DNA from: Coriobacteriia bacterium
GTDB lineage: Bacteria; Actinomycetota; Coriobacteriia; Anaerosomatales; SLCP01
Length of the DNA stretch: 64,000 bases
Direction of reading: 5' to 3'
NCBI GenBank assembly: GCA_014859265.1
Contig: JACUUN010000001.1
Coordinates: forward strand, 9,383 to 73,382
Shown here: in pieces, positions 1 through 64,000 of the stretch
Position numbering within the stretch: the stretch's first letter is position 1
Layout: the number at the start of each line of letters is the position of its first letter
The notes under the pieces: generated by a model
What the model was told of the DNA's origin: nothing
The model's input: only the letters and a program-made list of their open reading frames with translations
Databases searched by the model: none
Made by a program: the position numbers and the translations under genes

Positions 1-794
1 GCATCAGGAAGCGAGGGGCAGGCCTCGGTCCCGCAGTGACGTTCCTCTTCTCCGGGCCCGCCATCAATATCGCGGCGATGTTCTTGACCGTCTCCGTCCT
101 CGGACTGAAGCTCGGACTCGGGCGGATTGTGGCGGCTGTCGGCCTGTCGGTGCTCGTGGGCCTCACGATGCAGGCCATCTTCCGCGAGAAGCCCGAGGCG
201 GGAGGGCTCTTCGTCGAGGAGTACGACCAGGTCCGCACAGCCTCACACGTACTCGCCCCGCTGTTCGCAGCGATGGTCGGGGTGCTCGTGGTAAACGGGC
301 TGGCCATCGATCCGCTCATCAAGTACGGACTCATGTTCTCCCTTGTAGCTCTGGTGGTCGGCATAGCGGTCTTCGCTCTGCACAGGGAGACCATGAGGCA
401 GTGGCTCTCGGAGACGTGGGGCTTCACGAAGACGCTCCTGCCCCTGTTGTTCATCGGCGTGTTCATCGCCGGCTTCGTCATGGTCTTCATCCCGGACAGC
501 CTCGTCATCTCGCTGGTGGGCGAGAACTCGCTCGCGGGCAACGCGGTGGCCGCAGTGTTCGGTGCGTTCATGTACTTCTCGACCCTCACTGAGATCCCGA
601 TCCTCCATGCGCTCATCGGGAAGGGAATGGCGGACGGACCGGCACTCGCGCTCTTGCTCGCAGGGCCGTCACTCAGCCTTCCGAACATGCTGGTGATCCG
701 CAAGGTGCTCGGCACGGGCAAGACCGCGGTCTACGTGCTGCTCGTAGTCTTCTATGCGGCAGTCGGCAGCTGGATCTTCGGGCTGATATGGTGA
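1..794 (+). CDS. Predicted permease (COG0701/ArsP-like), 5' end outside window
   Basis: The frame stays open from nt 3 with no stop upstream of the GTG at 36. 'FLFSGPAINIAAM' and 'LLLAGPSLSLPNMLVI' look like the paired GPxxN motifs of this permease family. Several hydrophobic TM segments are present. Confidence 0.75.
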   Translation, partial: IRKRGAGLGPAVTFLFSGPAINIAAMFLTVSVLGLKLGLGRIVAAVGLSVLVGLTMQAIFREKPEAGGLFVEEYDQVRTASHVLAPLFAAMVGVLVVNGLAIDPLIKYGLMFSLVALVVGIAVFALHRETMRQWLSETWGFTKTLLPLLFIGVFIAGFVMVFIPDSLVISLVGENSLAGNAVAAVFGAFMYFSTLTEIPILHALIGKGMADGPALALLLAGPSLSLPNMLVIRKVLGTGKTAVYVLLVVFYAAVGSWIFGLIW

Positions 795-812
795 GAGAGG
801 GGAGGGGTTCGG

Positions 813-1163
813 ATGACGCATGTCCACCTCGATGAGGCGTTCAAGGCGCTCGCCTCGGCACCGCGCCGGGAGATTCTCCGCCTGCTCGGGGATGCCGGAG
901 GCACGGCGACCGACAAGACGTGCTGCGCTCCCCGGGAGGTCTGCGCGTGCAAACTGGCCGAGGAACTCGGCTTGGCGGCATCGACGATCTCGCACCACAT
1001 GACCGTCTTGCGCGACGCGGGACTCGTGCACGCGCGCAAAGGGGGGCAGTGGGTGTACTACTCACTCGATCGCGAGGCACTTCATGCTGTAGCCGAGGCG
1101 ATTGAATCGTTCCAAGAGGGCGGTCGCCCCGCTCGCAGGTACACGGAAAGGGTGACGACATGA
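813..1163 (+). CDS. ArsR/SmtB-family transcriptional regulator
   Basis: Winged-helix recognition helix 'LAASTISHHMTVLRDAGLV'. Cys-rich 'CCAPREVCAC' sits at the alpha3 sensing site. A purine-rich RBS lies upstream of the ATG at 813. Confidence 0.9.
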   Translation: MTHVHLDEAFKALASAPRREILRLLGDAGGTATDKTCCAPREVCACKLAEELGLAASTISHHMTVLRDAGLVHARKGGQWVYYSLDREALHAVAEAIESFQEGGRPARRYTERVTT

Positions 1164-1396
1164 TCCTCAAGGTCCTCGGCTCGGGCTGTGCCAACTGTCA
1201 CAGACTCGAAGAGGCGGTGAACCGCGCGGTGGCCGAGCTCAGCATCGACGCGACGGTCGACAAGGTGACCGACATCAACGACATCGTCTCCTACGGCATC
1301 ATGGCGACCCCTGCGCTCGTGGTCGACGAGAAGGTCGTGCTGGCCGGGCGCGTGCCCTCAGCCGAGGAGATCAAGAAGATCCTGCAGTCGGGGTAG
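1160..1396 (+). CDS. Small thioredoxin-fold protein (redox-active disulfide protein 2-like)
   Basis: 78 aa with an N-terminal 'GSGCANC' CxxC motif. ATGA start/stop overlap with the ArsR gene. Confidence 0.8.
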   Translation: MILKVLGSGCANCHRLEEAVNRAVAELSIDATVDKVTDINDIVSYGIMATPALVVDEKVVLAGRVPSAEEIKKILQSG

Positions 1397-1414
1397 AAGG
1401 AGCGACACCTCGTT

Positions 1415-1957
1415 ATGACGCAAGACCAGGAGCCAAACACTCCCACGACGCCGTCCGAGGAGTCCGCGCCTCCCGCCGCACCTTCGGCGCGGGGCAAGGC
1501 GCTCATCGTCCTGGTGGTCGCGCTCATCTTCGCGGTGCTGATCGGTATTCGCCTGGCCGACGGCATGCGGAACGCGCAGCCCGCCGGGACGCCGCCGCCC
1601 GGCGAGTCGCCTGCCGCCGCCGTGCCGGACCCGGTAACCGCGTATGAGACAGCCCTTGCCGAAGGGCGGCCGATTTACGTGTTGTTCCACTCGTCTACCT
1701 GCCCCTCGTGTGTCGAGATTGAAGCCGCCGCCGCCCGGGTGCTGCCCGAGTACGCCGACTCGGTCTCGTTCGTGGATGTCTACACCGACGACCCGCGGGC
1801 TCGGCCGCTGTTCTCGCGGTTCGCCTTCCAGTACATCCCGACATCCTTCTTCCTTGCTGGGGATGGAAGCGTGGTCGATCAGCACACCGGTGTTCTGAAC
1901 GATGCCGAGATGCGCGAGCGCCTCGATACGCTTGTGGACGCCTCTGAGAACGGATAG
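1415..1957 (+). CDS. Membrane-anchored thioredoxin-like protein
   Basis: N-terminal TM helix 'LIVLVVALIFAVLIGI'. Thioredoxin-type active site 'STCPSC'. Confidence 0.75.
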   Translation: MTQDQEPNTPTTPSEESAPPAAPSARGKALIVLVVALIFAVLIGIRLADGMRNAQPAGTPPPGESPAAAVPDPVTAYETALAEGRPIYVLFHSSTCPSCVEIEAAAARVLPEYADSVSFVDVYTDDPRARPLFSRFAFQYIPTSFFLAGDGSVVDQHTGVLNDAEMRERLDTLVDASENG

Positions 1958-1959
1958 CC

Positions 1960-2676
1960 GTGCTCGAATCGTTGGCGGCCCAACTGGGCACGCAAACCTC
2001 CGGCATCACACTGGTCTCCTTCGCCGTTGCGCTGCTCGGTGGCGTACTCGCTGGCTTCGGCCCCTGCGTCCTGCCGATGGTGCCTGCGATCTTCGGCTAC
2101 ATCACGGGCTCGCTACCGGGCGAGGCGGTGGCGACGGGCAGCGTCGCACATGCTACGAGGCGGTCCCTCGGTCTGGTAGCGATCTTCGTATTCGGCGTGG
2201 CGCTCTCTTCTGCCGGCATAGGGGTGTTAGCCGCGGTGCTCGGTAGGGCGATCTTCGTCGGCGCGTGGGCAAACTACCTCGTGGCAGCCATATGCGTGGT
2301 GCTCGGTCTGCGAATGCTCGAGGTCCTGCACTTCAACATCCCCGGACTGGACAGCGCTATCGCGCAGCGTTCGAGACGGCGTGGCCTGCTGGGTACGCTT
2401 GCATTCGGGCTCGCATTCGGGCTCGTCGTACCACCGTGTTCCACGCCCGTCCTGGCAGTGATCGCCACACTTGCGGCGGCCAGTGGCGACCCGGTGACCG
2501 GTGCGGGGCTGCTATTCTTCTATGGGATTGGGCGTGGAGCGCCGCTGCTGCTCATCGCCCTGTTCTCCGGAGCGCTCACCCGGTTGACCGGGTTCTCGCG
2601 GGCGACCGTCACGCTTCAGCGTATCGGCGGCGTGGCTCTGATTGCGGCAGCAGCCTACCTCGTCTGGATCGCCTGA
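1960..2676 (+). CDS. ccdA: Cytochrome c biogenesis/thiol-disulfide transporter CcdA (DsbD transmembrane domain)
   Basis: Polytopic membrane protein with Cys in TM1 ('GFGPCVLPMVP') and a second Cys in 'VVPPCSTPVL'. It follows two thioredoxin-like genes. Confidence 0.85.
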   Translation: MLESLAAQLGTQTSGITLVSFAVALLGGVLAGFGPCVLPMVPAIFGYITGSLPGEAVATGSVAHATRRSLGLVAIFVFGVALSSAGIGVLAAVLGRAIFVGAWANYLVAAICVVLGLRMLEVLHFNIPGLDSAIAQRSRRRGLLGTLAFGLAFGLVVPPCSTPVLAVIATLAAASGDPVTGAGLLFFYGIGRGAPLLLIALFSGALTRLTGFSRATVTLQRIGGVALIAAAAYLVWIA

Positions 2677-2944
2677 GCGGGGGTTCGCGTCCGGTCGTCC
2701 CCAGCAGTACTCAGGCGGTACCGGCGGGCGGAACGCGAACGAGTCGAGGTCCCATCCGGCCGACTCGCCGACTGCGAACCATGTGCCCAGTGTTCAGACC
2801 GCGCGACGTGAGGTGGAGGGGTGTATTCCCATGGCGACTCCTCTGTGCGGCCGGCGATGTGCTGCATGGACTCGAGCGGCTCCTATCAGGGACAATCGTG
2901 GAACCACAGCGGGTGTCGGCGGGTAGTTCGGGAAGGGAGAACGC

Positions 2945-4564
2945 ATGCGCATCGTGCTCGCGGGTGCACTTCTCGCGGTGCTTCTTCTTGTCACGGCATG
3001 CGCTCCCGGCAGTCCCGGGCGTTCGGATGGAGATGTGCCGGCGGCTGCACCGGCCCCCGCGCCTGCCCCGCTGCGGCTGGTGCAGGGCCCGATGCCTTTG
3101 ACGCCATCGGAACTGGACGGTGACGGCATCAAGGTCGCGACCTTTCTTGGCGATGCGCACCGGCGCACCTACGGGCGAGGACCGGTGCCGGAGCGGCTCG
3201 ACCTCATCTGGAAGGCGCGCATCGGCACGGGATCGACGACCGGTCTGGGCGGCGTCATCGTGCAGTGGTCTGGCACGGGCTGGACCGGACAGCCCACCCT
3301 CGTGCGCGAAGACGGGCGCGACTACCTGCTGATCGGCGGATACGACCACAACCTGCGCAAGATCGACGCGCAGACCGGCGAGGAGGTGTGGACGTACGAG
3401 TTCCCCGACGTGATCAAGGGCACGAACACCGTGTTCGCCCCTCCGGGGACGGCCAGTGACCCATCGAGCTACATCGTCGTGGCAGGTTCGAGGCGAGGCA
3501 TCGGCGTGCCGGCCGGCGCCGCCAGCATCGCGCCGTTCAGGGGCGTGTCGTATGCGAGTGGCGAGGAGCTGTGGCGTCACCCAGTGCCGAGGACCCGCTC
3601 GTACAGCCAGGACGTGGACGCGAGCGCGCTCTACGTCCACGGTCGCCTCTACGCAGCCGTCGAGTCGGGGTACGTGTACGCGCTCGAACCCACAGCCACC
3701 GTTGAGTGGGACGGGAATCGCCGCCCGGGGGTGATCGCGCGTTCGGCCGAGCTCTATACCGCGCAAGACATCCAGCGCCACGGTGGGAACCTGGTGCTCG
3801 AATCCTCCCCGGCGATCTCGGGTAAGACGCTATATGTCGCGGCCGGGTCCGGTCACGTCTATGGGCTCGACCTCGATGACCTGAGCATCGTCTGGGACTT
3901 CTACATAGGTTCTGACCTCGATGGCACCGTTGCCGTGACCACAGACGGCCATCTTCTGGTGCCGGTCGAGAAGCAGTACATCTCCGGGCCGGGCGGAGTC
4001 TACAAGCTCGATCCGACCAAACCGCCGAGCGAGGCCGTGATGTGGTACTTCCCGACCGAGGATCGCGGAATCGGGGAATGGCAGGGCGGCGTAATCGGGT
4101 CGGTCGCCATCGACGACGCGACAGACCCCAATCACGCGCGGCCTCCCCTTGCGGTCTTCAACTCGGTCGACGGTCGCCTCTATGTCGTCTCGCAGGACCT
4201 CGTGGACGGCACCACAATCGGGCCGAACCGCGAACCCGACCTGCCTCGGCCGGTGCTGGTGCACCGCCAGGACGTCGGCGGATCGATCTCGACGCCGATC
4301 ATCATCGGCGACTCCATCGTCACGGCAGGCTACGACGGCAAGGTGCGCGTGCTCAAGATCATCTCCCAGCCTGCGAAGGAGAGCGAGACGGGGGACGGCG
4401 TGCTCCTGCGCGCCCGGGACGGCTCGTGGCACGTCGTGAGCGTGGCTGAAGTGGCGAGTTTCACGGGTGGCGGCTCCTACGAGTCCACGCCGCTCGTGTG
4501 GGAGGGTCGCATCTATATAGGCTCGCGCGACGGCTTTCTCTACTGTCTCGGCGTGGCTGAATAG
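2945..4564 (+). CDS. PQQ-like beta-propeller repeat lipoprotein
   Basis: Lipobox 'LLLVTAC'. Repeated 'G.LY..a..G.vYAL/GLD' blades typical of PQQ/BamB-like propellers. Confidence 0.7.
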   Translation: MRIVLAGALLAVLLLVTACAPGSPGRSDGDVPAAAPAPAPAPLRLVQGPMPLTPSELDGDGIKVATFLGDAHRRTYGRGPVPERLDLIWKARIGTGSTTGLGGVIVQWSGTGWTGQPTLVREDGRDYLLIGGYDHNLRKIDAQTGEEVWTYEFPDVIKGTNTVFAPPGTASDPSSYIVVAGSRRGIGVPAGAASIAPFRGVSYASGEELWRHPVPRTRSYSQDVDASALYVHGRLYAAVESGYVYALEPTATVEWDGNRRPGVIARSAELYTAQDIQRHGGNLVLESSPAISGKTLYVAAGSGHVYGLDLDDLSIVWDFYIGSDLDGTVAVTTDGHLLVPVEKQYISGPGGVYKLDPTKPPSEAVMWYFPTEDRGIGEWQGGVIGSVAIDDATDPNHARPPLAVFNSVDGRLYVVSQDLVDGTTIGPNREPDLPRPVLVHRQDVGGSISTPIIIGDSIVTAGYDGKVRVLKIISQPAKESETGDGVLLRARDGSWHVVSVAEVASFTGGGSYESTPLVWEGRIYIGSRDGFLYCLGVAE

Positions 4565-4619
4565 GGCGCCAGCTCAGAGCGTTGTCCGGTGTCTCCAGCA
4601 GCCGAGTTGGCGCGAAGCA

Positions 4620-4628
4620 TGCTATAGT
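4620..4628 (+). promoter_or_regulatory. Candidate extended -10 promoter (TGC-TATAGT) for the M23 hydrolase gene
   Basis: TGCTATAGT lies 83 nt upstream of the ATG at 4711. The same TGC-TAnAnT architecture recurs at 37427. Confidence 0.35.
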
Positions 4629-4710
4629 AAGCAGTCGTGATGATGCACACCCGAGGGGCTCCCCAGCGTGCGCCGAGAGGTATGCGCCCTCCGACTTGAA
4701 CCGGGTGAGA

Positions 4711-5781
4711 ATGACCGGAACCGCACACCCGATACGCTCTCTCACACTCGTTGTCACGGCACTGCTGGCCGTGGCGGTGTTCTTGCCTACCCAGGCACCC
4801 GCGACCAAGTCGCGGGTCGAACAGTTACGGGCCGATCTCAACAAGATCAACGACGAGTTCAAGCGCGCGGGTGCGGCTTACGATAAGGCTTTCTGGGCGC
4901 TCGATGAGACCGAGGCCGAGATCGAGAAGACGAGTGCGCGCATCGCCGAGAACGAGGTGGCGCTCGACGAGGCGCAGGTGCAGCTGCAAGGCCGGATGGC
5001 CTCGTGGTATCGCAGTGACGACCTCGGGCTTATGGGCTTCCTGCTCGGCGCGGACGACTTCGCCGATTTCGTGACCCGTATGGACTACGCGAGCCGTATC
5101 GCCACGGCCGACGCCTCGACCATCGAGCGCGTCGAAGAGCTGCTTACCGAGCTTCGCGAGGATCGCGAACGCCTCGAGGTCGAGCAACAGGAACGCGCCA
5201 AGAACGTGGACCGTTTCAAGGCTGAGCGCGACGCGTTGCAGAAGAAGCTGCAGGACAAGAAGTCCGAGTACGACCGGATTCAGCGCGAACTCGCCGAGGT
5301 TGCCCGCCGCGAGGAGGCGGCGCGCCAGCGCGTGGCCGTGGCGCCTTCTCGCTCCGGCAGCGTCTCGGCGGTGGCCGGCCCGAACGGGATGGTCTTCCCG
5401 GTGGCCGGCCCGAACTACTACAGCGACACGTGGGGCGCGTCACGTGACGGAGGGCGAAGAAGCCATCAGGGCACCGACATCATGGCTGCGACCGGCACGC
5501 CGGTGGTCGCGACTCTCTCGGGAACCGTGAGCCGGAGCGATGGCGCCAAGAGCGGTCTGTATCTCAAGCTCCATGCCGACAATGGCTGGACCTTCTACTA
5601 CATGCACCTCAACAGTATCTCGGTAGGCTCGGGGCGCGTGACCGCTGGTCAGGTGATCGGTACGGTGGGCTCCTCGGGCAATGCGAGCGCCAGCGCGCCG
5701 CACCTGCACTACGAGATCCACCTGCCGGGCAGAGGCGCGGTCAACCCGTATCCGTATCTGCGCCAGATGCAGGGCCGATAG
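4711..5781 (+). CDS. Coiled-coil M23 family peptidoglycan endopeptidase (PcsB/EnvC-like architecture)
   Basis: Signal/TM 'LTLVVTALLAVAVFL' followed by a long heptad-rich coiled coil. The C-terminal M23 motifs 'HQGTD' (HxxxD) and 'APHLHYEIH' (HxH) are intact. I chose the start at ATG 4711; the tracked ORF starts at 4582. Confidence 0.85.
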   Translation: MTGTAHPIRSLTLVVTALLAVAVFLPTQAPATKSRVEQLRADLNKINDEFKRAGAAYDKAFWALDETEAEIEKTSARIAENEVALDEAQVQLQGRMASWYRSDDLGLMGFLLGADDFADFVTRMDYASRIATADASTIERVEELLTELREDRERLEVEQQERAKNVDRFKAERDALQKKLQDKKSEYDRIQRELAEVARREEAARQRVAVAPSRSGSVSAVAGPNGMVFPVAGPNYYSDTWGASRDGGRRSHQGTDIMAATGTPVVATLSGTVSRSDGAKSGLYLKLHADNGWTFYYMHLNSISVGSGRVTAGQVIGTVGSSGNASASAPHLHYEIHLPGRGAVNPYPYLRQMQGR

Positions 5782-5817
5782 GGCCTGGCGCCCTCTCTGA
5801 CGCGGTTCGTTCGTCGC

Positions 5818-5846
5818 TTGACCCGTACCCGGGGCCTCGCTAGTAT
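5818..5846 (+). promoter_or_regulatory. Candidate sigma-A-type promoter of tRNA-Phe (TTGACC-17-TAGTAT)
   Basis: -35 TTGACC at 5818-5823, 17-nt spacer, -10 TAGTAT at 5841-5846, 15 nt before the tRNA. Confidence 0.5.
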
Positions 5847-5861
5847 GTTCGAGCACTACAC

Positions 5862-5937
5862 GGCCAGGTAGCTCAGATGGTAGAGCAGCGGATTGAAAAT
5901 CCGCGTGTCGGCGGTTCAAGTCCGTCTCTGGCCACCA
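5862..5937 (+). tRNA. tRNA-Phe (anticodon GAA)
   Basis: 76-nt cloverleaf. Acceptor stem GGCCAGG/TCTGGCC, anticodon loop 'TTGAAAA' and T-arm 'GGTTCAAGTCC'. CCA is encoded. Confidence 0.95.
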
Positions 5938-5950
5938 GTGCGATCTCGGG

Positions 5951-5974
5951 GAGCCGCTCCGGTCGGGGCGGCTC
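5951..5974 (+). terminator. Stem-loop after tRNA-Phe
   Basis: GAGCCGC (5951-5957) pairs with GCGGCTC (5968-5974) and is followed by TTCTGCTGC. Confidence 0.5.
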
Positions 5975-6294
5975 TTCTGCTGCTGTGAGTCGGGGCCTCT
6001 GCCGAGCGCGACGTGTTTCCCGGTGCTATCGTCTGCTCGGATGTCAGCGTTGACTCCGGAGAGGTGTCTGTGCCCGATCCGGAAACCTCGCCGTACAGGG
6101 GATCGGCGCAACGTCCTACCATCGATCGGCCGCAGCCGTGGAGCGGTTCAGAGTGGGTCCAGTGGCACGCACGCGCCAGGACGAGCTCTGTCCGATCGGT
6201 CACTCGTCCCCGATACACGCCACGCTGTCCCCTGGGTCTGGCGCGCATTGCGACAAGACGGGTACACGTGAATCGAGGGCTCTTCTTCATTTCA

Positions 6295-6328
6295 GAAAGG
6301 ACCTCCGTAGGCGAGCGGGGGTCCTTTC
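6295..6328 (-). terminator. Stem-loop downstream of the 6379..7167 gene
   Basis: 9-bp inverted repeat GAAAGGACC (6295-6303) / GGTCCTTTC (6320-6328), 50 nt past the stop. There is no T-tract. Confidence 0.35.
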
Positions 6329-6378
6329 GCATATCGTAATGAGCGGTGTCATCGCATGTTGTGGCGCTCCGGCCCGTG

Positions 6379-7167
6379 TCAGACGGCCTCCGCGCTCGCC
6401 CGGTCGTAGGCGGCCATCGTCTCGAGGACAGGCTCCAACTCGATCTTCGCACTGAGGTCTCGTGCGATCGTACAGGTTCGTACCGCGAGTGCGACCGCGA
6501 GATCGACCATGAGGTGGAGCAGGTGATCAGAGGGGCCGACCCGAAGCGCGGGCTCCTCGTCTCCCTCGGCGAAGTAGTAGCTGCTCGTGGTCTTGATGTT
6601 CGCGTGCGCCACGTCGGAAAGCCACGGATAGAGCGCCTTGAAGATCTGCGACAGATCGGGGTCGGCGTCCTTCAGTCCCCGCGCCATCGCCGAGGGCGTC
6701 CTGTTCGACCACCACACGGGACTGCCGGAGGTGCGGGACTCGTCTTCGATGCGCCTGATGTGATCGGTCTTCTGCAGCCCGAGACCGAGCCGTTCGCTCA
6801 GCTTCCAGTACTCCAGGGAGCGCTGCTCGTCGAAGTGCAGCCACTTCCGGACGCGTGAGTGCGGGCGGAGCGAGAGATAGCGCAGGCTGAGCGCATCTTC
6901 GAGCATCGAGCGGACGATTGGGGCGGCCTCGACCGCATAGCCAGACCGGCACGAGACTACCACGGCGTGTAGGCATCTGAGTGCGCGAACAGCATGGAAG
7001 GTGCCGATAAGTCCGGCCTCGTCGGTACCGAGCGGTCCCGGAACCGGAACAGCGTCTGCGAGCCCGCGCTCGATGGCATCGGCCACCCCAGATGCGGCGT
7101 CGAGCAAGCACTCCTCGGCCTCATCGAGGGGCCAACGGGGGAGTCTTGTGGGCGGTGTCTCCCCCAT
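6379..7167 (-). CDS. Hypothetical helical protein (orphan)
   Basis: 262-aa ORF with good high-GC3 codon usage and no motif I can name with confidence. It looks all-alpha by composition. Confidence 0.6.
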   Translation of the reverse strand: MGETPPTRLPRWPLDEAEECLLDAASGVADAIERGLADAVPVPGPLGTDEAGLIGTFHAVRALRCLHAVVVSCRSGYAVEAAPIVRSMLEDALSLRYLSLRPHSRVRKWLHFDEQRSLEYWKLSERLGLGLQKTDHIRRIEDESRTSGSPVWWSNRTPSAMARGLKDADPDLSQIFKALYPWLSDVAHANIKTTSSYYFAEGDEEPALRVGPSDHLLHLMVDLAVALAVRTCTIARDLSAKIELEPVLETMAAYDRASAEAV

Positions 7168-7188
7168 GTGCTTCCTCCGCTCGGTCCG

Positions 7189-8667
7189 CTACAGGTACTG
7201 CCAGACGTCGTCGATACCGGCGTCTGCGGCAGGGATACAGTCGGTGATCGAATGCGCGAACTGCCCGCTCGCCGGGTCGACCACGCGCAGATCGAGCACC
7301 TCCGGCTCCTCGTACCACCGTCCCGCGGCATCGGCGAGCATCTTCACCCGCGGGTGCAGGAGGTCGTCGTTATTGACACGGAACACTACCGCGGTACATC
7401 CGTCGTCGAGCACGACCACCGCTCCCATGGGGTAGATGCCCAACATCGCCACGAGCGCCTTCGTGAGATTCGGGTCGTAGGCTTTGCCCCGCCCCTGCAT
7501 GAGGACAGCGAGCGCCTTGTCCGGGCGAATCTCGCGGCGGAAGGGACGGCGCGTAGTCATGGCATCGTAGGCGTCGCACAACGCGACGACCTTGCTGAAG
7601 AGGTGTTGCTCCTGCCCGGCCGGTGGGGCGGGATACCCCTGCAGGTCGTGACGCTGGTGGTGCTCGAAGGCGACCACCATCGGCATCTGGTCGACCAGCT
7701 GGATGCGCTTAAGCAGGTCCGCCCCCTCCTCGGCGTGGCTCTTAACGATGTGCCACTCGTCGGTCGTGAGCGGGCCCTGCTTGTTGAGGATGTCTTCGGG
7801 GATGCGTACCTTGCCGAGGTCGTAGAGGAGCGCTGAAAGCCCGAGGGAACGCAAGGACGCCGTATCCAGGGTGAGGGACGCTCCGAGCGAGAGCGCGAGG
7901 ATGCACACGTTGATCGAGTGATTGAGCGTGTAGTCGTCGTGGCCCTTGATTGCGGTCAGCCCGAGGACAGCGGCTGGGTCGCGGAAGAGGTTGTCGAGGA
8001 GTGAACTTACGACATTCTGCAACGGCTCGGTCTCGAAGATCTTGCCTAGTTTGGCCTGGGTCTCCACGTCGCGCATCGCCTCGACGCCGGCATTGTAGCT
8101 CTGCCGTGCGCGGGCCTTGTTCTCGCGGCCCTCCTCCTCGCGACCGGCATCCTCGAGCGCAGTGGTCTCGGCGATGTCGACACCGGTGGCGTTTCGGCGG
8201 TCGAGCGCGAGCCGGGCGGCGTCGATGTCGGTGATCGAGCTGTCCGAGATGACCTCGGCCAGGACCGCCGCATCAGTGGTGGAGAACGACTCCAGGAAGG
8301 TCATTGCCGAGATTCCGCGCCCGAGCAGCTCCTCGATCATCCGGCGGTGGGTGACGCTCTCCTCGGGAAACACCTGGTTCTCGACGAACAGGGTACTCTT
8401 GTAGATGTTCACCGTCACGTCACGGAAGCCGGCGGCGCGCAGGTCGTCCACAGCCGTGACGAGCTCACCGAGAGATTGAGCCACAAGCGGGTGGCTCGTC
8501 GGATAGAGACCGGCGTTGGTGTGCGAGACCGCAAGTGCGCGCACCAGTTCCTTGGCCTTTGCAAGACGCGCGGGGTCGGCGAAGGGGGCCTTGCTGGCGG
8601 GAGCAATCTGTGCGGCAATCTCTGCGGGCGACTCGAGATCGTCACGCGTGGGTCCGGTGTCAGTCAC
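7189..8667 (-). CDS. HD-GYP domain protein with degenerate catalytic motifs
   Basis: Contains 'NHSINVCILAL', 'LLYDLGKVRIPEDIL' and 'HHQRHDLQGYP'. The C-terminal 'YPMGAVVVLDDGCTAVV' is typical of HD-GYP proteins. The HD dyad reads YD (TAC codon at 7822-7824). The GTG start overlaps the upstream gene by 8 nt. Confidence 0.85.
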   Translation of the reverse strand: MTDTGPTRDDLESPAEIAAQIAPASKAPFADPARLAKAKELVRALAVSHTNAGLYPTSHPLVAQSLGELVTAVDDLRAAGFRDVTVNIYKSTLFVENQVFPEESVTHRRMIEELLGRGISAMTFLESFSTTDAAVLAEVISDSSITDIDAARLALDRRNATGVDIAETTALEDAGREEEGRENKARARQSYNAGVEAMRDVETQAKLGKIFETEPLQNVVSSLLDNLFRDPAAVLGLTAIKGHDDYTLNHSINVCILALSLGASLTLDTASLRSLGLSALLYDLGKVRIPEDILNKQGPLTTDEWHIVKSHAEEGADLLKRIQLVDQMPMVVAFEHHQRHDLQGYPAPPAGQEQHLFSKVVALCDAYDAMTTRRPFRREIRPDKALAVLMQGRGKAYDPNLTKALVAMLGIYPMGAVVVLDDGCTAVVFRVNNDDLLHPRVKMLADAAGRWYEEPEVLDLRVVDPASGQFAHSITDCIPAADAGIDDVWQYL

Positions 8668-10615
8668 GTGGCATCGACTCCTTCTCGGGCTCTCCTTTCG
8701 CCGCCAGGCGTTCGACGGCGCGTCGCGCCAGGAACCTCAGCTCCTTGTTCTTCCGCCCAATCAGGAACCGCCGCTTCGACCAGCGGTCCAACACCGGGAC
8801 GGCGTCACGCGAGCCGACAGACTCCAGGCACTTTATCACTTCCTTCTTCAGCTCGTGGTTCCTTTCGAGCACGTTGATGTCCTCGAGGATGCGGACGAGG
8901 GACGGGATGGCCTCGGTGGCCTGCACGCGCCCGACCTCGCGGATCGCCCATCGGCGTGTCTCGGGATCCCAGTGCCCGAGGGCCTTCGCCAGCGCGCGGC
9001 GGCTCTCAGGGCCGTTTATGTCGGCGAGCGTGGTCACCGCGCGGTGCCGCACCTCGACGTCGAGGTGCTCGAGCGCCGCGGTCACCACAAGCAGCACCTG
9101 CTGCTCGCCGAGGTCGGGCAGGGCGGACAGTATGCCGATGGCGGTCGCGGAGTCGTCGGAGCGCAGTCTACGGGAGGCGACGCTGACAACCTGCTCGGAC
9201 ATGCCGCGCAGCACAGGGCGTAGGAGCGAGCGGGAGGCCGAGCCGGCGCGCGCGTAGTGGGAGAGCAGCACGTTCGCGCCGGTCCTCCCGGTCGAGGAGA
9301 GCAGCTCTCCGGCGATAGCGGCGTCGGCATCGGTGGAGACCCTGCGGCACACCTCGGCCAGCACCTCGGGGTCGGCGAGGGCCGTGCGAGCCATCTCGGC
9401 CTCACCCGCGAGCACCGGATTGGCGGCCAGCGCATCGATAGTGCGTAGTGCCTCGCGAACGGTAGAGAGCGCACCGGATTGCGCTGCCGGGGCGAGCGCC
9501 TCCCCGAGCGCGCGTATTGAATCGGCATCGGCGTGGTTGCGGACCACTGCGATGGTGGTCACGAGCGCCTTGCCCGCTCTGGTCTGCCCGGCCTCGTTCT
9601 TGAGCTGCTCGAGGTCGGCCTCGCCACCGGGCGCCAGCGCCTCGACAGCCATTCGCTCGACAGCAGGGTCGGCCGGAACTCCGCACTCGGCCTCGGTGCG
9701 TGGGGAGGGTGCGAGGAAAGCTGCAAGTTCGCGTGCCGCCTCCGGCGGGAGCTCGAGGGGCATGGCGAGCATCTCGGGCTTGACTCCACACTGGGTAGAG
9801 GCCATGCGCAGCAGGCGCGCGATAGTAGCGGGCGACATCCGCGCGATAACGTCGAGCATGCCGCGCATCGGGCGCTTGGCCGCATCGGCGGTCATAGCGG
9901 AGAGCAGGATGCGCACACGCTCGTCCTCGCTCAGGCGCATCATGGCATCAGCGATGCGGGAGGAGGCCAGGTCCCGGGTGGCCTGTTCGAGCTGGCCGAT
10001 AGCGCGGGCGGCCTCGTCGAAGGCGCCTTCGGTGCCGGCTGCGGCGTACCAGCGCGCTGTCGCCGCGAGTGTCTCCTGCGCCACCTCCTCGAGGGGCGCG
10101 TTGATGAGATCGACTCCGAGCAGGCCTGCCTCGGTGGAGGACCGCAGGCTCACCTCGATGACCGCGATGGTGCTTGCGCCTGCTGCGGTAAGTGCGCTCC
10201 GCGGCCCGCCCGCAGCGCGCACTTCGCGAGGGTCTCGTCCGGCGACCGAGAGGAACGCGGCAGCCTCGGCCGATTGTAGTCCGGGAGCGATGACGAGCTG
10301 GCCCACCTGCATGGCGTGCAGGCTTTCCGCAAGGCCGACCGTCTGGCTATGGGAGGTCGAGAGTTGCGTCTCTCCCATCCGGAACGCGTGGGGGTCGACG
10401 AGCAGGCGCACCGTGCCTAGCTCGCCGGTGACCTCGTTGGTACGCGTGACGAGGCGGTCAAGCGCCTGCTGCGGGAGGTCGCTCGACGGGGGATAGAGGC
10501 GCGCGGCGTTGACTGCGGATGCAAGCAACCGCAGTACCTCCTCGACTTTGGGGTAGTCACGTGCTTCCACGTATGCTCTCCTCACGGACATGCCACACCC
10601 GTCGCATGTTCCCAT
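8660..10615 (-). CDS. HEAT/PBS-lyase repeat protein, co-translated with the HD-GYP protein
   Basis: C-terminal HEAT-like repeats ('AVTTLADINGPESRRALAKALGHWDPETRRWAIREVGRV', 'AIPSLVRILED'). The N-terminal ~100 aa align to the N-terminus of the downstream HD-GYP protein. The start is ambiguous between ATG 10615 and ATG 10591. Confidence 0.75.
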   Translation of the reverse strand: MGTCDGCGMSVRRAYVEARDYPKVEEVLRLLASAVNAARLYPPSSDLPQQALDRLVTRTNEVTGELGTVRLLVDPHAFRMGETQLSTSHSQTVGLAESLHAMQVGQLVIAPGLQSAEAAAFLSVAGRDPREVRAAGGPRSALTAAGASTIAVIEVSLRSSTEAGLLGVDLINAPLEEVAQETLAATARWYAAAGTEGAFDEAARAIGQLEQATRDLASSRIADAMMRLSEDERVRILLSAMTADAAKRPMRGMLDVIARMSPATIARLLRMASTQCGVKPEMLAMPLELPPEAARELAAFLAPSPRTEAECGVPADPAVERMAVEALAPGGEADLEQLKNEAGQTRAGKALVTTIAVVRNHADADSIRALGEALAPAAQSGALSTVREALRTIDALAANPVLAGEAEMARTALADPEVLAEVCRRVSTDADAAIAGELLSSTGRTGANVLLSHYARAGSASRSLLRPVLRGMSEQVVSVASRRLRSDDSATAIGILSALPDLGEQQVLLVVTAALEHLDVEVRHRAVTTLADINGPESRRALAKALGHWDPETRRWAIREVGRVQATEAIPSLVRILEDINVLERNHELKKEVIKCLESVGSRDAVPVLDRWSKRRFLIGRKNKELRFLARRAVERLAAKGEPEKESMPRD

Positions 10616-10789
10616 GCTACCTGTTTGTGTATCGGTATCGGGAAATGAGAGTGTGAGTGTTATTGTCGCGCGTCCACGGGCGATATGGAGACGAGGGAAG
10701 CTTCGCAGACAATTGGGCGAAGGTTCGAGGCGTCATCAGCCGATAAACGAAGCAGGACCAGTGCGCGACCCTGGAGCTGCCCGGTGCCG

Positions 10790-11278
10790 ATGCACAGCGA
10801 CATGCACTACCGCACGATTGCCGTTGAAGCGATCCGGCGTGCCGTGATTACCGAGCCGCCGGTGCCGGTCGAGCGTCTCGCGGCGAGCTTGGGCGTGCCC
10901 GTGCGCGAAGTGCACCTGCCGGCCTTCTTCTCAGGCGCCATCATCGCCGAGGATGGTATGCCGGTGGCCCTTATCAACTCCGCGCTCGGGGAGGGCACGC
11001 GCAGGCGGACGCTTGCGCACCTCCTCGGCCACGTGCTTATAGTGCTCGCTGACCCGGTCGAGTCGTATCCCCGCAACTCGGTCCCGAACCATCGCGAGGC
11101 TGAAGCCGCTGCGAGCGAACTGCTCCTTCCCGAGCCTCTCGTACGTGAACAGGCCAGGAAGTGGTTCAACGACCACCGCTATCTGGCGCGGCTGTTCGGG
11201 GTGAACGAGAACGAGATGACGCACCGGATGCGCGAGCTGGGCATCATCAAAGCACGAGATGTCCTCTGGGACTACTGA
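10790..11278 (+). CDS. ImmA/IrrE-like (DUF955) protein lacking the catalytic Glu
   Basis: Family-typical 'PVPVERLAASLGVPV', 'RRRTLAHLLGHVL' and 'EAEAAASELLLPEPLV'. The HExxH motif reads HLLGH. I chose the start at ATG 10790; the tracked ORF starts at 10685. Confidence 0.75.
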   Translation: MHSDMHYRTIAVEAIRRAVITEPPVPVERLAASLGVPVREVHLPAFFSGAIIAEDGMPVALINSALGEGTRRRTLAHLLGHVLIVLADPVESYPRNSVPNHREAEAAASELLLPEPLVREQARKWFNDHRYLARLFGVNENEMTHRMRELGIIKARDVLWDY

Positions 11279-11350
11279 TATCATCGGGGCGTCACTGTGC
11301 GTGGCCGGGGGCTTCGTCGGGGCGTGCCCGCACCGTTCCAAGGAGGTTCC

Positions 11351-12325
11351 ATGCGCACATCGTTCGCAATCGGGGTCGACGTCGGTGGCACACGGATTGC
11401 GGCGGGGCTCGTCGAACGGAAGGGGCGGGTCGTCAAGGACACCCGCACGTCTACGCCACGCAACGGGCCGTTCGCCATCGTCGACGCAATCATCGAAGCC
11501 GTCGAACAGGTGAGCCCGGGTGTGCATGCCAGCGAGATCGCGGGCATCGGTATTGGCCTGCCAGCGCAGGTGGACTTCCTCAAGCAGTCGGTCGAGTTCT
11601 GTACGAACCTGCCACTCGCCGGGGTCGACGTACGCTCGCTCGTGCTCTCCCGTGTGCACCACGAGGTGACGCTCGACAACGACGGCAACCTCGCTGCCAA
11701 CGGCGAGTTTCGTTTCGGGACGGCGAAAGGCGCGCGCGACTTCCTCATGCTGACCATCGGTACGGGTGTTGGCGGCGGCCTGTTCGTGAACGGTGAGCCG
11801 TATCGCGGCTCACGCGGGATGGGTGGCGAGGTCGGACACATGGTGGTCCAGATGGACGGCCCCCCGTGCCCCTGTGGCGGGCGGGGCCACCTCGAGAGCT
11901 ATCTGAGTCGACCGGTGATTGCGGCCCGTGGGCAGGAGGTGGCGCGCGCGTTCAAAGGCCGGGCGATACTCGAAGAGGCTGGCGGGAAAGTCGAAGACAT
12001 CACCGCCGAGGCGGTCGTGCGCGCATCGCTCAAGGGCGACGAGGTGGCGCGGCAGATCATGCTCGATGCGGGCGAGGTGCTCGGCAGAGCGCTCGTCGGT
12101 CTCGTGAACCTTCTCAACCCGCGGCTCGTGGTCGTGGGTGGCGGCATCGGCGAGTCCTGCGCGTTCATGGTGGAGCGCGCCGCCGAGGTAGTGAACGGCG
12201 AGGCCCTCGCGGGCCGCCGGGATGTGGTGTTCCAGCAGGCCGGGCTCGGCAACGATGCAGGCATCCTCGGCGCTGCTGCGCTCGCGTTCGACGAGCACGA
12301 TTCAAGAGAGGGGCTGCACCGGTGA
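11351..12325 (+). CDS. glk: ROK-family glucokinase
   Basis: 'IGVDVGGTRIAAGLV' ATP-binding motif and ROK zinc motif 'CPCGGRGHLESY'. AGGAGG RBS lies before the ATG at 11351. Confidence 0.85.
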   Translation: MRTSFAIGVDVGGTRIAAGLVERKGRVVKDTRTSTPRNGPFAIVDAIIEAVEQVSPGVHASEIAGIGIGLPAQVDFLKQSVEFCTNLPLAGVDVRSLVLSRVHHEVTLDNDGNLAANGEFRFGTAKGARDFLMLTIGTGVGGGLFVNGEPYRGSRGMGGEVGHMVVQMDGPPCPCGGRGHLESYLSRPVIAARGQEVARAFKGRAILEEAGGKVEDITAEAVVRASLKGDEVARQIMLDAGEVLGRALVGLVNLLNPRLVVVGGGIGESCAFMVERAAEVVNGEALAGRRDVVFQQAGLGNDAGILGAAALAFDEHDSREGLHR

Positions 12326-13440
12326 GCGCAGAGAAGGCCCGGGTATGGTTCGCGCCGGTGCGCTCACCGGGCAAGAAGAGCCTGGTGGCGCGCGCGGGCG
12401 GACTACTGGACCACGCCGGCCTGCGCCGTGCCGTTGCCGAGGACGATCTCGTTGCCGTGAAGTTGCACTTCGGCGAGGCGGGCAACACCGGGTTCGTGCA
12501 GCCGGTCTTCGTGCGCGAGGTCGTCGCCCGCATTAAGGCCGCCGGTGGCAAGCCGTTCCTCACCGATGCGAACACCCTCTATCGCGGCGAGCGTGCGAAC
12601 GCGGTCGACCACCTCGCGTGCGCGCTGCACAACGGCTTCTCCTACGCCACCGTCGAGGCGCCGATCGTCATCGCTGACGGTCTGGACGGGCGCGAGTCGG
12701 TGGACGTGCCGATAGTCGGCGGCACACACTTCGAGAGCGTTCGTATCGGCTCGGCGGCGGTGCACGCGGACGCGATGGTGGTCGTCACTCACGTGAAGGG
12801 CCACGAAGCCACCGGGTTCGGCGGGGCGCTCAAGAACGTCGGGATGGGGCTGGGATGCCGCTCGGCCAAGCAGCGCATGCACGCCGACTTCAAGCCCGAG
12901 GTCACTGCCGAGCACTGCACGGCATGCAACAGGTGCGTCCGCTGGTGCCCGGTAGACGCGATCGCCATCGGACCGGACCGGGTGGCCGTCATCGACTACG
13001 AGGTGTGCTACGGCTGTGGTGAGTGCGTTGCCGCATGCTCCTACGGGGCTATCGCGGCCCAGTGGAAGACCACGCCCGAGGCCATCCAGGAGAAGATCGC
13101 CGAGCACGTCGCCGGTGCGGTTGCGGGCAAGGAGGACAAGGTCGTCTGCCTCTCCTTCATCACCAACGTCACACCCGACTGCGACTGCTGGAACTTCTCG
13201 GATGCGGCAGTCGTGCCCGACATCGGCGTGCTCGCCTCGACCGACCCCGTCGCCATCGACCAGGCCGCATATGACCTGGTCACTGCTGCGCCCGGGCTGC
13301 CGGGCACTCGCGGTGAGAAGACGGGCGCGGGCGAGGACACCTTCCGCTCCATCACCGGCATCGACGGGACCCATGCGATGGCGCACGCCGAGGCGCTCGG
13401 CCTCGGCACGAGGTCATACGAGCTCAAGCGGGTAGACTGA
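12322..13440 (+). CDS. DUF362 domain protein with an inserted 2x[4Fe-4S] ferredoxin domain
   Basis: 'CTACNRCVRWCP' and 'CYGCGECVAACS' ferredoxin motifs sit inside a DUF362-like frame ('VAVKLHFGEAGN', 'TDANTLY'). GTGA overlap with the glk stop. Confidence 0.8.
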   Translation: MSAEKARVWFAPVRSPGKKSLVARAGGLLDHAGLRRAVAEDDLVAVKLHFGEAGNTGFVQPVFVREVVARIKAAGGKPFLTDANTLYRGERANAVDHLACALHNGFSYATVEAPIVIADGLDGRESVDVPIVGGTHFESVRIGSAAVHADAMVVVTHVKGHEATGFGGALKNVGMGLGCRSAKQRMHADFKPEVTAEHCTACNRCVRWCPVDAIAIGPDRVAVIDYEVCYGCGECVAACSYGAIAAQWKTTPEAIQEKIAEHVAGAVAGKEDKVVCLSFITNVTPDCDCWNFSDAAVVPDIGVLASTDPVAIDQAAYDLVTAAPGLPGTRGEKTGAGEDTFRSITGIDGTHAMAHAEALGLGTRSYELKRVD

Positions 13441-13492
13441 CCTGGGAGAGTGGTCGTGCCTGACAGGGGCACCGCAGGGACGGAGGAGCACC

Positions 13493-14581
13493 GTGGACCA
13501 CATAGGGATTCTCAAGCGTGCATGGCACATCACGTGGAGGTATCGGATCCTCTGGCTCTTCGGGCTGTTCGCCGGCGGCGCCGGGGGAGGAAGCGGAGGC
13601 GGCGGAAGCAGCAACATCTCCGGTAGCGGGGACGTCGACTGGCTGCCGATGCGCGAGATCGAGCGAGTCGGCTGGTGGATTCAGGACAATATCGCGCTTG
13701 TCGTCGCGGTAGCCGCCTTCTTCGCGGTGCTCGGGTTCGGCATGTTCATCCTGAGCATCGCCGCCAAGGGTGGGCTCGTCTTCCTCGTGAACGAGGCCGA
13801 GGAGCAGCGCCCGGTCCGCGGCATGGACGGGTGGGCGGCCGGCTTCCGCAATTGGTTGAAGGTGTTCGGTATCGGGTTCGTGCTCTTCGTACCCTACATC
13901 GTACTCGTGGTGCTCGTACTCTTCGCCTCCCTCGCGCCGATCGTCGCGCCGTTCATCAGCGGTGGGCAACCCGGTCTCGAGGCTTTCGCGGGCATGTGCG
14001 GCGGGCTTGCGCTCGGCGGACTGATGCTCTTGCTGCTCGGCATCCTCGTCGGGCTGCTCGACACGCTCGCGGTGCGCCATGCAGTGCTGGACTCAAGCGG
14101 TGTATTCGGTTCAATCGGCAGCGCGTGGCGAGACGTGCGCATCCGTTTCAAGGACGTCTTCGTGATGTGGCTGCTCATGATCGCCGTCGGTCTTGCGTTC
14201 GGGGTTCTGGTGGGCTTCGCTGCCGCGCTCTTCGTGTTCGGCATCGTCGCAGCGGTGTTCGCCGAGGAGCTCGTCGTCGCGGCTGCGATCGGTTTCGCGC
14301 TCTTCCTCTTCCTGCTGTTGCCGACCGCGATTTACGGCGCCTTCACCTCCGCGGCGTGGACGGTCTTCTTCCGCAGATTGACCGGCCGCGAGGTCGTCGA
14401 GGCCGCACCGCGGCCCGGGTATACGCCGCCGCTTGCGCCCGGCGCACCCACGCCAGTGCCTCCAGCCGCTCCAGCGCCTCCGGTAGCCCCCGCACCACCC
14501 GCTGCTCCGGTCGAGCCGCCTCCGGTCGCACCGCCCGCGGCACCGCCCGCCCCGCCACGCACGCCGGAGGACCGGGAGTAG
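13493..14581 (+). CDS. Polytopic membrane protein with a Gly-rich loop and a Pro/Ala-rich C-terminal tail
   Basis: At least 6 hydrophobic segments. The 'GGAGGGSGGGGSS' loop and the last ~60 aa are low-complexity P/A. No family assigned. Confidence 0.65.
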   Translation: MDHIGILKRAWHITWRYRILWLFGLFAGGAGGGSGGGGSSNISGSGDVDWLPMREIERVGWWIQDNIALVVAVAAFFAVLGFGMFILSIAAKGGLVFLVNEAEEQRPVRGMDGWAAGFRNWLKVFGIGFVLFVPYIVLVVLVLFASLAPIVAPFISGGQPGLEAFAGMCGGLALGGLMLLLLGILVGLLDTLAVRHAVLDSSGVFGSIGSAWRDVRIRFKDVFVMWLLMIAVGLAFGVLVGFAAALFVFGIVAAVFAEELVVAAAIGFALFLFLLLPTAIYGAFTSAAWTVFFRRLTGREVVEAAPRPGYTPPLAPGAPTPVPPAAPAPPVAPAPPAAPVEPPPVAPPAAPPAPPRTPEDRE

Positions 14582-14584
14582 GGG

Positions 14585-15451
14585 ATGTCCGCCGGACGCC
14601 TCTCGGTGTGCGCCACGCCCATCGGCAACCTGGGCGATGTGACGCTGCGCGTGCTCGACGCGCTCCGGGAGGCCGATCTCATCGCGGCCGAGGACACCCG
14701 CATCACCCGCAGGCTGCTCGCCCGGCATGGTATCGGGACGCCGCTCGAGCCGTACCACGCACACAACCTCGAGCGGCGCACGCCCGCGCTCGTGAAGCGC
14801 ATAACGGCAGGCGCCCACGTGGCGCTCGTGTCCGACGCCGGGACGCCCGGCGTCTCCGACCCGGGGGCGCACCTCGTCGACGCCTGCCGAGCGGCCGGTG
14901 TCCCGGTCGAGGTCTTGCCGGGTCCCTCGGCTATCGTCACGGCGCTCGTGGCGAGCGGGTTGCCGACGCACGCGTTCTACTTCGGCGGTTTTCTGCCGCG
15001 CAAGTCAGGGGAGCGCCGGTCGCGGCTCGAGTCGCTCGCCGACCTCGACGCCACGCTCGTCTTCTACGAGTCGCCGCGCAGGGCGGCCGCTACGCTCGAG
15101 ACGATCGCCGTGGTGCTTCCAGGACGCGAGGCCGCTATGGCGCGCGAGCTCACCAAGGTGTACGAGGAGGTCGCGCGCGGGCCGGTCGAGGTGCTGGCGG
15201 CCGAGCTCGCGGGCCGCGGGCTCAAGGGCGAGGTCGTTCTGCTCGTGGGGCCACCACCACGGGGAAGCGGCCGCAAGCCGATTGACCCGGAAGCGGTACG
15301 GCAGCGCCTACAGGAGTTTGAGGCAGGAGGCATGTCGCGCTCGACGGCGGTCAGGCAGGTGGCTGCCGACCTCGGCGTGCCGCGCAACGACGTCTACCGC
15401 ATCGCACATGGGACCTACGGGCGGGACGAGGGCCCCGCTACCTCTGCTTGA
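14585..15451 (+). CDS. rsmI: 16S rRNA (cytidine1402-2'-O)-methyltransferase
   Basis: 'LSVCATPIGNLGDVTLRVLDALREADLIAAEDTR' is the RsmI N-terminal signature. Confidence 0.9.
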   Translation: MSAGRLSVCATPIGNLGDVTLRVLDALREADLIAAEDTRITRRLLARHGIGTPLEPYHAHNLERRTPALVKRITAGAHVALVSDAGTPGVSDPGAHLVDACRAAGVPVEVLPGPSAIVTALVASGLPTHAFYFGGFLPRKSGERRSRLESLADLDATLVFYESPRRAAATLETIAVVLPGREAAMARELTKVYEEVARGPVEVLAAELAGRGLKGEVVLLVGPPPRGSGRKPIDPEAVRQRLQEFEAGGMSRSTAVRQVAADLGVPRNDVYRIAHGTYGRDEGPATSA

Positions 15452-15680
15452 TGGTGCGGATGCAATCTCCGCAGATGGGGCGCTCTTTGATCTCGACGAT
15501 GTCGTCGGGGCTGCCGCAGATCGCGCAGACGTCGGTGTGCTTCTGGAGTATGATGCGCTCGCCATCGACCATGATGGCCATCGGGTCTTTGACGTGGATA
15601 CCGAGGGTGCGCCGCAGTTCCATCGGAATCACAATCCGACCCAGGTCGTCGACCCGCCGGACGATACCCGTATCGTTCAT
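15438..15680 (-). CDS. abrB: AbrB/SpoVT-family transition-state regulator with C-terminal CxxC..CxxC
   Basis: 'TGIVRRVDDLGRIVIPMELRRTLGI' is near-identical to the B. subtilis AbrB swapped-hairpin domain. The C-terminus carries 'CAICG...CGDC'. The 3' end overlaps rsmI convergently by 14 nt. Confidence 0.85.
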   Translation of the reverse strand: MNDTGIVRRVDDLGRIVIPMELRRTLGIHVKDPMAIMVDGERIILQKHTDVCAICGSPDDIVEIKERPICGDCIRTIKQR

Positions 15681-15808
15681 GGTGCCCCCCAGCTTCCGGT
15701 GATTCGGTTCTTCCGCTCACTCGGCGTCCGGTTTGGTTAGAATCAGGTGGTGTCTCCGAGGGAACCGGTTCTCTTCCAAGATTACCCAACTACGGGAGTC
15801 CTAAACAG

Positions 15809-17374
15809 ATGAGCGATTCGTCCTTCTACCTCACCACCCCGATCTACTACGTGAACTCCGTTCCGCATCTGGGAACGGCGTATACGACGCTTGCCGCGGA
15901 TGCGCTTGCGCGCTACCGTCGCATGACCGGTCACGACGTGCACTTTCTCACCGGTCTGGACGAGCACGGCCAGAAGGTGGCGCGGGCCGCCGAGGAGGCA
16001 GGCGTCACGCCGCAGGAGTGGGTCGATTCAATCGCGCCCGCGTTCACAGAGGCGTGGGGGATGCTCGCCGTTTCCAACGACGACTTCATCCGTACGACCG
16101 AGGTGCGTCACAAGCGCGGCGTGCAGGCGTTCTGGACCGAGCTCTACGATCGCGGCTATCTCTACCAGGGCCACTACGAGGGTTGGTACTGCGTCCCGTG
16201 TGAGACCTACTTCTCCGACGACCAGGTCAACGAGCACGAGTGCCCCTCCTGCGGGCGTGACGCCACCTTCATCAAGGAAGATAATTGGTTCTTCAAGCTC
16301 TCGGAGTTCGGCGACCGGCTTCTGGAGCTTTACGAGACCCGCGCCGCCGAAGGGCGGTCCTTCATCCGGCCCGAGACTCGCTCCAACGAGGTCGTCTCCT
16401 TCGTGAAAGGTGGGCTGAAGGATCTCTCCGTCTCGCGGACCACGTTCACGTGGGGCGTGCCCCTGCCCTTCGGCGAGGGCCACGTCACCTACGTGTGGAT
16501 CGATGCCCTGCTCAACTACATTACCGCCATCGGCTACGGTGACCCGGCGAAGGCCGCCGAGTTCGAGCGCCGCTGGCCCGCCCAGTACCACTTCGTCGGC
16601 AAGGACATCATCCGCTTCCACTGCGTGATCTGGCCGGCGATGCTCATGGCCGCCGGCCTCGAGGTGCCCGAGTGCGTGTATGCGCACGGCTTCCTGCTCA
16701 CCAAAGGCGAGAAGATGAGCAAGTCGAAGGGCAACGCCCAGACGCCCGCATCGCTCGTCGAGCGCTTCGGTGTGGACGCCTACCGGTATTACTTCCTGCG
16801 CGACGTGCGCTTCGGCGAAGATGGCTCCATCTCGATGGAGTCGATGGTCCAGCGCTATAACGGCGATCTCGCCAACGACTGGGGCAACCTGTGCTCCAGG
16901 CTCTTCAACATGACCGAGAAGTACCTCGGCGGTGCCGTGCCTGCGCTCCCCGGAGGCCTTGCGACCGAGGCCGACGGTACCTTGCGCGCCATCGCGGAGG
17001 CGCTTCCGCAGCGCTACGAGGCCGCGATGGCCGATCTCGACTACGGTGCGGCCCTTGAGGCCGCGTGGGCGCTTATCAAGTACGTGAACGGCTACATCGA
17101 GGGTGCGGCCCCCTGGAACCTCGCGAAGGCCGAGGAGACACGTTCTCGCCTCGATGCGGTGCTCTTCAACGCGCTCGAGGCGGTGCGCATCGCCGCACTC
17201 TTCTGCGCTCCGGTCATGCCGCTCACGAGCGCCGAGGTCTGGTGTCGGCTCGGTCTTGGCGACATCCACGAGGTCACCGACATCACGGCTGCTGCGGCGT
17301 GGGGTCAGCTTCCCGCTGGCAATACCGTCACCAAGGGCGAGCCGCTCTTCCCGCGCATCTACGAGAACGAGTAG
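15809..17374 (+). CDS. metG: Methionine--tRNA ligase (short form)
   Basis: Class I motifs 'PHLGTAYT' (HIGH-like) and 'KMSKSKGN'. Zn knuckle 'CVPC...CPSC'. Confidence 0.95.
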   Translation: MSDSSFYLTTPIYYVNSVPHLGTAYTTLAADALARYRRMTGHDVHFLTGLDEHGQKVARAAEEAGVTPQEWVDSIAPAFTEAWGMLAVSNDDFIRTTEVRHKRGVQAFWTELYDRGYLYQGHYEGWYCVPCETYFSDDQVNEHECPSCGRDATFIKEDNWFFKLSEFGDRLLELYETRAAEGRSFIRPETRSNEVVSFVKGGLKDLSVSRTTFTWGVPLPFGEGHVTYVWIDALLNYITAIGYGDPAKAAEFERRWPAQYHFVGKDIIRFHCVIWPAMLMAAGLEVPECVYAHGFLLTKGEKMSKSKGNAQTPASLVERFGVDAYRYYFLRDVRFGEDGSISMESMVQRYNGDLANDWGNLCSRLFNMTEKYLGGAVPALPGGLATEADGTLRAIAEALPQRYEAAMADLDYGAALEAAWALIKYVNGYIEGAAPWNLAKAEETRSRLDAVLFNALEAVRIAALFCAPVMPLTSAEVWCRLGLGDIHEVTDITAAAAWGQLPAGNTVTKGEPLFPRIYENE

Positions 17375-17403
17375 ACGGCGGGGCGCCGTACCAAGGAGGG
17401 CAC

Positions 17404-18267
17404 ATGGGCGACGACCGACCAGTCGAACTGCCGTCGATCGGGCAAGTCGCGGACACGCACGCACACCTGGACATGCTCGACGACCCCGGCGCCGCGCTGG
17501 CGCGGGCGGCGCTCGCCGGAGTGGGCTACATCGCCGCCGTTGCCGACGTGACCGAGGATGCCGAGCGCACCTTCGAGCAGCTGGAGTCGTGGGAGTATGA
17601 GGCCTTCGAGCAGCTGGCTTCTCTTCCGGAGATCATGGTCCCGTCGCCCGTCGTGCGCATCATCGTTGGGTGCCACCCGCACAATGCGAGCGCCTTCGAC
17701 TTTGCGGCCGAGGAGCGCCTGCGCGAGCTCGCCCGGGATCCGCGCGTGTGCGCCATCGGTGAGGCGGGCCTGGACTTCCACTACGGCCACTCGCCCCGCG
17801 ACGATCAGCGCCGGGCCTTCCGTGCCTCGCTGGCCATCGCCAGCGACCTTGGCCTGCCGGTGGTCGTGCACCTGCGCGAAGCTCACGAGGAGGGTGCAGC
17901 CATCCTCGCCGAGGAGGGCGTTCCCGCGGCCGGCTGCGTCATCCATTGCTTCACCGAGGACGCTCCGCTCGCGCTGCGCTTCGTTGAGATGGGCTGCCAC
18001 GTGTCGTTCGCGGGGCCGACCACGTTCAAGAAGGGCGGATCGATTCGCGAGGCCGCGGCTGCGATTCCCCTCGATCGCATCCTGGTGGAGACAGACTGCC
18101 CGTTCCTCGCTCCCGAGCCGTACCGGGGGCGGCGCAACGAACCCGCGTGGGTGACGCTCACCGCCGCGGTCGTCGTAGCCTCCCGCTCCGAGGAACCGGC
18201 TGTAGTGGCCGGTGCGCTCTACGCTAACGCCCGCACCCTCTTTGATGAGAGGGTGGATCGCACGTGA
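17404..18267 (+). CDS. tatD: TatD-family metal-dependent hydrolase
   Basis: 'ADTHAHLD', 'GEAGLDFHY' and 'VVHLREAHEE' are TatD motifs. Confidence 0.9.
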   Translation: MGDDRPVELPSIGQVADTHAHLDMLDDPGAALARAALAGVGYIAAVADVTEDAERTFEQLESWEYEAFEQLASLPEIMVPSPVVRIIVGCHPHNASAFDFAAEERLRELARDPRVCAIGEAGLDFHYGHSPRDDQRRAFRASLAIASDLGLPVVVHLREAHEEGAAILAEEGVPAAGCVIHCFTEDAPLALRFVEMGCHVSFAGPTTFKKGGSIREAAAAIPLDRILVETDCPFLAPEPYRGRRNEPAWVTLTAAVVVASRSEEPAVVAGALYANARTLFDERVDRT

Positions 18268-18869
18268 ACGGCGGGCGCGCACCCCGGATCCTCTGCATCG
18301 CCGGCTCCCCGCGCCGCCGGGGAAACAGCGAGCGGCTTCTCGAGGCCTGTGTGGAGGGCGTCCGTGAGGCCGGCGGCGAGCCCGACGTCCTCGTTGCGTC
18401 CGAAGCCGGCATACAGCCGTGCCGAGGATGCAATACGTGCTCGCGCACGGGGGAGTGCGTGATCGCCGATGGGATGGCTGACGTCAGCCGCCGCATTGAC
18501 GCCGCTGACGCGATCATCGTCGCGAGTCCCGTCTACTTCGCGACAGTGCCCGCGGTCCTCAAGGTCCTCTACGACCGCCTGCAGCCGTACTGGGCGCGCG
18601 TGCACCGGCTCGGCTACCCGCGCCCCGTCAGACGGCCCGGGGCGCTGCTCGTGGTGCGTGGCGGCGGGGACCCGTTCGGCTTCCGCGCCGCCGTCGACAC
18701 GACGAAGAGCGTCTTCGCGGTTCTCGGCGTCGACTATGCTGCGGAGCTTCGCGTGGAGGGTCCCGACGCCGCCGGAGACATACTCGGGTACCCCACGGAA
18801 CTCGTCCGGGCGACCGAGATCGGGACCGTGATCGGGGAGGCCGCGCGCTCTCGCGGGAGCTCCGAGTAG
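18264..18869 (+). CDS. Iron-sulfur flavoprotein / NADPH-dependent FMN reductase family
   Basis: 'ILCIAGSPRRRGNS' flavodoxin-like FMN site plus the 'CRGCNTCSRTGEC' (CxxCxxCx5C) cluster motif. GTGA overlap with tatD. Confidence 0.75.
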   Translation: MNGGRAPRILCIAGSPRRRGNSERLLEACVEGVREAGGEPDVLVASEAGIQPCRGCNTCSRTGECVIADGMADVSRRIDAADAIIVASPVYFATVPAVLKVLYDRLQPYWARVHRLGYPRPVRRPGALLVVRGGGDPFGFRAAVDTTKSVFAVLGVDYAAELRVEGPDAAGDILGYPTELVRATEIGTVIGEAARSRGSSE

Positions 18870-18894
18870 GTCCGTTCCGTGGCCACCTCGGCGT

Positions 18895-18923
18895 TTGCCC
18901 GCACCCTGCCGCTTGGCTACAAT
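18895..18923 (+). promoter_or_regulatory. Candidate promoter (TTGCCC-17-TACAAT) of the yabE-like gene
   Basis: -35 at 18895-18900, 17-nt spacer, -10 TACAAT at 18918-18923, about 50 nt before the ATG at 18973. Confidence 0.45.
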
Positions 18924-18972
18924 CAAAGTTCGCTTCTTTTCTGACCGAGACCGAGTCCCACGGAAGGTTCGC

Positions 18973-19998
18973 ATGGGAGATGCGCCGGCTCGTCCGGCAC
19001 GATTCCTTCGTCACCACTACCTCATCGCAGCTCTTGTCCCAGTACTTGTCATAGTCTTTAGCGTCACCGGATTCGTGTGGGCACAGAAGGGCGTCACCCT
19101 CGTCGTCGACGGTGATTCCCGCTATGTGAAGACCCAGGCCGACACCGTCGGAACCCTGCTCGAGCAGGCCGACGTCGCTGTCGGCGCTGCCGATGTCGTC
19201 ACCCCCCCGCCTGACGTTCGTGTCGCGGACGGGATGACCGTCGTCATACGTCACGCCATCCCTGTGATGCTCCGCCTCTCCGGCGAGGCGATCCGGCTCA
19301 ATGTGGTCGGGAGCACCGTCGCCGATGCGTTGGTGGCCGCCGGTCTCGACCCCGGCCGCGGAATCTCGGTCATCCCGGCCCTTGACGCGCCCCTGACGCC
19401 GGACCTGGTCATCGAGGCGACCGACGTGTTCGTCCGCGTGGTGGAGGGGCAGGTCGCGATTCCCTTCGAGGTGATCACGGAGAACGATGCCACGCTCCCG
19501 CAGGGCTCCCGGGTCATCAAGCGGCACGGCGAGCCGGGCATCGCGCTCAACGTCTACCGGGTGCTCGTGACCGGCGGCGTCGAGGGCGTCCGGACACTCA
19601 CGGTCGAGCAGGTACTTGTCGAGCCGATTGACGAGGTCGTGCTCGTTGGCACGAAACGCTCGAGCGGGCCGGTCGTGGTGTCGCGCGAGCGCGCCGCGGA
19701 GTCCGAGCCCCCGCGCGGTGGCACGCGGCTCACGGTGACGTCGACCGGCTACTCCTCGCAGGATCCCGGAGTGAGCGGGCGCACGGCGACCGGAGCGGTA
19801 GCCGCACACGGCGTCATCGCCGTCGACCCCTCGGTCATCCCGCTCGGCACGCGTGTGTACATCCCCGGTTACGGCAATGCCGTGGCCGCAGACACCGGCG
19901 GGGCGATCACCGGGAACAAGATCGATCTGTGCTTCGACACGCGCGCGGAGGCCCTTGCCTGGGGCCGCCGCACCGTCACCATCACCATCCTGCCGTAA
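18973..19998 (+). CDS. DUF348-G5-3D domain cell-wall protein (YabE-like)
   Basis: N-terminal TM segment and DUF348 repeats ('VTLVVDGDSRYVKTQADTVGTLL'). C-terminal 3D domain 'GVIAVDPSVIPLGTRVYIPGYG..AADTGGAI.GNKIDL'. It sits between tatD and ksgA, as yabE does in B. subtilis. Confidence 0.85.
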   Translation: MGDAPARPARFLRHHYLIAALVPVLVIVFSVTGFVWAQKGVTLVVDGDSRYVKTQADTVGTLLEQADVAVGAADVVTPPPDVRVADGMTVVIRHAIPVMLRLSGEAIRLNVVGSTVADALVAAGLDPGRGISVIPALDAPLTPDLVIEATDVFVRVVEGQVAIPFEVITENDATLPQGSRVIKRHGEPGIALNVYRVLVTGGVEGVRTLTVEQVLVEPIDEVVLVGTKRSSGPVVVSRERAAESEPPRGGTRLTVTSTGYSSQDPGVSGRTATGAVAAHGVIAVDPSVIPLGTRVYIPGYGNAVAADTGGAITGNKIDLCFDTRAEALAWGRRTVTITILP

Positions 19999-20012
19999 GC
20001 GAGGAGGAGCCT

Positions 20013-20879
20013 GTGGCCCACTCGCGGCTTGCCACCCCGGGCGCTACGATCGCGGTCCTGCGTGCCCACGACATCCAGACCCGCAAGTCGCTCGGCCAGC
20101 ACTTCCTCGTCGACGACAACGTAGTCGGTAGAATCCTCGCGCTCGCGGACCTTCGCGGCGATGAGCCCGTGCTCGAGATCGGGCCGGGCATCGGCACGCT
20201 CACCGTCGCGCTCTGCGAGGCGGCCGGCACCGTCGTCGCGGTGGAGCGTGATGAGCGCCTGCTTGAGATCCTCGCTGATACCACGGCTGGGTGCGATCGG
20301 CTCAGTGTCGTACATGCGGACGCGGTGAGCGTCTCTCCGACAGAACTCGTGACACCACTTGGGCCTCCGGCGGCGCTTGTTGCGAACCTGCCGTATGCCG
20401 TCGCCGCCACGGTCGTGCTGCGCTTCTTCGAGGTGCTGCCGTCACTGCGGTTCGCGGTTGTGATGGTGCAATCGGAGGTCGCGGACCGCATGTCGGCGTC
20501 GCCCGGGTGCAAGGCGTACGGTGCCTACACCGTCAAACTCAACCTACACGCGTGTTCGGCCGGACGCTTCAACGTCTCGCCGGGTTGCTTCCTTCCTCCG
20601 CCTCGCGTTGAATCTGCGGTGTTGAGGCTCGAGCGCATAGGTGTTCCGGCCCCCTCGGAGTACGTGGAGGCGGCCGCGTGCATGGCCGACGCCGCGTTCG
20701 CACAGCGCCGCAAGACGCTGCGCAATTCGATCCGATTCACGCTCGGGGTGCCGTCCGATGTTATCGATGCTGTGCTCTCCTCGGCAGGGCTCGACGGGGG
20801 CAGACGGGCGGAAATGTTGACGATACCTGAGTTTTTGCGGCTCGGAGAGGCAGCTCTTCGATATGGCCTTCTACCTTGA
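20013..20879 (+). CDS. rsmA: 16S rRNA (adenine1518/1519-N6)-dimethyltransferase
   Basis: 'KSLGQHFLVD' and 'VLEIGPGIGTLT' SAM motif. GTG start with a GAGGAGGA RBS. Confidence 0.9.
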   Translation: MAHSRLATPGATIAVLRAHDIQTRKSLGQHFLVDDNVVGRILALADLRGDEPVLEIGPGIGTLTVALCEAAGTVVAVERDERLLEILADTTAGCDRLSVVHADAVSVSPTELVTPLGPPAALVANLPYAVAATVVLRFFEVLPSLRFAVVMVQSEVADRMSASPGCKAYGAYTVKLNLHACSAGRFNVSPGCFLPPPRVESAVLRLERIGVPAPSEYVEAAACMADAAFAQRRKTLRNSIRFTLGVPSDVIDAVLSSAGLDGGRRAEMLTIPEFLRLGEAALRYGLLP

Positions 20880-20904
20880 GTTTTTGGGCCTCCTGCGTTA
20901 TGCT
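20876..20904 (+). promoter_or_regulatory. Candidate veg promoter (TTGAGT-17-TATGCT)
   Basis: AT-rich patch overlapping the rsmA 3' end, about 30 nt upstream of the AGGAGG RBS of veg. Confidence 0.4.
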
Positions 20905-20934
20905 ATTGGGTTAGTAGAGAAGGAGGCATATTGT

Positions 20935-21216
20935 ATGGATGTAGCACGTCAGACCGAGATCGTCGGGCGCATACGCACCGACCTTGAGGGTCTCATGGGG
21001 ACCCGGATGCGCCTGAAGGCCAATATGGGGCGCTCTAAGATTCTGGAGCGCGAGGGGATCCTCGAACAGACACATCCGAGTCTTTTCGTGGTAAGGGTCG
21101 AGGAGAAGCGGGACCGTACGGCGCGCGTCTCCTACAGCTACGTCGACGTGCTGACGGGAACGGTCGAACTCAGCCACTGTGAGAGCGGGGAGAACCTGCT
21201 CCCGTGGCTCAACTAG
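20935..21216 (+). CDS. veg: Veg family protein (DUF1021)
   Basis: 'IRTDLEGLMGTRMRLKANMGRSKILEREGILEQTHPSLFVV' is a Veg signature. AGGAGG RBS present. Confidence 0.85.
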   Translation: MDVARQTEIVGRIRTDLEGLMGTRMRLKANMGRSKILEREGILEQTHPSLFVVRVEEKRDRTARVSYSYVDVLTGTVELSHCESGENLLPWLN

Positions 21217-21244
21217 TCACCCGACGCATCGCGTACGACCTGAT

Positions 21245-21271
21245 GGCGCGGAGCCTTTTGTGCTCCGCGCC
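21245..21271 (+). terminator. Intrinsic terminator after veg
   Basis: 10-bp GC stem GGCGCGGAGC / GCTCCGCGCC with loop CTTTTGT, followed by TTAGTGTT. Confidence 0.6.
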
Positions 21272-21288
21272 TTAGTGTTGGAGGGGTC

Positions 21289-22188
21289 GTGTCTCGGGAA
21301 TCTGAAGGCCGCACGGTTGTCCGTGCGGCCGCAAAGGTGAACCTCTATCTCGCCGTCGGCGGACGGCGCGTGAACGGCTACCATGACGTCGAGACGGTGT
21401 TGCAGGCCGTCTCGCTCGCCGACGAGGTGGTGCTCGAGACGGCTCCGGTCCTGTCGGTCACGACCGACCCCGATCTCGGCCTGCCTTCCGGGGAGAACCT
21501 TGCCTACCGGGCCGCGAAGGCTTTGGGGCAGGCGATGGGTCGCGAACCGGCGGTGGCGATCAGTATCTCGAAGCGCATTCCCGCACAGGCCGGGCTCGGC
21601 GGTGCGAGCACCGACGCCGCCGCGGTGCTGGTGGGCCTCGCTCACCGCTGGGGATTGGGGACCGTGTCGACCCCGCTGCTGCATGAAGTCGCAGCCGGTC
21701 TCGGCGCCGACGTTCCGTTCTTTCTCGGCAAGGGGACGGCCCTACTCACCGGGCGAGGTGACGTGCTCGCCCGCACGTTGCCCACGCCCCCGCTGAATCT
21801 TGCCATAGTCAGACCGCCGATTCCCGTTCAGACGGGCGCGGCCTACGCCGCGTTCGACCGGCTGCCAGAGCAGGAGGCTCCCGGTTCGGCCGCCATGGTG
21901 GCGGCGTGCGAGGCTGGTGACCCGGTCCGGGTCGCCTCAGCGCTCTACAACAACATGACCGGGGCGTCGACGGGACTGGTGCCGGAGGTCGCCGACGCGC
22001 TAGCATTCCTTCGAGGGGCGCCGGGCGTGCTCGGCGTCGCGATGGCGGGCAGCGGGTCGGCGGTCTTCGGGGTGTGCGCTTCGGCCGACGATGCGGGCAA
22101 GGTGGTCTCGGCGGCCGCTGGGCGCGGTCTGTGGAGCGTGGCCGCGACGGCCGTTTCTGTCGGCGTCACTGTGACGGAAGGTGCGTGA
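21289..22188 (+). CDS. ispE: 4-diphosphocytidyl-2-C-methyl-D-erythritol kinase
   Basis: 'AKVNLYL.VGGRR.NGYHDVETV' and GHMP motif 'PAQAGLGGASTDAAA'. Confidence 0.9.
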   Translation: MSRESEGRTVVRAAAKVNLYLAVGGRRVNGYHDVETVLQAVSLADEVVLETAPVLSVTTDPDLGLPSGENLAYRAAKALGQAMGREPAVAISISKRIPAQAGLGGASTDAAAVLVGLAHRWGLGTVSTPLLHEVAAGLGADVPFFLGKGTALLTGRGDVLARTLPTPPLNLAIVRPPIPVQTGAAYAAFDRLPEQEAPGSAAMVAACEAGDPVRVASALYNNMTGASTGLVPEVADALAFLRGAPGVLGVAMAGSGSAVFGVCASADDAGKVVSAAAGRGLWSVAATAVSVGVTVTEGA

Positions 22189-22971
22189 GTGATGGTCGAC
22201 GCTGTGGTGCTCGCAGGAGGTGACGGCGCGGTGCTCGACCCCGCGTGTCGCTTCAAGGGGCTGCTGCCGATCGCCGGCAAGCCGATGGTGGAGTGGGTTC
22301 TCGACGCGCTCAACGCCGCCGAGATGGTCCAGGAGGTAGCCGTCGTGGTGCCGACCGCCGAGAACCTCGGCGCGTGGGTCGACCGCGCGGGCAAGCTGGT
22401 GGTTTCGAACGGATCGTTCATCGACAACATCATCGCGGGTGCGGGGGCGTTTCGCGCCGATCGGCCGGTTCTTCTCGTCACCGGGGACATCCCCGCGCTC
22501 ACGCCCGAGGCCATCGACGGATTCGTTCGCGACAGTCTGGCGACCGGCGCCGATGCGACCTACCCGCTCATCCGGGAGGCCGACATGCTCGAGCAGTATC
22601 CCGGCAGCGAGCGCACGTTCGTGCGGCTTGTGGATGGCAAGGTCACCGGCGGCAACATGATGCTCATCGACCCGCTGCTTCTGGATCGCAACCGCGAGAT
22701 CGGGGGACGCATCTTTGCCACCCGCAAGAACCCGCTCGCAATGGCCCGCGTCATCGGCGTGCGCTTCGTGGTGCGCCTCGTGCTCGGTAGGCTCACCGTC
22801 GCCGAGGTGGAGGCCAAGCTCGGCGAACTCATCGGGGGCCGTGGCGCTGCGGTCTACACCAGCGAGGCCTCGATCGGCGCGGACGTGGACAAGCCGGTCG
22901 ACGTTATCGTCGCCGAACGTGTTTTGTACTCGCGTATCCAAGGCAGGAACGAGGCTTCGGGAAGGGAATAA
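22189..22971 (+). CDS. Nucleotidyltransferase family protein (MobA-like NTP-transferase fold)
   Basis: 'AVVLAGGDG' and 'LLPIAGKPMV' match the glycosyl/NTP-transferase N-terminal motif. The substrate is unknown. Confidence 0.7.
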   Translation: MMVDAVVLAGGDGAVLDPACRFKGLLPIAGKPMVEWVLDALNAAEMVQEVAVVVPTAENLGAWVDRAGKLVVSNGSFIDNIIAGAGAFRADRPVLLVTGDIPALTPEAIDGFVRDSLATGADATYPLIREADMLEQYPGSERTFVRLVDGKVTGGNMMLIDPLLLDRNREIGGRIFATRKNPLAMARVIGVRFVVRLVLGRLTVAEVEAKLGELIGGRGAAVYTSEASIGADVDKPVDVIVAERVLYSRIQGRNEASGRE

Positions 22972-23052
22972 CGATAATGAGAACGGACGGTCCGTGGGGG
23001 CGGACGGCCTGGCTGGGCACACAATCGGAGAACGTGCAATCTGGGGGGACCG

Positions 23053-23346
23053 ATGGAGATCACGAAGGTGGCACTGCGTCCCGTGTCCATGAACAAGGTG
23101 TGCGCGATTGCGAGCATCGTCATCGACAACGCATTCGTGATCCACGATTTGAGGGTGGTGAACGGAGACAAGGGAATCTTCGTCGCCATGCCTTCGCGCA
23201 AGCTTCCCAACGGGGAGTTCCGCGATATCTGCCACCCCATCAACGCCGAGGCGCGCGAGCGCCTGCAGGAGGCCGTTCTCGAGCAGTTCGAGGCTGACGG
23301 TGGTATCGAGGCATTCGCGACAGCCGGAGCGAGTGAGGACGGCTAG
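23053..23346 (+). CDS. spoVG: Septation/regulatory protein SpoVG
   Basis: 'MEITKVALRPV...CAIASIVIDNAFVIHDLRVVNGDKGIFVAMPSRK' is the canonical SpoVG sequence. Confidence 0.95.
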   Translation: MEITKVALRPVSMNKVCAIASIVIDNAFVIHDLRVVNGDKGIFVAMPSRKLPNGEFRDICHPINAEARERLQEAVLEQFEADGGIEAFATAGASEDG

Positions 23347-23369
23347 CGCTCCCGGTGGGGTTGGGCGAT

Positions 23370-23399
23370 TTGACCGGCGGCGCGGCCCTTACCTACACT
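23370..23399 (+). promoter_or_regulatory. Candidate promoter of tRNA-Gln (TTGACC-18-TACACT)
   Basis: -35 at 23370-23375 and -10 at 23394-23399, 11 nt before the tRNA 5' end. Confidence 0.5.
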
Positions 23400-23410
23400 T
23401 CGGTGTGCTC

Positions 23411-23485
23411 TGGGGCGTAGCCAAGCGGCAAGGCAGCGGACTTTGGATCCGCCATCCGTAGGTTCGAATCCTACCGCCCCAGCCA
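23411..23485 (+). tRNA. tRNA-Gln (anticodon TTG)
   Basis: 75 nt. Acceptor TGGGGCG/CGCCCCA, anticodon loop 'CTTTGGA' and T-arm 'GGTTCGAATCC'. CCA is encoded. Close to E. coli tRNA-Gln. Confidence 0.95.
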
Positions 23486-23543
23486 TCAGACACGCGACCT
23501 GGGTTACCGAGCCCGAGAACCCCGACGCTTAAAGGAGCGCACC

Positions 23544-24947
23544 ATGGGCGCGACCGCACTTGTTCTCGCAGCCGGCGAGGGTACCCGCATGAAGTCCGAC
23601 CTCCCGAAGGTCGCCCACTCTATCCTCGGCGTCCCGATGGTGAACTACGTGGTGGACGCGGCCCGCGAGGCGGGATGCGATCGCGTGGTAGCTGTGACGG
23701 GACACGGGGCCGAGGCGGTCGAGCGGCTGCTCAGCGGCGTCGAGTGCGTGCGCCAGGACCGCCAGCTGGGTACAGGTCACGCGGTCATGTGCGCCCGAGA
23801 GGTGCTTGACGACTCGGGCTCGCTGCTCGTGCTCTCGGGTGACTCCCCGCTCATTCGCGCCGAGACGATCGCCGCGCTCGTAGCGGCCCGCGAGGAGTCC
23901 GGTGCGGCGGTCGGGGTGCTCACGGCGCACCTCGGCGACCCGACCGGGTACGGGCGGATCGTCCGTGACAGTGACGGAGGCGTTTGTGCCATCGTCGAGC
24001 AGAACGATTGCACGCATGCACAGTGCGCCATCGACGAGGTGAATACCGGGACGTACTGCTTCGATGCGGCAGCGCTCTTCGCCCACGTCGATCGGCTCCA
24101 TACCGACAACGCGCAGGGCGAGTTCTACCTCACCGACATGGTGTCGCTCTTCGTTGCTGAGGGATTGGGCGTGATTGCGATCGCCGTCGACGACCCGCTC
24201 GAGACACTCGGCGTTAACTCGCGCGTGCAGCTCGCCGAGGCGACGAAGATTCTGCAGCACCGTATGAACGAGCGCCACATGCTCGCCGGCGTCACGATGA
24301 CCGACCCGAATCTCGTGTGGATCGGCCCCCGCGTGGAAATCGGGCGGGACACCGAGATCCTGCCGATGACGTTCCTGATGGGTGAGACGCACATCGGTGC
24401 CGGCGTCACGCTCGGCCCGGATACGCGGGTAATCGACTCGGTGGTTGCCGATAGCGCCAGCGTCGACTCGTCGATCGTCATCGGGTCCGAGGTCGGTCCC
24501 GGCGCTACGGTGGGGCCCGTCGCCTACCTGCGGCCCGGCGTGGTCCTCGGCCGCAAGGCAAAAGCCGGGACGTGTGTCGAGATAAAGAATTCCAAGGTGG
24601 GGGAAGGTTCAAAAGTGCCCCACCTCTCCTACATCGGCGATGCGACGATCGGTGCCGACGTGAACGTGGGCGCGGGGAGCATCACGTGCAACTACGATGG
24701 CTTCCGGAAGCACGAAACGGTGATAGAAGACGGCGCGTTCATCGGCTCTGATACCATGCTGGTTGCCCCTATACGGATCGGCGCCGGCGCGGTGACCGCC
24801 GCAGCGAGCGCCATATCGCGCGACGTGAAGCCGGGATCGCTCGCGATCGAGCGTTCCGACCAGCGCGAGATCGAAGGGTGGGCTGTGCGGCGCCGCGCAG
24901 GCGGCGGTGCCCCAAAGGACGGGCAGACTGAGCGGGAAGGCGAGTGA
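23544..24947 (+). CDS. glmU: Bifunctional UDP-N-acetylglucosamine pyrophosphorylase / GlcN-1-P acetyltransferase
   Basis: 'LVLAAGEGTRMKSDLPKV' plus C-terminal hexapeptide repeats. Confidence 0.95.
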   Translation: MGATALVLAAGEGTRMKSDLPKVAHSILGVPMVNYVVDAAREAGCDRVVAVTGHGAEAVERLLSGVECVRQDRQLGTGHAVMCAREVLDDSGSLLVLSGDSPLIRAETIAALVAAREESGAAVGVLTAHLGDPTGYGRIVRDSDGGVCAIVEQNDCTHAQCAIDEVNTGTYCFDAAALFAHVDRLHTDNAQGEFYLTDMVSLFVAEGLGVIAIAVDDPLETLGVNSRVQLAEATKILQHRMNERHMLAGVTMTDPNLVWIGPRVEIGRDTEILPMTFLMGETHIGAGVTLGPDTRVIDSVVADSASVDSSIVIGSEVGPGATVGPVAYLRPGVVLGRKAKAGTCVEIKNSKVGEGSKVPHLSYIGDATIGADVNVGAGSITCNYDGFRKHETVIEDGAFIGSDTMLVAPIRIGAGAVTAAASAISRDVKPGSLAIERSDQREIEGWAVRRRAGGGAPKDGQTEREGE

Positions 24948-25909
24948 TGAGCGAAACCGGCAGGCGCATGATGGTGTTCAGCGGCACGTCCAACCGCGAG
25001 CTCGCGGAGGACGTGGCGAAGCATCTCGGCATCGAGCTCGGCAACGTGAAGATCTCGAAGTTCGCGAACAGCGAGATCTACGTGCGCTATCTCGAGAGCG
25101 TTCGCGGCGCCGACGTGTTCCTGATCCAGTCGGCGTGTGCGCCGGTCAACGATTCGATCATGGAGATGCTCATCATGGTCGATGCTGCCAAGCGTGCCTC
25201 GGCGCGCAGCATCACCGCGGTTGTGAGCCACTACGGCTATGCTCGCCAGGACAAGAAGTCCGCTGCGCGCGAGCCCATCACCGCCAAACTGGTGGCCGAC
25301 CTCATGATCACAGCCGGCATCGACAAGGTCATCGCGATGGACCTGCATCAGGGCCAGATACAGGGCTTCTTCGACCAGCCCGTCAACCATCTGACGGCGC
25401 TGCCCATCCTCGCCGACTACTTCGAGAGCATGAATCTCGAGAACATCTGCATCGTGTCGCCGGACGTCGGCCGCGTGAAGGTCGCCAAGAAGTTCGCCGA
25501 CATGTGCGGGGCGAGCCTGGCGATCATGCACAAGGGCCGTCCGGACCACAACGTCGCCGAGATCACGCATGTCATCGGCGAGGTCGAGGGGCGCGCCTGC
25601 ATCGTGATCGACGACATGATCGACACTGCCGGCTCGGTGACCGAGGGCGCGAAGAGCCTCATGCAGAACGGCGCGAAGTCCGTCTACGTCACGGCGACAC
25701 ACGGCATCTTCTCGCCTCCGGCGTACGAGCGCATCGAGTCATCGGAGATCCTGGAGGTAGTGGTGACGAACACACTGCCTGTTCCCGTCGACAAGCGCGG
25801 CGGCAAGATACGAGTACTGAGCGTTGCGCCGCTGTTCGCGCGCGCTATCCAGAACGTGTACAACGACGAGTCAGTGTCTGAGCTGTTCGATCCGGACTTC
25901 CAGCTCTGA
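24947..25909 (+). CDS. prs: Ribose-phosphate pyrophosphokinase
   Basis: 'MVFSGTSNRELAEDVAKHLG', 'ITAVVSHYGYARQDKK' and 'IVIDDMIDTAGS'. ATG at 24947; an in-frame GTG at 24944 is also possible. Confidence 0.95.
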   Translation: MSETGRRMMVFSGTSNRELAEDVAKHLGIELGNVKISKFANSEIYVRYLESVRGADVFLIQSACAPVNDSIMEMLIMVDAAKRASARSITAVVSHYGYARQDKKSAAREPITAKLVADLMITAGIDKVIAMDLHQGQIQGFFDQPVNHLTALPILADYFESMNLENICIVSPDVGRVKVAKKFADMCGASLAIMHKGRPDHNVAEITHVIGEVEGRACIVIDDMIDTAGSVTEGAKSLMQNGAKSVYVTATHGIFSPPAYERIESSEILEVVVTNTLPVPVDKRGGKIRVLSVAPLFARAIQNVYNDESVSELFDPDFQL

Positions 25910-25961
25910 CGGCCGTGACCGGAACCACCGGACGACGGCATTCGAAAGGAGAACGGACCAC

Positions 25962-26615
25962 ATGACGGAATCCGCCGCCATCGCCGCACGCCTTCGCGAG
26001 ACCACGGGCAAGACGAACCGTCGGCTCGCCGGATCGGGTGAGATTCCCGCGGTCCTTTACGGACCCGGACGCGACACCATCTCCCTTGCGCTCGACCGTC
26101 ACGACTTCGAGCTCATGATGTCCCACCACGGGGCCGGCTCGACGCTCGTCTCGCTCGCAGTCGAAGGCGAGAAGAAGACGGTAAACGCCGTGATCCGAGA
26201 GGTTCAGCACAGCCCGGTCAAGGGCACGATCCTGCACGTCGACTTCCTTGCTATCCGCATGGACCAGAAGCTGCAAGCGACCGTGTCGTTCCACTTCGTG
26301 GGCGAGTCCCCCGGCGTGAAGGCTGGCGGCGTGCTCATGCACAGCATGCGTGAACTCATGGTCGAGGCGCTCCCCGCCGACCTGCCCGAGGCACTCGATG
26401 TCGACATCTCCGAGCTCGAGCTCGGTCACGCCATCACCGTCGCCGACCTGACCGCACCCGAGGGCGTCGAGATCACCGACGATCCCGAAGGCGTCGTCTG
26501 TTCGGTCACGGTCCCGACGGTGGAGCCAGTCGAGGAGGAGCTCGAGGCAGAGGTCACCGAGCCCGAGGTCATCGGCGAGGAGGCTCCTGCAGAGGAGGCT
26601 TCCGAGGAGGCCTAG
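25962..26615 (+). CDS. rplY: 50S ribosomal protein L25 / general stress protein Ctc
   Basis: 'RLAGSGEIPAVLYG' and 'IREVQHSPVKGTILHVDF', with an acidic C-terminal tail. Confidence 0.9.
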   Translation: MTESAAIAARLRETTGKTNRRLAGSGEIPAVLYGPGRDTISLALDRHDFELMMSHHGAGSTLVSLAVEGEKKTVNAVIREVQHSPVKGTILHVDFLAIRMDQKLQATVSFHFVGESPGVKAGGVLMHSMRELMVEALPADLPEALDVDISELELGHAITVADLTAPEGVEITDDPEGVVCSVTVPTVEPVEEELEAEVTEPEVIGEEAPAEEASEEA

Positions 26616-26621
26616 GGCCGC

Positions 26622-27191
26622 ATGGCGTATCTGGTGGCGGGCCTGGGCAACCCGGGCCCGCGCTACGAGATCACCCGTCACAACGCGGGCTTCATGGTGG
26701 TCGACCACCTCGCGGAAGGACTATGCGCCACCTACTGGAAGGACGAGAGCGGCGCCAGGACCGCTGCGGTTCGCTTCGGTGATTCCGAGGTGGTGCTCGC
26801 CAAGCCCCAGTCGTTCATGAACGTCTCCGGCAACGCGGTTAGCCGCCTCGTCGAGCACTACGAGGTGCCGCTCGAGCGCTTGATCGTGGTGCACGACGAC
26901 ATCGACCTGCCGGAGGGCACGGTCCGCGTGAGGAACGGCGGCGGCCACGGTGGGCACAACGGGCTGCGCTCGCTTCATCAGCGGCTCGGCAGCGGCGACT
27001 ATCTGAGGGTGAGGATCGGGGCGGGCCGCCCCCCAGGAAGGCAGGACCCCGCCGACTACGTGCTCGAGCCCATGGGACGCGTGGCGGCCGAGAAGATGGG
27101 CGAGGCCGTGCTGCTCGGAGAGCGGGCCGTGCTGCACATCATCGAGCATGGAGTCGATTCGGCGATGAACGAGTTCAACACCCGCGAGTGA
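26622..27191 (+). CDS. pth: Peptidyl-tRNA hydrolase
   Basis: 'LVAGLGNPGPRYEITRHNAGFMVVD' and 'GGHGGHNGLRS'. Confidence 0.95.
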   Translation: MAYLVAGLGNPGPRYEITRHNAGFMVVDHLAEGLCATYWKDESGARTAAVRFGDSEVVLAKPQSFMNVSGNAVSRLVEHYEVPLERLIVVHDDIDLPEGTVRVRNGGGHGGHNGLRSLHQRLGSGDYLRVRIGAGRPPGRQDPADYVLEPMGRVAAEKMGEAVLLGERAVLHIIEHGVDSAMNEFNTRE

Positions 27192-27227
27192 GCGCGTGTG
27201 GGCCGGTGCCGCAGATGCGCCCCGCGA

Positions 27228-28442
27228 TCAGCGCAGGTACGCGATCGGATCGGTCGACGACCCGTTGATGCGCACTTCGAAGTGCAGGTGTGGACCGGTC
27301 GAGTATCCGGTCGATCCGACGAGTGCGATGGCCTGGCCTTTCGTGACGTGCTGCCCCTTGGAGACCTGGATGCCTCCGTCGAGGATATGCGCATACAGGG
27401 TGGTGAGGCCGTCGCCGTGATCGATGACGATGATGTTGCCGTATCCGCCGTTCCAGCCGTACTCGGCGCGGATCACGCTGCCGTCACCGGCAGCGACGAT
27501 CGTCCCGCCACCCCGGCTGATGTCGATTCCGTGATGGAACCGCCGCGTCTTGAAGATCGGATGCATCCTCCAGCCGTACGCCGAGGAGAGTGTGCCGCCG
27601 GGCACCGGCCAGGCCATGATGCCGCCGTGGTACTGCCCGGAACCCCGTGATGCTGCCGCGCGCAACTCGGCTTCCATGCGCCGTGCTGCGGCCTCCTCCT
27701 CCTCGGCCTGCGCCTTCCAGCGTTCGGCATCGGCTTCGCTCGCCTGCATGAGTGCGGTCTTCTCGTTCTGTGCGGCCTGCTGGCCGTTGATGGCCGCCTG
27801 CCGCTGCGATCGCAGCGAGCGCAGGTTCTTCTCGACCGCCGCGGCCTCGGCTCGCTTCGCCGACGCGGTCTGGAGCGCGCGCTCCAGACCGCCACGCGCT
27901 GTCTCCAGCTGCTTGCCGGTGTGTATTAGCTGGACGGCCATGTCGTTGTTCGAGCTGATGACACGCTGGACGAGCGTGGTGCGTGTGATGAGGTCGTTGA
28001 TGGTCTTCGAGTCGAGCAGGAGGTCGAGGTAGAACAGCGTGCCCTGCTTGTACGAGGCGGTCATCCGCTCGTTGAGGAGCCCCTGCTGGAACTCGTACTC
28101 CGCTTCGGTCTCGGCGATCTCGGCTTCCTTGTCGGCGATCTTCGCCTCAAGGTCGTGAACCTCGCTGAGCAGCCGCTGGGTGCGGGCTGTGGCCTCGGCG
28201 ATCTGCGGGTCGAGCTCGCGAATCTGGCCGCCGAGGTCGCGGATCTTCTCGTCGATGACCTTCGTCTCTTCGCGCAGCTCCGCGGCGCGCGTCTCGGCGG
28301 TCTTGGCGGCCTCGCGGGCCTGCTCGGCGCGCTGGCGCGACGCCTCGATCTCCTCACGCGTGGCACCTGGTGCGAGAGTCACCGCGGAGAGCAGGAAGAC
28401 GACTGAGAGAATGAACGCGAGATATGCGCGGCTGCGATGCAT
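27228..28442 (-). CDS. Coiled-coil M23 family peptidoglycan endopeptidase (second paralog)
   Basis: Signal 'LAFILSVVFLLSAV', a long coiled coil, and intact 'HHGIDIS' and 'GPHLHFEVR' motifs. I chose the start at ATG 28442. Confidence 0.85.
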   Translation of the reverse strand: MHRSRAYLAFILSVVFLLSAVTLAPGATREEIEASRQRAEQAREAAKTAETRAAELREETKVIDEKIRDLGGQIRELDPQIAEATARTQRLLSEVHDLEAKIADKEAEIAETEAEYEFQQGLLNERMTASYKQGTLFYLDLLLDSKTINDLITRTTLVQRVISSNNDMAVQLIHTGKQLETARGGLERALQTASAKRAEAAAVEKNLRSLRSQRQAAINGQQAAQNEKTALMQASEADAERWKAQAEEEEAAARRMEAELRAAASRGSGQYHGGIMAWPVPGGTLSSAYGWRMHPIFKTRRFHHGIDISRGGGTIVAAGDGSVIRAEYGWNGGYGNIIVIDHGDGLTTLYAHILDGGIQVSKGQHVTKGQAIALVGSTGYSTGPHLHFEVRINGSSTDPIAYLR

Positions 28443-28516
28443 TGCTGTAGTACCTCCGGTGGGCGGTGTTAGGTTGTATATCGGCAGTTCGCCCCGGAAG
28501 GCGCAGGTCGAAATCG

Positions 28517-28546
28517 ATACTACCAGCACAGAGGGGTATAGTTCAA
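28517..28546 (-). promoter_or_regulatory. Candidate promoter (TTGAAC-18-TAGTAT) of the M23 gene
   Basis: Read on the minus strand: -35 at 28546-28541 and -10 at 28522-28517. Confidence 0.4.
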
Positions 28547-28594
28547 ACTAAGAGGCCGGAAGCCGGCCCGACACAGAAGGAGAGGGGAACGACC

Positions 28595-28975
28595 ATGGAT
28601 GAAACCACTGGAACTCCTGGGCCCCCGCCCACGCCCCCGATGCCGCCCGCACCGTCTGCGTCGGGAGACCGGCCGGACCCTGCGAGTGATACGAGCAAGC
28701 TTCTCGTCGCGGTAGGGTATATCGTCTGGATAGTTGCCCTGATCGCGATACTGATCGACCCGTACAAAGAGGAGAAGTTCGTCAAGTTCCACGCTGTCCA
28801 GGCGCTCGCCCTGGGTGTCGCAGTGATGATCTCCTGGATGATCCCGATCATCGGATGGATTGTGGGGATTGTCCTCTTCGTTTTCCAGATTCTCGGCGCG
28901 ATCAAAGCTTTCCAGGGCAAGTACTACGAGATGCCGATTATCTACGGCCTGGTCAAGGGCTTCATCGGCGAGTAG
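28595..28975 (+). CDS. Small membrane protein (DUF4870-like)
   Basis: Pro-rich N-terminus, then 'VGYIVWIVALIAILI....KFVKFHAVQAL' and two further TM helices. Confidence 0.65.
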   Translation: MDETTGTPGPPPTPPMPPAPSASGDRPDPASDTSKLLVAVGYIVWIVALIAILIDPYKEEKFVKFHAVQALALGVAVMISWMIPIIGWIVGIVLFVFQILGAIKAFQGKYYEMPIIYGLVKGFIGE

Positions 28976-28990
28976 ACCGACGACGCAGGA

Positions 28991-29956
28991 CTAGGAACCC
29001 GTTTCGGCTATCCTCCACGACGCCCCTTCAGGGCCGGGCACGATCCGTGTCCGGCCCCCGTCGTCTACGAGCACCAGGCCGAGCCCGTACTCTTCGGCGT
29101 AGGCGACGGCCGCGTCGGGCCCGGCCACGAAGAGCGCCGTCGAGAGGATGTCGGAGTCGAGCCCCGGGATGTCGCCGACCACGGTGAGCGAGCGCAGTCC
29201 GCGCGCGGGCAGGCCGGTCGCGGGGTCGAGGATGTGGTGATAGCGCACGCCGTCGCGCTCGAAGTAGCGCTGGTAGTCGCCGGAGGTCGAGACGGTGATG
29301 TCGCCGGTCGCTTCCACGGTGGCGATGACCGCTTGGGTGTCGCGCGGGTCCTCGATGCCGATGCGCCATGGCTCACCGTCGGGCTTCTCTCCGAACGCGA
29401 GCGTGGTGCTGCCCGAGGACAGGAGCGCCGCGCCCACGGTGCCGTCTGCCCGCAGCGCGGTGGCGGCCTCGTGGAGTGCGAGTCCCTTGGCCGCGCCGCC
29501 GAAGTCCCACCGGGGATCTGCGAGCGCCGCTTCGAGGTCTGCAGGGGCCGGGACGCGCCCGCCCTCCTCGAAGGCCCAGGCATCGGTCGCCGCCCAGAGC
29601 TGCGGCGAGAACCACTCCCGCACCTCGAGGTCGCGGACGGCGTCGAGCACGGCCCTCGCACGCAGGGGAAGCGCGACGAGCGATGGGTCTTCCGCCGCAT
29701 TGATGCGACCGATCTCCGAGCCAGGATCGTGCGCGTCGAGCTCCGCCTCGACCGCATCCATCGCGGCGTAGGCAGCGTCGGCTGACGCGCGCATCGCCTC
29801 CTCGTCGGGGCCGTACGCGGTGATTGCGACGACCGTACCCAGCGCCTCGCGGCTCTCGCGCATCGGCTCGGGCGCCCTCGAGCACGAGGCAAGGAGCAAG
29901 ACCGCGGCAAGCAGCGCGCCGAGCGCGGTGGCATGTCGTCGGAGCAAGCGTCGCAC
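28991..29956 (-). CDS. apbE: FAD:protein FMN transferase lipoprotein
   Basis: Lipobox 'LLLASCS'. 'WDFGGAAKGLALHEA' and 'VSTSGDYQRYFERDGVRYHHILDPATG' are ApbE motifs. GTG start at 29956 with a GAGGAGA RBS. The tracked 554-aa ORF is over-extended. Confidence 0.85.
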   Translation of the reverse strand: MRRLLRRHATALGALLAAVLLLASCSRAPEPMRESREALGTVVAITAYGPDEEAMRASADAAYAAMDAVEAELDAHDPGSEIGRINAAEDPSLVALPLRARAVLDAVRDLEVREWFSPQLWAATDAWAFEEGGRVPAPADLEAALADPRWDFGGAAKGLALHEAATALRADGTVGAALLSSGSTTLAFGEKPDGEPWRIGIEDPRDTQAVIATVEATGDITVSTSGDYQRYFERDGVRYHHILDPATGLPARGLRSLTVVGDIPGLDSDILSTALFVAGPDAAVAYAEEYGLGLVLVDDGGRTRIVPGPEGASWRIAETGS

Positions 29957-30046
29957 GGTCTCTCCTCGGCGGGATGACGGACGGTCGGCAACTAGTATAC
30001 TTGTGCGATACGTAGCCGACCGGTGCGGCGCTCCATTGGAGGTCAG

Positions 30047-30886
30047 ATGTTCGAGATAATAGACAAGCGGCAGCTTTCCGAGGCCGTGTTCGAAATGGGC
30101 GTGCTTGCTCCCCGTGTCGCCCGCAAGATTCGCGCCGGGCAGTTCTTCATCATCCGGACGACTGAGAATGGCGAACGTGTGCCCTTCACGTTCTCGGACT
30201 GGTCTGCCGAGGAGGGCTGGATCCGCTTCATCTTCATGCGGGTGGGCAAGACCACCCACGAGATCTCTCACTTCGAGGTCGGGGATACCATCGCCGATGT
30301 GGTGGGGCCGCTCGGCGTGCCGACCCATGTCGAGGATCTTGGCCGCATCGCGATTATCGGCGGCGGTGTGGGGGCGGCAGTCGCCTACCCGGTGGCGCGC
30401 GCGATGGCAGCCGCCGGCAACCCGGTGACGGTGGTCCTCGGCGCGCGCAACGAAGACCTGCTCATCTTGCGCGAGGAGTTCGAGGCCTTGCCGCTCGAAC
30501 GTCTGCTGATCGTGACCGACGACGGCTCGGTCGGCGAGAAGGGGCTGGTGACGGCGCCGCTCAAGCGTCTTGCCGAGGCCGGTGAGATCGACCACGCGAT
30601 GGCGATAGGCCCGGCGATCATGATGAAGTTCTGCGCGGCCACCGCCAAAGAGCACGGCGTTCCGTGCACAGTCTCGCTCAACCCGATCATGGTGGACGGT
30701 ACCGGGATGTGCGGCTCATGCCGGGTGAGCGTGGGCGGGGTGACACGCTTCGGCTGCGTCGACGGCCCGGACTTCGACGGCTGGGAGGTCGACTTCGAGG
30801 AGCTCATGAGCCGACAGCGGGTTTACGTCGATGACGAACGTGCCGCCGACGCCGAGTACTCGAGGGGGTGCTCATGCGATCTGTAG
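30047..30886 (+). CDS. nfnA: NADH-dependent reduced ferredoxin:NADP oxidoreductase subunit A (sulfide dehydrogenase-like FAD/NAD protein)
   Basis: Colinear with T. maritima NfnA: 'GQFFIIR..ENGERVPFT', 'GPAIMMKF' and 'SLNPIMVDGTGMCGSCRV'. Confidence 0.85.
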   Translation: MFEIIDKRQLSEAVFEMGVLAPRVARKIRAGQFFIIRTTENGERVPFTFSDWSAEEGWIRFIFMRVGKTTHEISHFEVGDTIADVVGPLGVPTHVEDLGRIAIIGGGVGAAVAYPVARAMAAAGNPVTVVLGARNEDLLILREEFEALPLERLLIVTDDGSVGEKGLVTAPLKRLAEAGEIDHAMAIGPAIMMKFCAATAKEHGVPCTVSLNPIMVDGTGMCGSCRVSVGGVTRFGCVDGPDFDGWEVDFEELMSRQRVYVDDERAADAEYSRGCSCDL

Positions 30887-32325
30887 AGCCCGATCCTGTC
30901 GAGGCGAAGCCGCGTCATCGTCCCTCGCGAGCCCCCCGTACGGCCATGCCCGAGCGTGACGCGCGCGAGCGCGCCGGAGACTTCGACGAGGTCGCGCTCG
31001 GCTACACGGAGGAGCTCGCACGCGCCGAGGCCATGCGGTGCCTGCAGTGCCGCAACGCGACGTGCATCGAGGGGTGCCCGGTCAACATCGACATCAAGGC
31101 GTTCGTCGGCCACATCATCGAGGGTGACTACGAGAAGGGCGTGGCGGTGCTCAAGGAGCGCAACGCCCTGCCGGCGATGTGCGGCCGCGTCTGCCCGCAG
31201 GAGGACCAGTGCGAGATCGCGTGCGTGCTCGCGAAGAAGGGCGAGCCGGTCGCAATCGGCCGCCTCGAGCGCTGGCTCGGCGACTACGATCTAGCCTGCG
31301 AGCTCGATAAGCGCTGCGTGCCCGAGATCGCCCCGCCAAGCGGGTTTCGCTGCGCGGTCGTGGGCTCCGGTCCGGCTGGCCTGGCGTGCGCCGGTGAGCT
31401 GGCTCGTCTCGGTCACGCGGTCACCATCTTCGAGTCGCTCCATGCCCCGGGCGGCGTGCTCACCTACGGCATCCCCGAGTTTCGCCTGCCCAAGGCAATC
31501 GTCGAGTCCGAGATCTTCATGCTCACGGAGATGGGCGTGGAGATCGTGACCGACGCGGTCATCGGCGCCACCTACACGCTCGACGAGCTCATGAACGAGG
31601 AGGGCCACGACGCGGTCTTCATCGGCTCGGGCGCCGGGCTCCCGGTCTTCCTCGGCGTGCCGGGCGAGAACCTCAACGGCGTCTACTCCGCTAACGAGTT
31701 CCTCACGCGCGTGAACCTCATGCGAGCATACGAGTTCCCGAAGGCAGACACGCCGGTCGCCCGCGGGCGCAAGGTGGCCGTCATCGGCGGTGGCAACGTC
31801 GCGATGGACTCGGCTCGCACAGCCCTCAGGCTCGGCGCCGAGGAGGTCTTCCTCGTCTATCGGCGCACCGAGGACGAGATGCCGGCGCGGCGCGACGAGG
31901 TCCATCACGCGCGCGAGGAGGGCGTGAAGTTCAAGATGCTCTGCGCGCCGTCTGAGATCGTCGGGCGCGATGGGTTCGTGACCGGGCTCGTGGCTACGCG
32001 CATGGAGCTCGGTGAGCCCGACGAGAGCGGTCGCCGCGCTCCGGTGTGCGTAATGGACAGCGAGTTCGAGATTGAGTGTGACATCGTGATCGTCGCCGTT
32101 GGGACCCGCGCGAATCCGCTTCTCGCCCAGGCGGCGCCCGATCTCGAGCGCTCGAGCCGCGGGTACGTGCTCACCGATGACGAGGGCGCGACGAACCTTC
32201 CGGGCGTGTTCGCGGGTGGCGACATCGTCACCGGCGCGGCGACTGTCATCCTCGCGATGGGCGCGGGCAAGAAGGCCGCCCGTGCGATGGATCGCTGGCT
32301 GGCCGACCGCGCCATCGAGGTCTGA
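30874..32325 (+). CDS. nfnB: NfnB / glutamate synthase small-subunit-like NADPH oxidoreductase
   Basis: 'FDEVALGYTEE', 'CLQC....C..GCPV', 'LPAMCGRVCPQEDQCE' and the dinucleotide motif 'VVGSGPAGLA'. It overlaps nfnA; the start is ATG 30874 or GTG 30868. Confidence 0.85.
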   Translation: MRSVEPDPVEAKPRHRPSRAPRTAMPERDARERAGDFDEVALGYTEELARAEAMRCLQCRNATCIEGCPVNIDIKAFVGHIIEGDYEKGVAVLKERNALPAMCGRVCPQEDQCEIACVLAKKGEPVAIGRLERWLGDYDLACELDKRCVPEIAPPSGFRCAVVGSGPAGLACAGELARLGHAVTIFESLHAPGGVLTYGIPEFRLPKAIVESEIFMLTEMGVEIVTDAVIGATYTLDELMNEEGHDAVFIGSGAGLPVFLGVPGENLNGVYSANEFLTRVNLMRAYEFPKADTPVARGRKVAVIGGGNVAMDSARTALRLGAEEVFLVYRRTEDEMPARRDEVHHAREEGVKFKMLCAPSEIVGRDGFVTGLVATRMELGEPDESGRRAPVCVMDSEFEIECDIVIVAVGTRANPLLAQAAPDLERSSRGYVLTDDEGATNLPGVFAGGDIVTGAATVILAMGAGKKAARAMDRWLADRAIEV

Positions 32326-32326
32326 A

Positions 32327-32348
32327 GGGTACAATCTCGGGTACAATC
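32327..32348 (+). repeat. Tandem direct repeat GGGTACAATC x2 (12-nt period)
   Basis: Copies at 32327-32336 and 32339-32348, each containing a TACAAT -10-like hexamer. Located between nfnB and the LytTR regulator gene. Confidence 0.6.
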
Positions 32349-32404
32349 GGTGGTAGACCGCCGACAGGCGGTATTCTCTCTACGGGTGACTGCCCGACCG
32401 GATT

Positions 32405-33172
32405 GTGGACTTGAGGGGCGTACCGGTGAACGACAGCGTAAGTGTGCTGGTGGTGGACGACGACGCCGCGGTCGTCGAGATGATCCGCATGGGTTTTGAG
32501 GCCGACGGAATGCGTGTCTTCTCGGCGGGCGACGGCGCCGAGGCGATCGAGATCCTTGGCGAAGAGGACATCGACATCGTCGTCCTCGACATTATGATGC
32601 CGAAGGTCGATGGCTGGATGGCACTCATGGAAATCCGTGACAACCCCGAGACCGCCGACGTCCCGGTCATCATGCTCACCGCTAAGACCCAGGATCTTGC
32701 CAAGATCCTTGCCTTCAAACAGGGAGTGCAGCAGTACGTCACCAAACCCTTCAACATCCTCGAGCTTTCGGCGCGCGTCGAGAGCCTCGCGCTCGGCCGG
32801 CGGAAGATGATAGGTCAGATCTCGCGCTCGGCGGACGCTGGCTTCCGCAAGCTCGCGGTTCGCAAGGGCGGACGGACGATCCTGCTCTCCATCGATGACA
32901 TCGTGTTCCTGTCGGCCCGCAACAAGTCCACCTACGCGCACACGTACGAGAACCAGTACCTCATGGATTTCACCCTCGGTGAACTCGAGGAGAAGCTCGG
33001 CAAGGAGTCGTTCGCGCGGATTCACCGCAGCTACATGGTCAACCTCAACAAGGTCCACGAGATCCTGCGCGTCGACGGAGCTTACGTTGTGGTCGCTTCG
33101 GACCGCGATGAGACCCACATCCCAGTCGCGCGCCGCCAGGTGCGTACCTTCCGGGAGGCCGTTGGCATCTGA
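32405..33172 (+). CDS. LytR/AlgR-family response regulator (REC + LytTR), no cognate kinase adjacent
   Basis: REC motifs 'VLVVDDD', 'VVLDIMMPKVDG', 'MLTA' and 'VTKP'. LytTR domain 'ILLSIDDIVFLSARNKSTYAHT...FARIHRSYMVNL'. The start is uncertain (GTG 32405 or 32426). Confidence 0.85.
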   Translation: MDLRGVPVNDSVSVLVVDDDAAVVEMIRMGFEADGMRVFSAGDGAEAIEILGEEDIDIVVLDIMMPKVDGWMALMEIRDNPETADVPVIMLTAKTQDLAKILAFKQGVQQYVTKPFNILELSARVESLALGRRKMIGQISRSADAGFRKLAVRKGGRTILLSIDDIVFLSARNKSTYAHTYENQYLMDFTLGELEEKLGKESFARIHRSYMVNLNKVHEILRVDGAYVVVASDRDETHIPVARRQVRTFREAVGI

Positions 33173-33189
33173 TCCGGTGAGACCGGACA

Positions 33190-34557
33190 TTAGTTCCTCA
33201 GGCTGCCGAGCGGTGCGGGGAAGCGTCCGCCACGCCGAATGAGTCGGGTTCCGGCCCAGCCGTTCACCGACATCACCGGTGCTGCGCCGAACAGCCCCCC
33301 GTACTCGACCGTGTCGCCCACGGACTTGCCCGCGGCCGGTATGAGGCGGGTGGCGGTGGTCTTGTTGTTGATGACGCCGATCGCGCAGGCATCCGCTATG
33401 ACCGCTGCGAGGGTCTCCACCGGCGTGTCGCCGGGGATGACGATCATGTCGAGGCCCACCGAGCACACGCTCGTCATCGCCTCGAGCTTCTCGAGTGTCA
33501 GCGCACCGTCTTCGACCGCGCGTACCATCCCTGCGTCCTCGGAGACCGGAATGAACGCGCCCGAGAGCCCGCCGATGCTCGAGGTGCCCATCGCGCCACC
33601 CTTCTTGACGGCGTCGTTGAGGAGCGCGAGTGCCATGGTCGTGCCCGGCCCGCCGCACCGCTCAACGCCGATGGCCTCGATGATGGCGGCAACACTGTCG
33701 CCCTCGGCAGGGGTCGGCGCGAGCGAGAGGTCGACGATGCCCATCTCGACTCCGAGCCTGCGTGCGGCCTCGCGTGCGATGAGCTCGCCGGCCCGCGTGA
33801 TCTTAAACGCTGTGGCCTTGATGGCCTCGGCGACGGCGGTCAGATCGGCATCCTCCGGCAGCGCGGAAACAACCGCGCGTACCACGCCCGGACCCGAGAT
33901 GCCGACGTTGACGACTACGTCGGGCTCTCCGGCGCCGTGCATCGCACCCGCCATGAAGGGGTTGTCCTCCACCATGTTGCTGAAGACCACAAGCTTGCCG
34001 CAGCCGAACGAGTCGCGATCGGCGGTCCGCTCTGCGGTCTCCTTGATGACTTCGGCCATTCGCAGGACGGCGTCCATGTTGATGCCCGCGCGGGTTGATG
34101 CCACGTTGACCGAGGCGCAGACCCGTTCGGTCGCCGAGAGCGCGTGCGGGATCGAGGCGATGAGCCGGGCGTCGCCGTCGCCGGTGCCCTTGTGCACGAG
34201 CGCCGAGAAACCGCCCGCGAAGTCGACGCCGATTTCGCACGCCGCGCGGTCAAGCGCCTCGGCGAGCGGCGTCACGTCGGCGTCACGGCACGCCGATGCC
34301 AGGTGCGCCATCGGCGTGATCGCGATGCGCTTGTTGACGATCGGGATGCCGTACTCGCGGCTGATGGCCTCACAGACCGGCACGAGGCGCTCTGCGCGCT
34401 CCACGACCGCCTCGTAGACCTTCTTCGACATGGTCTCGAGGTCTTCGTCGGCGCAGTGCTCGAGCGAGAGCCCGAGCGTGACGGTGCGGATGTCGAGGTT
34501 CTGCTGGGTGATCATCAGCAGGGTCTCGACGACCTCCTCCGGGGAGATGTTCAGCAT
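33190..34557 (-). CDS. UPF0210 (DUF711, PFL-like) family protein
   Basis: '[17 protein letters not shown]', '[10 protein letters not shown]' and '[13 protein letters not shown]' are characteristic. I chose the start at ATG 34557. Confidence 0.85.
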
Positions 34558-34585
34558 GGCGTCCTCGCTCCCGTCCGGGCGGGCG

Positions 34586-34861
34586 TCATATGCGGTGCAT
34601 GAAGCGGAAGACGTCCTCGCGCTGGAAGGTGACCTGGACGCCGATCTCCTCGCCAGCAGCGATGAGGCGCGCCTGCAGCTCGTCAAAGGGTGTGGCGTCC
34701 TCGTCGACGGTGACGAGCATCGTCATCGAGAACATGCCGCCGATGATGGTCTGCCGGATGTCTTCGATGTTGGCGCCGGCGTCAGCGAGGACGCGCGAGA
34801 TGGTAGCGACGAGGCCCACACGGTCCTCGCCGAGGACCGAGAGGATGGCCGGAGTGCGCAT
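34586..34861 (-). CDS. ACT domain protein (UPF0237), partner of UPF0210
   Basis: '[34 protein letters not shown]' ACT fold. It lies immediately upstream of the UPF0210 gene. Confidence 0.85.
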
Positions 34862-34964
34862 GGGTCGCTCCCTTCGGGTCGCTGGCGTGTGCGGCTATAC
34901 TCGCATATACCGCGTATCGTTGTCTTTCGTGCGGATGTGGAGCGGGTCAGCCGAGGAGGAACGC

Positions 34965-35168
34965 GTGGCCGTACCGATTACCCCGATAGCCCTCGGCGAC
35001 GTGGTTCGCCTCAAGAAGCCGCACCCGTGCGGCACGAACGAGTGGGTGGTGACGCGTGTGGGCATGGACATCGATCTCGAGTGCGGCGCGTGTGGGCGCA
35101 AGGTCAGGCTCGTGCGCTACGAGTTCGACCGCCGCTTCCGGGGATTCGTGCGCCGCGCCGGCGGATGA
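34965..35168 (+). CDS. DUF951 family small protein
   Basis: 'GDVVRLKKPHPCG.NEW.V.R.GMDI.L.C..CGR.V...R..F' matches the DUF951 pattern. GTG start with a GAGGAGGA RBS. Confidence 0.75.
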   Translation: MAVPITPIALGDVVRLKKPHPCGTNEWVVTRVGMDIDLECGACGRKVRLVRYEFDRRFRGFVRRAGG

Positions 35169-35174
35169 TGCGCC

Positions 35175-36107
35175 CTACGACTCGCCCGCCGACTCCGTAG
35201 TTCCCGGCTTCTCGACCCGGTTGAGCTGCATGTGGATGTGATCGCCCGAGTCGGGCGTGTAGTCGGCGAGCTGGTGGTTCACGCGGTCCGAGAGCAGCCG
35301 GACCGAGGCGATACGCGTGATTCCACCCACCACCAGGTCTCCTGCGTGCACGGTGGGATCTGTGACGTGGATGATGATCAGGTCGATCTCGGGCCATCCG
35401 GTCGGCTGGATGTGAATCTCGAGATCCTCGTGGGCGCCGTAGAGCTGGTAGAGCTTGACCTCGATCACTGTCCCGGTCACCGGTGCGAAGACCGGCGCGC
35501 CGGCGAGCGCTCCGACATCAACGGCGGTATTCGGGGGGCCGCTGCGGCTCGCGCGCCACATGCGGATGACCTCGCCGCCGAGGATGGCGGGCTCGGCGGC
35601 GTCAGGATCGCGATTCGGAACCACCCGGCCGGTGCCTCGCTTGTGGTCGGCAAGAGCGGGGTCGGCATCGGGCAGGAGCGACTCCATTGGCAGTGCGTTG
35701 GGGCGGGCAGCCTGGTGGAATGCGAGTTCGGTCAGATCCTGCTCGGCCACGACCAGGTGGAGCTGGAGACTGCGGTAGGTCGCGAAGAGGGGTGTCGCAG
35801 GGCCCTCGGGCTCGCTTTGCCCGGCGGAAGCCGGCAGGACCGATGGATTGGTCGACGGAGACGACAGACCGGTCAGCGCGGAGATATCGCCGGGTACGAC
35901 CGCCCGCCATCCGACGACGAATACCGTGATCGCGAGGGCGGCGAGCATCAGCGCGCGCCGTTGGCGCCGGGCCCGTTCGCGCGCGGCCTTCTGGCGAGCT
36001 CGGCGTGACGCGCATGCGGCATTGCGGGTGGCCGGGCCCACCCGATCGTCCCCGGCCGGCACGGCGTCGTGACACTCACAGCCGGGTGTGCGCACGCCGT
36101 GTGTCAC
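35175..36107 (-). CDS. Membrane-anchored LytM/M23-like protein with a degenerate HxxxD motif
   Basis: TM 'LMLAALAITVFVVGW'. The M23 core is recognisable ('GAPVFAPVTGTVIEV', 'GDHIHMQL'), but the first Zn ligand motif reads 'NTAVD'. The GTG start forms a GTGA overlap with capA. Confidence 0.6.
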   Translation of the reverse strand: MTHGVRTPGCECHDAVPAGDDRVGPATRNAACASRRARQKAARERARRQRRALMLAALAITVFVVGWRAVVPGDISALTGLSSPSTNPSVLPASAGQSEPEGPATPLFATYRSLQLHLVVAEQDLTELAFHQAARPNALPMESLLPDADPALADHKRGTGRVVPNRDPDAAEPAILGGEVIRMWRASRSGPPNTAVDVGALAGAPVFAPVTGTVIEVKLYQLYGAHEDLEIHIQPTGWPEIDLIIIHVTDPTVHAGDLVVGGITRIASVRLLSDRVNHQLADYTPDSGDHIHMQLNRVEKPGTTESAGES

Positions 36108-37327
36108 GGGAGCACCTGCCCGACATCGTCGTCGATGACTACCGAGGTCCCGTGGGGCCCCGAGATTCGCTTGAGGCGCTCGAGGATGTCGGTGGCCTCC
36201 GAGCCGGTCACGATCCTCGGCTGGCCGATGCTGTAGAGGTAGACGGGCGCCGCCCGCACGTTCGCGATTCCGTGCGGTCCGAGGTCGGCCTCGAGGATGA
36301 ACGCCTCACCGGTCTTGCGAGAGTAGTGGTCGAAGACGAAGTCGCCGAGCGAGTACGCGATGAAGCCGTCGTTGTAGAACTCAATCCCCTGGATCACGTG
36401 GGGGTGGTGCGAGAGCACCATGTCGGCACCCGCGTCAATCGCGGCGCGGGCGTCGCGCACCTGATCGGCGTTGGCATCATCGACGTACTCAACGCCCCAG
36501 TGGAAAGAGACGAGCACGTAGTCGTGCTCCTCCTTGGCGGTGCGGATGGCCTCGGTGACCGCGCTCATATCGGTACGGCCCGGTGCGAGCCCCGCTTTGC
36601 TGTCGGTCGCGATGAAGCCCGCCGGGAGGATGTGGCTAAAGGAGAGGAACGCCACGGTCGTGTCGCCGTAGGTGGCCACCGCCGGCTTCCATGCGGCAGC
36701 GCGGTCGATGCCCGCTCCAGCGTACCCGATGCCGGCCAGGTCGAGCGCGGACACCGTGTCCACCAGCGCCTCGGTGCCGTAGTCGAGGATGTGGTTGTTC
36801 GCGAGTGAGAGGAAGGTGAAGTCGCTTGCCCTGAGCCCCTCGATGCCGCGGGGGTCGCCCCGGAAGTGCACGTCCTTGTTCGGCCACGGTGTGCCGCCGT
36901 TAGAAAGCGGGCTCTCGAGGTTCCCGACCGCGATGTCTACGGCGGACAGCCGGTCAGCGACGTACTTCAAGGGAGCCAGGCCACCCTCACGCTCGATGAG
37001 CTCTTTGACGCGGCGGTCGAAGTGCATGTCTCCCACAGCGGCGACGGTGAGCGTGGCGGGAAGGCTCGGAGCAGGGGGCTCGACGGGTTCGGCTACAGGA
37101 GCGAGTGTGACGGTCGTTTCTGCGGCGACGGGCGGCGTTCCCGGAATAGTGGCCCCGGCGCGCGAAGGCAGGGCGACGCGCGCGAAAAAAACACCACTTG
37201 TGACCAGCGCTGCAAGTGCGAGCACCGCCAGGATGGCGTTACGCATCCGACGGGTTCGACGGCGTCTCTGTGCACGCCTGGCCGACCGCGGGGTGTGGAG
37301 GAGAGGTGAAGGGGTTTCCTGTGGCAT
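36104..37327 (-). CDS. CapA-family metallophosphoesterase-like protein
   Basis: 'LTVAAVGDMHFD', 'VGNLESPLS', 'LSLANNHILDYG' and 'VSFHWGVEY' are CapA/PGA_cap motifs. I chose the start at ATG 37327. Confidence 0.8.
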   Translation of the reverse strand: MPQETPSPLLHTPRSARRAQRRRRTRRMRNAILAVLALAALVTSGVFFARVALPSRAGATIPGTPPVAAETTVTLAPVAEPVEPPAPSLPATLTVAAVGDMHFDRRVKELIEREGGLAPLKYVADRLSAVDIAVGNLESPLSNGGTPWPNKDVHFRGDPRGIEGLRASDFTFLSLANNHILDYGTEALVDTVSALDLAGIGYAGAGIDRAAAWKPAVATYGDTTVAFLSFSHILPAGFIATDSKAGLAPGRTDMSAVTEAIRTAKEEHDYVLVSFHWGVEYVDDANADQVRDARAAIDAGADMVLSHHPHVIQGIEFYNDGFIAYSLGDFVFDHYSRKTGEAFILEADLGPHGIANVRAAPVYLYSIGQPRIVTGSEATDILERLKRISGPHGTSVVIDDDVGQVLP

Positions 37328-37426
37328 GGCGAAGGGTGACACCACGGCTGCATGTCGGCGGTCAGTATAGCACGCATACCCCCACCACAAGTGAGGCGTC
37401 GACGCGTACGCATGCGCGCGTGTAAA

Positions 37427-37435
37427 TGCTACAAT
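37427..37435 (+). promoter_or_regulatory. Candidate extended -10 promoter (TGC-TACAAT) of the V-ATPase operon
   Basis: TGCTACAAT lies 40 nt upstream of the ATG at 37476. Confidence 0.4.
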
Positions 37436-37475
37436 CGCCATCATCCTTTGACGGGCCGAGGAAACCTGAGGTCGC

Positions 37476-37781
37476 ATGGAGAAGCTCGAGGAGATATTGC
37501 ATGCCGAGGAGCGTGCGCGGCATGCCGTCGCGGACGCTCGCATCCGGGCCCGGGAGATGCGGATCGAGGCTGCTGCCGACGCCGAGATGATCATGACCGC
37601 GGCGCAGCGGGAGGCGGCCGAGGAGGCCGCTTCGCTCACCGCATCGATGCTTCGCGAGGCCGAGGCGGAGGCCGCACGGTTGGCCGCTGCTTCCGAGAGC
37701 GAACTCGCAGACTTCCTGAGAGTCGCCGAAACGCGCCTGGAGATGGCCCTTCAAACCGCGCTCGACGAACTGGACCGGTGA
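37476..37781 (+). CDS. V/A-type ATPase peripheral-stalk subunit (G/H-like)
   Basis: 101-aa, A/E/R-rich, all-helical protein at the first position of the operon, as for subunit G/H. Confidence 0.6.
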   Translation: MEKLEEILHAEERARHAVADARIRAREMRIEAAADAEMIMTAAQREAAEEAASLTASMLREAEAEAARLAAASESELADFLRVAETRLEMALQTALDELDR

Positions 37782-37787
37782 GCGATC

Positions 37788-39788
37788 GTGGCCGTTGCCC
37801 GCATGCTCAAGGTCCGCGTTATCGGCCACAACGGCATGCTCGACGAGACGGTGCGTCTGATCCAACGGGCTGGCGTCGTCGAGGTGACGATCCACGAACT
37901 GCCCCTCGATGAAGTGGCCGCTCTCGAGCCTGATCAGGAGCGCCTGAACGAACTCGAAGAGAAGATCGCACGCGTATCGTTCGTGCGGGATTTCCTCGGG
38001 CGCTTCCGCCGGCCCGAGAACTCGTTCTCGACGTTCATCTCGGAGAAGGCCCATCTGTCCCTCGATGAGTTCGAGCGTCTGGCAGAGGTCTCTGTCGCCG
38101 GACTCTGCACCGAGTGTGACACGATGGCCGAGAGACTGGGCGTGATCGATCGCGAGCGCACGCGGCTGGCTCACCTGGTACACGATCTCGCACCGTGGGA
38201 GAGTCTGCGTCTGCAGATATCGCAGTGGCAGGGCACCGAGCACGTTACGCTCTTCACCGGCACTGTGCCGCTCTCGGCATCCGAGGGGATCCGCCAGACG
38301 CTACGGGAGACCGTCACCGACGTCTCGGTCGCGGAGGTCGGTGAATCGGCGCAGCGGCAGGCGTGGGTCGTCATGGCGCACAAGGACTCGCTGGAGGACG
38401 TGACGTCGACGCTCACGCTCACGGAGTTCATCGAGGTGAGCTTCCCCGGACTTGCGGACTACCCGGCCGAGGAGCGTTCGAGGGCGATCGCGCGCATCGC
38501 AGAGCTTGAGGCGGAGCAGGCCGAAATCGAGGACCGGGCACGCGAGCTCGCTGACGGCGGGGAGTACCTCCGGACCGTCGCGCTCGTCCAGTCCCTGCTC
38601 TCACAGCTGGATGCCGAGGAGATCAGGTCCGGTTTCGCCGGCACGGAGCGCACCTTCGTCATCAGCGGCTGGATTCCCGAAGACCATCGAGAGAACTTGG
38701 TGACGATGCTTGCCTCGGTCGGGACCGATGTCGACCTGACATTCGAGGAAGCCGCTCGCGATGAGCCTGTGCCAGTGACGCTTCGCAACCCGGCTCTCCT
38801 CCGGCCGTTCGAGGTGCTTACCGATCTCTACGGCCGCCCGCGTTACGGAGGAATCGATCCGACCCCGCTGCTGGCGGGCTTCTTCTTCCTGTTCTTCGGC
38901 ATGTGCATCGGGGATGTCGGATACGGGCTCATGCTCGGCCTTGCCGCTTGGCTCATCAAGCACCGCCTCGACGTCGCCCCCGGCGTGCAGAAGTTCATGG
39001 ACCTGCTCATGTTCGGCAGCGTGGCAGCGATGCTCGTGGGGATCGCGACCCGTAGCTACTTCGCCCTCTCGGCAGAGGCGCTCCCGGCGTTCTTGCGTTA
39101 CACGCCGCTCATCGATCCGCTCGATGAGGTCATGACGCTGCTCATCGTCTCCGTGGCACTCGGTGTCGTGCACGTGTCGCTCGGCGTGATCACCAGCGCG
39201 TACCAGCGCTGGCGGGCAGGCGACATCGCAGGCGCTCTGTCCGAGGACCTCACCACGATCGCCCTGTTCATCGCGGTGGGCCTCGCAGTCGCCTTCCCGG
39301 CGACCATCGGCTGGCTTCTTCCCGCCGCGATCGGCCTGGCGGTGCTCTTCAAGGGCAGGATCCTCGAGCGGTTGTTCATCGACCGCTCGCCGGTCCAGGC
39401 GCTGGTCGGTGTCGGAAAGGGGCTGCTCGGCCTGTACGGGATGGTGGGATATGCGTCCGACTTCCTCTCCTACACCCGGTTGGCGGCACTCGGACTCGCG
39501 AGTCTGCTCGTCGGAGACACCATGAACCGGCTCGCGGCGCTCACGTCGGAGATACCGTTCGGGGTCGGGCTCCTCGCCGCGGTGCTCATCCTCGTGGTCG
39601 GCCATACGTTCAACGTCGTGATAGCGTTGCTCGGAGCGTTCGTGCACCCCACACGTCTGCAGTTCGTCGAGTTCTTCAGCAAGTTCTACGAGGGTGGCGG
39701 GCGTCCGTTCGCGCCACTCGCTCTGCGCACGAAGTCGGTGGTTCTGCACCCGGTGAAGGGTGAATCGGAGGGAGGAGTACGGTCGTGA
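37788..39788 (+). CDS. atpI: V/A-type ATPase subunit I (a)
   Basis: Soluble coiled N-terminal half plus a polytopic C-terminal half containing 'YASDFLSYTRLAALGLAS' (essential Arg region). Confidence 0.9.
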   Translation: MAVARMLKVRVIGHNGMLDETVRLIQRAGVVEVTIHELPLDEVAALEPDQERLNELEEKIARVSFVRDFLGRFRRPENSFSTFISEKAHLSLDEFERLAEVSVAGLCTECDTMAERLGVIDRERTRLAHLVHDLAPWESLRLQISQWQGTEHVTLFTGTVPLSASEGIRQTLRETVTDVSVAEVGESAQRQAWVVMAHKDSLEDVTSTLTLTEFIEVSFPGLADYPAEERSRAIARIAELEAEQAEIEDRARELADGGEYLRTVALVQSLLSQLDAEEIRSGFAGTERTFVISGWIPEDHRENLVTMLASVGTDVDLTFEEAARDEPVPVTLRNPALLRPFEVLTDLYGRPRYGGIDPTPLLAGFFFLFFGMCIGDVGYGLMLGLAAWLIKHRLDVAPGVQKFMDLLMFGSVAAMLVGIATRSYFALSAEALPAFLRYTPLIDPLDEVMTLLIVSVALGVVHVSLGVITSAYQRWRAGDIAGALSEDLTTIALFIAVGLAVAFPATIGWLLPAAIGLAVLFKGRILERLFIDRSPVQALVGVGKGLLGLYGMVGYASDFLSYTRLAALGLASLLVGDTMNRLAALTSEIPFGVGLLAAVLILVVGHTFNVVIALLGAFVHPTRLQFVEFFSKFYEGGGRPFAPLALRTKSVVLHPVKGESEGGVRS

Positions 39789-40276
39789 ACGAGACCATCA
39801 TGGCGATGTCCGGCATCGACTGGGCGTATCTGGGAGCGGCGGTGGCGGCGACAGGAGGCGGCATAGGCTCCGCGATCGGCATCACGCTCGTCAGCAACGC
39901 GGCCACCGGTGTCGTGACGGAGGATCCGGACAAGTTCGGACGTATCCTGCCGCTCGCGGCCATGCCCGGCACGCAAGGCATCTACGGCTTCATCACCGCG
40001 CTGCTGGTGTTCATCTTCTTCGGCGTCTTCGAGGGCGCCGTCGACATCACCGCCCACGAGGGCCTGCGAGTGTTCTTCGCCTGTCTGCCGGTGGCGTTCG
40101 TCTGCATGGTGTCGGGCATCTATCAGGGCGCGACCGCGGTGGGCGCAGCAGGCATGGTGGCACGTCGCGACGAGGACGCAGGCCGGGCGCTCATCTTCCC
40201 GGCGCTGGTGGAGACATATGCGGTCTTCTCGCTGATCGTGACGATCATCATGATGCTTTACGTCACCACCGGGTAG
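39785..40276 (+). CDS. atpK: V/A-type ATPase proteolipid subunit K (c)
   Basis: 163 aa with 4 TM helices, Gly-rich 'GGGIGSAIG', and a conserved Glu in the last helix pair ('ALVETYAVFSL'). Confidence 0.9.
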   Translation: MNETIMAMSGIDWAYLGAAVAATGGGIGSAIGITLVSNAATGVVTEDPDKFGRILPLAAMPGTQGIYGFITALLVFIFFGVFEGAVDITAHEGLRVFFACLPVAFVCMVSGIYQGATAVGAAGMVARRDEDAGRALIFPALVETYAVFSLIVTIIMMLYVTTG

Positions 40277-40282
40277 GCGACC

Positions 40283-40927
40283 GTGGCTCTCGCTGACATA
40301 CTGCAGCGCATCGAGGAGGACGCGACGGTCGAGGCGGCGGCGATTCTTCGGGAAGCCGAGGAGGCGGCGGCCGCTGTCCGCGCGGAGGCGGAGGAGCGCG
40401 CGAAAGCCCATGCCGAGACGGTTCTCGCACGGGCGACGGCCGACGCCGAGGCAGCTCATGGCGCAAAACTCGCGGTAGCACGCCTCACCGCGCGCGACAA
40501 CGCCCTGGCCTCCAAGCGACAGCTGGTCGAGCGGGTCCTCGGCAGGGTCGCCGACCATCTTGCATCGCTGCCCGCCGAGGAGTACGCGGCGTTCATCGCG
40601 CGCAAGGTCAAGTCAGTCGCGCGGGCCGGCGAGGCGCTTTCCATCGGGCATGAGGACCACGGGCGGCTCGGGCCTTCGATCGCCCCGGCGCTCTCGGCTG
40701 CTAGTGTCGACGTGCAGGTGCGCGGCACCACTGCCGCCATCGGCAATGGAGTCCTCATCGAGGGAGACCGGGTCAAGGTCGAGGTTTCCGCGCGTGCGCT
40801 CGTGTACTCGCGTCGCGAGCGCCTGGTCGCGCTCGTGTCCGAGAAGTTGTTCGGGGCTGACAGCGTTGGGATCGGACCCGCGGAGCTGGCGGATGACACC
40901 GGTCATGACGACGAGGAGGCGACGTGA
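40283..40927 (+). CDS. atpE: V/A-type ATPase subunit E
   Basis: Long N-terminal A/E-rich helix plus a globular C-terminus. The position in the operon fits. Confidence 0.8.
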   Translation: MALADILQRIEEDATVEAAAILREAEEAAAAVRAEAEERAKAHAETVLARATADAEAAHGAKLAVARLTARDNALASKRQLVERVLGRVADHLASLPAEEYAAFIARKVKSVARAGEALSIGHEDHGRLGPSIAPALSAASVDVQVRGTTAAIGNGVLIEGDRVKVEVSARALVYSRRERLVALVSEKLFGADSVGIGPAELADDTGHDDEEAT

Positions 40928-41925
40928 CGCGGATTCGCGCCATAGCCGACCCGGTCAGATACGGGTTCGCGGTGGGCCGGGTGCGCGTGCTTGAGGGGCG
41001 CCTGCTCGGTCACACGACCTTCGAGCGCCTGTTGGATGCACGCGACTACGACCGCCAGCGGCGCATCCTCGCCGACACCGTGTACGCCGACCACCTCGAG
41101 GGAACAGCCACGCCGGATGACGTCGAGCGCGCCCTCGACGCGTCTCTCGTCGAACTCTACGAGGACTTTCTCGAGCACGCGAACCTTCCCGACCCCATCG
41201 TCGCCTACTTCCGGACTCGGCATGACTTCGAGAATCTCAAGGCACGGCTCAAGGCGGAGGCGCTCGGGATGGAGATCGACGGATTGCTCACCCCGCTCGG
41301 GAGTGTCTCGCCCGAGGTCTTCGGCGGGGCTGCCGAGCGGTTGCCGTCGGGCGTACGTGAGGCCGAGGCGCGCATCAAGCTGACGCTTTCTGGCGACGAC
41401 GACACCGTGCCTCCCGAGATGATCGACGCGGCGGTCGACAAGGAGATGTTCGCTTCGCTCTCCACGATCGCGAACGAGTCGAAGAGCGAGTTCGTGCAGC
41501 ATCTCGTGGCGCTCGAGGCCGATCTCGGCAACGTTCGCGCGTTCGTGCGCGGGCGTGTGCGCGAGCTTCCAGTGGCCGACATCGAGCGCGCGCTCGTGCC
41601 GGGTGGTGTGATTCCAGCGTCGACGTTCGTGGCGTACTACCGGCTGCCGTTCGAAGAGGGAGTGAACCGCCTCTCCACGTCGCGCTCTCTCAGCCTGGCC
41701 GATCCCGAGGCGATAGCCGATCCGGCACGCCTCGATGTGGCTCTCGACGCCCTCGTTGCGCGCGAGATCCGTGCGCACCGCCGGACCTCGATCGGACCGG
41801 ATCCGGTCGTGAGCTACGTGCTTGCTCGACGTGCCGAGGTGACCGCGTTGCGCACCATCATCATCGGCACGTTCTCGCAGGTCCCGGTGGAACGGTTGCG
41901 CGAGCGTGTCAGGGATGTGTCTTGA
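40924..41925 (+). CDS. atpC: V/A-type ATPase subunit C (d)
   Basis: 333-aa helical protein. 'YGFAVGRVRVLEGRLL' resembles the subunit C N-terminus. The position in the operon fits. Confidence 0.8.
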   Translation: MTRIRAIADPVRYGFAVGRVRVLEGRLLGHTTFERLLDARDYDRQRRILADTVYADHLEGTATPDDVERALDASLVELYEDFLEHANLPDPIVAYFRTRHDFENLKARLKAEALGMEIDGLLTPLGSVSPEVFGGAAERLPSGVREAEARIKLTLSGDDDTVPPEMIDAAVDKEMFASLSTIANESKSEFVQHLVALEADLGNVRAFVRGRVRELPVADIERALVPGGVIPASTFVAYYRLPFEEGVNRLSTSRSLSLADPEAIADPARLDVALDALVAREIRAHRRTSIGPDPVVSYVLARRAEVTALRTIIIGTFSQVPVERLRERVRDVS

Positions 41926-41926
41926 G

Positions 41927-42259
41927 ATGCGTGAGGCGAAAGTTGCTGTGGTGGGAGACAGCTCGAGCGTGGCGGGGTTCCGCCCGCTCGGGTTCGCGGT
42001 CTTCGCCCTCGAGTCGCCTGCCGAGGCACGAGGAGTGTGGCAGCAGCTCGCAGGTGGTGAGTACGGGGTGGTCTTCATCACCGAGCCGGCTTATGCGGAG
42101 ATCGAGGATCTGGTCGCCGAGGTCGCCGACGAAGCGCTACCGGCCGTGACCGTCATCCCGGGCGCGGGAACCCAGGGTGGAGTCGGAGAGAAGAAGCTGG
42201 CCCGGGCCATCGAGAAGGCCCTTGGAACGACGGTTCTCATCCGAGAAGAGGACGAGTAG
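41927..42259 (+). CDS. atpF: V/A-type ATPase subunit F
   Basis: 'KVAVVGDSSSVAGFRPLGF' is typical of subunit F. ATG at 41927. Confidence 0.8.
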   Translation: MREAKVAVVGDSSSVAGFRPLGFAVFALESPAEARGVWQQLAGGEYGVVFITEPAYAEIEDLVAEVADEALPAVTVIPGAGTQGGVGEKKLARAIEKALGTTVLIREEDE

Positions 42260-44053
42260 ATGGCTGAACTCGAACAGGGAAGGATCGTGAAGGTTGCAGG
42301 TCCCTTGGTCGTGGCCGAGGGACTCGCGCGCTCCCGCATGTACGACCTGGTGCGCGTGGGCGACGAAGGCCTGATGGGTGAGATCATCGAGATGCGCGGC
42401 GACCGTGCCTCGATCCAGGTTTACGAGGAGACCGAGGGCCTCGGCCCGGGAGACGTCGTCGTCTCCACAGGCGCGCCGCTCTCGGTGGAACTCGGCCCGG
42501 GCATGATGGGCGCGGTCTACGACGGCGTCCAGCGCCCGCTCGACGCGCTCAAGGTGCAGTCAGGAGCCTTTCTCGCCCGCGGCGTGAGCGCTCCCGGTCT
42601 CGACCGAGAGGCGCGCTGGACCTTCCGCGCGACGGTCGATGCGGGCGACCGCGTCGAAGGCGGCGACGTCATCGGCATCGTTCAGGAGAACGAGGTCATC
42701 GCGTTGCGCATCATGGTGCCACCGGGCATCGACGGCCGCATCGGTGAGATCGGCTCGGGCACCTACACCGTCGAGGAAACGCTCGGCACGCTCGTGGCCG
42801 ACGATGACACCGAGCATGCACTCAAGCTCATGCAGACGTGGCCGGTGCGCATCCCGCGCCCCTACCGGCGCAAACTCTCCCTCGCCGAGCCCCTCGTGAC
42901 CGGCACTCGCGTCATCGACACGTTCTTCCCGTTGCTCAAGGGTGGTGCGGCGTGCATTCCCGGGCCGTTCGGCGCGGGCAAGACCGTCGCGCAGCACCAG
43001 ATTGCCAAGTGGTCTAACGCCGAGGTGGTCGTCTTCATCGGCTGCGGCGAGCGCGGCAACGAGATGACCGACGTGCTCATGGAGTTCCCCGAGCTCACCG
43101 ACCCGTACTCGGGCCAGCCGCTCATGCGACGCACGGTGCTCGTGGCCAACACCTCGAACATGCCGGTGGCCGCGCGCGAGGCGAGCGTGTACACAGGCAT
43201 CACGATGGCCGAGTTCTTCCGTGACATGGGCTACAACGTCGTGCTCCAGGCCGATTCGACGTCGCGCTGGGCAGAGGCCATGCGCGAGATCTCCGGCCGC
43301 CTCGAAGAGATGCCGGGCGAAGAGGGCTTCCCGGCCTACCTGGGCACGAGACTCGCCGCGTTCTACGAGCGTGCCGGCAAGGTCGCCACGCTCGGCGGGC
43401 CGCTCGAAGCGGATGCCGAGGAGCGGCAGGGCTCGGTTTCGGTCGTCGGTTCGGTCTCGCCTCCCGGCGGCGACCTCTCCGAGCCGGTGGTGCAGAACAC
43501 GTTGCGCGTCGTGAAGGTCTTCTGGGCGCTCGAGGACCGGCTCGCCTACGAGCGGCACTTCCCGGCGATCAACTGGCTCGTCTCCTACTCGCTCTACCTC
43601 GACAAGATCACGCCCTACTGGCGTGAAGCGGTGAGCGACGAGTACCGAGCGCGGCGCGACAAGTGCATGGAGCTCCTCCAGCGCGAGAGCGAACTCGCCG
43701 AGATTTCCCGCCTCGTGGGCGTGGAGGCGCTCTCGCCCGAAGAGCAGATCATCATGGAGACGGCGAAGTCGATCCGTGAGGACTTCTTGCAGCAGAACGC
43801 GTTCCGTGACGACGACCAGTTCACCTCGCTCGTCACGCAGGACCGCCTGCTCAGGGTGATCCTTCTCTTCCACGAAAAGGCGCTCCAGGCGCAGGCCGAG
43901 GGCGCGCCGCTCAAGGAGATCTTTGACGCACCGGTCCGGGAACGTATTGCGAGGGCGAAGTACACGACCGAGGAGACCGACGTCTTCAGCCAGATAGAAT
44001 CGGACATAGAGACACAGTTGGTCGCCGATGGCGGAGAGGCGGGTGAGGTGTAG
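42260..44053 (+). CDS. atpA: V/A-type ATPase catalytic subunit A
   Basis: Walker A 'GPFGAGKTV' and the non-homologous insert region typical of A subunits. 597 aa. Confidence 0.95.
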   Translation: MAELEQGRIVKVAGPLVVAEGLARSRMYDLVRVGDEGLMGEIIEMRGDRASIQVYEETEGLGPGDVVVSTGAPLSVELGPGMMGAVYDGVQRPLDALKVQSGAFLARGVSAPGLDREARWTFRATVDAGDRVEGGDVIGIVQENEVIALRIMVPPGIDGRIGEIGSGTYTVEETLGTLVADDDTEHALKLMQTWPVRIPRPYRRKLSLAEPLVTGTRVIDTFFPLLKGGAACIPGPFGAGKTVAQHQIAKWSNAEVVVFIGCGERGNEMTDVLMEFPELTDPYSGQPLMRRTVLVANTSNMPVAAREASVYTGITMAEFFRDMGYNVVLQADSTSRWAEAMREISGRLEEMPGEEGFPAYLGTRLAAFYERAGKVATLGGPLEADAEERQGSVSVVGSVSPPGGDLSEPVVQNTLRVVKVFWALEDRLAYERHFPAINWLVSYSLYLDKITPYWREAVSDEYRARRDKCMELLQRESELAEISRLVGVEALSPEEQIIMETAKSIREDFLQQNAFRDDDQFTSLVTQDRLLRVILLFHEKALQAQAEGAPLKEIFDAPVRERIARAKYTTEETDVFSQIESDIETQLVADGGEAGEV

Positions 44054-45481
44054 GTGGAGCGCGAGTACATGACAACCCGCGACATCGTCGGGCCGCTGCT
44101 GCTCGTCGAGAACGTCTCGGATGTGACCTACGGCGAACTCGTCGAGCTCGAGTTCCCGGACGGCACGGTTAGCCTCGGCAACGTGCTCGAGGTAAACGAG
44201 GACGTCGCACTCGTGCAGGCGTTCGAAGGGACCCGCGGCGCGAACCCGAGCCAGACCAAGGTGCGCTTCCTAGGCCGGGGACTCACACTCGGCGTGTCGC
44301 GCGATATGCTCGGGCGCGTCTTCGACGGACTCGGGCGACCGATGGATGGCGGACCGGAGATCCTGCCCGACGTGCAGCGCTCGATCCACGGCTCCTCAAT
44401 CAACCCGACCGCACGCGACTTCCCCGACGACTTCATCCAGACCGGCGTGTCGAGCATCGACGGCCTGAACCCCCTCGTGCGCGGCCAGAAGCTGCCGATC
44501 TTCTCGGGCTCCGGCTTGCCGCACAACCAGCTTGCGGCTCAGATCGCACGCCAGGCCCAGGTCATCGGCGGTGGTGCAGGCGACTTCGCGGTCGTCTTCG
44601 CCGCCATGGGCATCACCTTCGAGGACGCCGACTTCTTCATGACCGAGCTCCGGCAGACCGCCGCCATCGAGCGAGCCGTGCTCTTCCTCAATCTCGCCGA
44701 CGACCCAGCAGTCGAGCGCATCGCGACCCCTCGCATGGCGCTCACCGCGGCCGAGTACCTCGCGTTCGACTGCGACATGCACGTCGTCGTCGTGCTCACC
44801 GACATGACCTACTATTGCGAGGCGCTGCGCGAGGTCTCGGCGGCTCGCAAGGAGGTCCCCGGACGCCGCGGCTTCCCGGGCTACCTCTACACCGACCTCG
44901 CCACCATCTACGAGCGCGCGGGGCGCGTGCAGGGCAGGGCGGGGTCGATTACGCAGATTCCCATCCTGACGATGCCCGAGGACGACAAGACGCACCCCAT
45001 TCCCGACCTCACCGGCTACATCACCGAGGGCCAGATCATCCTCGATCGCGCCCTTCACCGGCGCGGCATCTACCCGCCGGTCGCGGTGCTGCCGAGCCTC
45101 TCGCGCCTCAAGCAGAAGGGCATCGGGCCGGAGAAGACGCGTGAGGACCACGCCGACCTTTCCAACCAGCTCTTCGGCGCTTACGCACGCGGCATCCAGG
45201 CCAAGGAGCTCGCGCTAATCCTCGGCGAGGCGGCCCTCTCCGACGCAGACAAGGCGTTCTCCGCCTTTGCCGATGCGTTCGAGGACCGCTTCATCCGGCA
45301 GGGCGAGCACGAGGACCGCTCGATCGAGGAGACGCTCGCGATCGGTTGGGAGCTCATGACGCTCCTGCCCCGCACCGAGCTCAAGCGCATCAAGGACGAG
45401 TACATCGAGCGCTACCTGCCGGGTGGCGCTGAGACTGCCGAAGAGACTGCTGACGCCGAGGAGGTCACCGCTGCACCGTGA
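44054..45481 (+). CDS. atpB: V/A-type ATPase subunit B
   Basis: '[16 protein letters not shown]' and '[15 protein letters not shown]'. The start is GTG 44054 or ATG 44069. Confidence 0.95.
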
Positions 45482-45666
45482 CGACCGTCATGTGGATAGC
45501 GGTCGGGGCGCTGCTCGTCGCCCTCGTGGCGCTGCAGATCGTGGGCGCGCGGGCGCTCGCCGACTTCGGCGTGCGGACGTCTCCCGCCGTGCGCGTCCTG
45601 CGCGCGATCAACGTGGCCGTGGTCATCGCCGTCGTCGCGTTCGCGTTCTGGAAGTGGGTGAGCTAG
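45478..45666 (+). CDS. Small two-TM membrane protein embedded in the V-ATPase operon
   Basis: 62-aa ORF with high GC3. GTGA overlap with the atpB stop, and its TAG ends 1 nt before the atpD GTG. Two hydrophobic helices (aa ~4-23 and ~41-60). No family recognised. Confidence 0.5.
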
Positions 45667-45667
45667 C

Positions 45668-46297
45668 GTGCCGGCGCTGCGCGTGAATCCGAACCGCATG
45701 GAGCTGCTCAAACTGCGTCGGCGCCGTCAGGTGGCTCAGCGCGGACACAAGCTACTCAAAGACAAGCTCGACGAGCTCATGAAGGAGTTCCTCGCCCGCA
45801 TCGGCGAGAGCCGCAAGATGCGCAGCTCGGTCGAGCGCGAGCTCTTCGCCGCGTACGGGACGTTCGCGATCGCGCGTGCCGAGTCGGGGAGCGCATCGCT
45901 CGCAGCAGCGCTGGCGAGTGGCACACCCGAAGACCTCCTCGAGGTGGGCGAGCGCAACGTCATGAGCGTGCGGATCCCGCAGTTCACCCTCGGCGAGCTT
46001 CCCGCTCCCGGTGGGTACTCGCTCGTGACCACTCCGATCGTGCTCGACTCGGCGCTCGACGGGCTTGCCAGCCTCGCGCCGCGCCTCATCGAGCTGGCCG
46101 AGCGCGAGAAGGCCATCGAGCTGCTCGCTGCCGAGATCGAGCGGACTCGTCGGCGCGTGAACGCGCTCGAGTACGTGCTCATCCCCCAGCTCGACGAGAC
46201 CATCCGCGACATCGGGATGAAGCTCGACGAGGCGGAGCGCAGCAACCTCACGCGCCTTATGAAGGTCAAAGAGATGATCGAGGCTCAGCAGCAGTAG
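45668..46297 (+). CDS. atpD: V/A-type ATPase central-stalk subunit D
   Basis: 'RVNPNRMELLKLRRRRQVAQRGHKLLKDK' is the subunit D N-terminal signature. Confidence 0.9.
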   Translation: MPALRVNPNRMELLKLRRRRQVAQRGHKLLKDKLDELMKEFLARIGESRKMRSSVERELFAAYGTFAIARAESGSASLAAALASGTPEDLLEVGERNVMSVRIPQFTLGELPAPGGYSLVTTPIVLDSALDGLASLAPRLIELAEREKAIELLAAEIERTRRRVNALEYVLIPQLDETIRDIGMKLDEAERSNLTRLMKVKEMIEAQQQ

Positions 46298-46326
46298 ACG
46301 CTGCCCGCGGCCCCCGGCGATTCTTC

Positions 46327-47115
46327 TCAGATCTCGAACTCGGTGCGCGACTCGGTACCCGCCAGGTGCAGCGTCTCGAGGATGCGGGAGCGCAGCGCGA
46401 AGAACTCCCCCGAACCGCGCACTCGCGGCCGGGAGAAGGTGACGTCTATCTGCTCGGCGATGCGTCCCGGACCGGGTGTCATGAGCACGATTCGGTCGGC
46501 GAGATAGATCGCCTCGTCGACATCGTGGGTGACGAAGAGCACGGTGCGCTCGTGTTCGCACCAGAGCCGCTCGAGCTCCTCCTGCATCCGCGCACGGTTG
46601 ATTGCGTCGACGGCGCCGAACGGTTCGTCCATCAGTAGTACGGCCGGGTCGACCGCGAGCGCGCGGGCGATGCTGACACGCTGGCGCATGCCGCCCGAGA
46701 GTTCGTGCGGATGCCATTCGGCGAATGCGCCGAGACCGACCGCGTCCAGCTCGGCTAGTGCCCGTGCACGCCGTTCGGCCGGCGGGACTCCCCTCACCTG
46801 CAGTCCGTACTCGACGTTGTCGCGAACGGTGCGCCAGGGGAACAGCCCGTAGTCCTGGAAGACGGTCACTGCGCCGGTCCCCGGGTCGGTGATCTCGGTC
46901 TCGCCAATCAAGACCCGGCCCGAGGTAGGCTGCTCGAATCCGCCTGCTATCGCGAGCAGCGTCGACTTGCCGCATCCGCTCGGTCCCACGAGGCAGACGA
47001 ACTCGCCGTCTGCCACGGAGAGTGTCACATCATGCACCGCGCGATGGGCCTGGCCGCTGCTCGTGCCGAACAGCTTCGTGACCGAATCGAACCGGATGCC
47101 GGGGCGGGCACTCAC
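46327..47115 (-). CDS. ABC transporter ATP-binding protein (NitT/TauT family)
   Basis: Walker A 'GPSGCGKST', signature 'LSGGMRQR' and Walker B 'LLMDEPF'. Confidence 0.9.
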   Translation of the reverse strand: MSARPGIRFDSVTKLFGTSSGQAHRAVHDVTLSVADGEFVCLVGPSGCGKSTLLAIAGGFEQPTSGRVLIGETEITDPGTGAVTVFQDYGLFPWRTVRDNVEYGLQVRGVPPAERRARALAELDAVGLGAFAEWHPHELSGGMRQRVSIARALAVDPAVLLMDEPFGAVDAINRARMQEELERLWCEHERTVLFVTHDVDEAIYLADRIVLMTPGPGRIAEQIDVTFSRPRVRGSGEFFALRSRILETLHLAGTESRTEFEI

Positions 47116-47870
47116 GCCGCACCTCCCCAGTGGCGGCGTACGCGCGCCTCGGCGAGGCGGAGTGCCCGGTCGATGCCCAGTCCCAGTGCCCCGATGATCA
47201 CTATGGCCACGAGCACGAGATCGGTGCGAAGCGAGTTGCGGGCATCGATAATGAGGTAGCCGAGCCCGTTGGTGACGCCGAGCATCTCGCCCGCCACGAT
47301 GAACACCCAGCTCGTGCCGACCGCGATGCGAAGTCCCACGGCAATTCCGGGCAGGGACGCCGGGAGGATGATACGAGCCACGGTGCCAGCTCGCGAATCA
47401 CCGAAGGTTCGCGCGACCTTGAGGTAGAGGGGATCGACTTCCCGGACGGCGCTGGTGGTGGTCAGTATCACCGGATAGACGGCGGCGGTGAACACGATTG
47501 CAATCGCAGGCAGCTCTCCGATGCCGAACCACAGCGTGAAGAGCGGGAACCATGCGATCGGCGAGATCGGACGCAGCACCTGGATAATCGGGTCGAATGC
47601 GCTTCTAGCATGCACGCTCAAGCCGAGCAGCAGGCCAAGGGGTACTCCGATGGCTATGCCGCCGAGGTAGCCGATGGCGAAACGCTGCAAGCTTGCGACG
47701 ATATGGCCGAACAGACGGCCCCCAGCCGCGGTCTCCACCGCACCGAGGACCACCGAACCGGGTGGCGGGAACAGCAGCGTCGACCCGACACGAGTAGCGG
47801 CCACGTGCCACGCGGTCACGAGGAGGGCGGTGGCAGCGAGTGGCAGGAGTATGCGGGCCGTGCGTGTCAC
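47112..47870 (-). CDS. ABC transporter permease (NitT/TauT family)
   Basis: Six TM segments. EAA-like loop 'KVARTFGDSRAGTVARIILPASLP'. 4-nt overlaps on both sides. Confidence 0.9.
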   Translation of the reverse strand: MTRTARILLPLAATALLVTAWHVAATRVGSTLLFPPPGSVVLGAVETAAGGRLFGHIVASLQRFAIGYLGGIAIGVPLGLLLGLSVHARSAFDPIIQVLRPISPIAWFPLFTLWFGIGELPAIAIVFTAAVYPVILTTTSAVREVDPLYLKVARTFGDSRAGTVARIILPASLPGIAVGLRIAVGTSWVFIVAGEMLGVTNGLGYLIIDARNSLRTDLVLVAIVIIGALGLGIDRALRLAEARVRRHWGGAA

Positions 47871-48865
47871 GGGGTCGCGTCCACCGCGAACGAATCATCG
47901 TAGAAGACATCTGCGGGCACCGAACCCTCGATCAGGTCGAGATCGATCAGGGCCTCGCGCAGCTCGTCGAGTTCGGCCAGCGTAGGCGTGAAGTCACGGT
48001 ACTCGATGCCGAGTTCGAACGAGGCGAGCCAGAGCTCGGGCCCGTACTGCGTGTAGGTCGCCGCCGTCTCGGCGGCTGCCTCACGGTCGGCGTCGATGCG
48101 CTCACCCGCCTCGGTCAGGGCGGCGACGAGCGCACTGACGGTCTCGGGGTCCTCGTCGGCAAACGAGCCGGTCACGACCAGTCCGCAGCACAGCCAGTCC
48201 GGCCAGAGATCCTCGGAGCGGTAAAGGTCGTAGCCGAAGCCCTCGGCGACCGCTCGTGCGCCGAATGGTTCGGCCACGATGTAGCCGGCGATCTCACCGC
48301 GTCCGAGCGCGGCGGGCATGTCGGGTGGAGGCATCTCGATCCACTCGACCTCGTCTGCGGAAAGCCCGGCATCGGCTAGCGCCCGCAGGAAGAGGATGTT
48401 GTGGCCGGACAGGCGGTGTGGGATGGCGAAGCGCTCACCGGCGAGTTCGGCGACCGAGCCGATGTCGTTGCGGACGACGAAGGCATCGCCGTTGCGGTGC
48501 GTAAGCGTGACGAGTCGCTGGTCAAGACCCTTCTCGACCGCGGCGAGCGCGATCTCGAGCATGGTGACCGCCCCGTCGATGGAGCCGGAGTTGAGCGCCT
48601 CGGTGAGTTCAGGCCACGATGCGAACGGCACGAGTTCGAGGGCCACCCCGTCGATTACACCACCGTTGTCGGCATCGGCGACGAGCAGCGGCGCGGAGTG
48701 CGTGATCGGCAGGTAGCCGATGCGGATGACTTCACGGCGGTCGGTGGCTGCGGGGATGTCGTTGTCGTCCGCGGTCGGTGTAGCCGTCGAGCAGCCTGCG
48801 ACGACGAAGGCGACTGCCAGTAGCGCAGCGAGCGCAATGGCGCGGAGCGCGATGCGGGATGTCAT
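47867..48865 (-). CDS. ABC transporter substrate-binding lipoprotein (NMT1/SsuA/TauA-like)
   Basis: Lipobox 'FVVAGCS'. 'IRIGYLPITHSAPLLVA' is typical of NitT/TauT-family binding proteins. I chose the start at ATG 48865, which has an AAGGAGGA RBS. Confidence 0.8.
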   Translation of the reverse strand: MTSRIALRAIALAALLAVAFVVAGCSTATPTADDNDIPAATDRREVIRIGYLPITHSAPLLVADADNGGVIDGVALELVPFASWPELTEALNSGSIDGAVTMLEIALAAVEKGLDQRLVTLTHRNGDAFVVRNDIGSVAELAGERFAIPHRLSGHNILFLRALADAGLSADEVEWIEMPPPDMPAALGRGEIAGYIVAEPFGARAVAEGFGYDLYRSEDLWPDWLCCGLVVTGSFADEDPETVSALVAALTEAGERIDADREAAAETAATYTQYGPELWLASFELGIEYRDFTPTLAELDELREALIDLDLIEGSVPADVFYDDSFAVDATP

Positions 48866-48951
48866 GTGCGGATCCTCCTTGATGGCATGGGTGTGTGGGA
48901 CGGGTCGGGAGGCGGTCATGCGGGCCGATGTGAGCGTCGCGGTCGGGCGGC

Positions 48952-50907
48952 TCACCCCCAACCCAACGCCTGGCGCTTGCGGTGCAGATGCATGAGCCCG
49001 GTCTGCGCGGCGCATGCGGGGTCAGTCTCGGTGTAGATCTTCGCGCCGACCAAGCTCAGCAGCCCGTCTCCCGCGAAGAACTCGGTGATGTCGTTGCGGC
49101 CGTCGAGCAGTTCGCCATCTGGTCCGATGCGGGGTACCGCGACGGGAATCTGCGCGGGAAAACCGGAGAGCACGCTGATCCCGTGAACGAGGAACGTCGC
49201 GCCCTGCCCCACAGTCTTCTCGTTGCCCGGCTCGGCGCCGACGAACAGATAGGGGAGCTCTGCCAGCGGCCGGTCGAGTTCCCCGGCGATGGCGATGAAC
49301 AGTCGCAAGCTGCGCACGTTGTCGACACAGCCGCCCACCGCAAGCACCGGAGGCACGCCGGCCTCCTCGAGCAGCTCGCGAAGTCCGGGAGGGGCGAGTT
49401 CGGCGGCTGCCGGGTCGCACAGGCCCGCGTTGAGCAGCGCGTGCGACGCGCACCCTGTCGTGGTCACGAGCACGCCAGCCTCGATCAGCCTCCGCGCGAT
49501 GCCCACATGTGCGCTCTCGTATGCGACCTTGGGCGTGTTGCATCCCACCACCGTCGCGACGCCGCGGATTCGGCCGTCGCGGACCGCATCGGCGAGCACG
49601 CTTGCGCCGCCGAACGCCCCAAGGATCGCCTCGTAGCCGAAGCCGCCCATCGCGGTAGTCACGCGCTCGGGAATCTCGATCTTGGAACGGTCGCGGGCTC
49701 CGAAGGCGGCGACCGCGGTACGGGCTACGCGCTCGGCATCGGCATCGAGGGTCTCCGGGCGCTCAGGATTAAACGGGATGTGAGTGGCTCCCGGTATGCG
49801 GTTCGAGATCGAAGTAGTGATGATCTCGGTGCCGAAGCAGTCCGCGACGATCTTGAGCCCGGGGATGACGCACTGCATGTCGACGATGACGGCGTCGACC
49901 GCACCGGTCCCGAGCGCGAGTTCCTGGCCCATGATGTTGGTGACGGTAGGGATGCCGTAGCGGGCGAGTAGCTCGTCACCGGTGCAGCACATGCCGCCCA
50001 GCACGATGCCCTCGGCGCCGGCCTCGCGTGCCAGTGCCTCGATCTCGGGTGAGCGCACCTTCTCGATGACCTTCTCGACCATCACCGGCGAGTGGCCGTG
50101 CAGAAGGACGTTCACGTGTCCGGGCTTGAGCACGCCGTAGTTCACCTCGGTGAGCCGGGGTGTGGGCACTCCGTAGAGCACCTCGGTCGCGAGCGAAGAG
50201 GTGTAGAGCGCGCCGTAGCAGTAGGCGAGTGCGCTGCGCAACTCCTGGCCGGCGAGCGCGGTCCAGTCCGAGCAAGCGCCGAGGGTCGTCATGTGCAAGC
50301 TCTCCATGCTCTCGTACGCGGCAGAGCGTGGAAGGATGTCGAGTTCCTCCCAGACCTTTCGGCGGTCGGAGGGAGCGAACGCTTCGAGGGTATTCATGGG
50401 GTCGGCGGTCATCCGGCCGATGTCATCGAGCAGGGCTTGTGCGACAGCGCGCACCACACCGTCATCACCCAGGCCGTCGGTATCGATGTGGAACCGATCC
50501 GCGAGGTCGAGGGCGTGCTCTCGCCCCTTGAGCATGATGGTTGCCGTGCCCTCGGCGGTCGCTCTGAGTGCGAGCACGACCTCGTGGGCATGGCGGGCGT
50601 GTGCGGACATGCCCGCGGCGAGCTGCCGGACGATAGTGGCCATGACGACCTGGTTCATGTCGCGCCCGCACACGCCGCGCGGCGCCTTGCCGGAAATGCG
50701 GCACGGTCCCCACTGGCACATGCGGCAGCAGGTACCGCGCAGCCCCGAGGGGCACTGTGGCTGCTGCGCTGCGAAGCGGTCGAACACGGTCTCGCAGCCC
50801 GCGTCTTCGAGCCGGTCGATCAGCTGGACCGTCGCCGGGTTAGGAGTAAGGGCGCGGACATCGGCCTTGTCGGGTATGGGCTGGTTGAGGTGACGGTTGA
50901 AGCGCAT
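48952..50907 (-). CDS. cooS: Anaerobic Ni-dependent carbon-monoxide dehydrogenase catalytic subunit
   Basis: N-terminal B/D-cluster motif 'C..GLRGTCCRMCQWGPCRI....GVCG'. C-cluster ligand contexts 'LLHGHSP', 'GGMCCTG', 'VDMQCVIP', 'VVGCNTP', 'TTGCASH' and 'VGGCVDN' are all present. Confidence 0.9.
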   Translation of the reverse strand: MRFNRHLNQPIPDKADVRALTPNPATVQLIDRLEDAGCETVFDRFAAQQPQCPSGLRGTCCRMCQWGPCRISGKAPRGVCGRDMNQVVMATIVRQLAAGMSAHARHAHEVVLALRATAEGTATIMLKGREHALDLADRFHIDTDGLGDDGVVRAVAQALLDDIGRMTADPMNTLEAFAPSDRRKVWEELDILPRSAAYESMESLHMTTLGACSDWTALAGQELRSALAYCYGALYTSSLATEVLYGVPTPRLTEVNYGVLKPGHVNVLLHGHSPVMVEKVIEKVRSPEIEALAREAGAEGIVLGGMCCTGDELLARYGIPTVTNIMGQELALGTGAVDAVIVDMQCVIPGLKIVADCFGTEIITTSISNRIPGATHIPFNPERPETLDADAERVARTAVAAFGARDRSKIEIPERVTTAMGGFGYEAILGAFGGASVLADAVRDGRIRGVATVVGCNTPKVAYESAHVGIARRLIEAGVLVTTTGCASHALLNAGLCDPAAAELAPPGLRELLEEAGVPPVLAVGGCVDNVRSLRLFIAIAGELDRPLAELPYLFVGAEPGNEKTVGQGATFLVHGISVLSGFPAQIPVAVPRIGPDGELLDGRNDITEFFAGDGLLSLVGAKIYTETDPACAAQTGLMHLHRKRQALGWG

Positions 50908-50936
50908 CGCGGGCTACTCCTCTGTATGATCTGCCG

Positions 50937-51881
50937 CTAGGCGGTCTCGGCCGTCTCGGTAGCGAATAGCCCGGTCGACAGGTAGCGCTCACCGGTGTCC
51001 GGAAGCACGACGACGATCAGCTTGCCGACATTCTCCTCGCGTGCGGCAACCTGAAGCGCTGCCGCTGTGGCGGCACCCGATGAGATTCCAGCGAAGATGG
51101 CCTCGTCGCGCGCGAGACTTCGGGCCGCCTCGGCCGCGTCCGCTGCGGTCACGGTCACGACCTCGTCGATCAGGTGCACGTCCAGCACCTCGGGCACGAA
51201 TCCCGCGCCAATCCCCTGGATCCGGTGCGGCCCCGGCTGTCCGCCGGAGAGGACGGGGGACTCGGCGGGTTCGACGGCGACCGCGCGGAATGAGGACTTG
51301 CGCTCCTTGAGAACGCTCGCGACCCCGGTGAGGGTCCCGCCGGTGCCCACGCCTGAGACGAGGATGTCGACGGCCCCGTCGGTATCGGCCCAGATCTCCT
51401 CGGCGGTCGTGATGCGGTGGACCTCCGGGTTTGCCGGGTTCGCGAACTGCTGGGGGATGAACGAGTCCGGCTTCTCGGCAGCGAGTTGCTTGGCTCGTGC
51501 CATCGCGCCCTTCATGCCCTCAGGCCCCGCAGTGAGCACGAGTGTGGCGCCGAACGCGGCCATGACCTGTCGGCGCTCCACGCTCATCGTCTCGGGCATG
51601 ACGAGTGTGAGCCGGTGTCCGCGGGCCGCTGCGACCATCGCCAGACCGATGCCCGTGTTGCCGCTGGTGGGCTCGATGATCTCGGTGTCGGGACCGATGA
51701 GGCCGTCGCGCTCAGCGGCATCGATCATCGCGAGCGCGATGCGGTCCTTGACCGAGCCCATCGGGTTGAAGGATTCGAGTTTGGCTACCACGCGGGCGGG
51801 CAGGCCTGCTGCGAGATTGCGGAGCTCGACGAGGGGAGTCCCGCCGATGGCTCCTGTGATGTCGTGGTGGATGCGGCTCAT
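50937..51881 (-). CDS. cysK: Cysteine synthase A (O-acetylserine sulfhydrylase)
   Basis: '[11 protein letters not shown]', '[16 protein letters not shown]' (PLP Lys) and '[12 protein letters not shown]'. I chose the start at ATG 51881, which has a GGAGG RBS. Confidence 0.95.
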
Positions 51882-51900
51882 GAAGCACCTCCGAATTAAA

Positions 51901-51919
51901 ACGCATGACAACCATGCGT
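51901..51919 (-). promoter_or_regulatory. Short hairpin plus U-run in the cysK 5' leader (possible attenuator or stabiliser)
   Basis: Minus strand reads ACGCATG-gttgt-CATGCGT followed by TTTTAATT, immediately before the GGAGG RBS. Confidence 0.35.
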
Positions 51920-51939
51920 ATAGTGCGAGTATTGACCCG

Positions 51940-51968
51940 AGTATACGGAGGAGGCGAGCGTGGGGCAA
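51940..51968 (-). promoter_or_regulatory. Candidate cysK promoter (TTGCCC-17-TATACT)
   Basis: Minus strand: -35 at 51968-51963 and -10 at 51945-51940. This is the same hexamer pair style as the promoter at 18895. Confidence 0.45.
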
Positions 51969-52165
51969 GGTCCGAAGCCGCACGTTATATATGCGGGATA
52001 GTCGGCGGTTCAGCCGGACATTCTCGGGTGGGCTGGGCTCTTTGCCTGCGGCAGGCCTCAAGTCCGACTTCCCACACGCCGATACTCCCGATGTCAGGAC
52101 AGGTGTACTCCTGACTGAAAGCGGCCCCCGTGGCGCCCCTCCACTAGGTGGGCCGCTCCTCAGAC

Positions 52166-52196
52166 GGGTCCCGGCATGAGACCATGGCCGGGACCC
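52166..52196 (-). terminator. GC-rich palindromic stem-loop after pmbA
   Basis: GGGTCCCGGC (52166-52175) pairs with GCCGGGACCC (52187-52196) around an 11-nt loop, 42 nt past the pmbA stop. There is no T-tract. Confidence 0.55.
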
Positions 52197-52237
52197 GCGT
52201 CGTTGTGCACAGGCGCCCCGGCGGACCCCGTCGATCG

Positions 52238-53581
52238 TCAGCCGGTCTGTCCCGTGAACTCCCAGGTGTCGATCAGCAGTCCGGGCACGAGCACCGATCC
52301 GAGCATCACGTCGAAGAACGCCCGCTCTCGCGTCACCGCCCTCACAGCGTTCAGTGCCGCGACTGCTCCCTGCGTGAAGCGCTGGTTCTTGAGCGGCGCG
52401 GTGAGCGCGCCGTCCTCGATGAGAAACGTGCCGTCACGGGTCATGCCCGTGAGCGTGGCTGGGACCGGGTCCTCGACGTTCACGTAGTGGAAGCGGCTGA
52501 CGTACACGCCGCGCTCGACCGAGCCGATGAGCTCGTCGATCGTCGCGTCACCGGGGTCCATCTTCAGGTCGAGGGCCATCGGCCCGTAAGGGTTCGGTGC
52601 GGGAAGCGCGTGCCCGGTGTTCTCACGTCCGGTGCGGGCGCCCCAGTATGAGTCCGTCACGACGTCCGTCGCCACCCCGTTCTCGATGATCGGCACGCGC
52701 CGCTTCGGCATGCCCTCGAAGTCGAAGGTGAGTCCGAAAGCCTCGGGCGCGAGCGCATCGTCGCTGATGTTCACGAGTTCGGACATGATGCGCTCACCGA
52801 GGCGCCCGCTCATGAAGGAGCGGCCCTCCTCGAAGGCGCGCGTCGAGAAACCGAGATAGCCGAGGAAGTCGACGATGTCGGCGACGGCCTCAGGCGCAAG
52901 CACCACTGTGTATGCGCCCGGTTCGAGGTCGGTGGGGTACTCCGAGCGCTGTGCGAGAGTCGCGGCCTCGTCGCCGAGTGTGTCCGCTGCGAGCTTCGCC
53001 GGATCGGGCCCGTGGTAAGAGGCCCAGCCCGAGCCGCCACGGTCGGTGCGCGCAAGCACCGTCGCCCGGACCGAGGTCGTCTCCATCCCGACGTCGACCC
53101 CGAGCGAGTTGCCGACGGCGACCGTCTGAAGGGTGGAGGCCACGCCTCCGGCGGCCTTGATGAGCCGCGAAGAACACTGTTGCACGATTGCGTGCACCGC
53201 CTCCGCGCGGCGGTCGGGGCCGAACTCTCCAGCGGCAGCCGCAGCGCGTGCGGGCGTGTCAACCGGCTCCGGCGCGGGAAGTCCGGGGAAGTTCGGGTCG
53301 GCGGGGGCCGCCGAGGCAGCGGTCACCGCAGCGGCGCAGCACGCGGAGAGCGACTCGTCGTCGAGCCGGTTGGTCGAGGCCACGCCCTGCCGGTCGCCGA
53401 GGACCGCTCGAACCGACACACGCGCATCGGCCTCGGTGACATTCTGGTGGATGCGGTTCTCCGCGAAGCGGGTGAGCGAGTCCTCGTGCGAGGTGACGAG
53501 CGCCTCGGCGGCGTCCGCTTCCGTGAGCGCGACGACGCGTGCGGCGAGCTCGCGTGCCTGCGCGGTCGTGAGCCTGCTCAT
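52238..53581 (-). CDS. pmbA: TldD/PmbA-family metallopeptidase (PmbA/TldE-like)
   Basis: '[13 protein letters not shown]' and 'VSRFHYVN' family motifs. ATGA overlap with tldD. Confidence 0.85.
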
Positions 53582-55020
53582 CGTCCCACCCCCACCCTCA
53601 CGCCGCGGAACCGGGCCGGAGAGGCTCCGTGGGCGACGTGCGCGATCTGCACCGGCTCGCCCTTGCCACAGTTGGGCAACCCCCAGACCTGCCAGTGGTC
53701 CTGCGAGCACACCGCGTCGCACGAGTTCCAGAACTTCGGCGTGATGCCGGTGTAGTTCGGGTTCTTCACCATCCGGGTACGCTTCCCGTTGTTGATTTCC
53801 CACCCGATTTCGCAGGCGAACTGGAAGTTCAGCCGTTTGTCATCGATTGACCAGGAGTTGTTGGTCTCCATGTAGAGGCCATCGTCGGTGTCGGCCATAA
53901 GATCGTCGAACGACCAGTCGCCGGGCTCGAGCGAAACCGTCGTCATGCGGATCAGCGGGATGCGATTCCAGCCGTCAGCGCGCATGCAGCCGTTGCTCGT
54001 ACGCGAGATAGAGCGAGCGCTCTCGCGCGACGTAAGAAAGCCGGTAAGCGTGCCGCGTGTGATGAGGCGGTCGCGTTGCGCGGGCACGCCTTCGTCATCG
54101 AAACCGAAGCTACCGATGGAGCCGGCCACGGTCGCGTCTGCAGTCACCGTCACGTGTTCGGAGCCGTATCTTAGCTGGCCGAGGTCGGTCACGCCGAGAA
54201 AGGACGTTCCCGCGAATGCCGCCTCGTCGCCGAGCACCCGGTCGAGTTCGGCAGGGTGGCCGATGGACTCGTGTACCTGCAGGCCCAGCTGGCTGCCGTC
54301 GATGATGAGGTCGGTCACACCCGAGGGGCACGGGGCCGCGGTGAGAAGTGCGGCAGCCTCTTCGGCGACACGTGGTGCGTGTCCCACGAGGTCGAACCCG
54401 CGGATAACCTCGAAGCCTCCCTGAAGCCAGTTGCCGCCGTGTGAATTGGGGTAGGAGCGGGTGAGCACCTCACCTTCGGCGATGGCGAGCGCCGAGATGC
54501 CACCACCCGACTCGGTGTGACCCTGCTCGATGTAGCTGCCCTCTGACGACCCGAAGTACTTGTGCACGCGGTAGAAGCCGAGGTGCGCCTTCGTGAGTTT
54601 GACGGCCTTCTCGGCGCGCATCGCCCCATCCGCTTCGAGGAGCAGGGCGATCTTGTCCTCGAGCGAGACGGAGAACGGGTCGATCCCGCACGGGGCGTCC
54701 CACCGGGTGTCGTATGCCTCTACCTCGGCGAGGCTGATCGGAGCGCCGGCCACGAGTGCGCTCGCCCGGGCGATGGCCACCGCCTGCTGTCCGAGTCGCT
54801 CGGCGGACTCTATGGTGACCTCGGCCGAGGATGCGAATCCCCACGACCCGTCGACGATGGCCCGGACCCCGATGCCGAAGGAGTCGCCGGATTCGATGGC
54901 CTCGACGCGGCCATCGGCGACGGAAACCTTCTCTTCCCGGGACTCGACGACCCTCGCGTCTGCGTAGCGTGCGCCCTTGACGAGAGCAGCATTGATAGCG
55001 GCGAACACCAGGTCGCGCAT
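53578..55020 (-). CDS. tldD: TldD-family metallopeptidase
   Basis: 'GARYADARVV', 'VHESIGHPAELD' (HExxxH) and 'SIDDKRLNFQF'. I chose the start at ATG 55020. Confidence 0.9.
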   Translation of the reverse strand: MRDLVFAAINAALVKGARYADARVVESREEKVSVADGRVEAIESGDSFGIGVRAIVDGSWGFASSAEVTIESAERLGQQAVAIARASALVAGAPISLAEVEAYDTRWDAPCGIDPFSVSLEDKIALLLEADGAMRAEKAVKLTKAHLGFYRVHKYFGSSEGSYIEQGHTESGGGISALAIAEGEVLTRSYPNSHGGNWLQGGFEVIRGFDLVGHAPRVAEEAAALLTAAPCPSGVTDLIIDGSQLGLQVHESIGHPAELDRVLGDEAAFAGTSFLGVTDLGQLRYGSEHVTVTADATVAGSIGSFGFDDEGVPAQRDRLITRGTLTGFLTSRESARSISRTSNGCMRADGWNRIPLIRMTTVSLEPGDWSFDDLMADTDDGLYMETNNSWSIDDKRLNFQFACEIGWEINNGKRTRMVKNPNYTGITPKFWNSCDAVCSQDHWQVWGLPNCGKGEPVQIAHVAHGASPARFRGVRVGVGR

Positions 55021-55156
55021 TCGACCTTCCCCCTTCGTAGCGTGACGCCCCCCAGCGCCCCGCGTTTGCCGCGCGTTCACGAACTCACATGCACGGTAGA
55101 ATGACGATACCAGAGCGGGTGGTGCTCCGACACCCGCAAGCGGTGCCGGATGCGGT

Positions 55157-56443
55157 CTAGCGGTCCGCCGAGGCTACCGGCTCAGAACCGGCGATGCCCT
55201 GTGGCGGGGCAACGCGCGGCACCCAGTCGTAGCGGCGTGCGCCCGCGTAGTCTTTGCGGGCCGAGAGCCGGGAGATCTTGACGAAGTCACCGGTTCTCGG
55301 GGCGTGGATGAAGTAGTCGGCGCCCATGTAGATACCGACGTGGTAGATGGGAGAGCCGAAGAACACCACGTCACCCGGTTGCAGCGCCGCTGGGGCGATC
55401 TTCTGGCCGAGGAGGAACTGGCTGCCCGAGTAGTGAGGCAGGTTCACGCCGTGCTGGCGGAAGACGTAGAGCACCAATCCGGAGCAGTCGAAACCTGAGG
55501 GCGACTCGCCGCCCCAGAGGTAGGGCACGCCGTGGTAGGCAAGCGCGGTCTCAATCGGGGAACCCGGCTCGATGACCATGCCCGCCTCGGAGGCGCCGGA
55601 GAGGATCTGGCGGAGGAGTTCGCTCTCCTCGCGCTGGCGTCGCGCGGCCTCGGAGTCGAGCAGGTCGAGCAGGTCACCCTGTGCTTCGGCAAGCATCTGC
55701 TGGCGGTCCTGGATGCGAAGCATGATCTCGATCTGGCGGGCACGCAGCTCGAACTCGAGTGCCTCGGCCTCATGCTCAGCGTTCTCGAGGCGTGTCGCGG
55801 TCTCCTCCAGCAGCTCCTTTTGAGCAAGCAGGCTCTTGGCGACGTCGGCGTCGGCCATTCCCAGAGTGTTCAGGAACTTCAGGCGCGCAAGGAAGTCCGA
55901 TAGGGACTTGGCCTCGAGGACCATCTCGATGGCCGCGAACGAGCCGAGTTTGTAGATGCTCGTGGCGCGCTTACCGAGAAGCTCATTCTGCAGTTCGTAA
56001 GAGTGCTCGGCGTTGACCAGGTCCTCCTGGGCGACGGAGACACGCTGCTTGGTTGCGTTGAGGCGGTCGACCGCGGCGTTGTACTGTTCCGTCGCGATAG
56101 CGAGCTCCCGGTCGAGGAGGTCGAGCTGAGCAAGGAACTCGTCGAGCAGCGCCTGACGGCGGGCGAGCTCCTCACGGAAGCGCATGGTCTCGCGGTCGAT
56201 GGGCACGTCGACGGCATCCGGCTCTTCTTCAGCAGGCAGCGTGCGCGGTGCGACCGGCCCGGGTGGTACAGGAGAGGGCCCTGGCGTCGGCGCCGGAGAG
56301 GGGGTCGGTGAAGGAGCGGGCTCGGGTGAGGGCGTCGAGGTGGTTTCGGCCAGGGCCGCCACCGGCGAAGCGAGAAGGAGCGCCGCTGCGACAGCCAGTG
56401 AGCATGCACGATGTACGAACGAGAAGCGGGTCCCTGCGGTCAT
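55157..56443 (-). CDS. Coiled-coil NlpC/P60 family peptidoglycan hydrolase (CwlO/RipC-like architecture)
   Basis: Signal 'LAVAAALLLASPVAALA', a P/S/T linker and a long coiled coil. C-terminal 'YLWGGESPSGFDCSGLV' (catalytic Cys) and 'HVGIYMG'. I chose the start at ATG 56443. Confidence 0.85.
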   Translation of the reverse strand: MTAGTRFSFVHRACSLAVAAALLLASPVAALAETTSTPSPEPAPSPTPSPAPTPGPSPVPPGPVAPRTLPAEEEPDAVDVPIDRETMRFREELARRQALLDEFLAQLDLLDRELAIATEQYNAAVDRLNATKQRVSVAQEDLVNAEHSYELQNELLGKRATSIYKLGSFAAIEMVLEAKSLSDFLARLKFLNTLGMADADVAKSLLAQKELLEETATRLENAEHEAEALEFELRARQIEIMLRIQDRQQMLAEAQGDLLDLLDSEAARRQREESELLRQILSGASEAGMVIEPGSPIETALAYHGVPYLWGGESPSGFDCSGLVLYVFRQHGVNLPHYSGSQFLLGQKIAPAALQPGDVVFFGSPIYHVGIYMGADYFIHAPRTGDFVKISRLSARKDYAGARRYDWVPRVAPPQGIAGSEPVASADR

Positions 56444-56657
56444 TTCGCGCCTTCCGTGCCAGTGTCGGACCCGCCTGTGCTCCCGCATCGTCATGCCCCG
56501 GGCGCACACGGGCGAATCCAATTGGACAGTCTAACACGAAACAGATGCAAACCCCAGGCCAAACCCGCTGGTTGGGCGGGTCACACATCATCTCCACAAC
56601 GGGTAAGTAGGAGGAGGGTCCCGTCATGGGGCCGCCGCTGAGAGGAGGACGCTGACG

Positions 56658-57035
56658 ATGCCGCAGGCCGGATGGTGTGAAGGATGTAAGGCATACGTGT
56701 GGGTCGCCGAGAATCGCGGGTGCGTGAACGGCCACGACGCCGCGATGATTTCGGGCATCTACGAGGCCGAACCCGATAGGGGCGTCCTCGAGGAGGCGCT
56801 CGAATCCGCGCAGCGCGCGGCGGAACGCGCGGGCGAGGCGACGAAGCAGGCATGGGACGAGGCGAAGCCCTCGCTGAAGGAGGCGGGAGCGGCCGCCGAG
56901 AAGGCGGCCGAGGAATTCGCCGAGGGCCTCAAGCGGTTCGGTGAGGCAATCGCCGGTCGCACGCCGCGAGCATCAGACCCTGCACCGCCGTCCCCCGGGA
57001 TTCCTGGGGTGTCTGCCGGGGACGAGGAGCAGTGA
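56658..57035 (+). CDS. Hypothetical protein (Cys-rich N-terminus, A/E-rich helical body)
   Basis: 125-aa ORF. N-terminal 'CEGC...C.NGH', then apolipoprotein-like A/E/K helices and a Pro-rich tail. GAGGAGGA RBS present. Confidence 0.5.
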   Translation: MPQAGWCEGCKAYVWVAENRGCVNGHDAAMISGIYEAEPDRGVLEEALESAQRAAERAGEATKQAWDEAKPSLKEAGAAAEKAAEEFAEGLKRFGEAIAGRTPRASDPAPPSPGIPGVSAGDEEQ

Positions 57036-57123
57036 GCTGAGGCCACCTCGCACCGGAGCGCGTCGAGCGGTATTGTTGCATGAGAAGCAAACACTTCTGC
57101 ATACACCATCGGAAGGAGCGCGC

Positions 57124-58137
57124 ATGATCAAGGTCGCCGTGTGGGGGACGGGCATGATGGGGCAGGGCCTGCTGCGCTTCCTGCTCGACCGCCCGGATGA
57201 CATCGAGCTCGTCGGCGCGATCGTCACCAACCCCGCAAAGGAGGGCAAGACCGTCGGCGACTTGCTCGGCGACGATGCGTGTGACGTGCGGATGACGACC
57301 GCCGCCGCAGCCGTCCTCGCGAAGAAGCCGGACGTGGTGTGCATCTGCACGCAAAGCAACCTCGAGGAGATCACCGATCAGATCGAGCCAAGTATCCGGG
57401 CCGGCGCCAATGTGCTCTGCATCGCCGAGACGCTCGCCTATCCGTGGGCGACCGACGCCGAGTGGGCCGAGCGTGTCGACGAGATCGCGCGCGAACACGG
57501 CGTCTCCGTGCTCGGCACCGGCATCAATCCCGGCTTCATCCTCGACGCGCTTATCGTGATGTGGACCTCGGTCTGCCTGCGCGTCGACCGCATCGAGGCG
57601 CGACGCGTGAACGACCTCTCGCCCTTCGGCCCCACGGTCATGGCGAGCCAGGGCGTGGGCACGACCGTCGAGGAGTTCGAACGCGGGGTCACCGACGGGA
57701 CGATCGTCGGCCACATCGGCTTCCCCGAGTCCATCCACCTTATCGCGCGGGCGCTCGGCTGGGAGATCGACGAGATCGTCGAGACCCGCGAGCCCATCGT
57801 GAGCACCGTCGAGCGCTCCACACCGCACGTGCGTGTGGCGCCGGGTGACGTCGCCGGCTGCCAGCACATCGGCCGGGGTTACAGCAAAGGCGAGATCAAG
57901 ATCGAGCTCGTGCACCCGCAGCAGATTCACCCGCACCTCGAGGGCGCGGACACCGGCGACTACATCCGCGTGATCGGCGACCCCGAGGTCAACATGGCCA
58001 ACACGCCTGAGATTCCCGGGGGCAAGGGAACGTACGCGAGCACGGGCAACTACATCCCGCTCATCGTGCCCGCTCCCGCAGGGCTGCTGACCGTGGTGGA
58101 CCTGCCGCTGCCCCGCTTCTGGGCGCCCACAGCGTAG
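57124..58137 (+). CDS. ord: 2,4-diaminopentanoate dehydrogenase-like NAD(P) amine dehydrogenase
   Basis: Rossmann N-terminus 'IKVAVWGTGMMGQ' and DapB-like fold. Adjacent to ortA/ortB, as in ornithine-fermentation clusters. Confidence 0.8.
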   Translation: MIKVAVWGTGMMGQGLLRFLLDRPDDIELVGAIVTNPAKEGKTVGDLLGDDACDVRMTTAAAAVLAKKPDVVCICTQSNLEEITDQIEPSIRAGANVLCIAETLAYPWATDAEWAERVDEIAREHGVSVLGTGINPGFILDALIVMWTSVCLRVDRIEARRVNDLSPFGPTVMASQGVGTTVEEFERGVTDGTIVGHIGFPESIHLIARALGWEIDEIVETREPIVSTVERSTPHVRVAPGDVAGCQHIGRGYSKGEIKIELVHPQQIHPHLEGADTGDYIRVIGDPEVNMANTPEIPGGKGTYASTGNYIPLIVPAPAGLLTVVDLPLPRFWAPTA

Positions 58138-58152
58138 AGGGAGGCAGGCGAG

Positions 58153-58476
58153 ATGGCAGGGGAACGCTGCACGATCGGACAGTGGGTGGAGGTCGAGCGC
58201 GTCCTGCTCGAGCCCGTCGACCGGGCCGCGAACCTGCCGGAGGACACGGCGGCCGAACCGCTGCTGGTCTGGGTGAAGGGTTTCGCGCTTGGCGAGGCGG
58301 CGCTCGGCGAGGAGTGCGAGGTCGAGACGGCGACCGGGCGCATCGTGCGCGGCCGCCTCTCCGACCTCGACCCGGCCTACACGCACACCTTCGGCTCCCA
58401 GCCGCCCGAGATAGCGTGCGTGGGGCGGGACCTGCGGGCCCGGCTCGCGGAGTACCGCGCGAAGGCGGGTGGGTGA
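58153..58476 (+). CDS. ortA: 2-amino-4-ketopentanoate thiolase alpha subunit
   Basis: 107-aa protein directly upstream of, and overlapping, the PLP subunit. Size and context fit OrtA. Confidence 0.75.
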   Translation: MAGERCTIGQWVEVERVLLEPVDRAANLPEDTAAEPLLVWVKGFALGEAALGEECEVETATGRIVRGRLSDLDPAYTHTFGSQPPEIACVGRDLRARLAEYRAKAGG

Positions 58477-59893
58477 CGTGGCCGGGCGCACCGAGGCCAT
58501 CATGGCGCGCAAGGGCGAGATCATGCGCCGCGCGCTCGGCATGGACTACGCTGAGTTCGAACGCACCCCGATCGCGTTCGACTACGAGGCTCTCATGGGG
58601 GCGCACGGCTACTCACTCGAAGATATCGTCGCCATCCAGGCTGCTGCGGGAGTCGGCTCCACGCCCCTGCTCGAGCTGCGCAACCTCACCGACCTCGTGC
58701 GGTCTTTCGCAGAGTCCGGGCTCGGCGCGCGCATCTTCGTGAAGGACGAGGCTGCGAACATGGCGGGCTCGTTCAAGGACCGCCGGGCGTCCATGAGCAC
58801 CCACGTTGCGCGTGAGAAGGGCTACGCGGGTGTGATTGCCGCGACCTCGGGCAACTACGGCGCGGCGGTGGCGAGCCAGGCGGCCCGCGCGAGTCTGAAG
58901 TGCATCATCTGTCAGGAGGCGTTCGACAGCACGCATCTCGGCCAGCCCGAGATCATCGAAAAAGCGCGGCTGTGCGAAGCGTTCGGCGCCGAGGTCGTGC
59001 AGATGACGGTGGGCCCGGAACTCTTCGCCCACATGCTCGAGCTGCTCGACGAGACTGGATACTTCGCCGCCTCGCTCTACTCGAGCTTCGGGGTCTCGGG
59101 AATCGAGACGCTCGGCTACGAGATCGCCGAGGAGATGCGGGAGAGCACCGGCGCGCCGCCGACGCACGTCGTCATCACGCACGCGGGAGGCGGCAACACC
59201 ACCGGCACCGCTCGTGGCCTGAAGCGCGCGGGCGCGACGAAGACCGAGATTGTGAGCGCGAGCGTGGACCTCTCCGGCCTGCACATGGCGAGCGATGCCG
59301 ACTTCAACCGCAAGTCGTTCACGACCGGGCACACTGGTTTCGGCGTGCCGTTCGCGACGTGGCCCGACCGTGCCGACGTGCCGCGCAACGCCGCGCGCTC
59401 GCTGCGCTACATGGACCGCTACCTCACGGTCTCGCAGGGTGAGGTCTTCTACGTGACCGAGGCCCTCGCCAAGCTTGAGGGTCTCGAGCGGGGGCCTGCG
59501 GGCAACACGGCGATAGCGGCTGCGATGTCGCTCGCGCGCGACCTGCCTCGCGAGGCGACGGTGATCGTGCAGGAGACCGAGTACACGGGCGCGGGCAAAC
59601 ATCACTGGGCCCAGCTCAACTTCGCACGCGAGCGTGGCGTGGAAGTGCGCGCGGGCGACCCGCGCGAGAACGTGCCGGGTAAGGCGATCGTCATCCCCGA
59701 GGTGCCGGAGCAGATCCGCGCGACCGAGATGGACCTCGGCCGGATGCGTCGCAGTTACGTGCGTAACGCGCTTGCTCACGCGCCGGAAGGCTACGAGCTG
59801 ACGGCGGAGGACGTCGAGTTCCTCGCGGCGGACACTAACACGACGCCGGAGACGCTCGAGGAGATCGTCGCCGCGCTGCGGGCGGGGGAGTGA
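58469..59893 (+). CDS. ortB: 2-amino-4-ketopentanoate thiolase beta subunit (fold-type II PLP enzyme)
   Basis: 'AANMAGSFKDRRA' (PLP Lys) and 'ATSGNYGAAVA'. The start is ambiguous (GTG 58469, GTG 58478 or ATG 58502). Confidence 0.8.
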   Translation: MGDVAGRTEAIMARKGEIMRRALGMDYAEFERTPIAFDYEALMGAHGYSLEDIVAIQAAAGVGSTPLLELRNLTDLVRSFAESGLGARIFVKDEAANMAGSFKDRRASMSTHVAREKGYAGVIAATSGNYGAAVASQAARASLKCIICQEAFDSTHLGQPEIIEKARLCEAFGAEVVQMTVGPELFAHMLELLDETGYFAASLYSSFGVSGIETLGYEIAEEMRESTGAPPTHVVITHAGGGNTTGTARGLKRAGATKTEIVSASVDLSGLHMASDADFNRKSFTTGHTGFGVPFATWPDRADVPRNAARSLRYMDRYLTVSQGEVFYVTEALAKLEGLERGPAGNTAIAAAMSLARDLPREATVIVQETEYTGAGKHHWAQLNFARERGVEVRAGDPRENVPGKAIVIPEVPEQIRATEMDLGRMRRSYVRNALAHAPEGYELTAEDVEFLAADTNTTPETLEEIVAALRAGE

Positions 59894-59913
59894 GGGGCGT
59901 GTGCTCCGCGACG

Positions 59914-60327
59914 CTAGAGCAGCCGTATCTCTACGGGGGTGTCGATGCCGGCGAAGGCTTTCCGGTCTGCGGTGATGAGCGGGCAACGCAGCTCCTCAGC
60001 CAATGCGAGGAAGAGCGCGTCGTAGATTGCCACTCTATGTTTCCGCGCCAGTTGAGATGTCCTTTGGAGTTGGCCAGTGCCAGTGTAGTAGAGGAGCAAT
60101 CTGGCGCTCTCGAGAAGGTCGAGGATCTCATTCGTCTGTTCGAGGGGGAGTTGCGAGTGGAGCAAGGTGTTCGCGATCTCGACCGGCAGTATCGTGGGAG
60201 CGGAGATAATCCGCGTGCCTTCAAGATGGGACCGAAGCAGTTCCTCGGCCTCTTTGAGACCAGTCTCGTCCTCTTTGTAGAACCACTTGTAGGCGACGCA
60301 TGAGTCGACAACCACTTGGATACTCAT
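59914..60327 (-). CDS. vapC: PIN-domain ribonuclease toxin
   Basis: 'VVVDSCVAYKW' (first acidic residue), 'PTILPVEIANTL' and 'LITADRKAF' are PIN signatures. ATGA overlap with the upstream small ORF. Visibly lower GC than the flanks. Confidence 0.85.
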   Translation of the reverse strand: MSIQVVVDSCVAYKWFYKEDETGLKEAEELLRSHLEGTRIISAPTILPVEIANTLLHSQLPLEQTNEILDLLESARLLLYYTGTGQLQRTSQLARKHRVAIYDALFLALAEELRCPLITADRKAFAGIDTPVEIRLL

Positions 60328-60497
60328 CGTTTCCACCCCTCGGGCGTGTCGCGCTCACGGTCTGCCCGAATCTGGGCGATGTAGTCGAACTCGTAGCCGA
60401 TAGGCGCCTTCTCGCGAATACGCTTGAAGCCGTCGATGTATCTGACCGCACTGACATCGTCCACCGTGAAGGAGGCGCAGATGGTCCGGCCTGACAC
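60324..60497 (-). CDS. vapB: Putative antitoxin (RHH-like small protein)
   Basis: Not in the ORF track because it is under 60 aa. My translation is VSGRTICASFTVDDVSAVRYIDGFKRIREKAPIGYEFDYIAQIRADRERDTPEGWKR*. Its stop overlaps the vapC ATG. An alternative GTG start lies at 60464. No clear SD sequence. Confidence 0.45.
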   Translation of the reverse strand: MSGRTICASFTVDDVSAVRYIDGFKRIREKAPIGYEFDYIAQIRADRERDTPEGWKR

Positions 60498-60843
60498 CTA
60501 TCAGGAGGTCCGCAAGCGCATTGCGGGGCTTTCGGACACCGAGCTGGAGGCGTACTTCTGGGAGCTCGGACGCCGGTGCGTCGACCCGCTCGTGGAGTTG
60601 GCGCGCACGCACACCTCGCCCTCGATCGAGCGCAGCGTGCTCATGCGCATGGGCGTGGACTCGCTGGCGTGCCAGGCCGTCGTAGCCGGGTGCGAGAAGC
60701 GCGGGCTGCTCGGTCACGGCGCCGGGCACGTCGTGCTCGTGCTCATGCGCGCGTGGGACTGCGACGCGCCCGAAGCGGCGCGCAGGCTAGCCGCGGGAGA
60801 AGGCTGGGAGGTAGCCGAGGCGAAGTGGGGTGGCGTCCGATGA
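60481..60843 (+). CDS. oraS: D-ornithine 4,5-aminomutase subunit S
   Basis: 120 aa. 'LSDTELEAYFWELGRRCVDPLVELARTHTSPSIERSVLMRMG' matches my recollection of OraS. GGAGG lies 5 nt before the ATG at 60481. Confidence 0.8.
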   Translation: MVRPDTYQEVRKRIAGLSDTELEAYFWELGRRCVDPLVELARTHTSPSIERSVLMRMGVDSLACQAVVAGCEKRGLLGHGAGHVVLVLMRAWDCDAPEAARRLAAGEGWEVAEAKWGGVR

Positions 60844-63101
60844 ACGAGACGCCACGCGGGCCGCTCGGCAGTCTGCCGCCCGATCCGCCACTCGACCCGA
60901 ACGAGAAGCTCGACATCGAGGCGCTGCTCGACGGCCTGGACCGCTATCGGCCGCGCCGTCGCGGCTGGACGTGGCGCGAGCGCGTCCCGGACCAGCGCAT
61001 CGGCGAGTTCGTCTACCACGAGACCTCCGCTCCGCTCGAGCGCGGCGTCCCGCTGCCGGCGGCGCACTATTTCGGCGACATCGACCCGCAGCCGGACTGC
61101 GTCATCACCACCGAGATCGCCTCGGGCCGGCCCGAGGACGACGTCCGCCGCATGCGCATGGCCGCCTGGCACGGCGCAGACCACGTCATGGTGATCCGCA
61201 CCGCTGGGCAGAGCCACATCGACGGCTTGCTCGAGGGTACGCCCGAGGGCGTGGGCGGCATCGCGATCACCCGCAAGCAGCTGCGCCTCACGCGCCGTGC
61301 GCTCGATCTCATCGAGGACGAGGTCGGCCGGCCCATCGACTTCCACTCCTACGTGAGCGGGGTGGCTTGGCCCGAAATGGCGGTCCTCTTCGCCGAGGAA
61401 GGCGTGAACGGCGCGCACCAGGATCCGCAGTACAACGTGCTCTACCGCAACATCAACATGTACCGGAGCTTCGTGGACGCGGCCGTGGCCAAGCACATCA
61501 TGGCCGCCGCCGGCATCCTGCAGATCGACGGGGCGCACAACGCGAACGCCACCGCAGTGCGCGCGTGGAAGGTCATGCCCGAGCTGCTCGTGCAGCACGC
61601 TATCAACTGCGCATACTCCGAGGCGGTCGGTATGCCGAAGGACCGCATCGCGCTCTCGACAGTCCCTCCGGACGCTCCGCCTGCGCCGTGCATGCGGATG
61701 GACTTGCCCTACGCGATCGCGCTGCGCGACCTCTTCGGCGAGTACAAGATGCGTGCGCAGCAGAACACGCGCTATATGGAGTCCGACGCGCGCGAGGCCA
61801 CGGTCTCACACGTCATGAACCTGCTCGTCTCGCGGCTCACCTCGGCAGACATCCAGTCGACGATCACGCCCGATGAGGGGCGCAACGTGCCGTGGCACTA
61901 CAACAACGTCGCGGCGGTGGAGACCGCCAAGCAGTCGCTCGTCGGCATGGACGGGCTGCGCGAGATGGTGCGAGTGGACCGCGAGGCCCCCGAACTGAAG
62001 GCCCGCGTACGCGAGATCAAGGAGCGCGCGGTGCTCTTTCTCGAGGGGATGCTCGCCGACGGCGGGTACTTCGCGGGCGTCGAGGACGCGTACTTCGTCG
62101 ACTCGGGCGAATACCCCGAAACGCATGACGACGGGATCGCGCGTCAGAGCGACGGCGGGGTGGCCTCCGACACGATCGTGCCGAGGGCCGACGACTACCT
62201 GGCACCGGTATGCCATCACTTCGGCGAGAACCACCTGCCGGAGGGATACCGGGGCCGCCTGCACGGCGAGAACGCGCCGTGCGAACTCGTCGACGGGTGC
62301 ACCATCTGCGAGGATGCCAAGGTCCCCTATATCGACGAGCTTGACCCGACCGACAACGTCAACGAGCGGCTGGCAGCCACAGCCGAGTTGCGCGAGCGTG
62401 GGCTCATCAAGCCCGAGGTCGAGTGGGCGGGCGACGGCGTGGTGGTCGTGACGATGTTCCTGCCCGCTGCCGCCGACGTGGCCGAGGCGGCCGCGCTCGA
62501 GCTCGGCCGGGCGATGAGCCTCACCGAGTGCGAGGTCATCCACAAGCGCGTCATGCACCCTGCCGAGGGGACGCTCTGCGAGCTGAAGGGCCGTCTCGAC
62601 GTCGCCATCGACCTTGCGACGCTCGTGATCCCCGAGCCGCCCGAGGTGCTCTCCGACGAGGAGATCCGCGAGTTCGTGGCCGAGCGGGAGCTGAAGGTGG
62701 TCGCGGCCACCGTGGGCAACGACGAACACTCGGTGGGCATGCGCGAGATTCTCGACATCAAGCACGGCGGGCTCGAGAAGTGGGGCTTTTCCGTGGAGTA
62801 CCTCGGCACGAGTGTGCCCATCGAGAAGGTGCTCGACGCGGCGACTGAGCACGCGGCCTCGGCGGTGCTCATCTCGACGATCATCACGCACGGCGAGATC
62901 CACCGTCTCATGATGCAGAAGCTTGCCGACCTCGCCGCCGAGAAGGGCGTGCGCAACCGGTTGCTGCTCATCAGCGGCGGGACGCAGGTGACCGACGAGC
63001 TCGCGTGCTCGTGGGGGATGGATGCTGGGTTCGGTCGCAAGACCAAGGGTATCGATGTGGCGAGTTTCATCGTGAGGACGATGCGCGAGCGGGAGGTGTA
63101 G
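60840..63101 (+). CDS. oraE: D-ornithine 4,5-aminomutase subunit E (PLP/adenosylcobalamin)
   Basis: 753 aa. TIM-barrel part 'MVIRTAGQSHIDGL'. C-terminal B12-binding Rossmann domain with a DxHxxG motif ('NDEHSVG'). ATGA overlap with oraS. Confidence 0.85.
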   Translation: MNETPRGPLGSLPPDPPLDPNEKLDIEALLDGLDRYRPRRRGWTWRERVPDQRIGEFVYHETSAPLERGVPLPAAHYFGDIDPQPDCVITTEIASGRPEDDVRRMRMAAWHGADHVMVIRTAGQSHIDGLLEGTPEGVGGIAITRKQLRLTRRALDLIEDEVGRPIDFHSYVSGVAWPEMAVLFAEEGVNGAHQDPQYNVLYRNINMYRSFVDAAVAKHIMAAAGILQIDGAHNANATAVRAWKVMPELLVQHAINCAYSEAVGMPKDRIALSTVPPDAPPAPCMRMDLPYAIALRDLFGEYKMRAQQNTRYMESDAREATVSHVMNLLVSRLTSADIQSTITPDEGRNVPWHYNNVAAVETAKQSLVGMDGLREMVRVDREAPELKARVREIKERAVLFLEGMLADGGYFAGVEDAYFVDSGEYPETHDDGIARQSDGGVASDTIVPRADDYLAPVCHHFGENHLPEGYRGRLHGENAPCELVDGCTICEDAKVPYIDELDPTDNVNERLAATAELRERGLIKPEVEWAGDGVVVVTMFLPAAADVAEAAALELGRAMSLTECEVIHKRVMHPAEGTLCELKGRLDVAIDLATLVIPEPPEVLSDEEIREFVAERELKVVAATVGNDEHSVGMREILDIKHGGLEKWGFSVEYLGTSVPIEKVLDAATEHAASAVLISTIITHGEIHRLMMQKLADLAAEKGVRNRLLLISGGTQVTDELACSWGMDAGFGRKTKGIDVASFIVRTMREREV

Positions 63102-63109
63102 GGGTGGTC

Positions 63110-63493
63110 CTACCGGCTGCGTTCCGTCTCGTCCGCGTCGAACTCGGCGCGCACGATGTCGCGTATCTCGATGAGGCGCGGGACTAGCTTCGGCAGGTCG
63201 AGGTCGATGATTCGACGGATCGCATGCCAGTCGATGCCCTCATAGTGATGGACGACGCGATCACGGGTCTGAGCCATCCTGTTCCACGGGATGTCATCGA
63301 ATCGCTCACATGCCTCTGGGGACAGCCGCTTGGCAGCCTCTCCCATGAAGACGAGATTCCACATGAGCATCTCGTTCAGGGCGCGATTCCGTCCGTCATA
63401 GTCGTCCGGGAGGTCGTTTCCGAGTTCGACGAGTCGATGAGCTGCGGTGAGAACGTCGTCCAATAGAAGTGACTCGTCACGTGGACCAGACAT
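63110..63493 (-). CDS. hepT: HepT-like (DUF86) ribonuclease toxin
   Basis: RX4HXY-type motif 'RDRVVHHYEGID'. 127 aa. Its start lies inside the 3' end of the upstream MNT gene. Confidence 0.85.
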   Translation of the reverse strand: MSGPRDESLLLDDVLTAAHRLVELGNDLPDDYDGRNRALNEMLMWNLVFMGEAAKRLSPEACERFDDIPWNRMAQTRDRVVHHYEGIDWHAIRRIIDLDLPKLVPRLIEIRDIVRAEFDADETERSR

Positions 63494-64000
63494 ACAGCAC
63501 GTCCCTCATCACGCGTCCCCTGAGTCGCTCGTGAAGTCCGTCCGCGCGCACGAAGTCGACTTTCCGGCCGAGGAAGTCCTCAACGTACTCTGCGGCCTCG
63601 ACGAACAGGAAGCCGCCCGGCTCCGGCATCTCCACCAGCAGGTCGACGTCGCTCGTCTCTGTCTGCTCCCCGGTGGCGAACGACCCGAAGACGCCGATGC
63701 GCACGATTCCGAAGCGTTCTTCCAGCTCGCGCCCGTGGGCACGGATGCGAGCGGCGATCTCGCCCAGGTCACGGACGGGAATGACGGCGAGGGATTCACT
63801 GTCAGCAGGTGCGCTGTAGACGGCCTGGGTCTCGTCGGCAGCAAGCGGCAGGTCGGCGGCTGTGTGGACCGCGTCTTCGAGGCCGAGCGCATGCGCGACC
63901 GCGTCTACGCGCTCGAGCGCAGCAGTGCGATAGCCCGACGCCTCCCAGCGGGCGACCTGTTGCTGGGCGACGCCGATGCGCCCACCGAGTTCACGTTGGG
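63477..64000 (-). CDS. mntA: MntA-like nucleotidyltransferase antitoxin with an N-terminal XRE-type HTH; 5' end outside window
   Basis: NTase motif 'GVFGSFATGEQTETSDVDLLV'. The frame stays open upstream to nt 64000 and encodes '..RELGGRIGVAQQQVARWEASGYRTAALERVDAVAHALGL..' (HTH_3-like). The tracked 75-aa ORF is only the part after the first in-frame GTG. Confidence 0.8.
   Translation of the reverse strand, partial: QRELGGRIGVAQQQVARWEASGYRTAALERVDAVAHALGLEDAVHTAADLPLAADETQAVYSAPADSESLAVIPVRDLGEIAARIRAHGRELEERFGIVRIGVFGSFATGEQTETSDVDLLVEMPEPGGFLFVEAAEYVEDFLGRKVDFVRADGLHERLRGRVMRDVLYVWST

Follow-up and report, generated by a model that had tools for sequence, protein, structure and literature searches.

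The window, a stretch of 64,000 nucleotides from an uncultured Coriobacteriia bacterium (Actinomycetota) with a high-GC genome (67%), carries on its minus strand five closely packed genes in the order cysK, cooS, binding protein, permease and ATPase. All coordinates and junctions agree with the arrangement described in the first-pass annotation. The gene cysK (50937..51881) starts with an ATG at 51881, ends with a TAG at 50937-50939 and encodes 314 aa. A 29-nt spacer (50908..50936), in which the GAGGAG ribosome-binding site that had been assigned to cooS is seen directly in the sequence, separates it from cooS (48952..50907; ATG at 50907, stop at 48952, 651 aa). After another 86 nt (48866..48951), where AAGGAGGA is read from the sequence as the ribosome-binding site before the next start, come the genes for a lipoprotein substrate-binding protein of the NitT/TauT (NMT1_2) family with the lipobox VAGC (47867..48865), a BPD_transp_1 family permease of 252 aa (47112..47870) and an ABC_tran family ATPase of 262 aa (46327..47115). 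The starts of the permease and ATPase genes each lie over the stop of the gene before them, giving the two reported 4-nt overlaps.

The five genes probably form one transcript, as suggested by the 29-nt and 86-nt spacers, the two overlaps and the lack of any terminator-like site in a scan of the cluster, which includes the cysK-cooS junction where none had been noticed before. Both spacers fold no better than shuffled sequences (z = 0.07 for cysK-cooS and +1.6 for cooS-binding protein). At four related loci (L001, L002, L016 and L017) the stop of the cysK reading frame overlaps the earliest possible cooS start codon, as called mechanically. The upstream edge of the unit is probably marked by a terminator formed by tandem GC-rich hairpins on the minus strand between the upstream TldD/PmbA gene and cysK (52045..52215; fold energy -88.8 kcal/mol, z = -3.1), the first stem of which persists in the 90%-identical relative L001, where bases on both of its sides have changed. 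A promoter-like site TTGCCC-17-TATACT lies on the same strand upstream of cysK (51940..51968; 9/12 positions in a consensus scan), and, as this stretch is not conserved in L001, it is no more than a candidate. We rejected a leader hairpin with a U-run at 51901-51919 as an attenuator, since the 90%-identical relative does not keep it and its fold is just marginally better than that of shuffles (z = -1.8). An Rfam search of 45500-53000, which includes the leader of the module, gave no riboswitch at E <= 1. One flank is a convergent V/A-type ATPase operon and the other holds a TldD/PmbA pair, an NlpC/P60 gene and ornithine-fermentation genes. Recent horizontal transfer of the module into the host genome was considered and rejected, as the five genes resemble the flanks in GC and GC3.

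The cysK product is an O-acetylserine sulfhydrylase with the features of cysteine synthase A, namely a TIGR01139 score of 439.5 bits (cut-off 350.95), a PALP match, the PLP-lysine motif SVKDR and the substrate loop TSGNTG. The idea of a specialised CysK subfamily in the module was dropped, the CysKs being ordinary; the Moorella module copy is 71% identical to the second CysK of that genome.

CooS matches PF03063 with 403.8 bits (E 1e-120), well over the cut-off, and TIGR01702 with 475 bits, just below the cut-off of 478. Residue positions map onto ChCODH-II numbering with a consistent offset, and the ligands of the metal clusters are all present (C52/C60, C61/C64/C69/C80, H272, C308, C346, C456, C486 and C527), together with H103 and K564 as the equivalents of His93 and Lys563. 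The earlier statement that the B-, D- and C-cluster ligands are retained is thus borne out. C346 corresponds to Cys333, a site occupied by Asp in B-1 and B-3 examples. The protein has no His-rich tail, with one His in the first 60 residues and two in the last 60. The phmmer scores are 488 bits to a B-3 member, 463 to a B-1 member and 432 to the best solved CODH, which is outside clade B, and the protein is 62-65% identical to the Moorella and Calderihabitans proteins found in the cysK/ABC context. Directly downstream of cooS lie the NitT/TauT ABC genes (COG0715, COG0600 and COG1116) that characterise clade B, and the full set of C-cluster Cys residues including the second Cys, without a His-rich extension, is that of group B-4. 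On scores, residues and context, CooS probably belongs to Ni-CODH clade B, structural group B-4.

The nearest solved structures, ChCODH-IV (6ELQ) and TcCODH2 of Thermococcus (6T7J), have the same fold with all metal ligands aligned (E ~1e-128), but both carry Ile at Lys563+4 and lack the insertion of 13-17 residues that CooS has at ~588-600. Neither of the two is known to lie next to an ABC transporter or cysK, and ChCODH-IV is a high-affinity CO scavenger. CooS does not have the second-sphere set of fast CO oxidisers (His96/His99/His102, Asn262 and Ile567). Only H106 of the proton relay is kept, while E109 and L112 replace His99 and His102, S273 replaces Asn262 and Q568 replaces Ile567. That the positions of the His relay and of Asn262 matter has been described (PMC13592312). 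The first-pass annotation had taken CooS for a functional Ni-CODH; the metal ligands support this, but the inference of activity was overstated in view of E109/L112, S273, the Gln for Ile567 and the insertion. It is further weakened by RfCODH of Ruminococcus flavefaciens (clade B, group B-1), the sole characterised enzyme of the clade, for which a cryo-EM structure and biochemistry were published in 2026 and which oxidises CO at 13 mU/mg, against ~900 U/mg for ChCODH-II (PMC13592312).

RfCODH shares with the CooS of the window the Glu/Leu at the His99/His102 positions, a changed Asn262 position, the lack of Ile567 and an ABC transporter with the same Cys-Cys/His type of binding protein. It differs in being only 39% identical, in having Asp for Cys333 and a His-rich N-terminus, in lacking the 13-17-residue insertion, in having Ala at the Gln568 of the window and in having no cysK neighbour. 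Its binding protein co-evolves with the CODH, from which the authors infer an imported substrate (PMC13592312). The same study, of July 2026, holds that CO is probably not the substrate, and among hydroxylamine, nitrate, CO2 and carbonate it observed turnover with hydroxylamine only (PMC13592312).

The binding protein of the window matches NMT1_2 with E 1e-42. Its score of 126.3 bits against SsuA_fam (TIGR01728) is under the cut-off of 163.5, with far lower scores against the TauA models, and we therefore do not label it a binder of sulfonates or taurine. Among solved structures its best relative is 3UN6 of S. aureus (E 7e-38 with the protein and 3e-83 with the family profile), which was deposited with zinc bound (PMC13592312). 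Among 22 aligned homologues, the invariant residues include H56, W84, H123, R124, R151, E199, W221 and C226-C227, while H150 and H155 are at least 90% conserved. The motifs YLPITH, IPHR-S-H, AEPFG and CC are conserved in these homologues and common to 3UN6. Judged by these motifs, the protein belongs to a 3UN6-like Cys-Cys/His subfamily, and its conserved pocket matches both the zinc-bound 3UN6 and the published model of the Ruminococcus homologue. The permease resembles SaoP, TauC, NtrB and SsuC, and the ATPase resembles SaoA, NtrCD and TauB, with every score below cut-off.

As had been noted before, the operon-like unit stands without cooC, cooF, hydrogenase or acsB genes. The CooC-type P-loop GKGGxGK[S/T] is absent from all frames of the 64-kb window and from all 40 related loci that we compared. 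Motif searches for cooC and cooF in the window and these loci gave just scattered non-homologous Fe-S proteins and no conserved cooC or cooF.

Conservation of the context within the CooS clade, on which the first reading had been made to depend, is evident. Adjacency of cysK could be tested in 32 of the 40 loci, and cysK adjoins cooS in 30 of these B-4 loci; the ABC genes are found in every B-4 locus long enough to show them. The five-gene set is strongly conserved over at least six phyla, with a permuted gene order in two of them, Acetothermia (L028) and Chloroflexota (L036 and probably L031). When all ORFs in the loci were clustered without bias, no further conserved family emerged near the module. 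Six Actinomycetota loci (L020, L022, L025, L027, L030 and L038; 51-57% identical) form a sister group that is uninformative for the module because they have no conserved neighbours and have Gln for His93, the latter seen in the five full-length loci, L038 being left out.

The arrangement itself is not new, being the published context of clade B, group B-4 (PMC6344411). The same module has been described as cooS4 of Calderihabitans (PMC7306483) and as a 'CODH-cysK cluster' (bioRxiv 10.64898/2026.07.10.736077), and the cluster was reported earlier in Moorella, Calderihabitans and Thermanaeromonas, with its function termed elusive. What the window contributes is only a taxonomic extension of the module to Coriobacteriia. 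Gene content and order are like those around the second CODH of Moorella thermoacetica, around cooS4 of Calderihabitans maritimus and in the Thermanaeromonas cluster. Compared with the Bacillota B-4 modules, CooS is 62-65%, CysK ~62-66% and the ABC parts 45-57% identical, with the same complete Cys ligand set, no His-rich tail and no cooC or cooF. The host, a 67% GC member of the Coriobacteriia, differs from the published B-4 members, which are Bacillota. The window also differs from its B-4 relatives in having no cystathionine-type genes, two-component system or SAM riboswitch beside the module.

In nine loci, Cys_Met_Meta_PP enzymes, the PLP enzymes of Cys/Met metabolism, adjoin the module. 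At the Neomoorella carbonis locus (L034), a SAM riboswitch (87.5 bits) is immediately followed by a run of seven genes with all gaps below 60 nt, comprising two PLP enzymes, cysK, cooS and the three ABC genes, and the riboswitch is likewise present at a decayed copy of the module in N. sulfitireducens. The sulfur-related link that the first-pass annotation had proposed therefore gains support, and with PLP enzymes in nine loci and the riboswitch in two Neomoorella species we favour a role in sulfur acquisition. Our analysis tentatively suggests, with a probability of about 0.45, that the module is a sulfur-acquisition route and not a CO-oxidising system. The importer would bring in a small sulfur-bearing anion through the binding protein with its Cys-Cys/His pocket, and the CODH-like enzyme, whose B and D clusters would take up electrons from the general pool of ferredoxin, would convert the compound at the C-cluster and set free sulfide or a related sulfur nucleophile. 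CysK might then trap this nucleophile on O-acetylserine, and in some genomes the adjacent cystathionine-type enzymes could hand the sulfur on to methionine.

Some observations speak against this sulfur-acquisition role. The riboswitch evidence is limited to one genus, and the leader of the module in the window has no recognised riboswitch. CysK is a paralogue of the ordinary kind, and it could lie here because cysteine is needed and not because sulfide is supplied. The pocket of the binding protein could hold a metal as cargo instead of as a cofactor. In groups B-1 to B-3 the same transporter occurs in the absence of cysK, and what unites the clade may thus be something other than sulfur.

B-4, unlike B-1 to B-3, keeps the full Cys set, His93 and Lys563, and could therefore still be a competent CO dehydrogenase. 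CooS might accordingly be a conventional or accessory CO-scavenging Ni-CODH that passes electrons to ferredoxin, with CooC encoded elsewhere and with an indirect link, or none, to cysK and the ABC genes. The retained ligands of the C-, B- and D-clusters agree with this, in particular the Cys333 equivalent that is lost in other clade B groups, as does the first sighting of B-4 in carboxydotrophic genera (PMC6344411). Also in its favour, the expression of Calderihabitans cooS4 was somewhat higher under CO but not significantly so; against it, this gene does not count as CO-responsive (PMC7306483). We regard CO scavenging as unlikely, since the five-gene set is conserved over phyla, outlasts changes of order and is present in lineages that are not known to use CO, cooC and cooF lie near none of the 40 loci, and the module is under a SAM riboswitch in Neomoorella. 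The replacements at His99/His102, Asn262 and Ile567 point the same way, and with CO the activity of RfCODH is lower than that of canonical enzymes by a factor of 10^3 to 10^5 (PMC13592312).

Distinctly less probable is the hypothesis of Inoue et al. 2019 that the ABC transporter imports nickel or another metal for a CooC-independent maturation of the CODH. The invariant His and vicinal Cys residues of the binding protein, the zinc in its closest solved relative 3UN6 (PMC13592312), the lack of CooC and the His-rich tails of the B-1 and B-3 enzymes would all fit such a supply of metal. However, the B-4 enzymes, including CooS of the window, have no such tail, and the same subfamily of binding proteins is found without any CODH in L048 and L049 and in S. 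aureus. Control by a SAM riboswitch fits sulfur and not nickel, the linkage to cysK is left unexplained, and the binding protein, which falls in an anion-binding cluster, is well below the size of known nickel-binding proteins (PMC13592312).

Handling of selenium, methyl-chalcogen or organometallic compounds as in SAO or type I MGC systems, with CysK acting on selenide or a related nucleophile, is very doubtful: SaoP and SaoA are the closest matches of the permease and ATPase, the cleft of SaoX has a Cys-Cys at 224-225, near C226-C227 by residue number and not by alignment (bioRxiv 10.1101/2022.07.06.499078), and the L048 homologue lies within a UroD/RACo cluster (PMC10418091), but the Sao models score far under cut-off, ordinary enzymes of Cys/Met metabolism under a SAM riboswitch make up the neighbours, and no selenoprotein or Sec-machinery genes were seen near the module, where Pfam labels covered just two Zhaonella places (L041/L042).

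What clade B CODHs do is a recognised question in the field, and the B-4 modules point to sulfur compounds as the next class, through the near-obligate cysK, the neighbouring cystathionine-type enzymes and the SAM-riboswitch control in Neomoorella. In line with the sulfur link, L048 encodes a homologous binding protein and its ABC partners, with no CODH, next to genes for a Cys_Met_Meta_PP enzyme, an aminotransferase and a PALP enzyme and to UroD/RACo methyltransferase genes; for clusters of this kind, a role in the handling of methyl-sulfur or methyl-selenium compounds has been suggested (PMC10418091). We speculate, at long odds, that clade B CODHs may be C-cluster enzymes repurposed for an imported sulfur analogue of CO2 or bicarbonate, whose C-S bond would be cleaved to sulfide. 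Thiocyanate or monothiocarbonate/COS, of which COS had already been put forward in the first-pass annotation, would be candidate compounds, which might be captured outside the cell by a Zn(Cys2His) site like that of beta-carbonic anhydrases, and CysK would trap the sulfide in B-4 modules. If true, this would add a new anaerobic sulfur-assimilation route and provide the first physiological substrate for a whole CODH clade. A precedent in logic only, from an unrelated protein family, is the nitrogenase-like methylthio-alkane reductase MarBHDK of sulfur salvage, in which a small-gas metalloenzyme scaffold is reused under sulfur limitation and frees a sulfur nucleophile for Cys/Met synthesis (PMC10418091). 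Moorella is genetically manipulable and thus well suited to examining the sulfur role of the B-4 module.

Our analysis suggests that the cysK-cooS-ABC module may be a route of sulfur acquisition that is linked to the synthesis of cysteine and methionine. This is the function best supported by the gene context and by the riboswitch of one genus, and we put its probability at slightly below one half. An anion would be imported and then converted by the CODH-like enzyme, and the sulfur set free by this enzyme would be fixed by CysK. The COS role put forward in the first-pass annotation becomes one case of a wider and speculative option, i.e. a CO2 analogue that carries sulfur, for example thiocyanate or monothiocarbonate. 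The module is of value in that it directs the active, still open question of which substrate the clade B CODHs use towards sulfur compounds.

The module is a real and well-conserved unit, while the arrangement itself is already known. The link between cooS and the ABC genes has been published (PMC6344411; bioRxiv 10.1101/2025.09.14.676152), and the cooS4 locus of C. maritimus, which is not significantly CO-responsive, is a cysK-cooS-ABC cluster (PMC7306483). The function of the 'CODH-cysK cluster' in Thermanaeromonas, Neomoorella and Calderihabitans was termed elusive (bioRxiv 10.64898/2026.07.10.736077), and a cysteine-synthase context has likewise been noted in gut Megasphaera (PMC11338639).

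The coordinates and junctions of the five minus-strand genes, as read from the sequence, are exactly those of the first-pass annotation, and the family assignments of the five products are clear. cysK (51881-50937, above the TIGR01139 cut-off) is followed, after a 29-nt spacer carrying GAGGAG, by cooS (50907-48952), which matches PF03063 strongly and scores 475 bits on TIGR01702 against a cut-off of 478. An 86-nt spacer carrying AAGGAGGA leads to the genes for a lipoprotein binding protein (48865-47867, NMT1_2), a permease (47870-47112, BPD_transp_1) and an ATPase (47115-46327, ABC_tran), with a 4-nt overlap at each of the last two junctions. The transporter parts resemble sulfonate, taurine, nitrate and Sao transporters, all below the cut-offs of those models. 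No terminator-like site was found within the cluster by a consensus scan, neither of the spacers folds more stably than its shuffled versions, and the sequence is consistent with the five genes forming one transcription unit. Upstream of the module, directly past a TldD/PmbA stop codon, lie two tandem GC-rich hairpins (52045-52215, minus strand; -88.8 kcal/mol, z = -3.1). In the 90%-identical relative the two sides of the first stem have both changed, with the stem preserved. The pair probably acts as a terminator that lacks a U-tail and separates the TldD/PmbA unit from the module. A promoter-like site (51968-51940, minus strand) lies upstream of cysK. Between this site and the cysK ribosome-binding site, right before the latter, come a short hairpin and a UUUAAUU run. 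The whole stretch (51901-51968) has no Rfam match, and its sequence is not kept in the 90%-identical relative.

The module very probably belongs to clade B, group B-4. The nearest relatives are Coriobacteriia MAGs (90% and 69% identity), and the window CooS is 62-65% identical to the proteins of Moorella thermoacetica and Calderihabitans maritimus, which together with the Thermanaeromonas enzyme belong to structural group B-4 of clade B (Inoue et al., PMC6344411). Its members are recognised by an intact C-cluster motif and by the lack of a His-rich tail, and NitT/TauT ABC transporters accompany all clade B groups (PMC6344411). Judged by its residues, the window CooS fits the B-4 description. 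It has equivalents for all D-, B- and C-cluster ligands as well as His93 and Lys563, with self-consistent offsets to the ChCODH-II numbering, and the Cys333 position is Cys, whereas it is Asp in the gut B-1 and Desulfuromonadaceae B-3 examples, each of which has a His-rich tail. Its bit scores are 463-488 to the B-1/B-3 members of clade B versus at most 432 to any solved CODH. Like the Ruminococcus flavefaciens B-1 enzyme (RfCODH), it carries the clade B changes, i.e. Glu/Leu at His99/His102 and Ser at Asn262 (PMC13592312). The position of Ile567 is an invariant Gln (residue 568 of the window CooS), whereas it is Ile in the solved CODHs compared (TcCODH2, ChCODH-IV and the D. vulgaris enzyme) and Ala in the B-1/B-3 examples. 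An insertion of 13-17 residues near residues 588-600 occurs neither in any solved CODH structure nor in the B-1/B-3 examples; Gln568 and the insertion are encoded at about 49100-49210 of the window.

We collected 40 related cooS loci by scanning a single genome for each species and compared them by clustering all ORFs and by tblastn with the five window proteins. Of the 32 B-4-type loci with sequence available, 30 have cysK next to cooS, and the ABC genes were found in all B-4 loci that are not cut short. The hosts cover Actinomycetota, Bacillota, Myxococcota, Acidobacteriota, Chloroflexota, Acetothermia and Armatimonadota. In Acetothermia the genes run cysK-ABC-cooS, in Chloroflexota ABC-cooS-cysK, and therefore the gene set survives rearrangement. 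The ORF clustering gave no further conserved families around the module in the 40 loci, and no CooC motif lies within 10 kb of any of them. Three loci hold decayed copies: L033 has a truncated cooS fused by deletion to a partial permease, L026 has both cooS and the binding protein shortened, and just fragments of cysK, cooS and the ATPase are left in L035. In an Actinomycetota sister group (L020, L022, L025, L027, L030 and L038; CooS 51-57% identical) cooS stands alone with no conserved neighbours. The group retains Gln568 and the insertion, and the catalytic His93 is replaced by Gln in its five full-length members, the truncated L038 being left out. A less probable rival reading takes the module as a conventional CO scavenger. 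The complete ligand set speaks for it, while the altered proton relay, the replacement of Ile567, the conserved gene neighbourhood and the data on RfCODH (PMC13592312) argue against it.

The sulfur reading draws on gene context and on a riboswitch. Cys/Met-metabolism PLP enzymes adjoin the module in nine loci. Other neighbours are a two-component system in five loci and a methyltransferase in four, and the module CysK is an ordinary CysK. A SAM riboswitch (6399-6507 of L034, 87.5 bits) in Neomoorella carbonis directly heads a packed run of two Cys/Met PLP enzymes, cysK, cooS and the ABC genes, and another (6772-6880, 85.5 bits) precedes two PLP enzyme genes and the decayed module in N. sulfitireducens (L035). 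No riboswitch was recognised in the window (searched over 45500-53000) or in the loci other than these two.

The binding protein falls into a separate subfamily with invariant His56, Trp84, His123, Arg124, Arg151, Glu199, Trp221 and a vicinal Cys226-Cys227 pair, which includes S. aureus 3UN6, a structure deposited with zinc bound. The RfCODH paper (2026) models the same metal site with two Cys and one to two His; its authors found co-evolution of CODH and binding protein, inferred the import of an unknown substrate and did not consider sulfur (PMC13592312). In the related SaoX, two adjacent Cys occupy positions 224-225, numbers close to 226-227 (bioRxiv 10.1101/2022.07.06.499078). The Cys/His pocket would suit a transporter importing metal for CODH maturation, another less probable reading, but the subfamily occurs without CODH as well, the B-4 enzymes have no His-rich tails, and the SAM riboswitch points elsewhere. 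Among six homologous binding proteins with contexts examined, four have a CODH neighbour. No CODH was found in the ~8 kb recovered upstream of the homologue in L049, the downstream side of which ends after the permease gene. In L048 (104-9078) the homologue and its ABC partners occur without CODH. After them come one gene each for a Cys_Met_Meta_PP enzyme, aminotransferase and PALP enzyme, then two UroD-family genes and one for a RACo activase. The set resembles an Mlp / type I MGC cluster, a type for which methyl-sulfur or methyl-selenium metabolism has been proposed (PMC10418091). A selenium or organometallic role for the module itself is a further reading of low probability. In the gut B-1 loci L045-L047, cooS and two small hypothetical genes precede two further genes (14065-14862), one for a carbon-nitrogen hydrolase of the nitrilase superfamily and one for a B3_4-domain protein.

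The five genes have the same GC and GC3 as their flanks. A convergent V/A-type ATPase operon (37782-46297) lies downstream, and two TldD/PmbA genes, an NlpC/P60 gene and ornithine-fermentation genes lie upstream. No CooC-type GKGGxGK[S/T] P-loop was found in any frame of the 64-kb window, and its sole ferredoxin-type motif is near 12.9 kb. The ornithine-fermentation cluster (56941-63101, plus strand) encodes 2,4-diaminopentanoate dehydrogenase, an OrtB-like PLP enzyme and a B12-dependent D-ornithine aminomutase; this cluster and the V/A-type ATPase operon indicate that the host is an anaerobic amino-acid fermenter. Elsewhere the window encodes DUF711, PGA_cap, prs and a gene pair resembling NfnAB or GltD (29996-32322, plus strand). 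One gene of the pair has DHODB Fe-S and NAD-binding domains and the other has Fer4_20 and Pyr_redox_2, and the pair could encode a ferredoxin-linked oxidoreductase.
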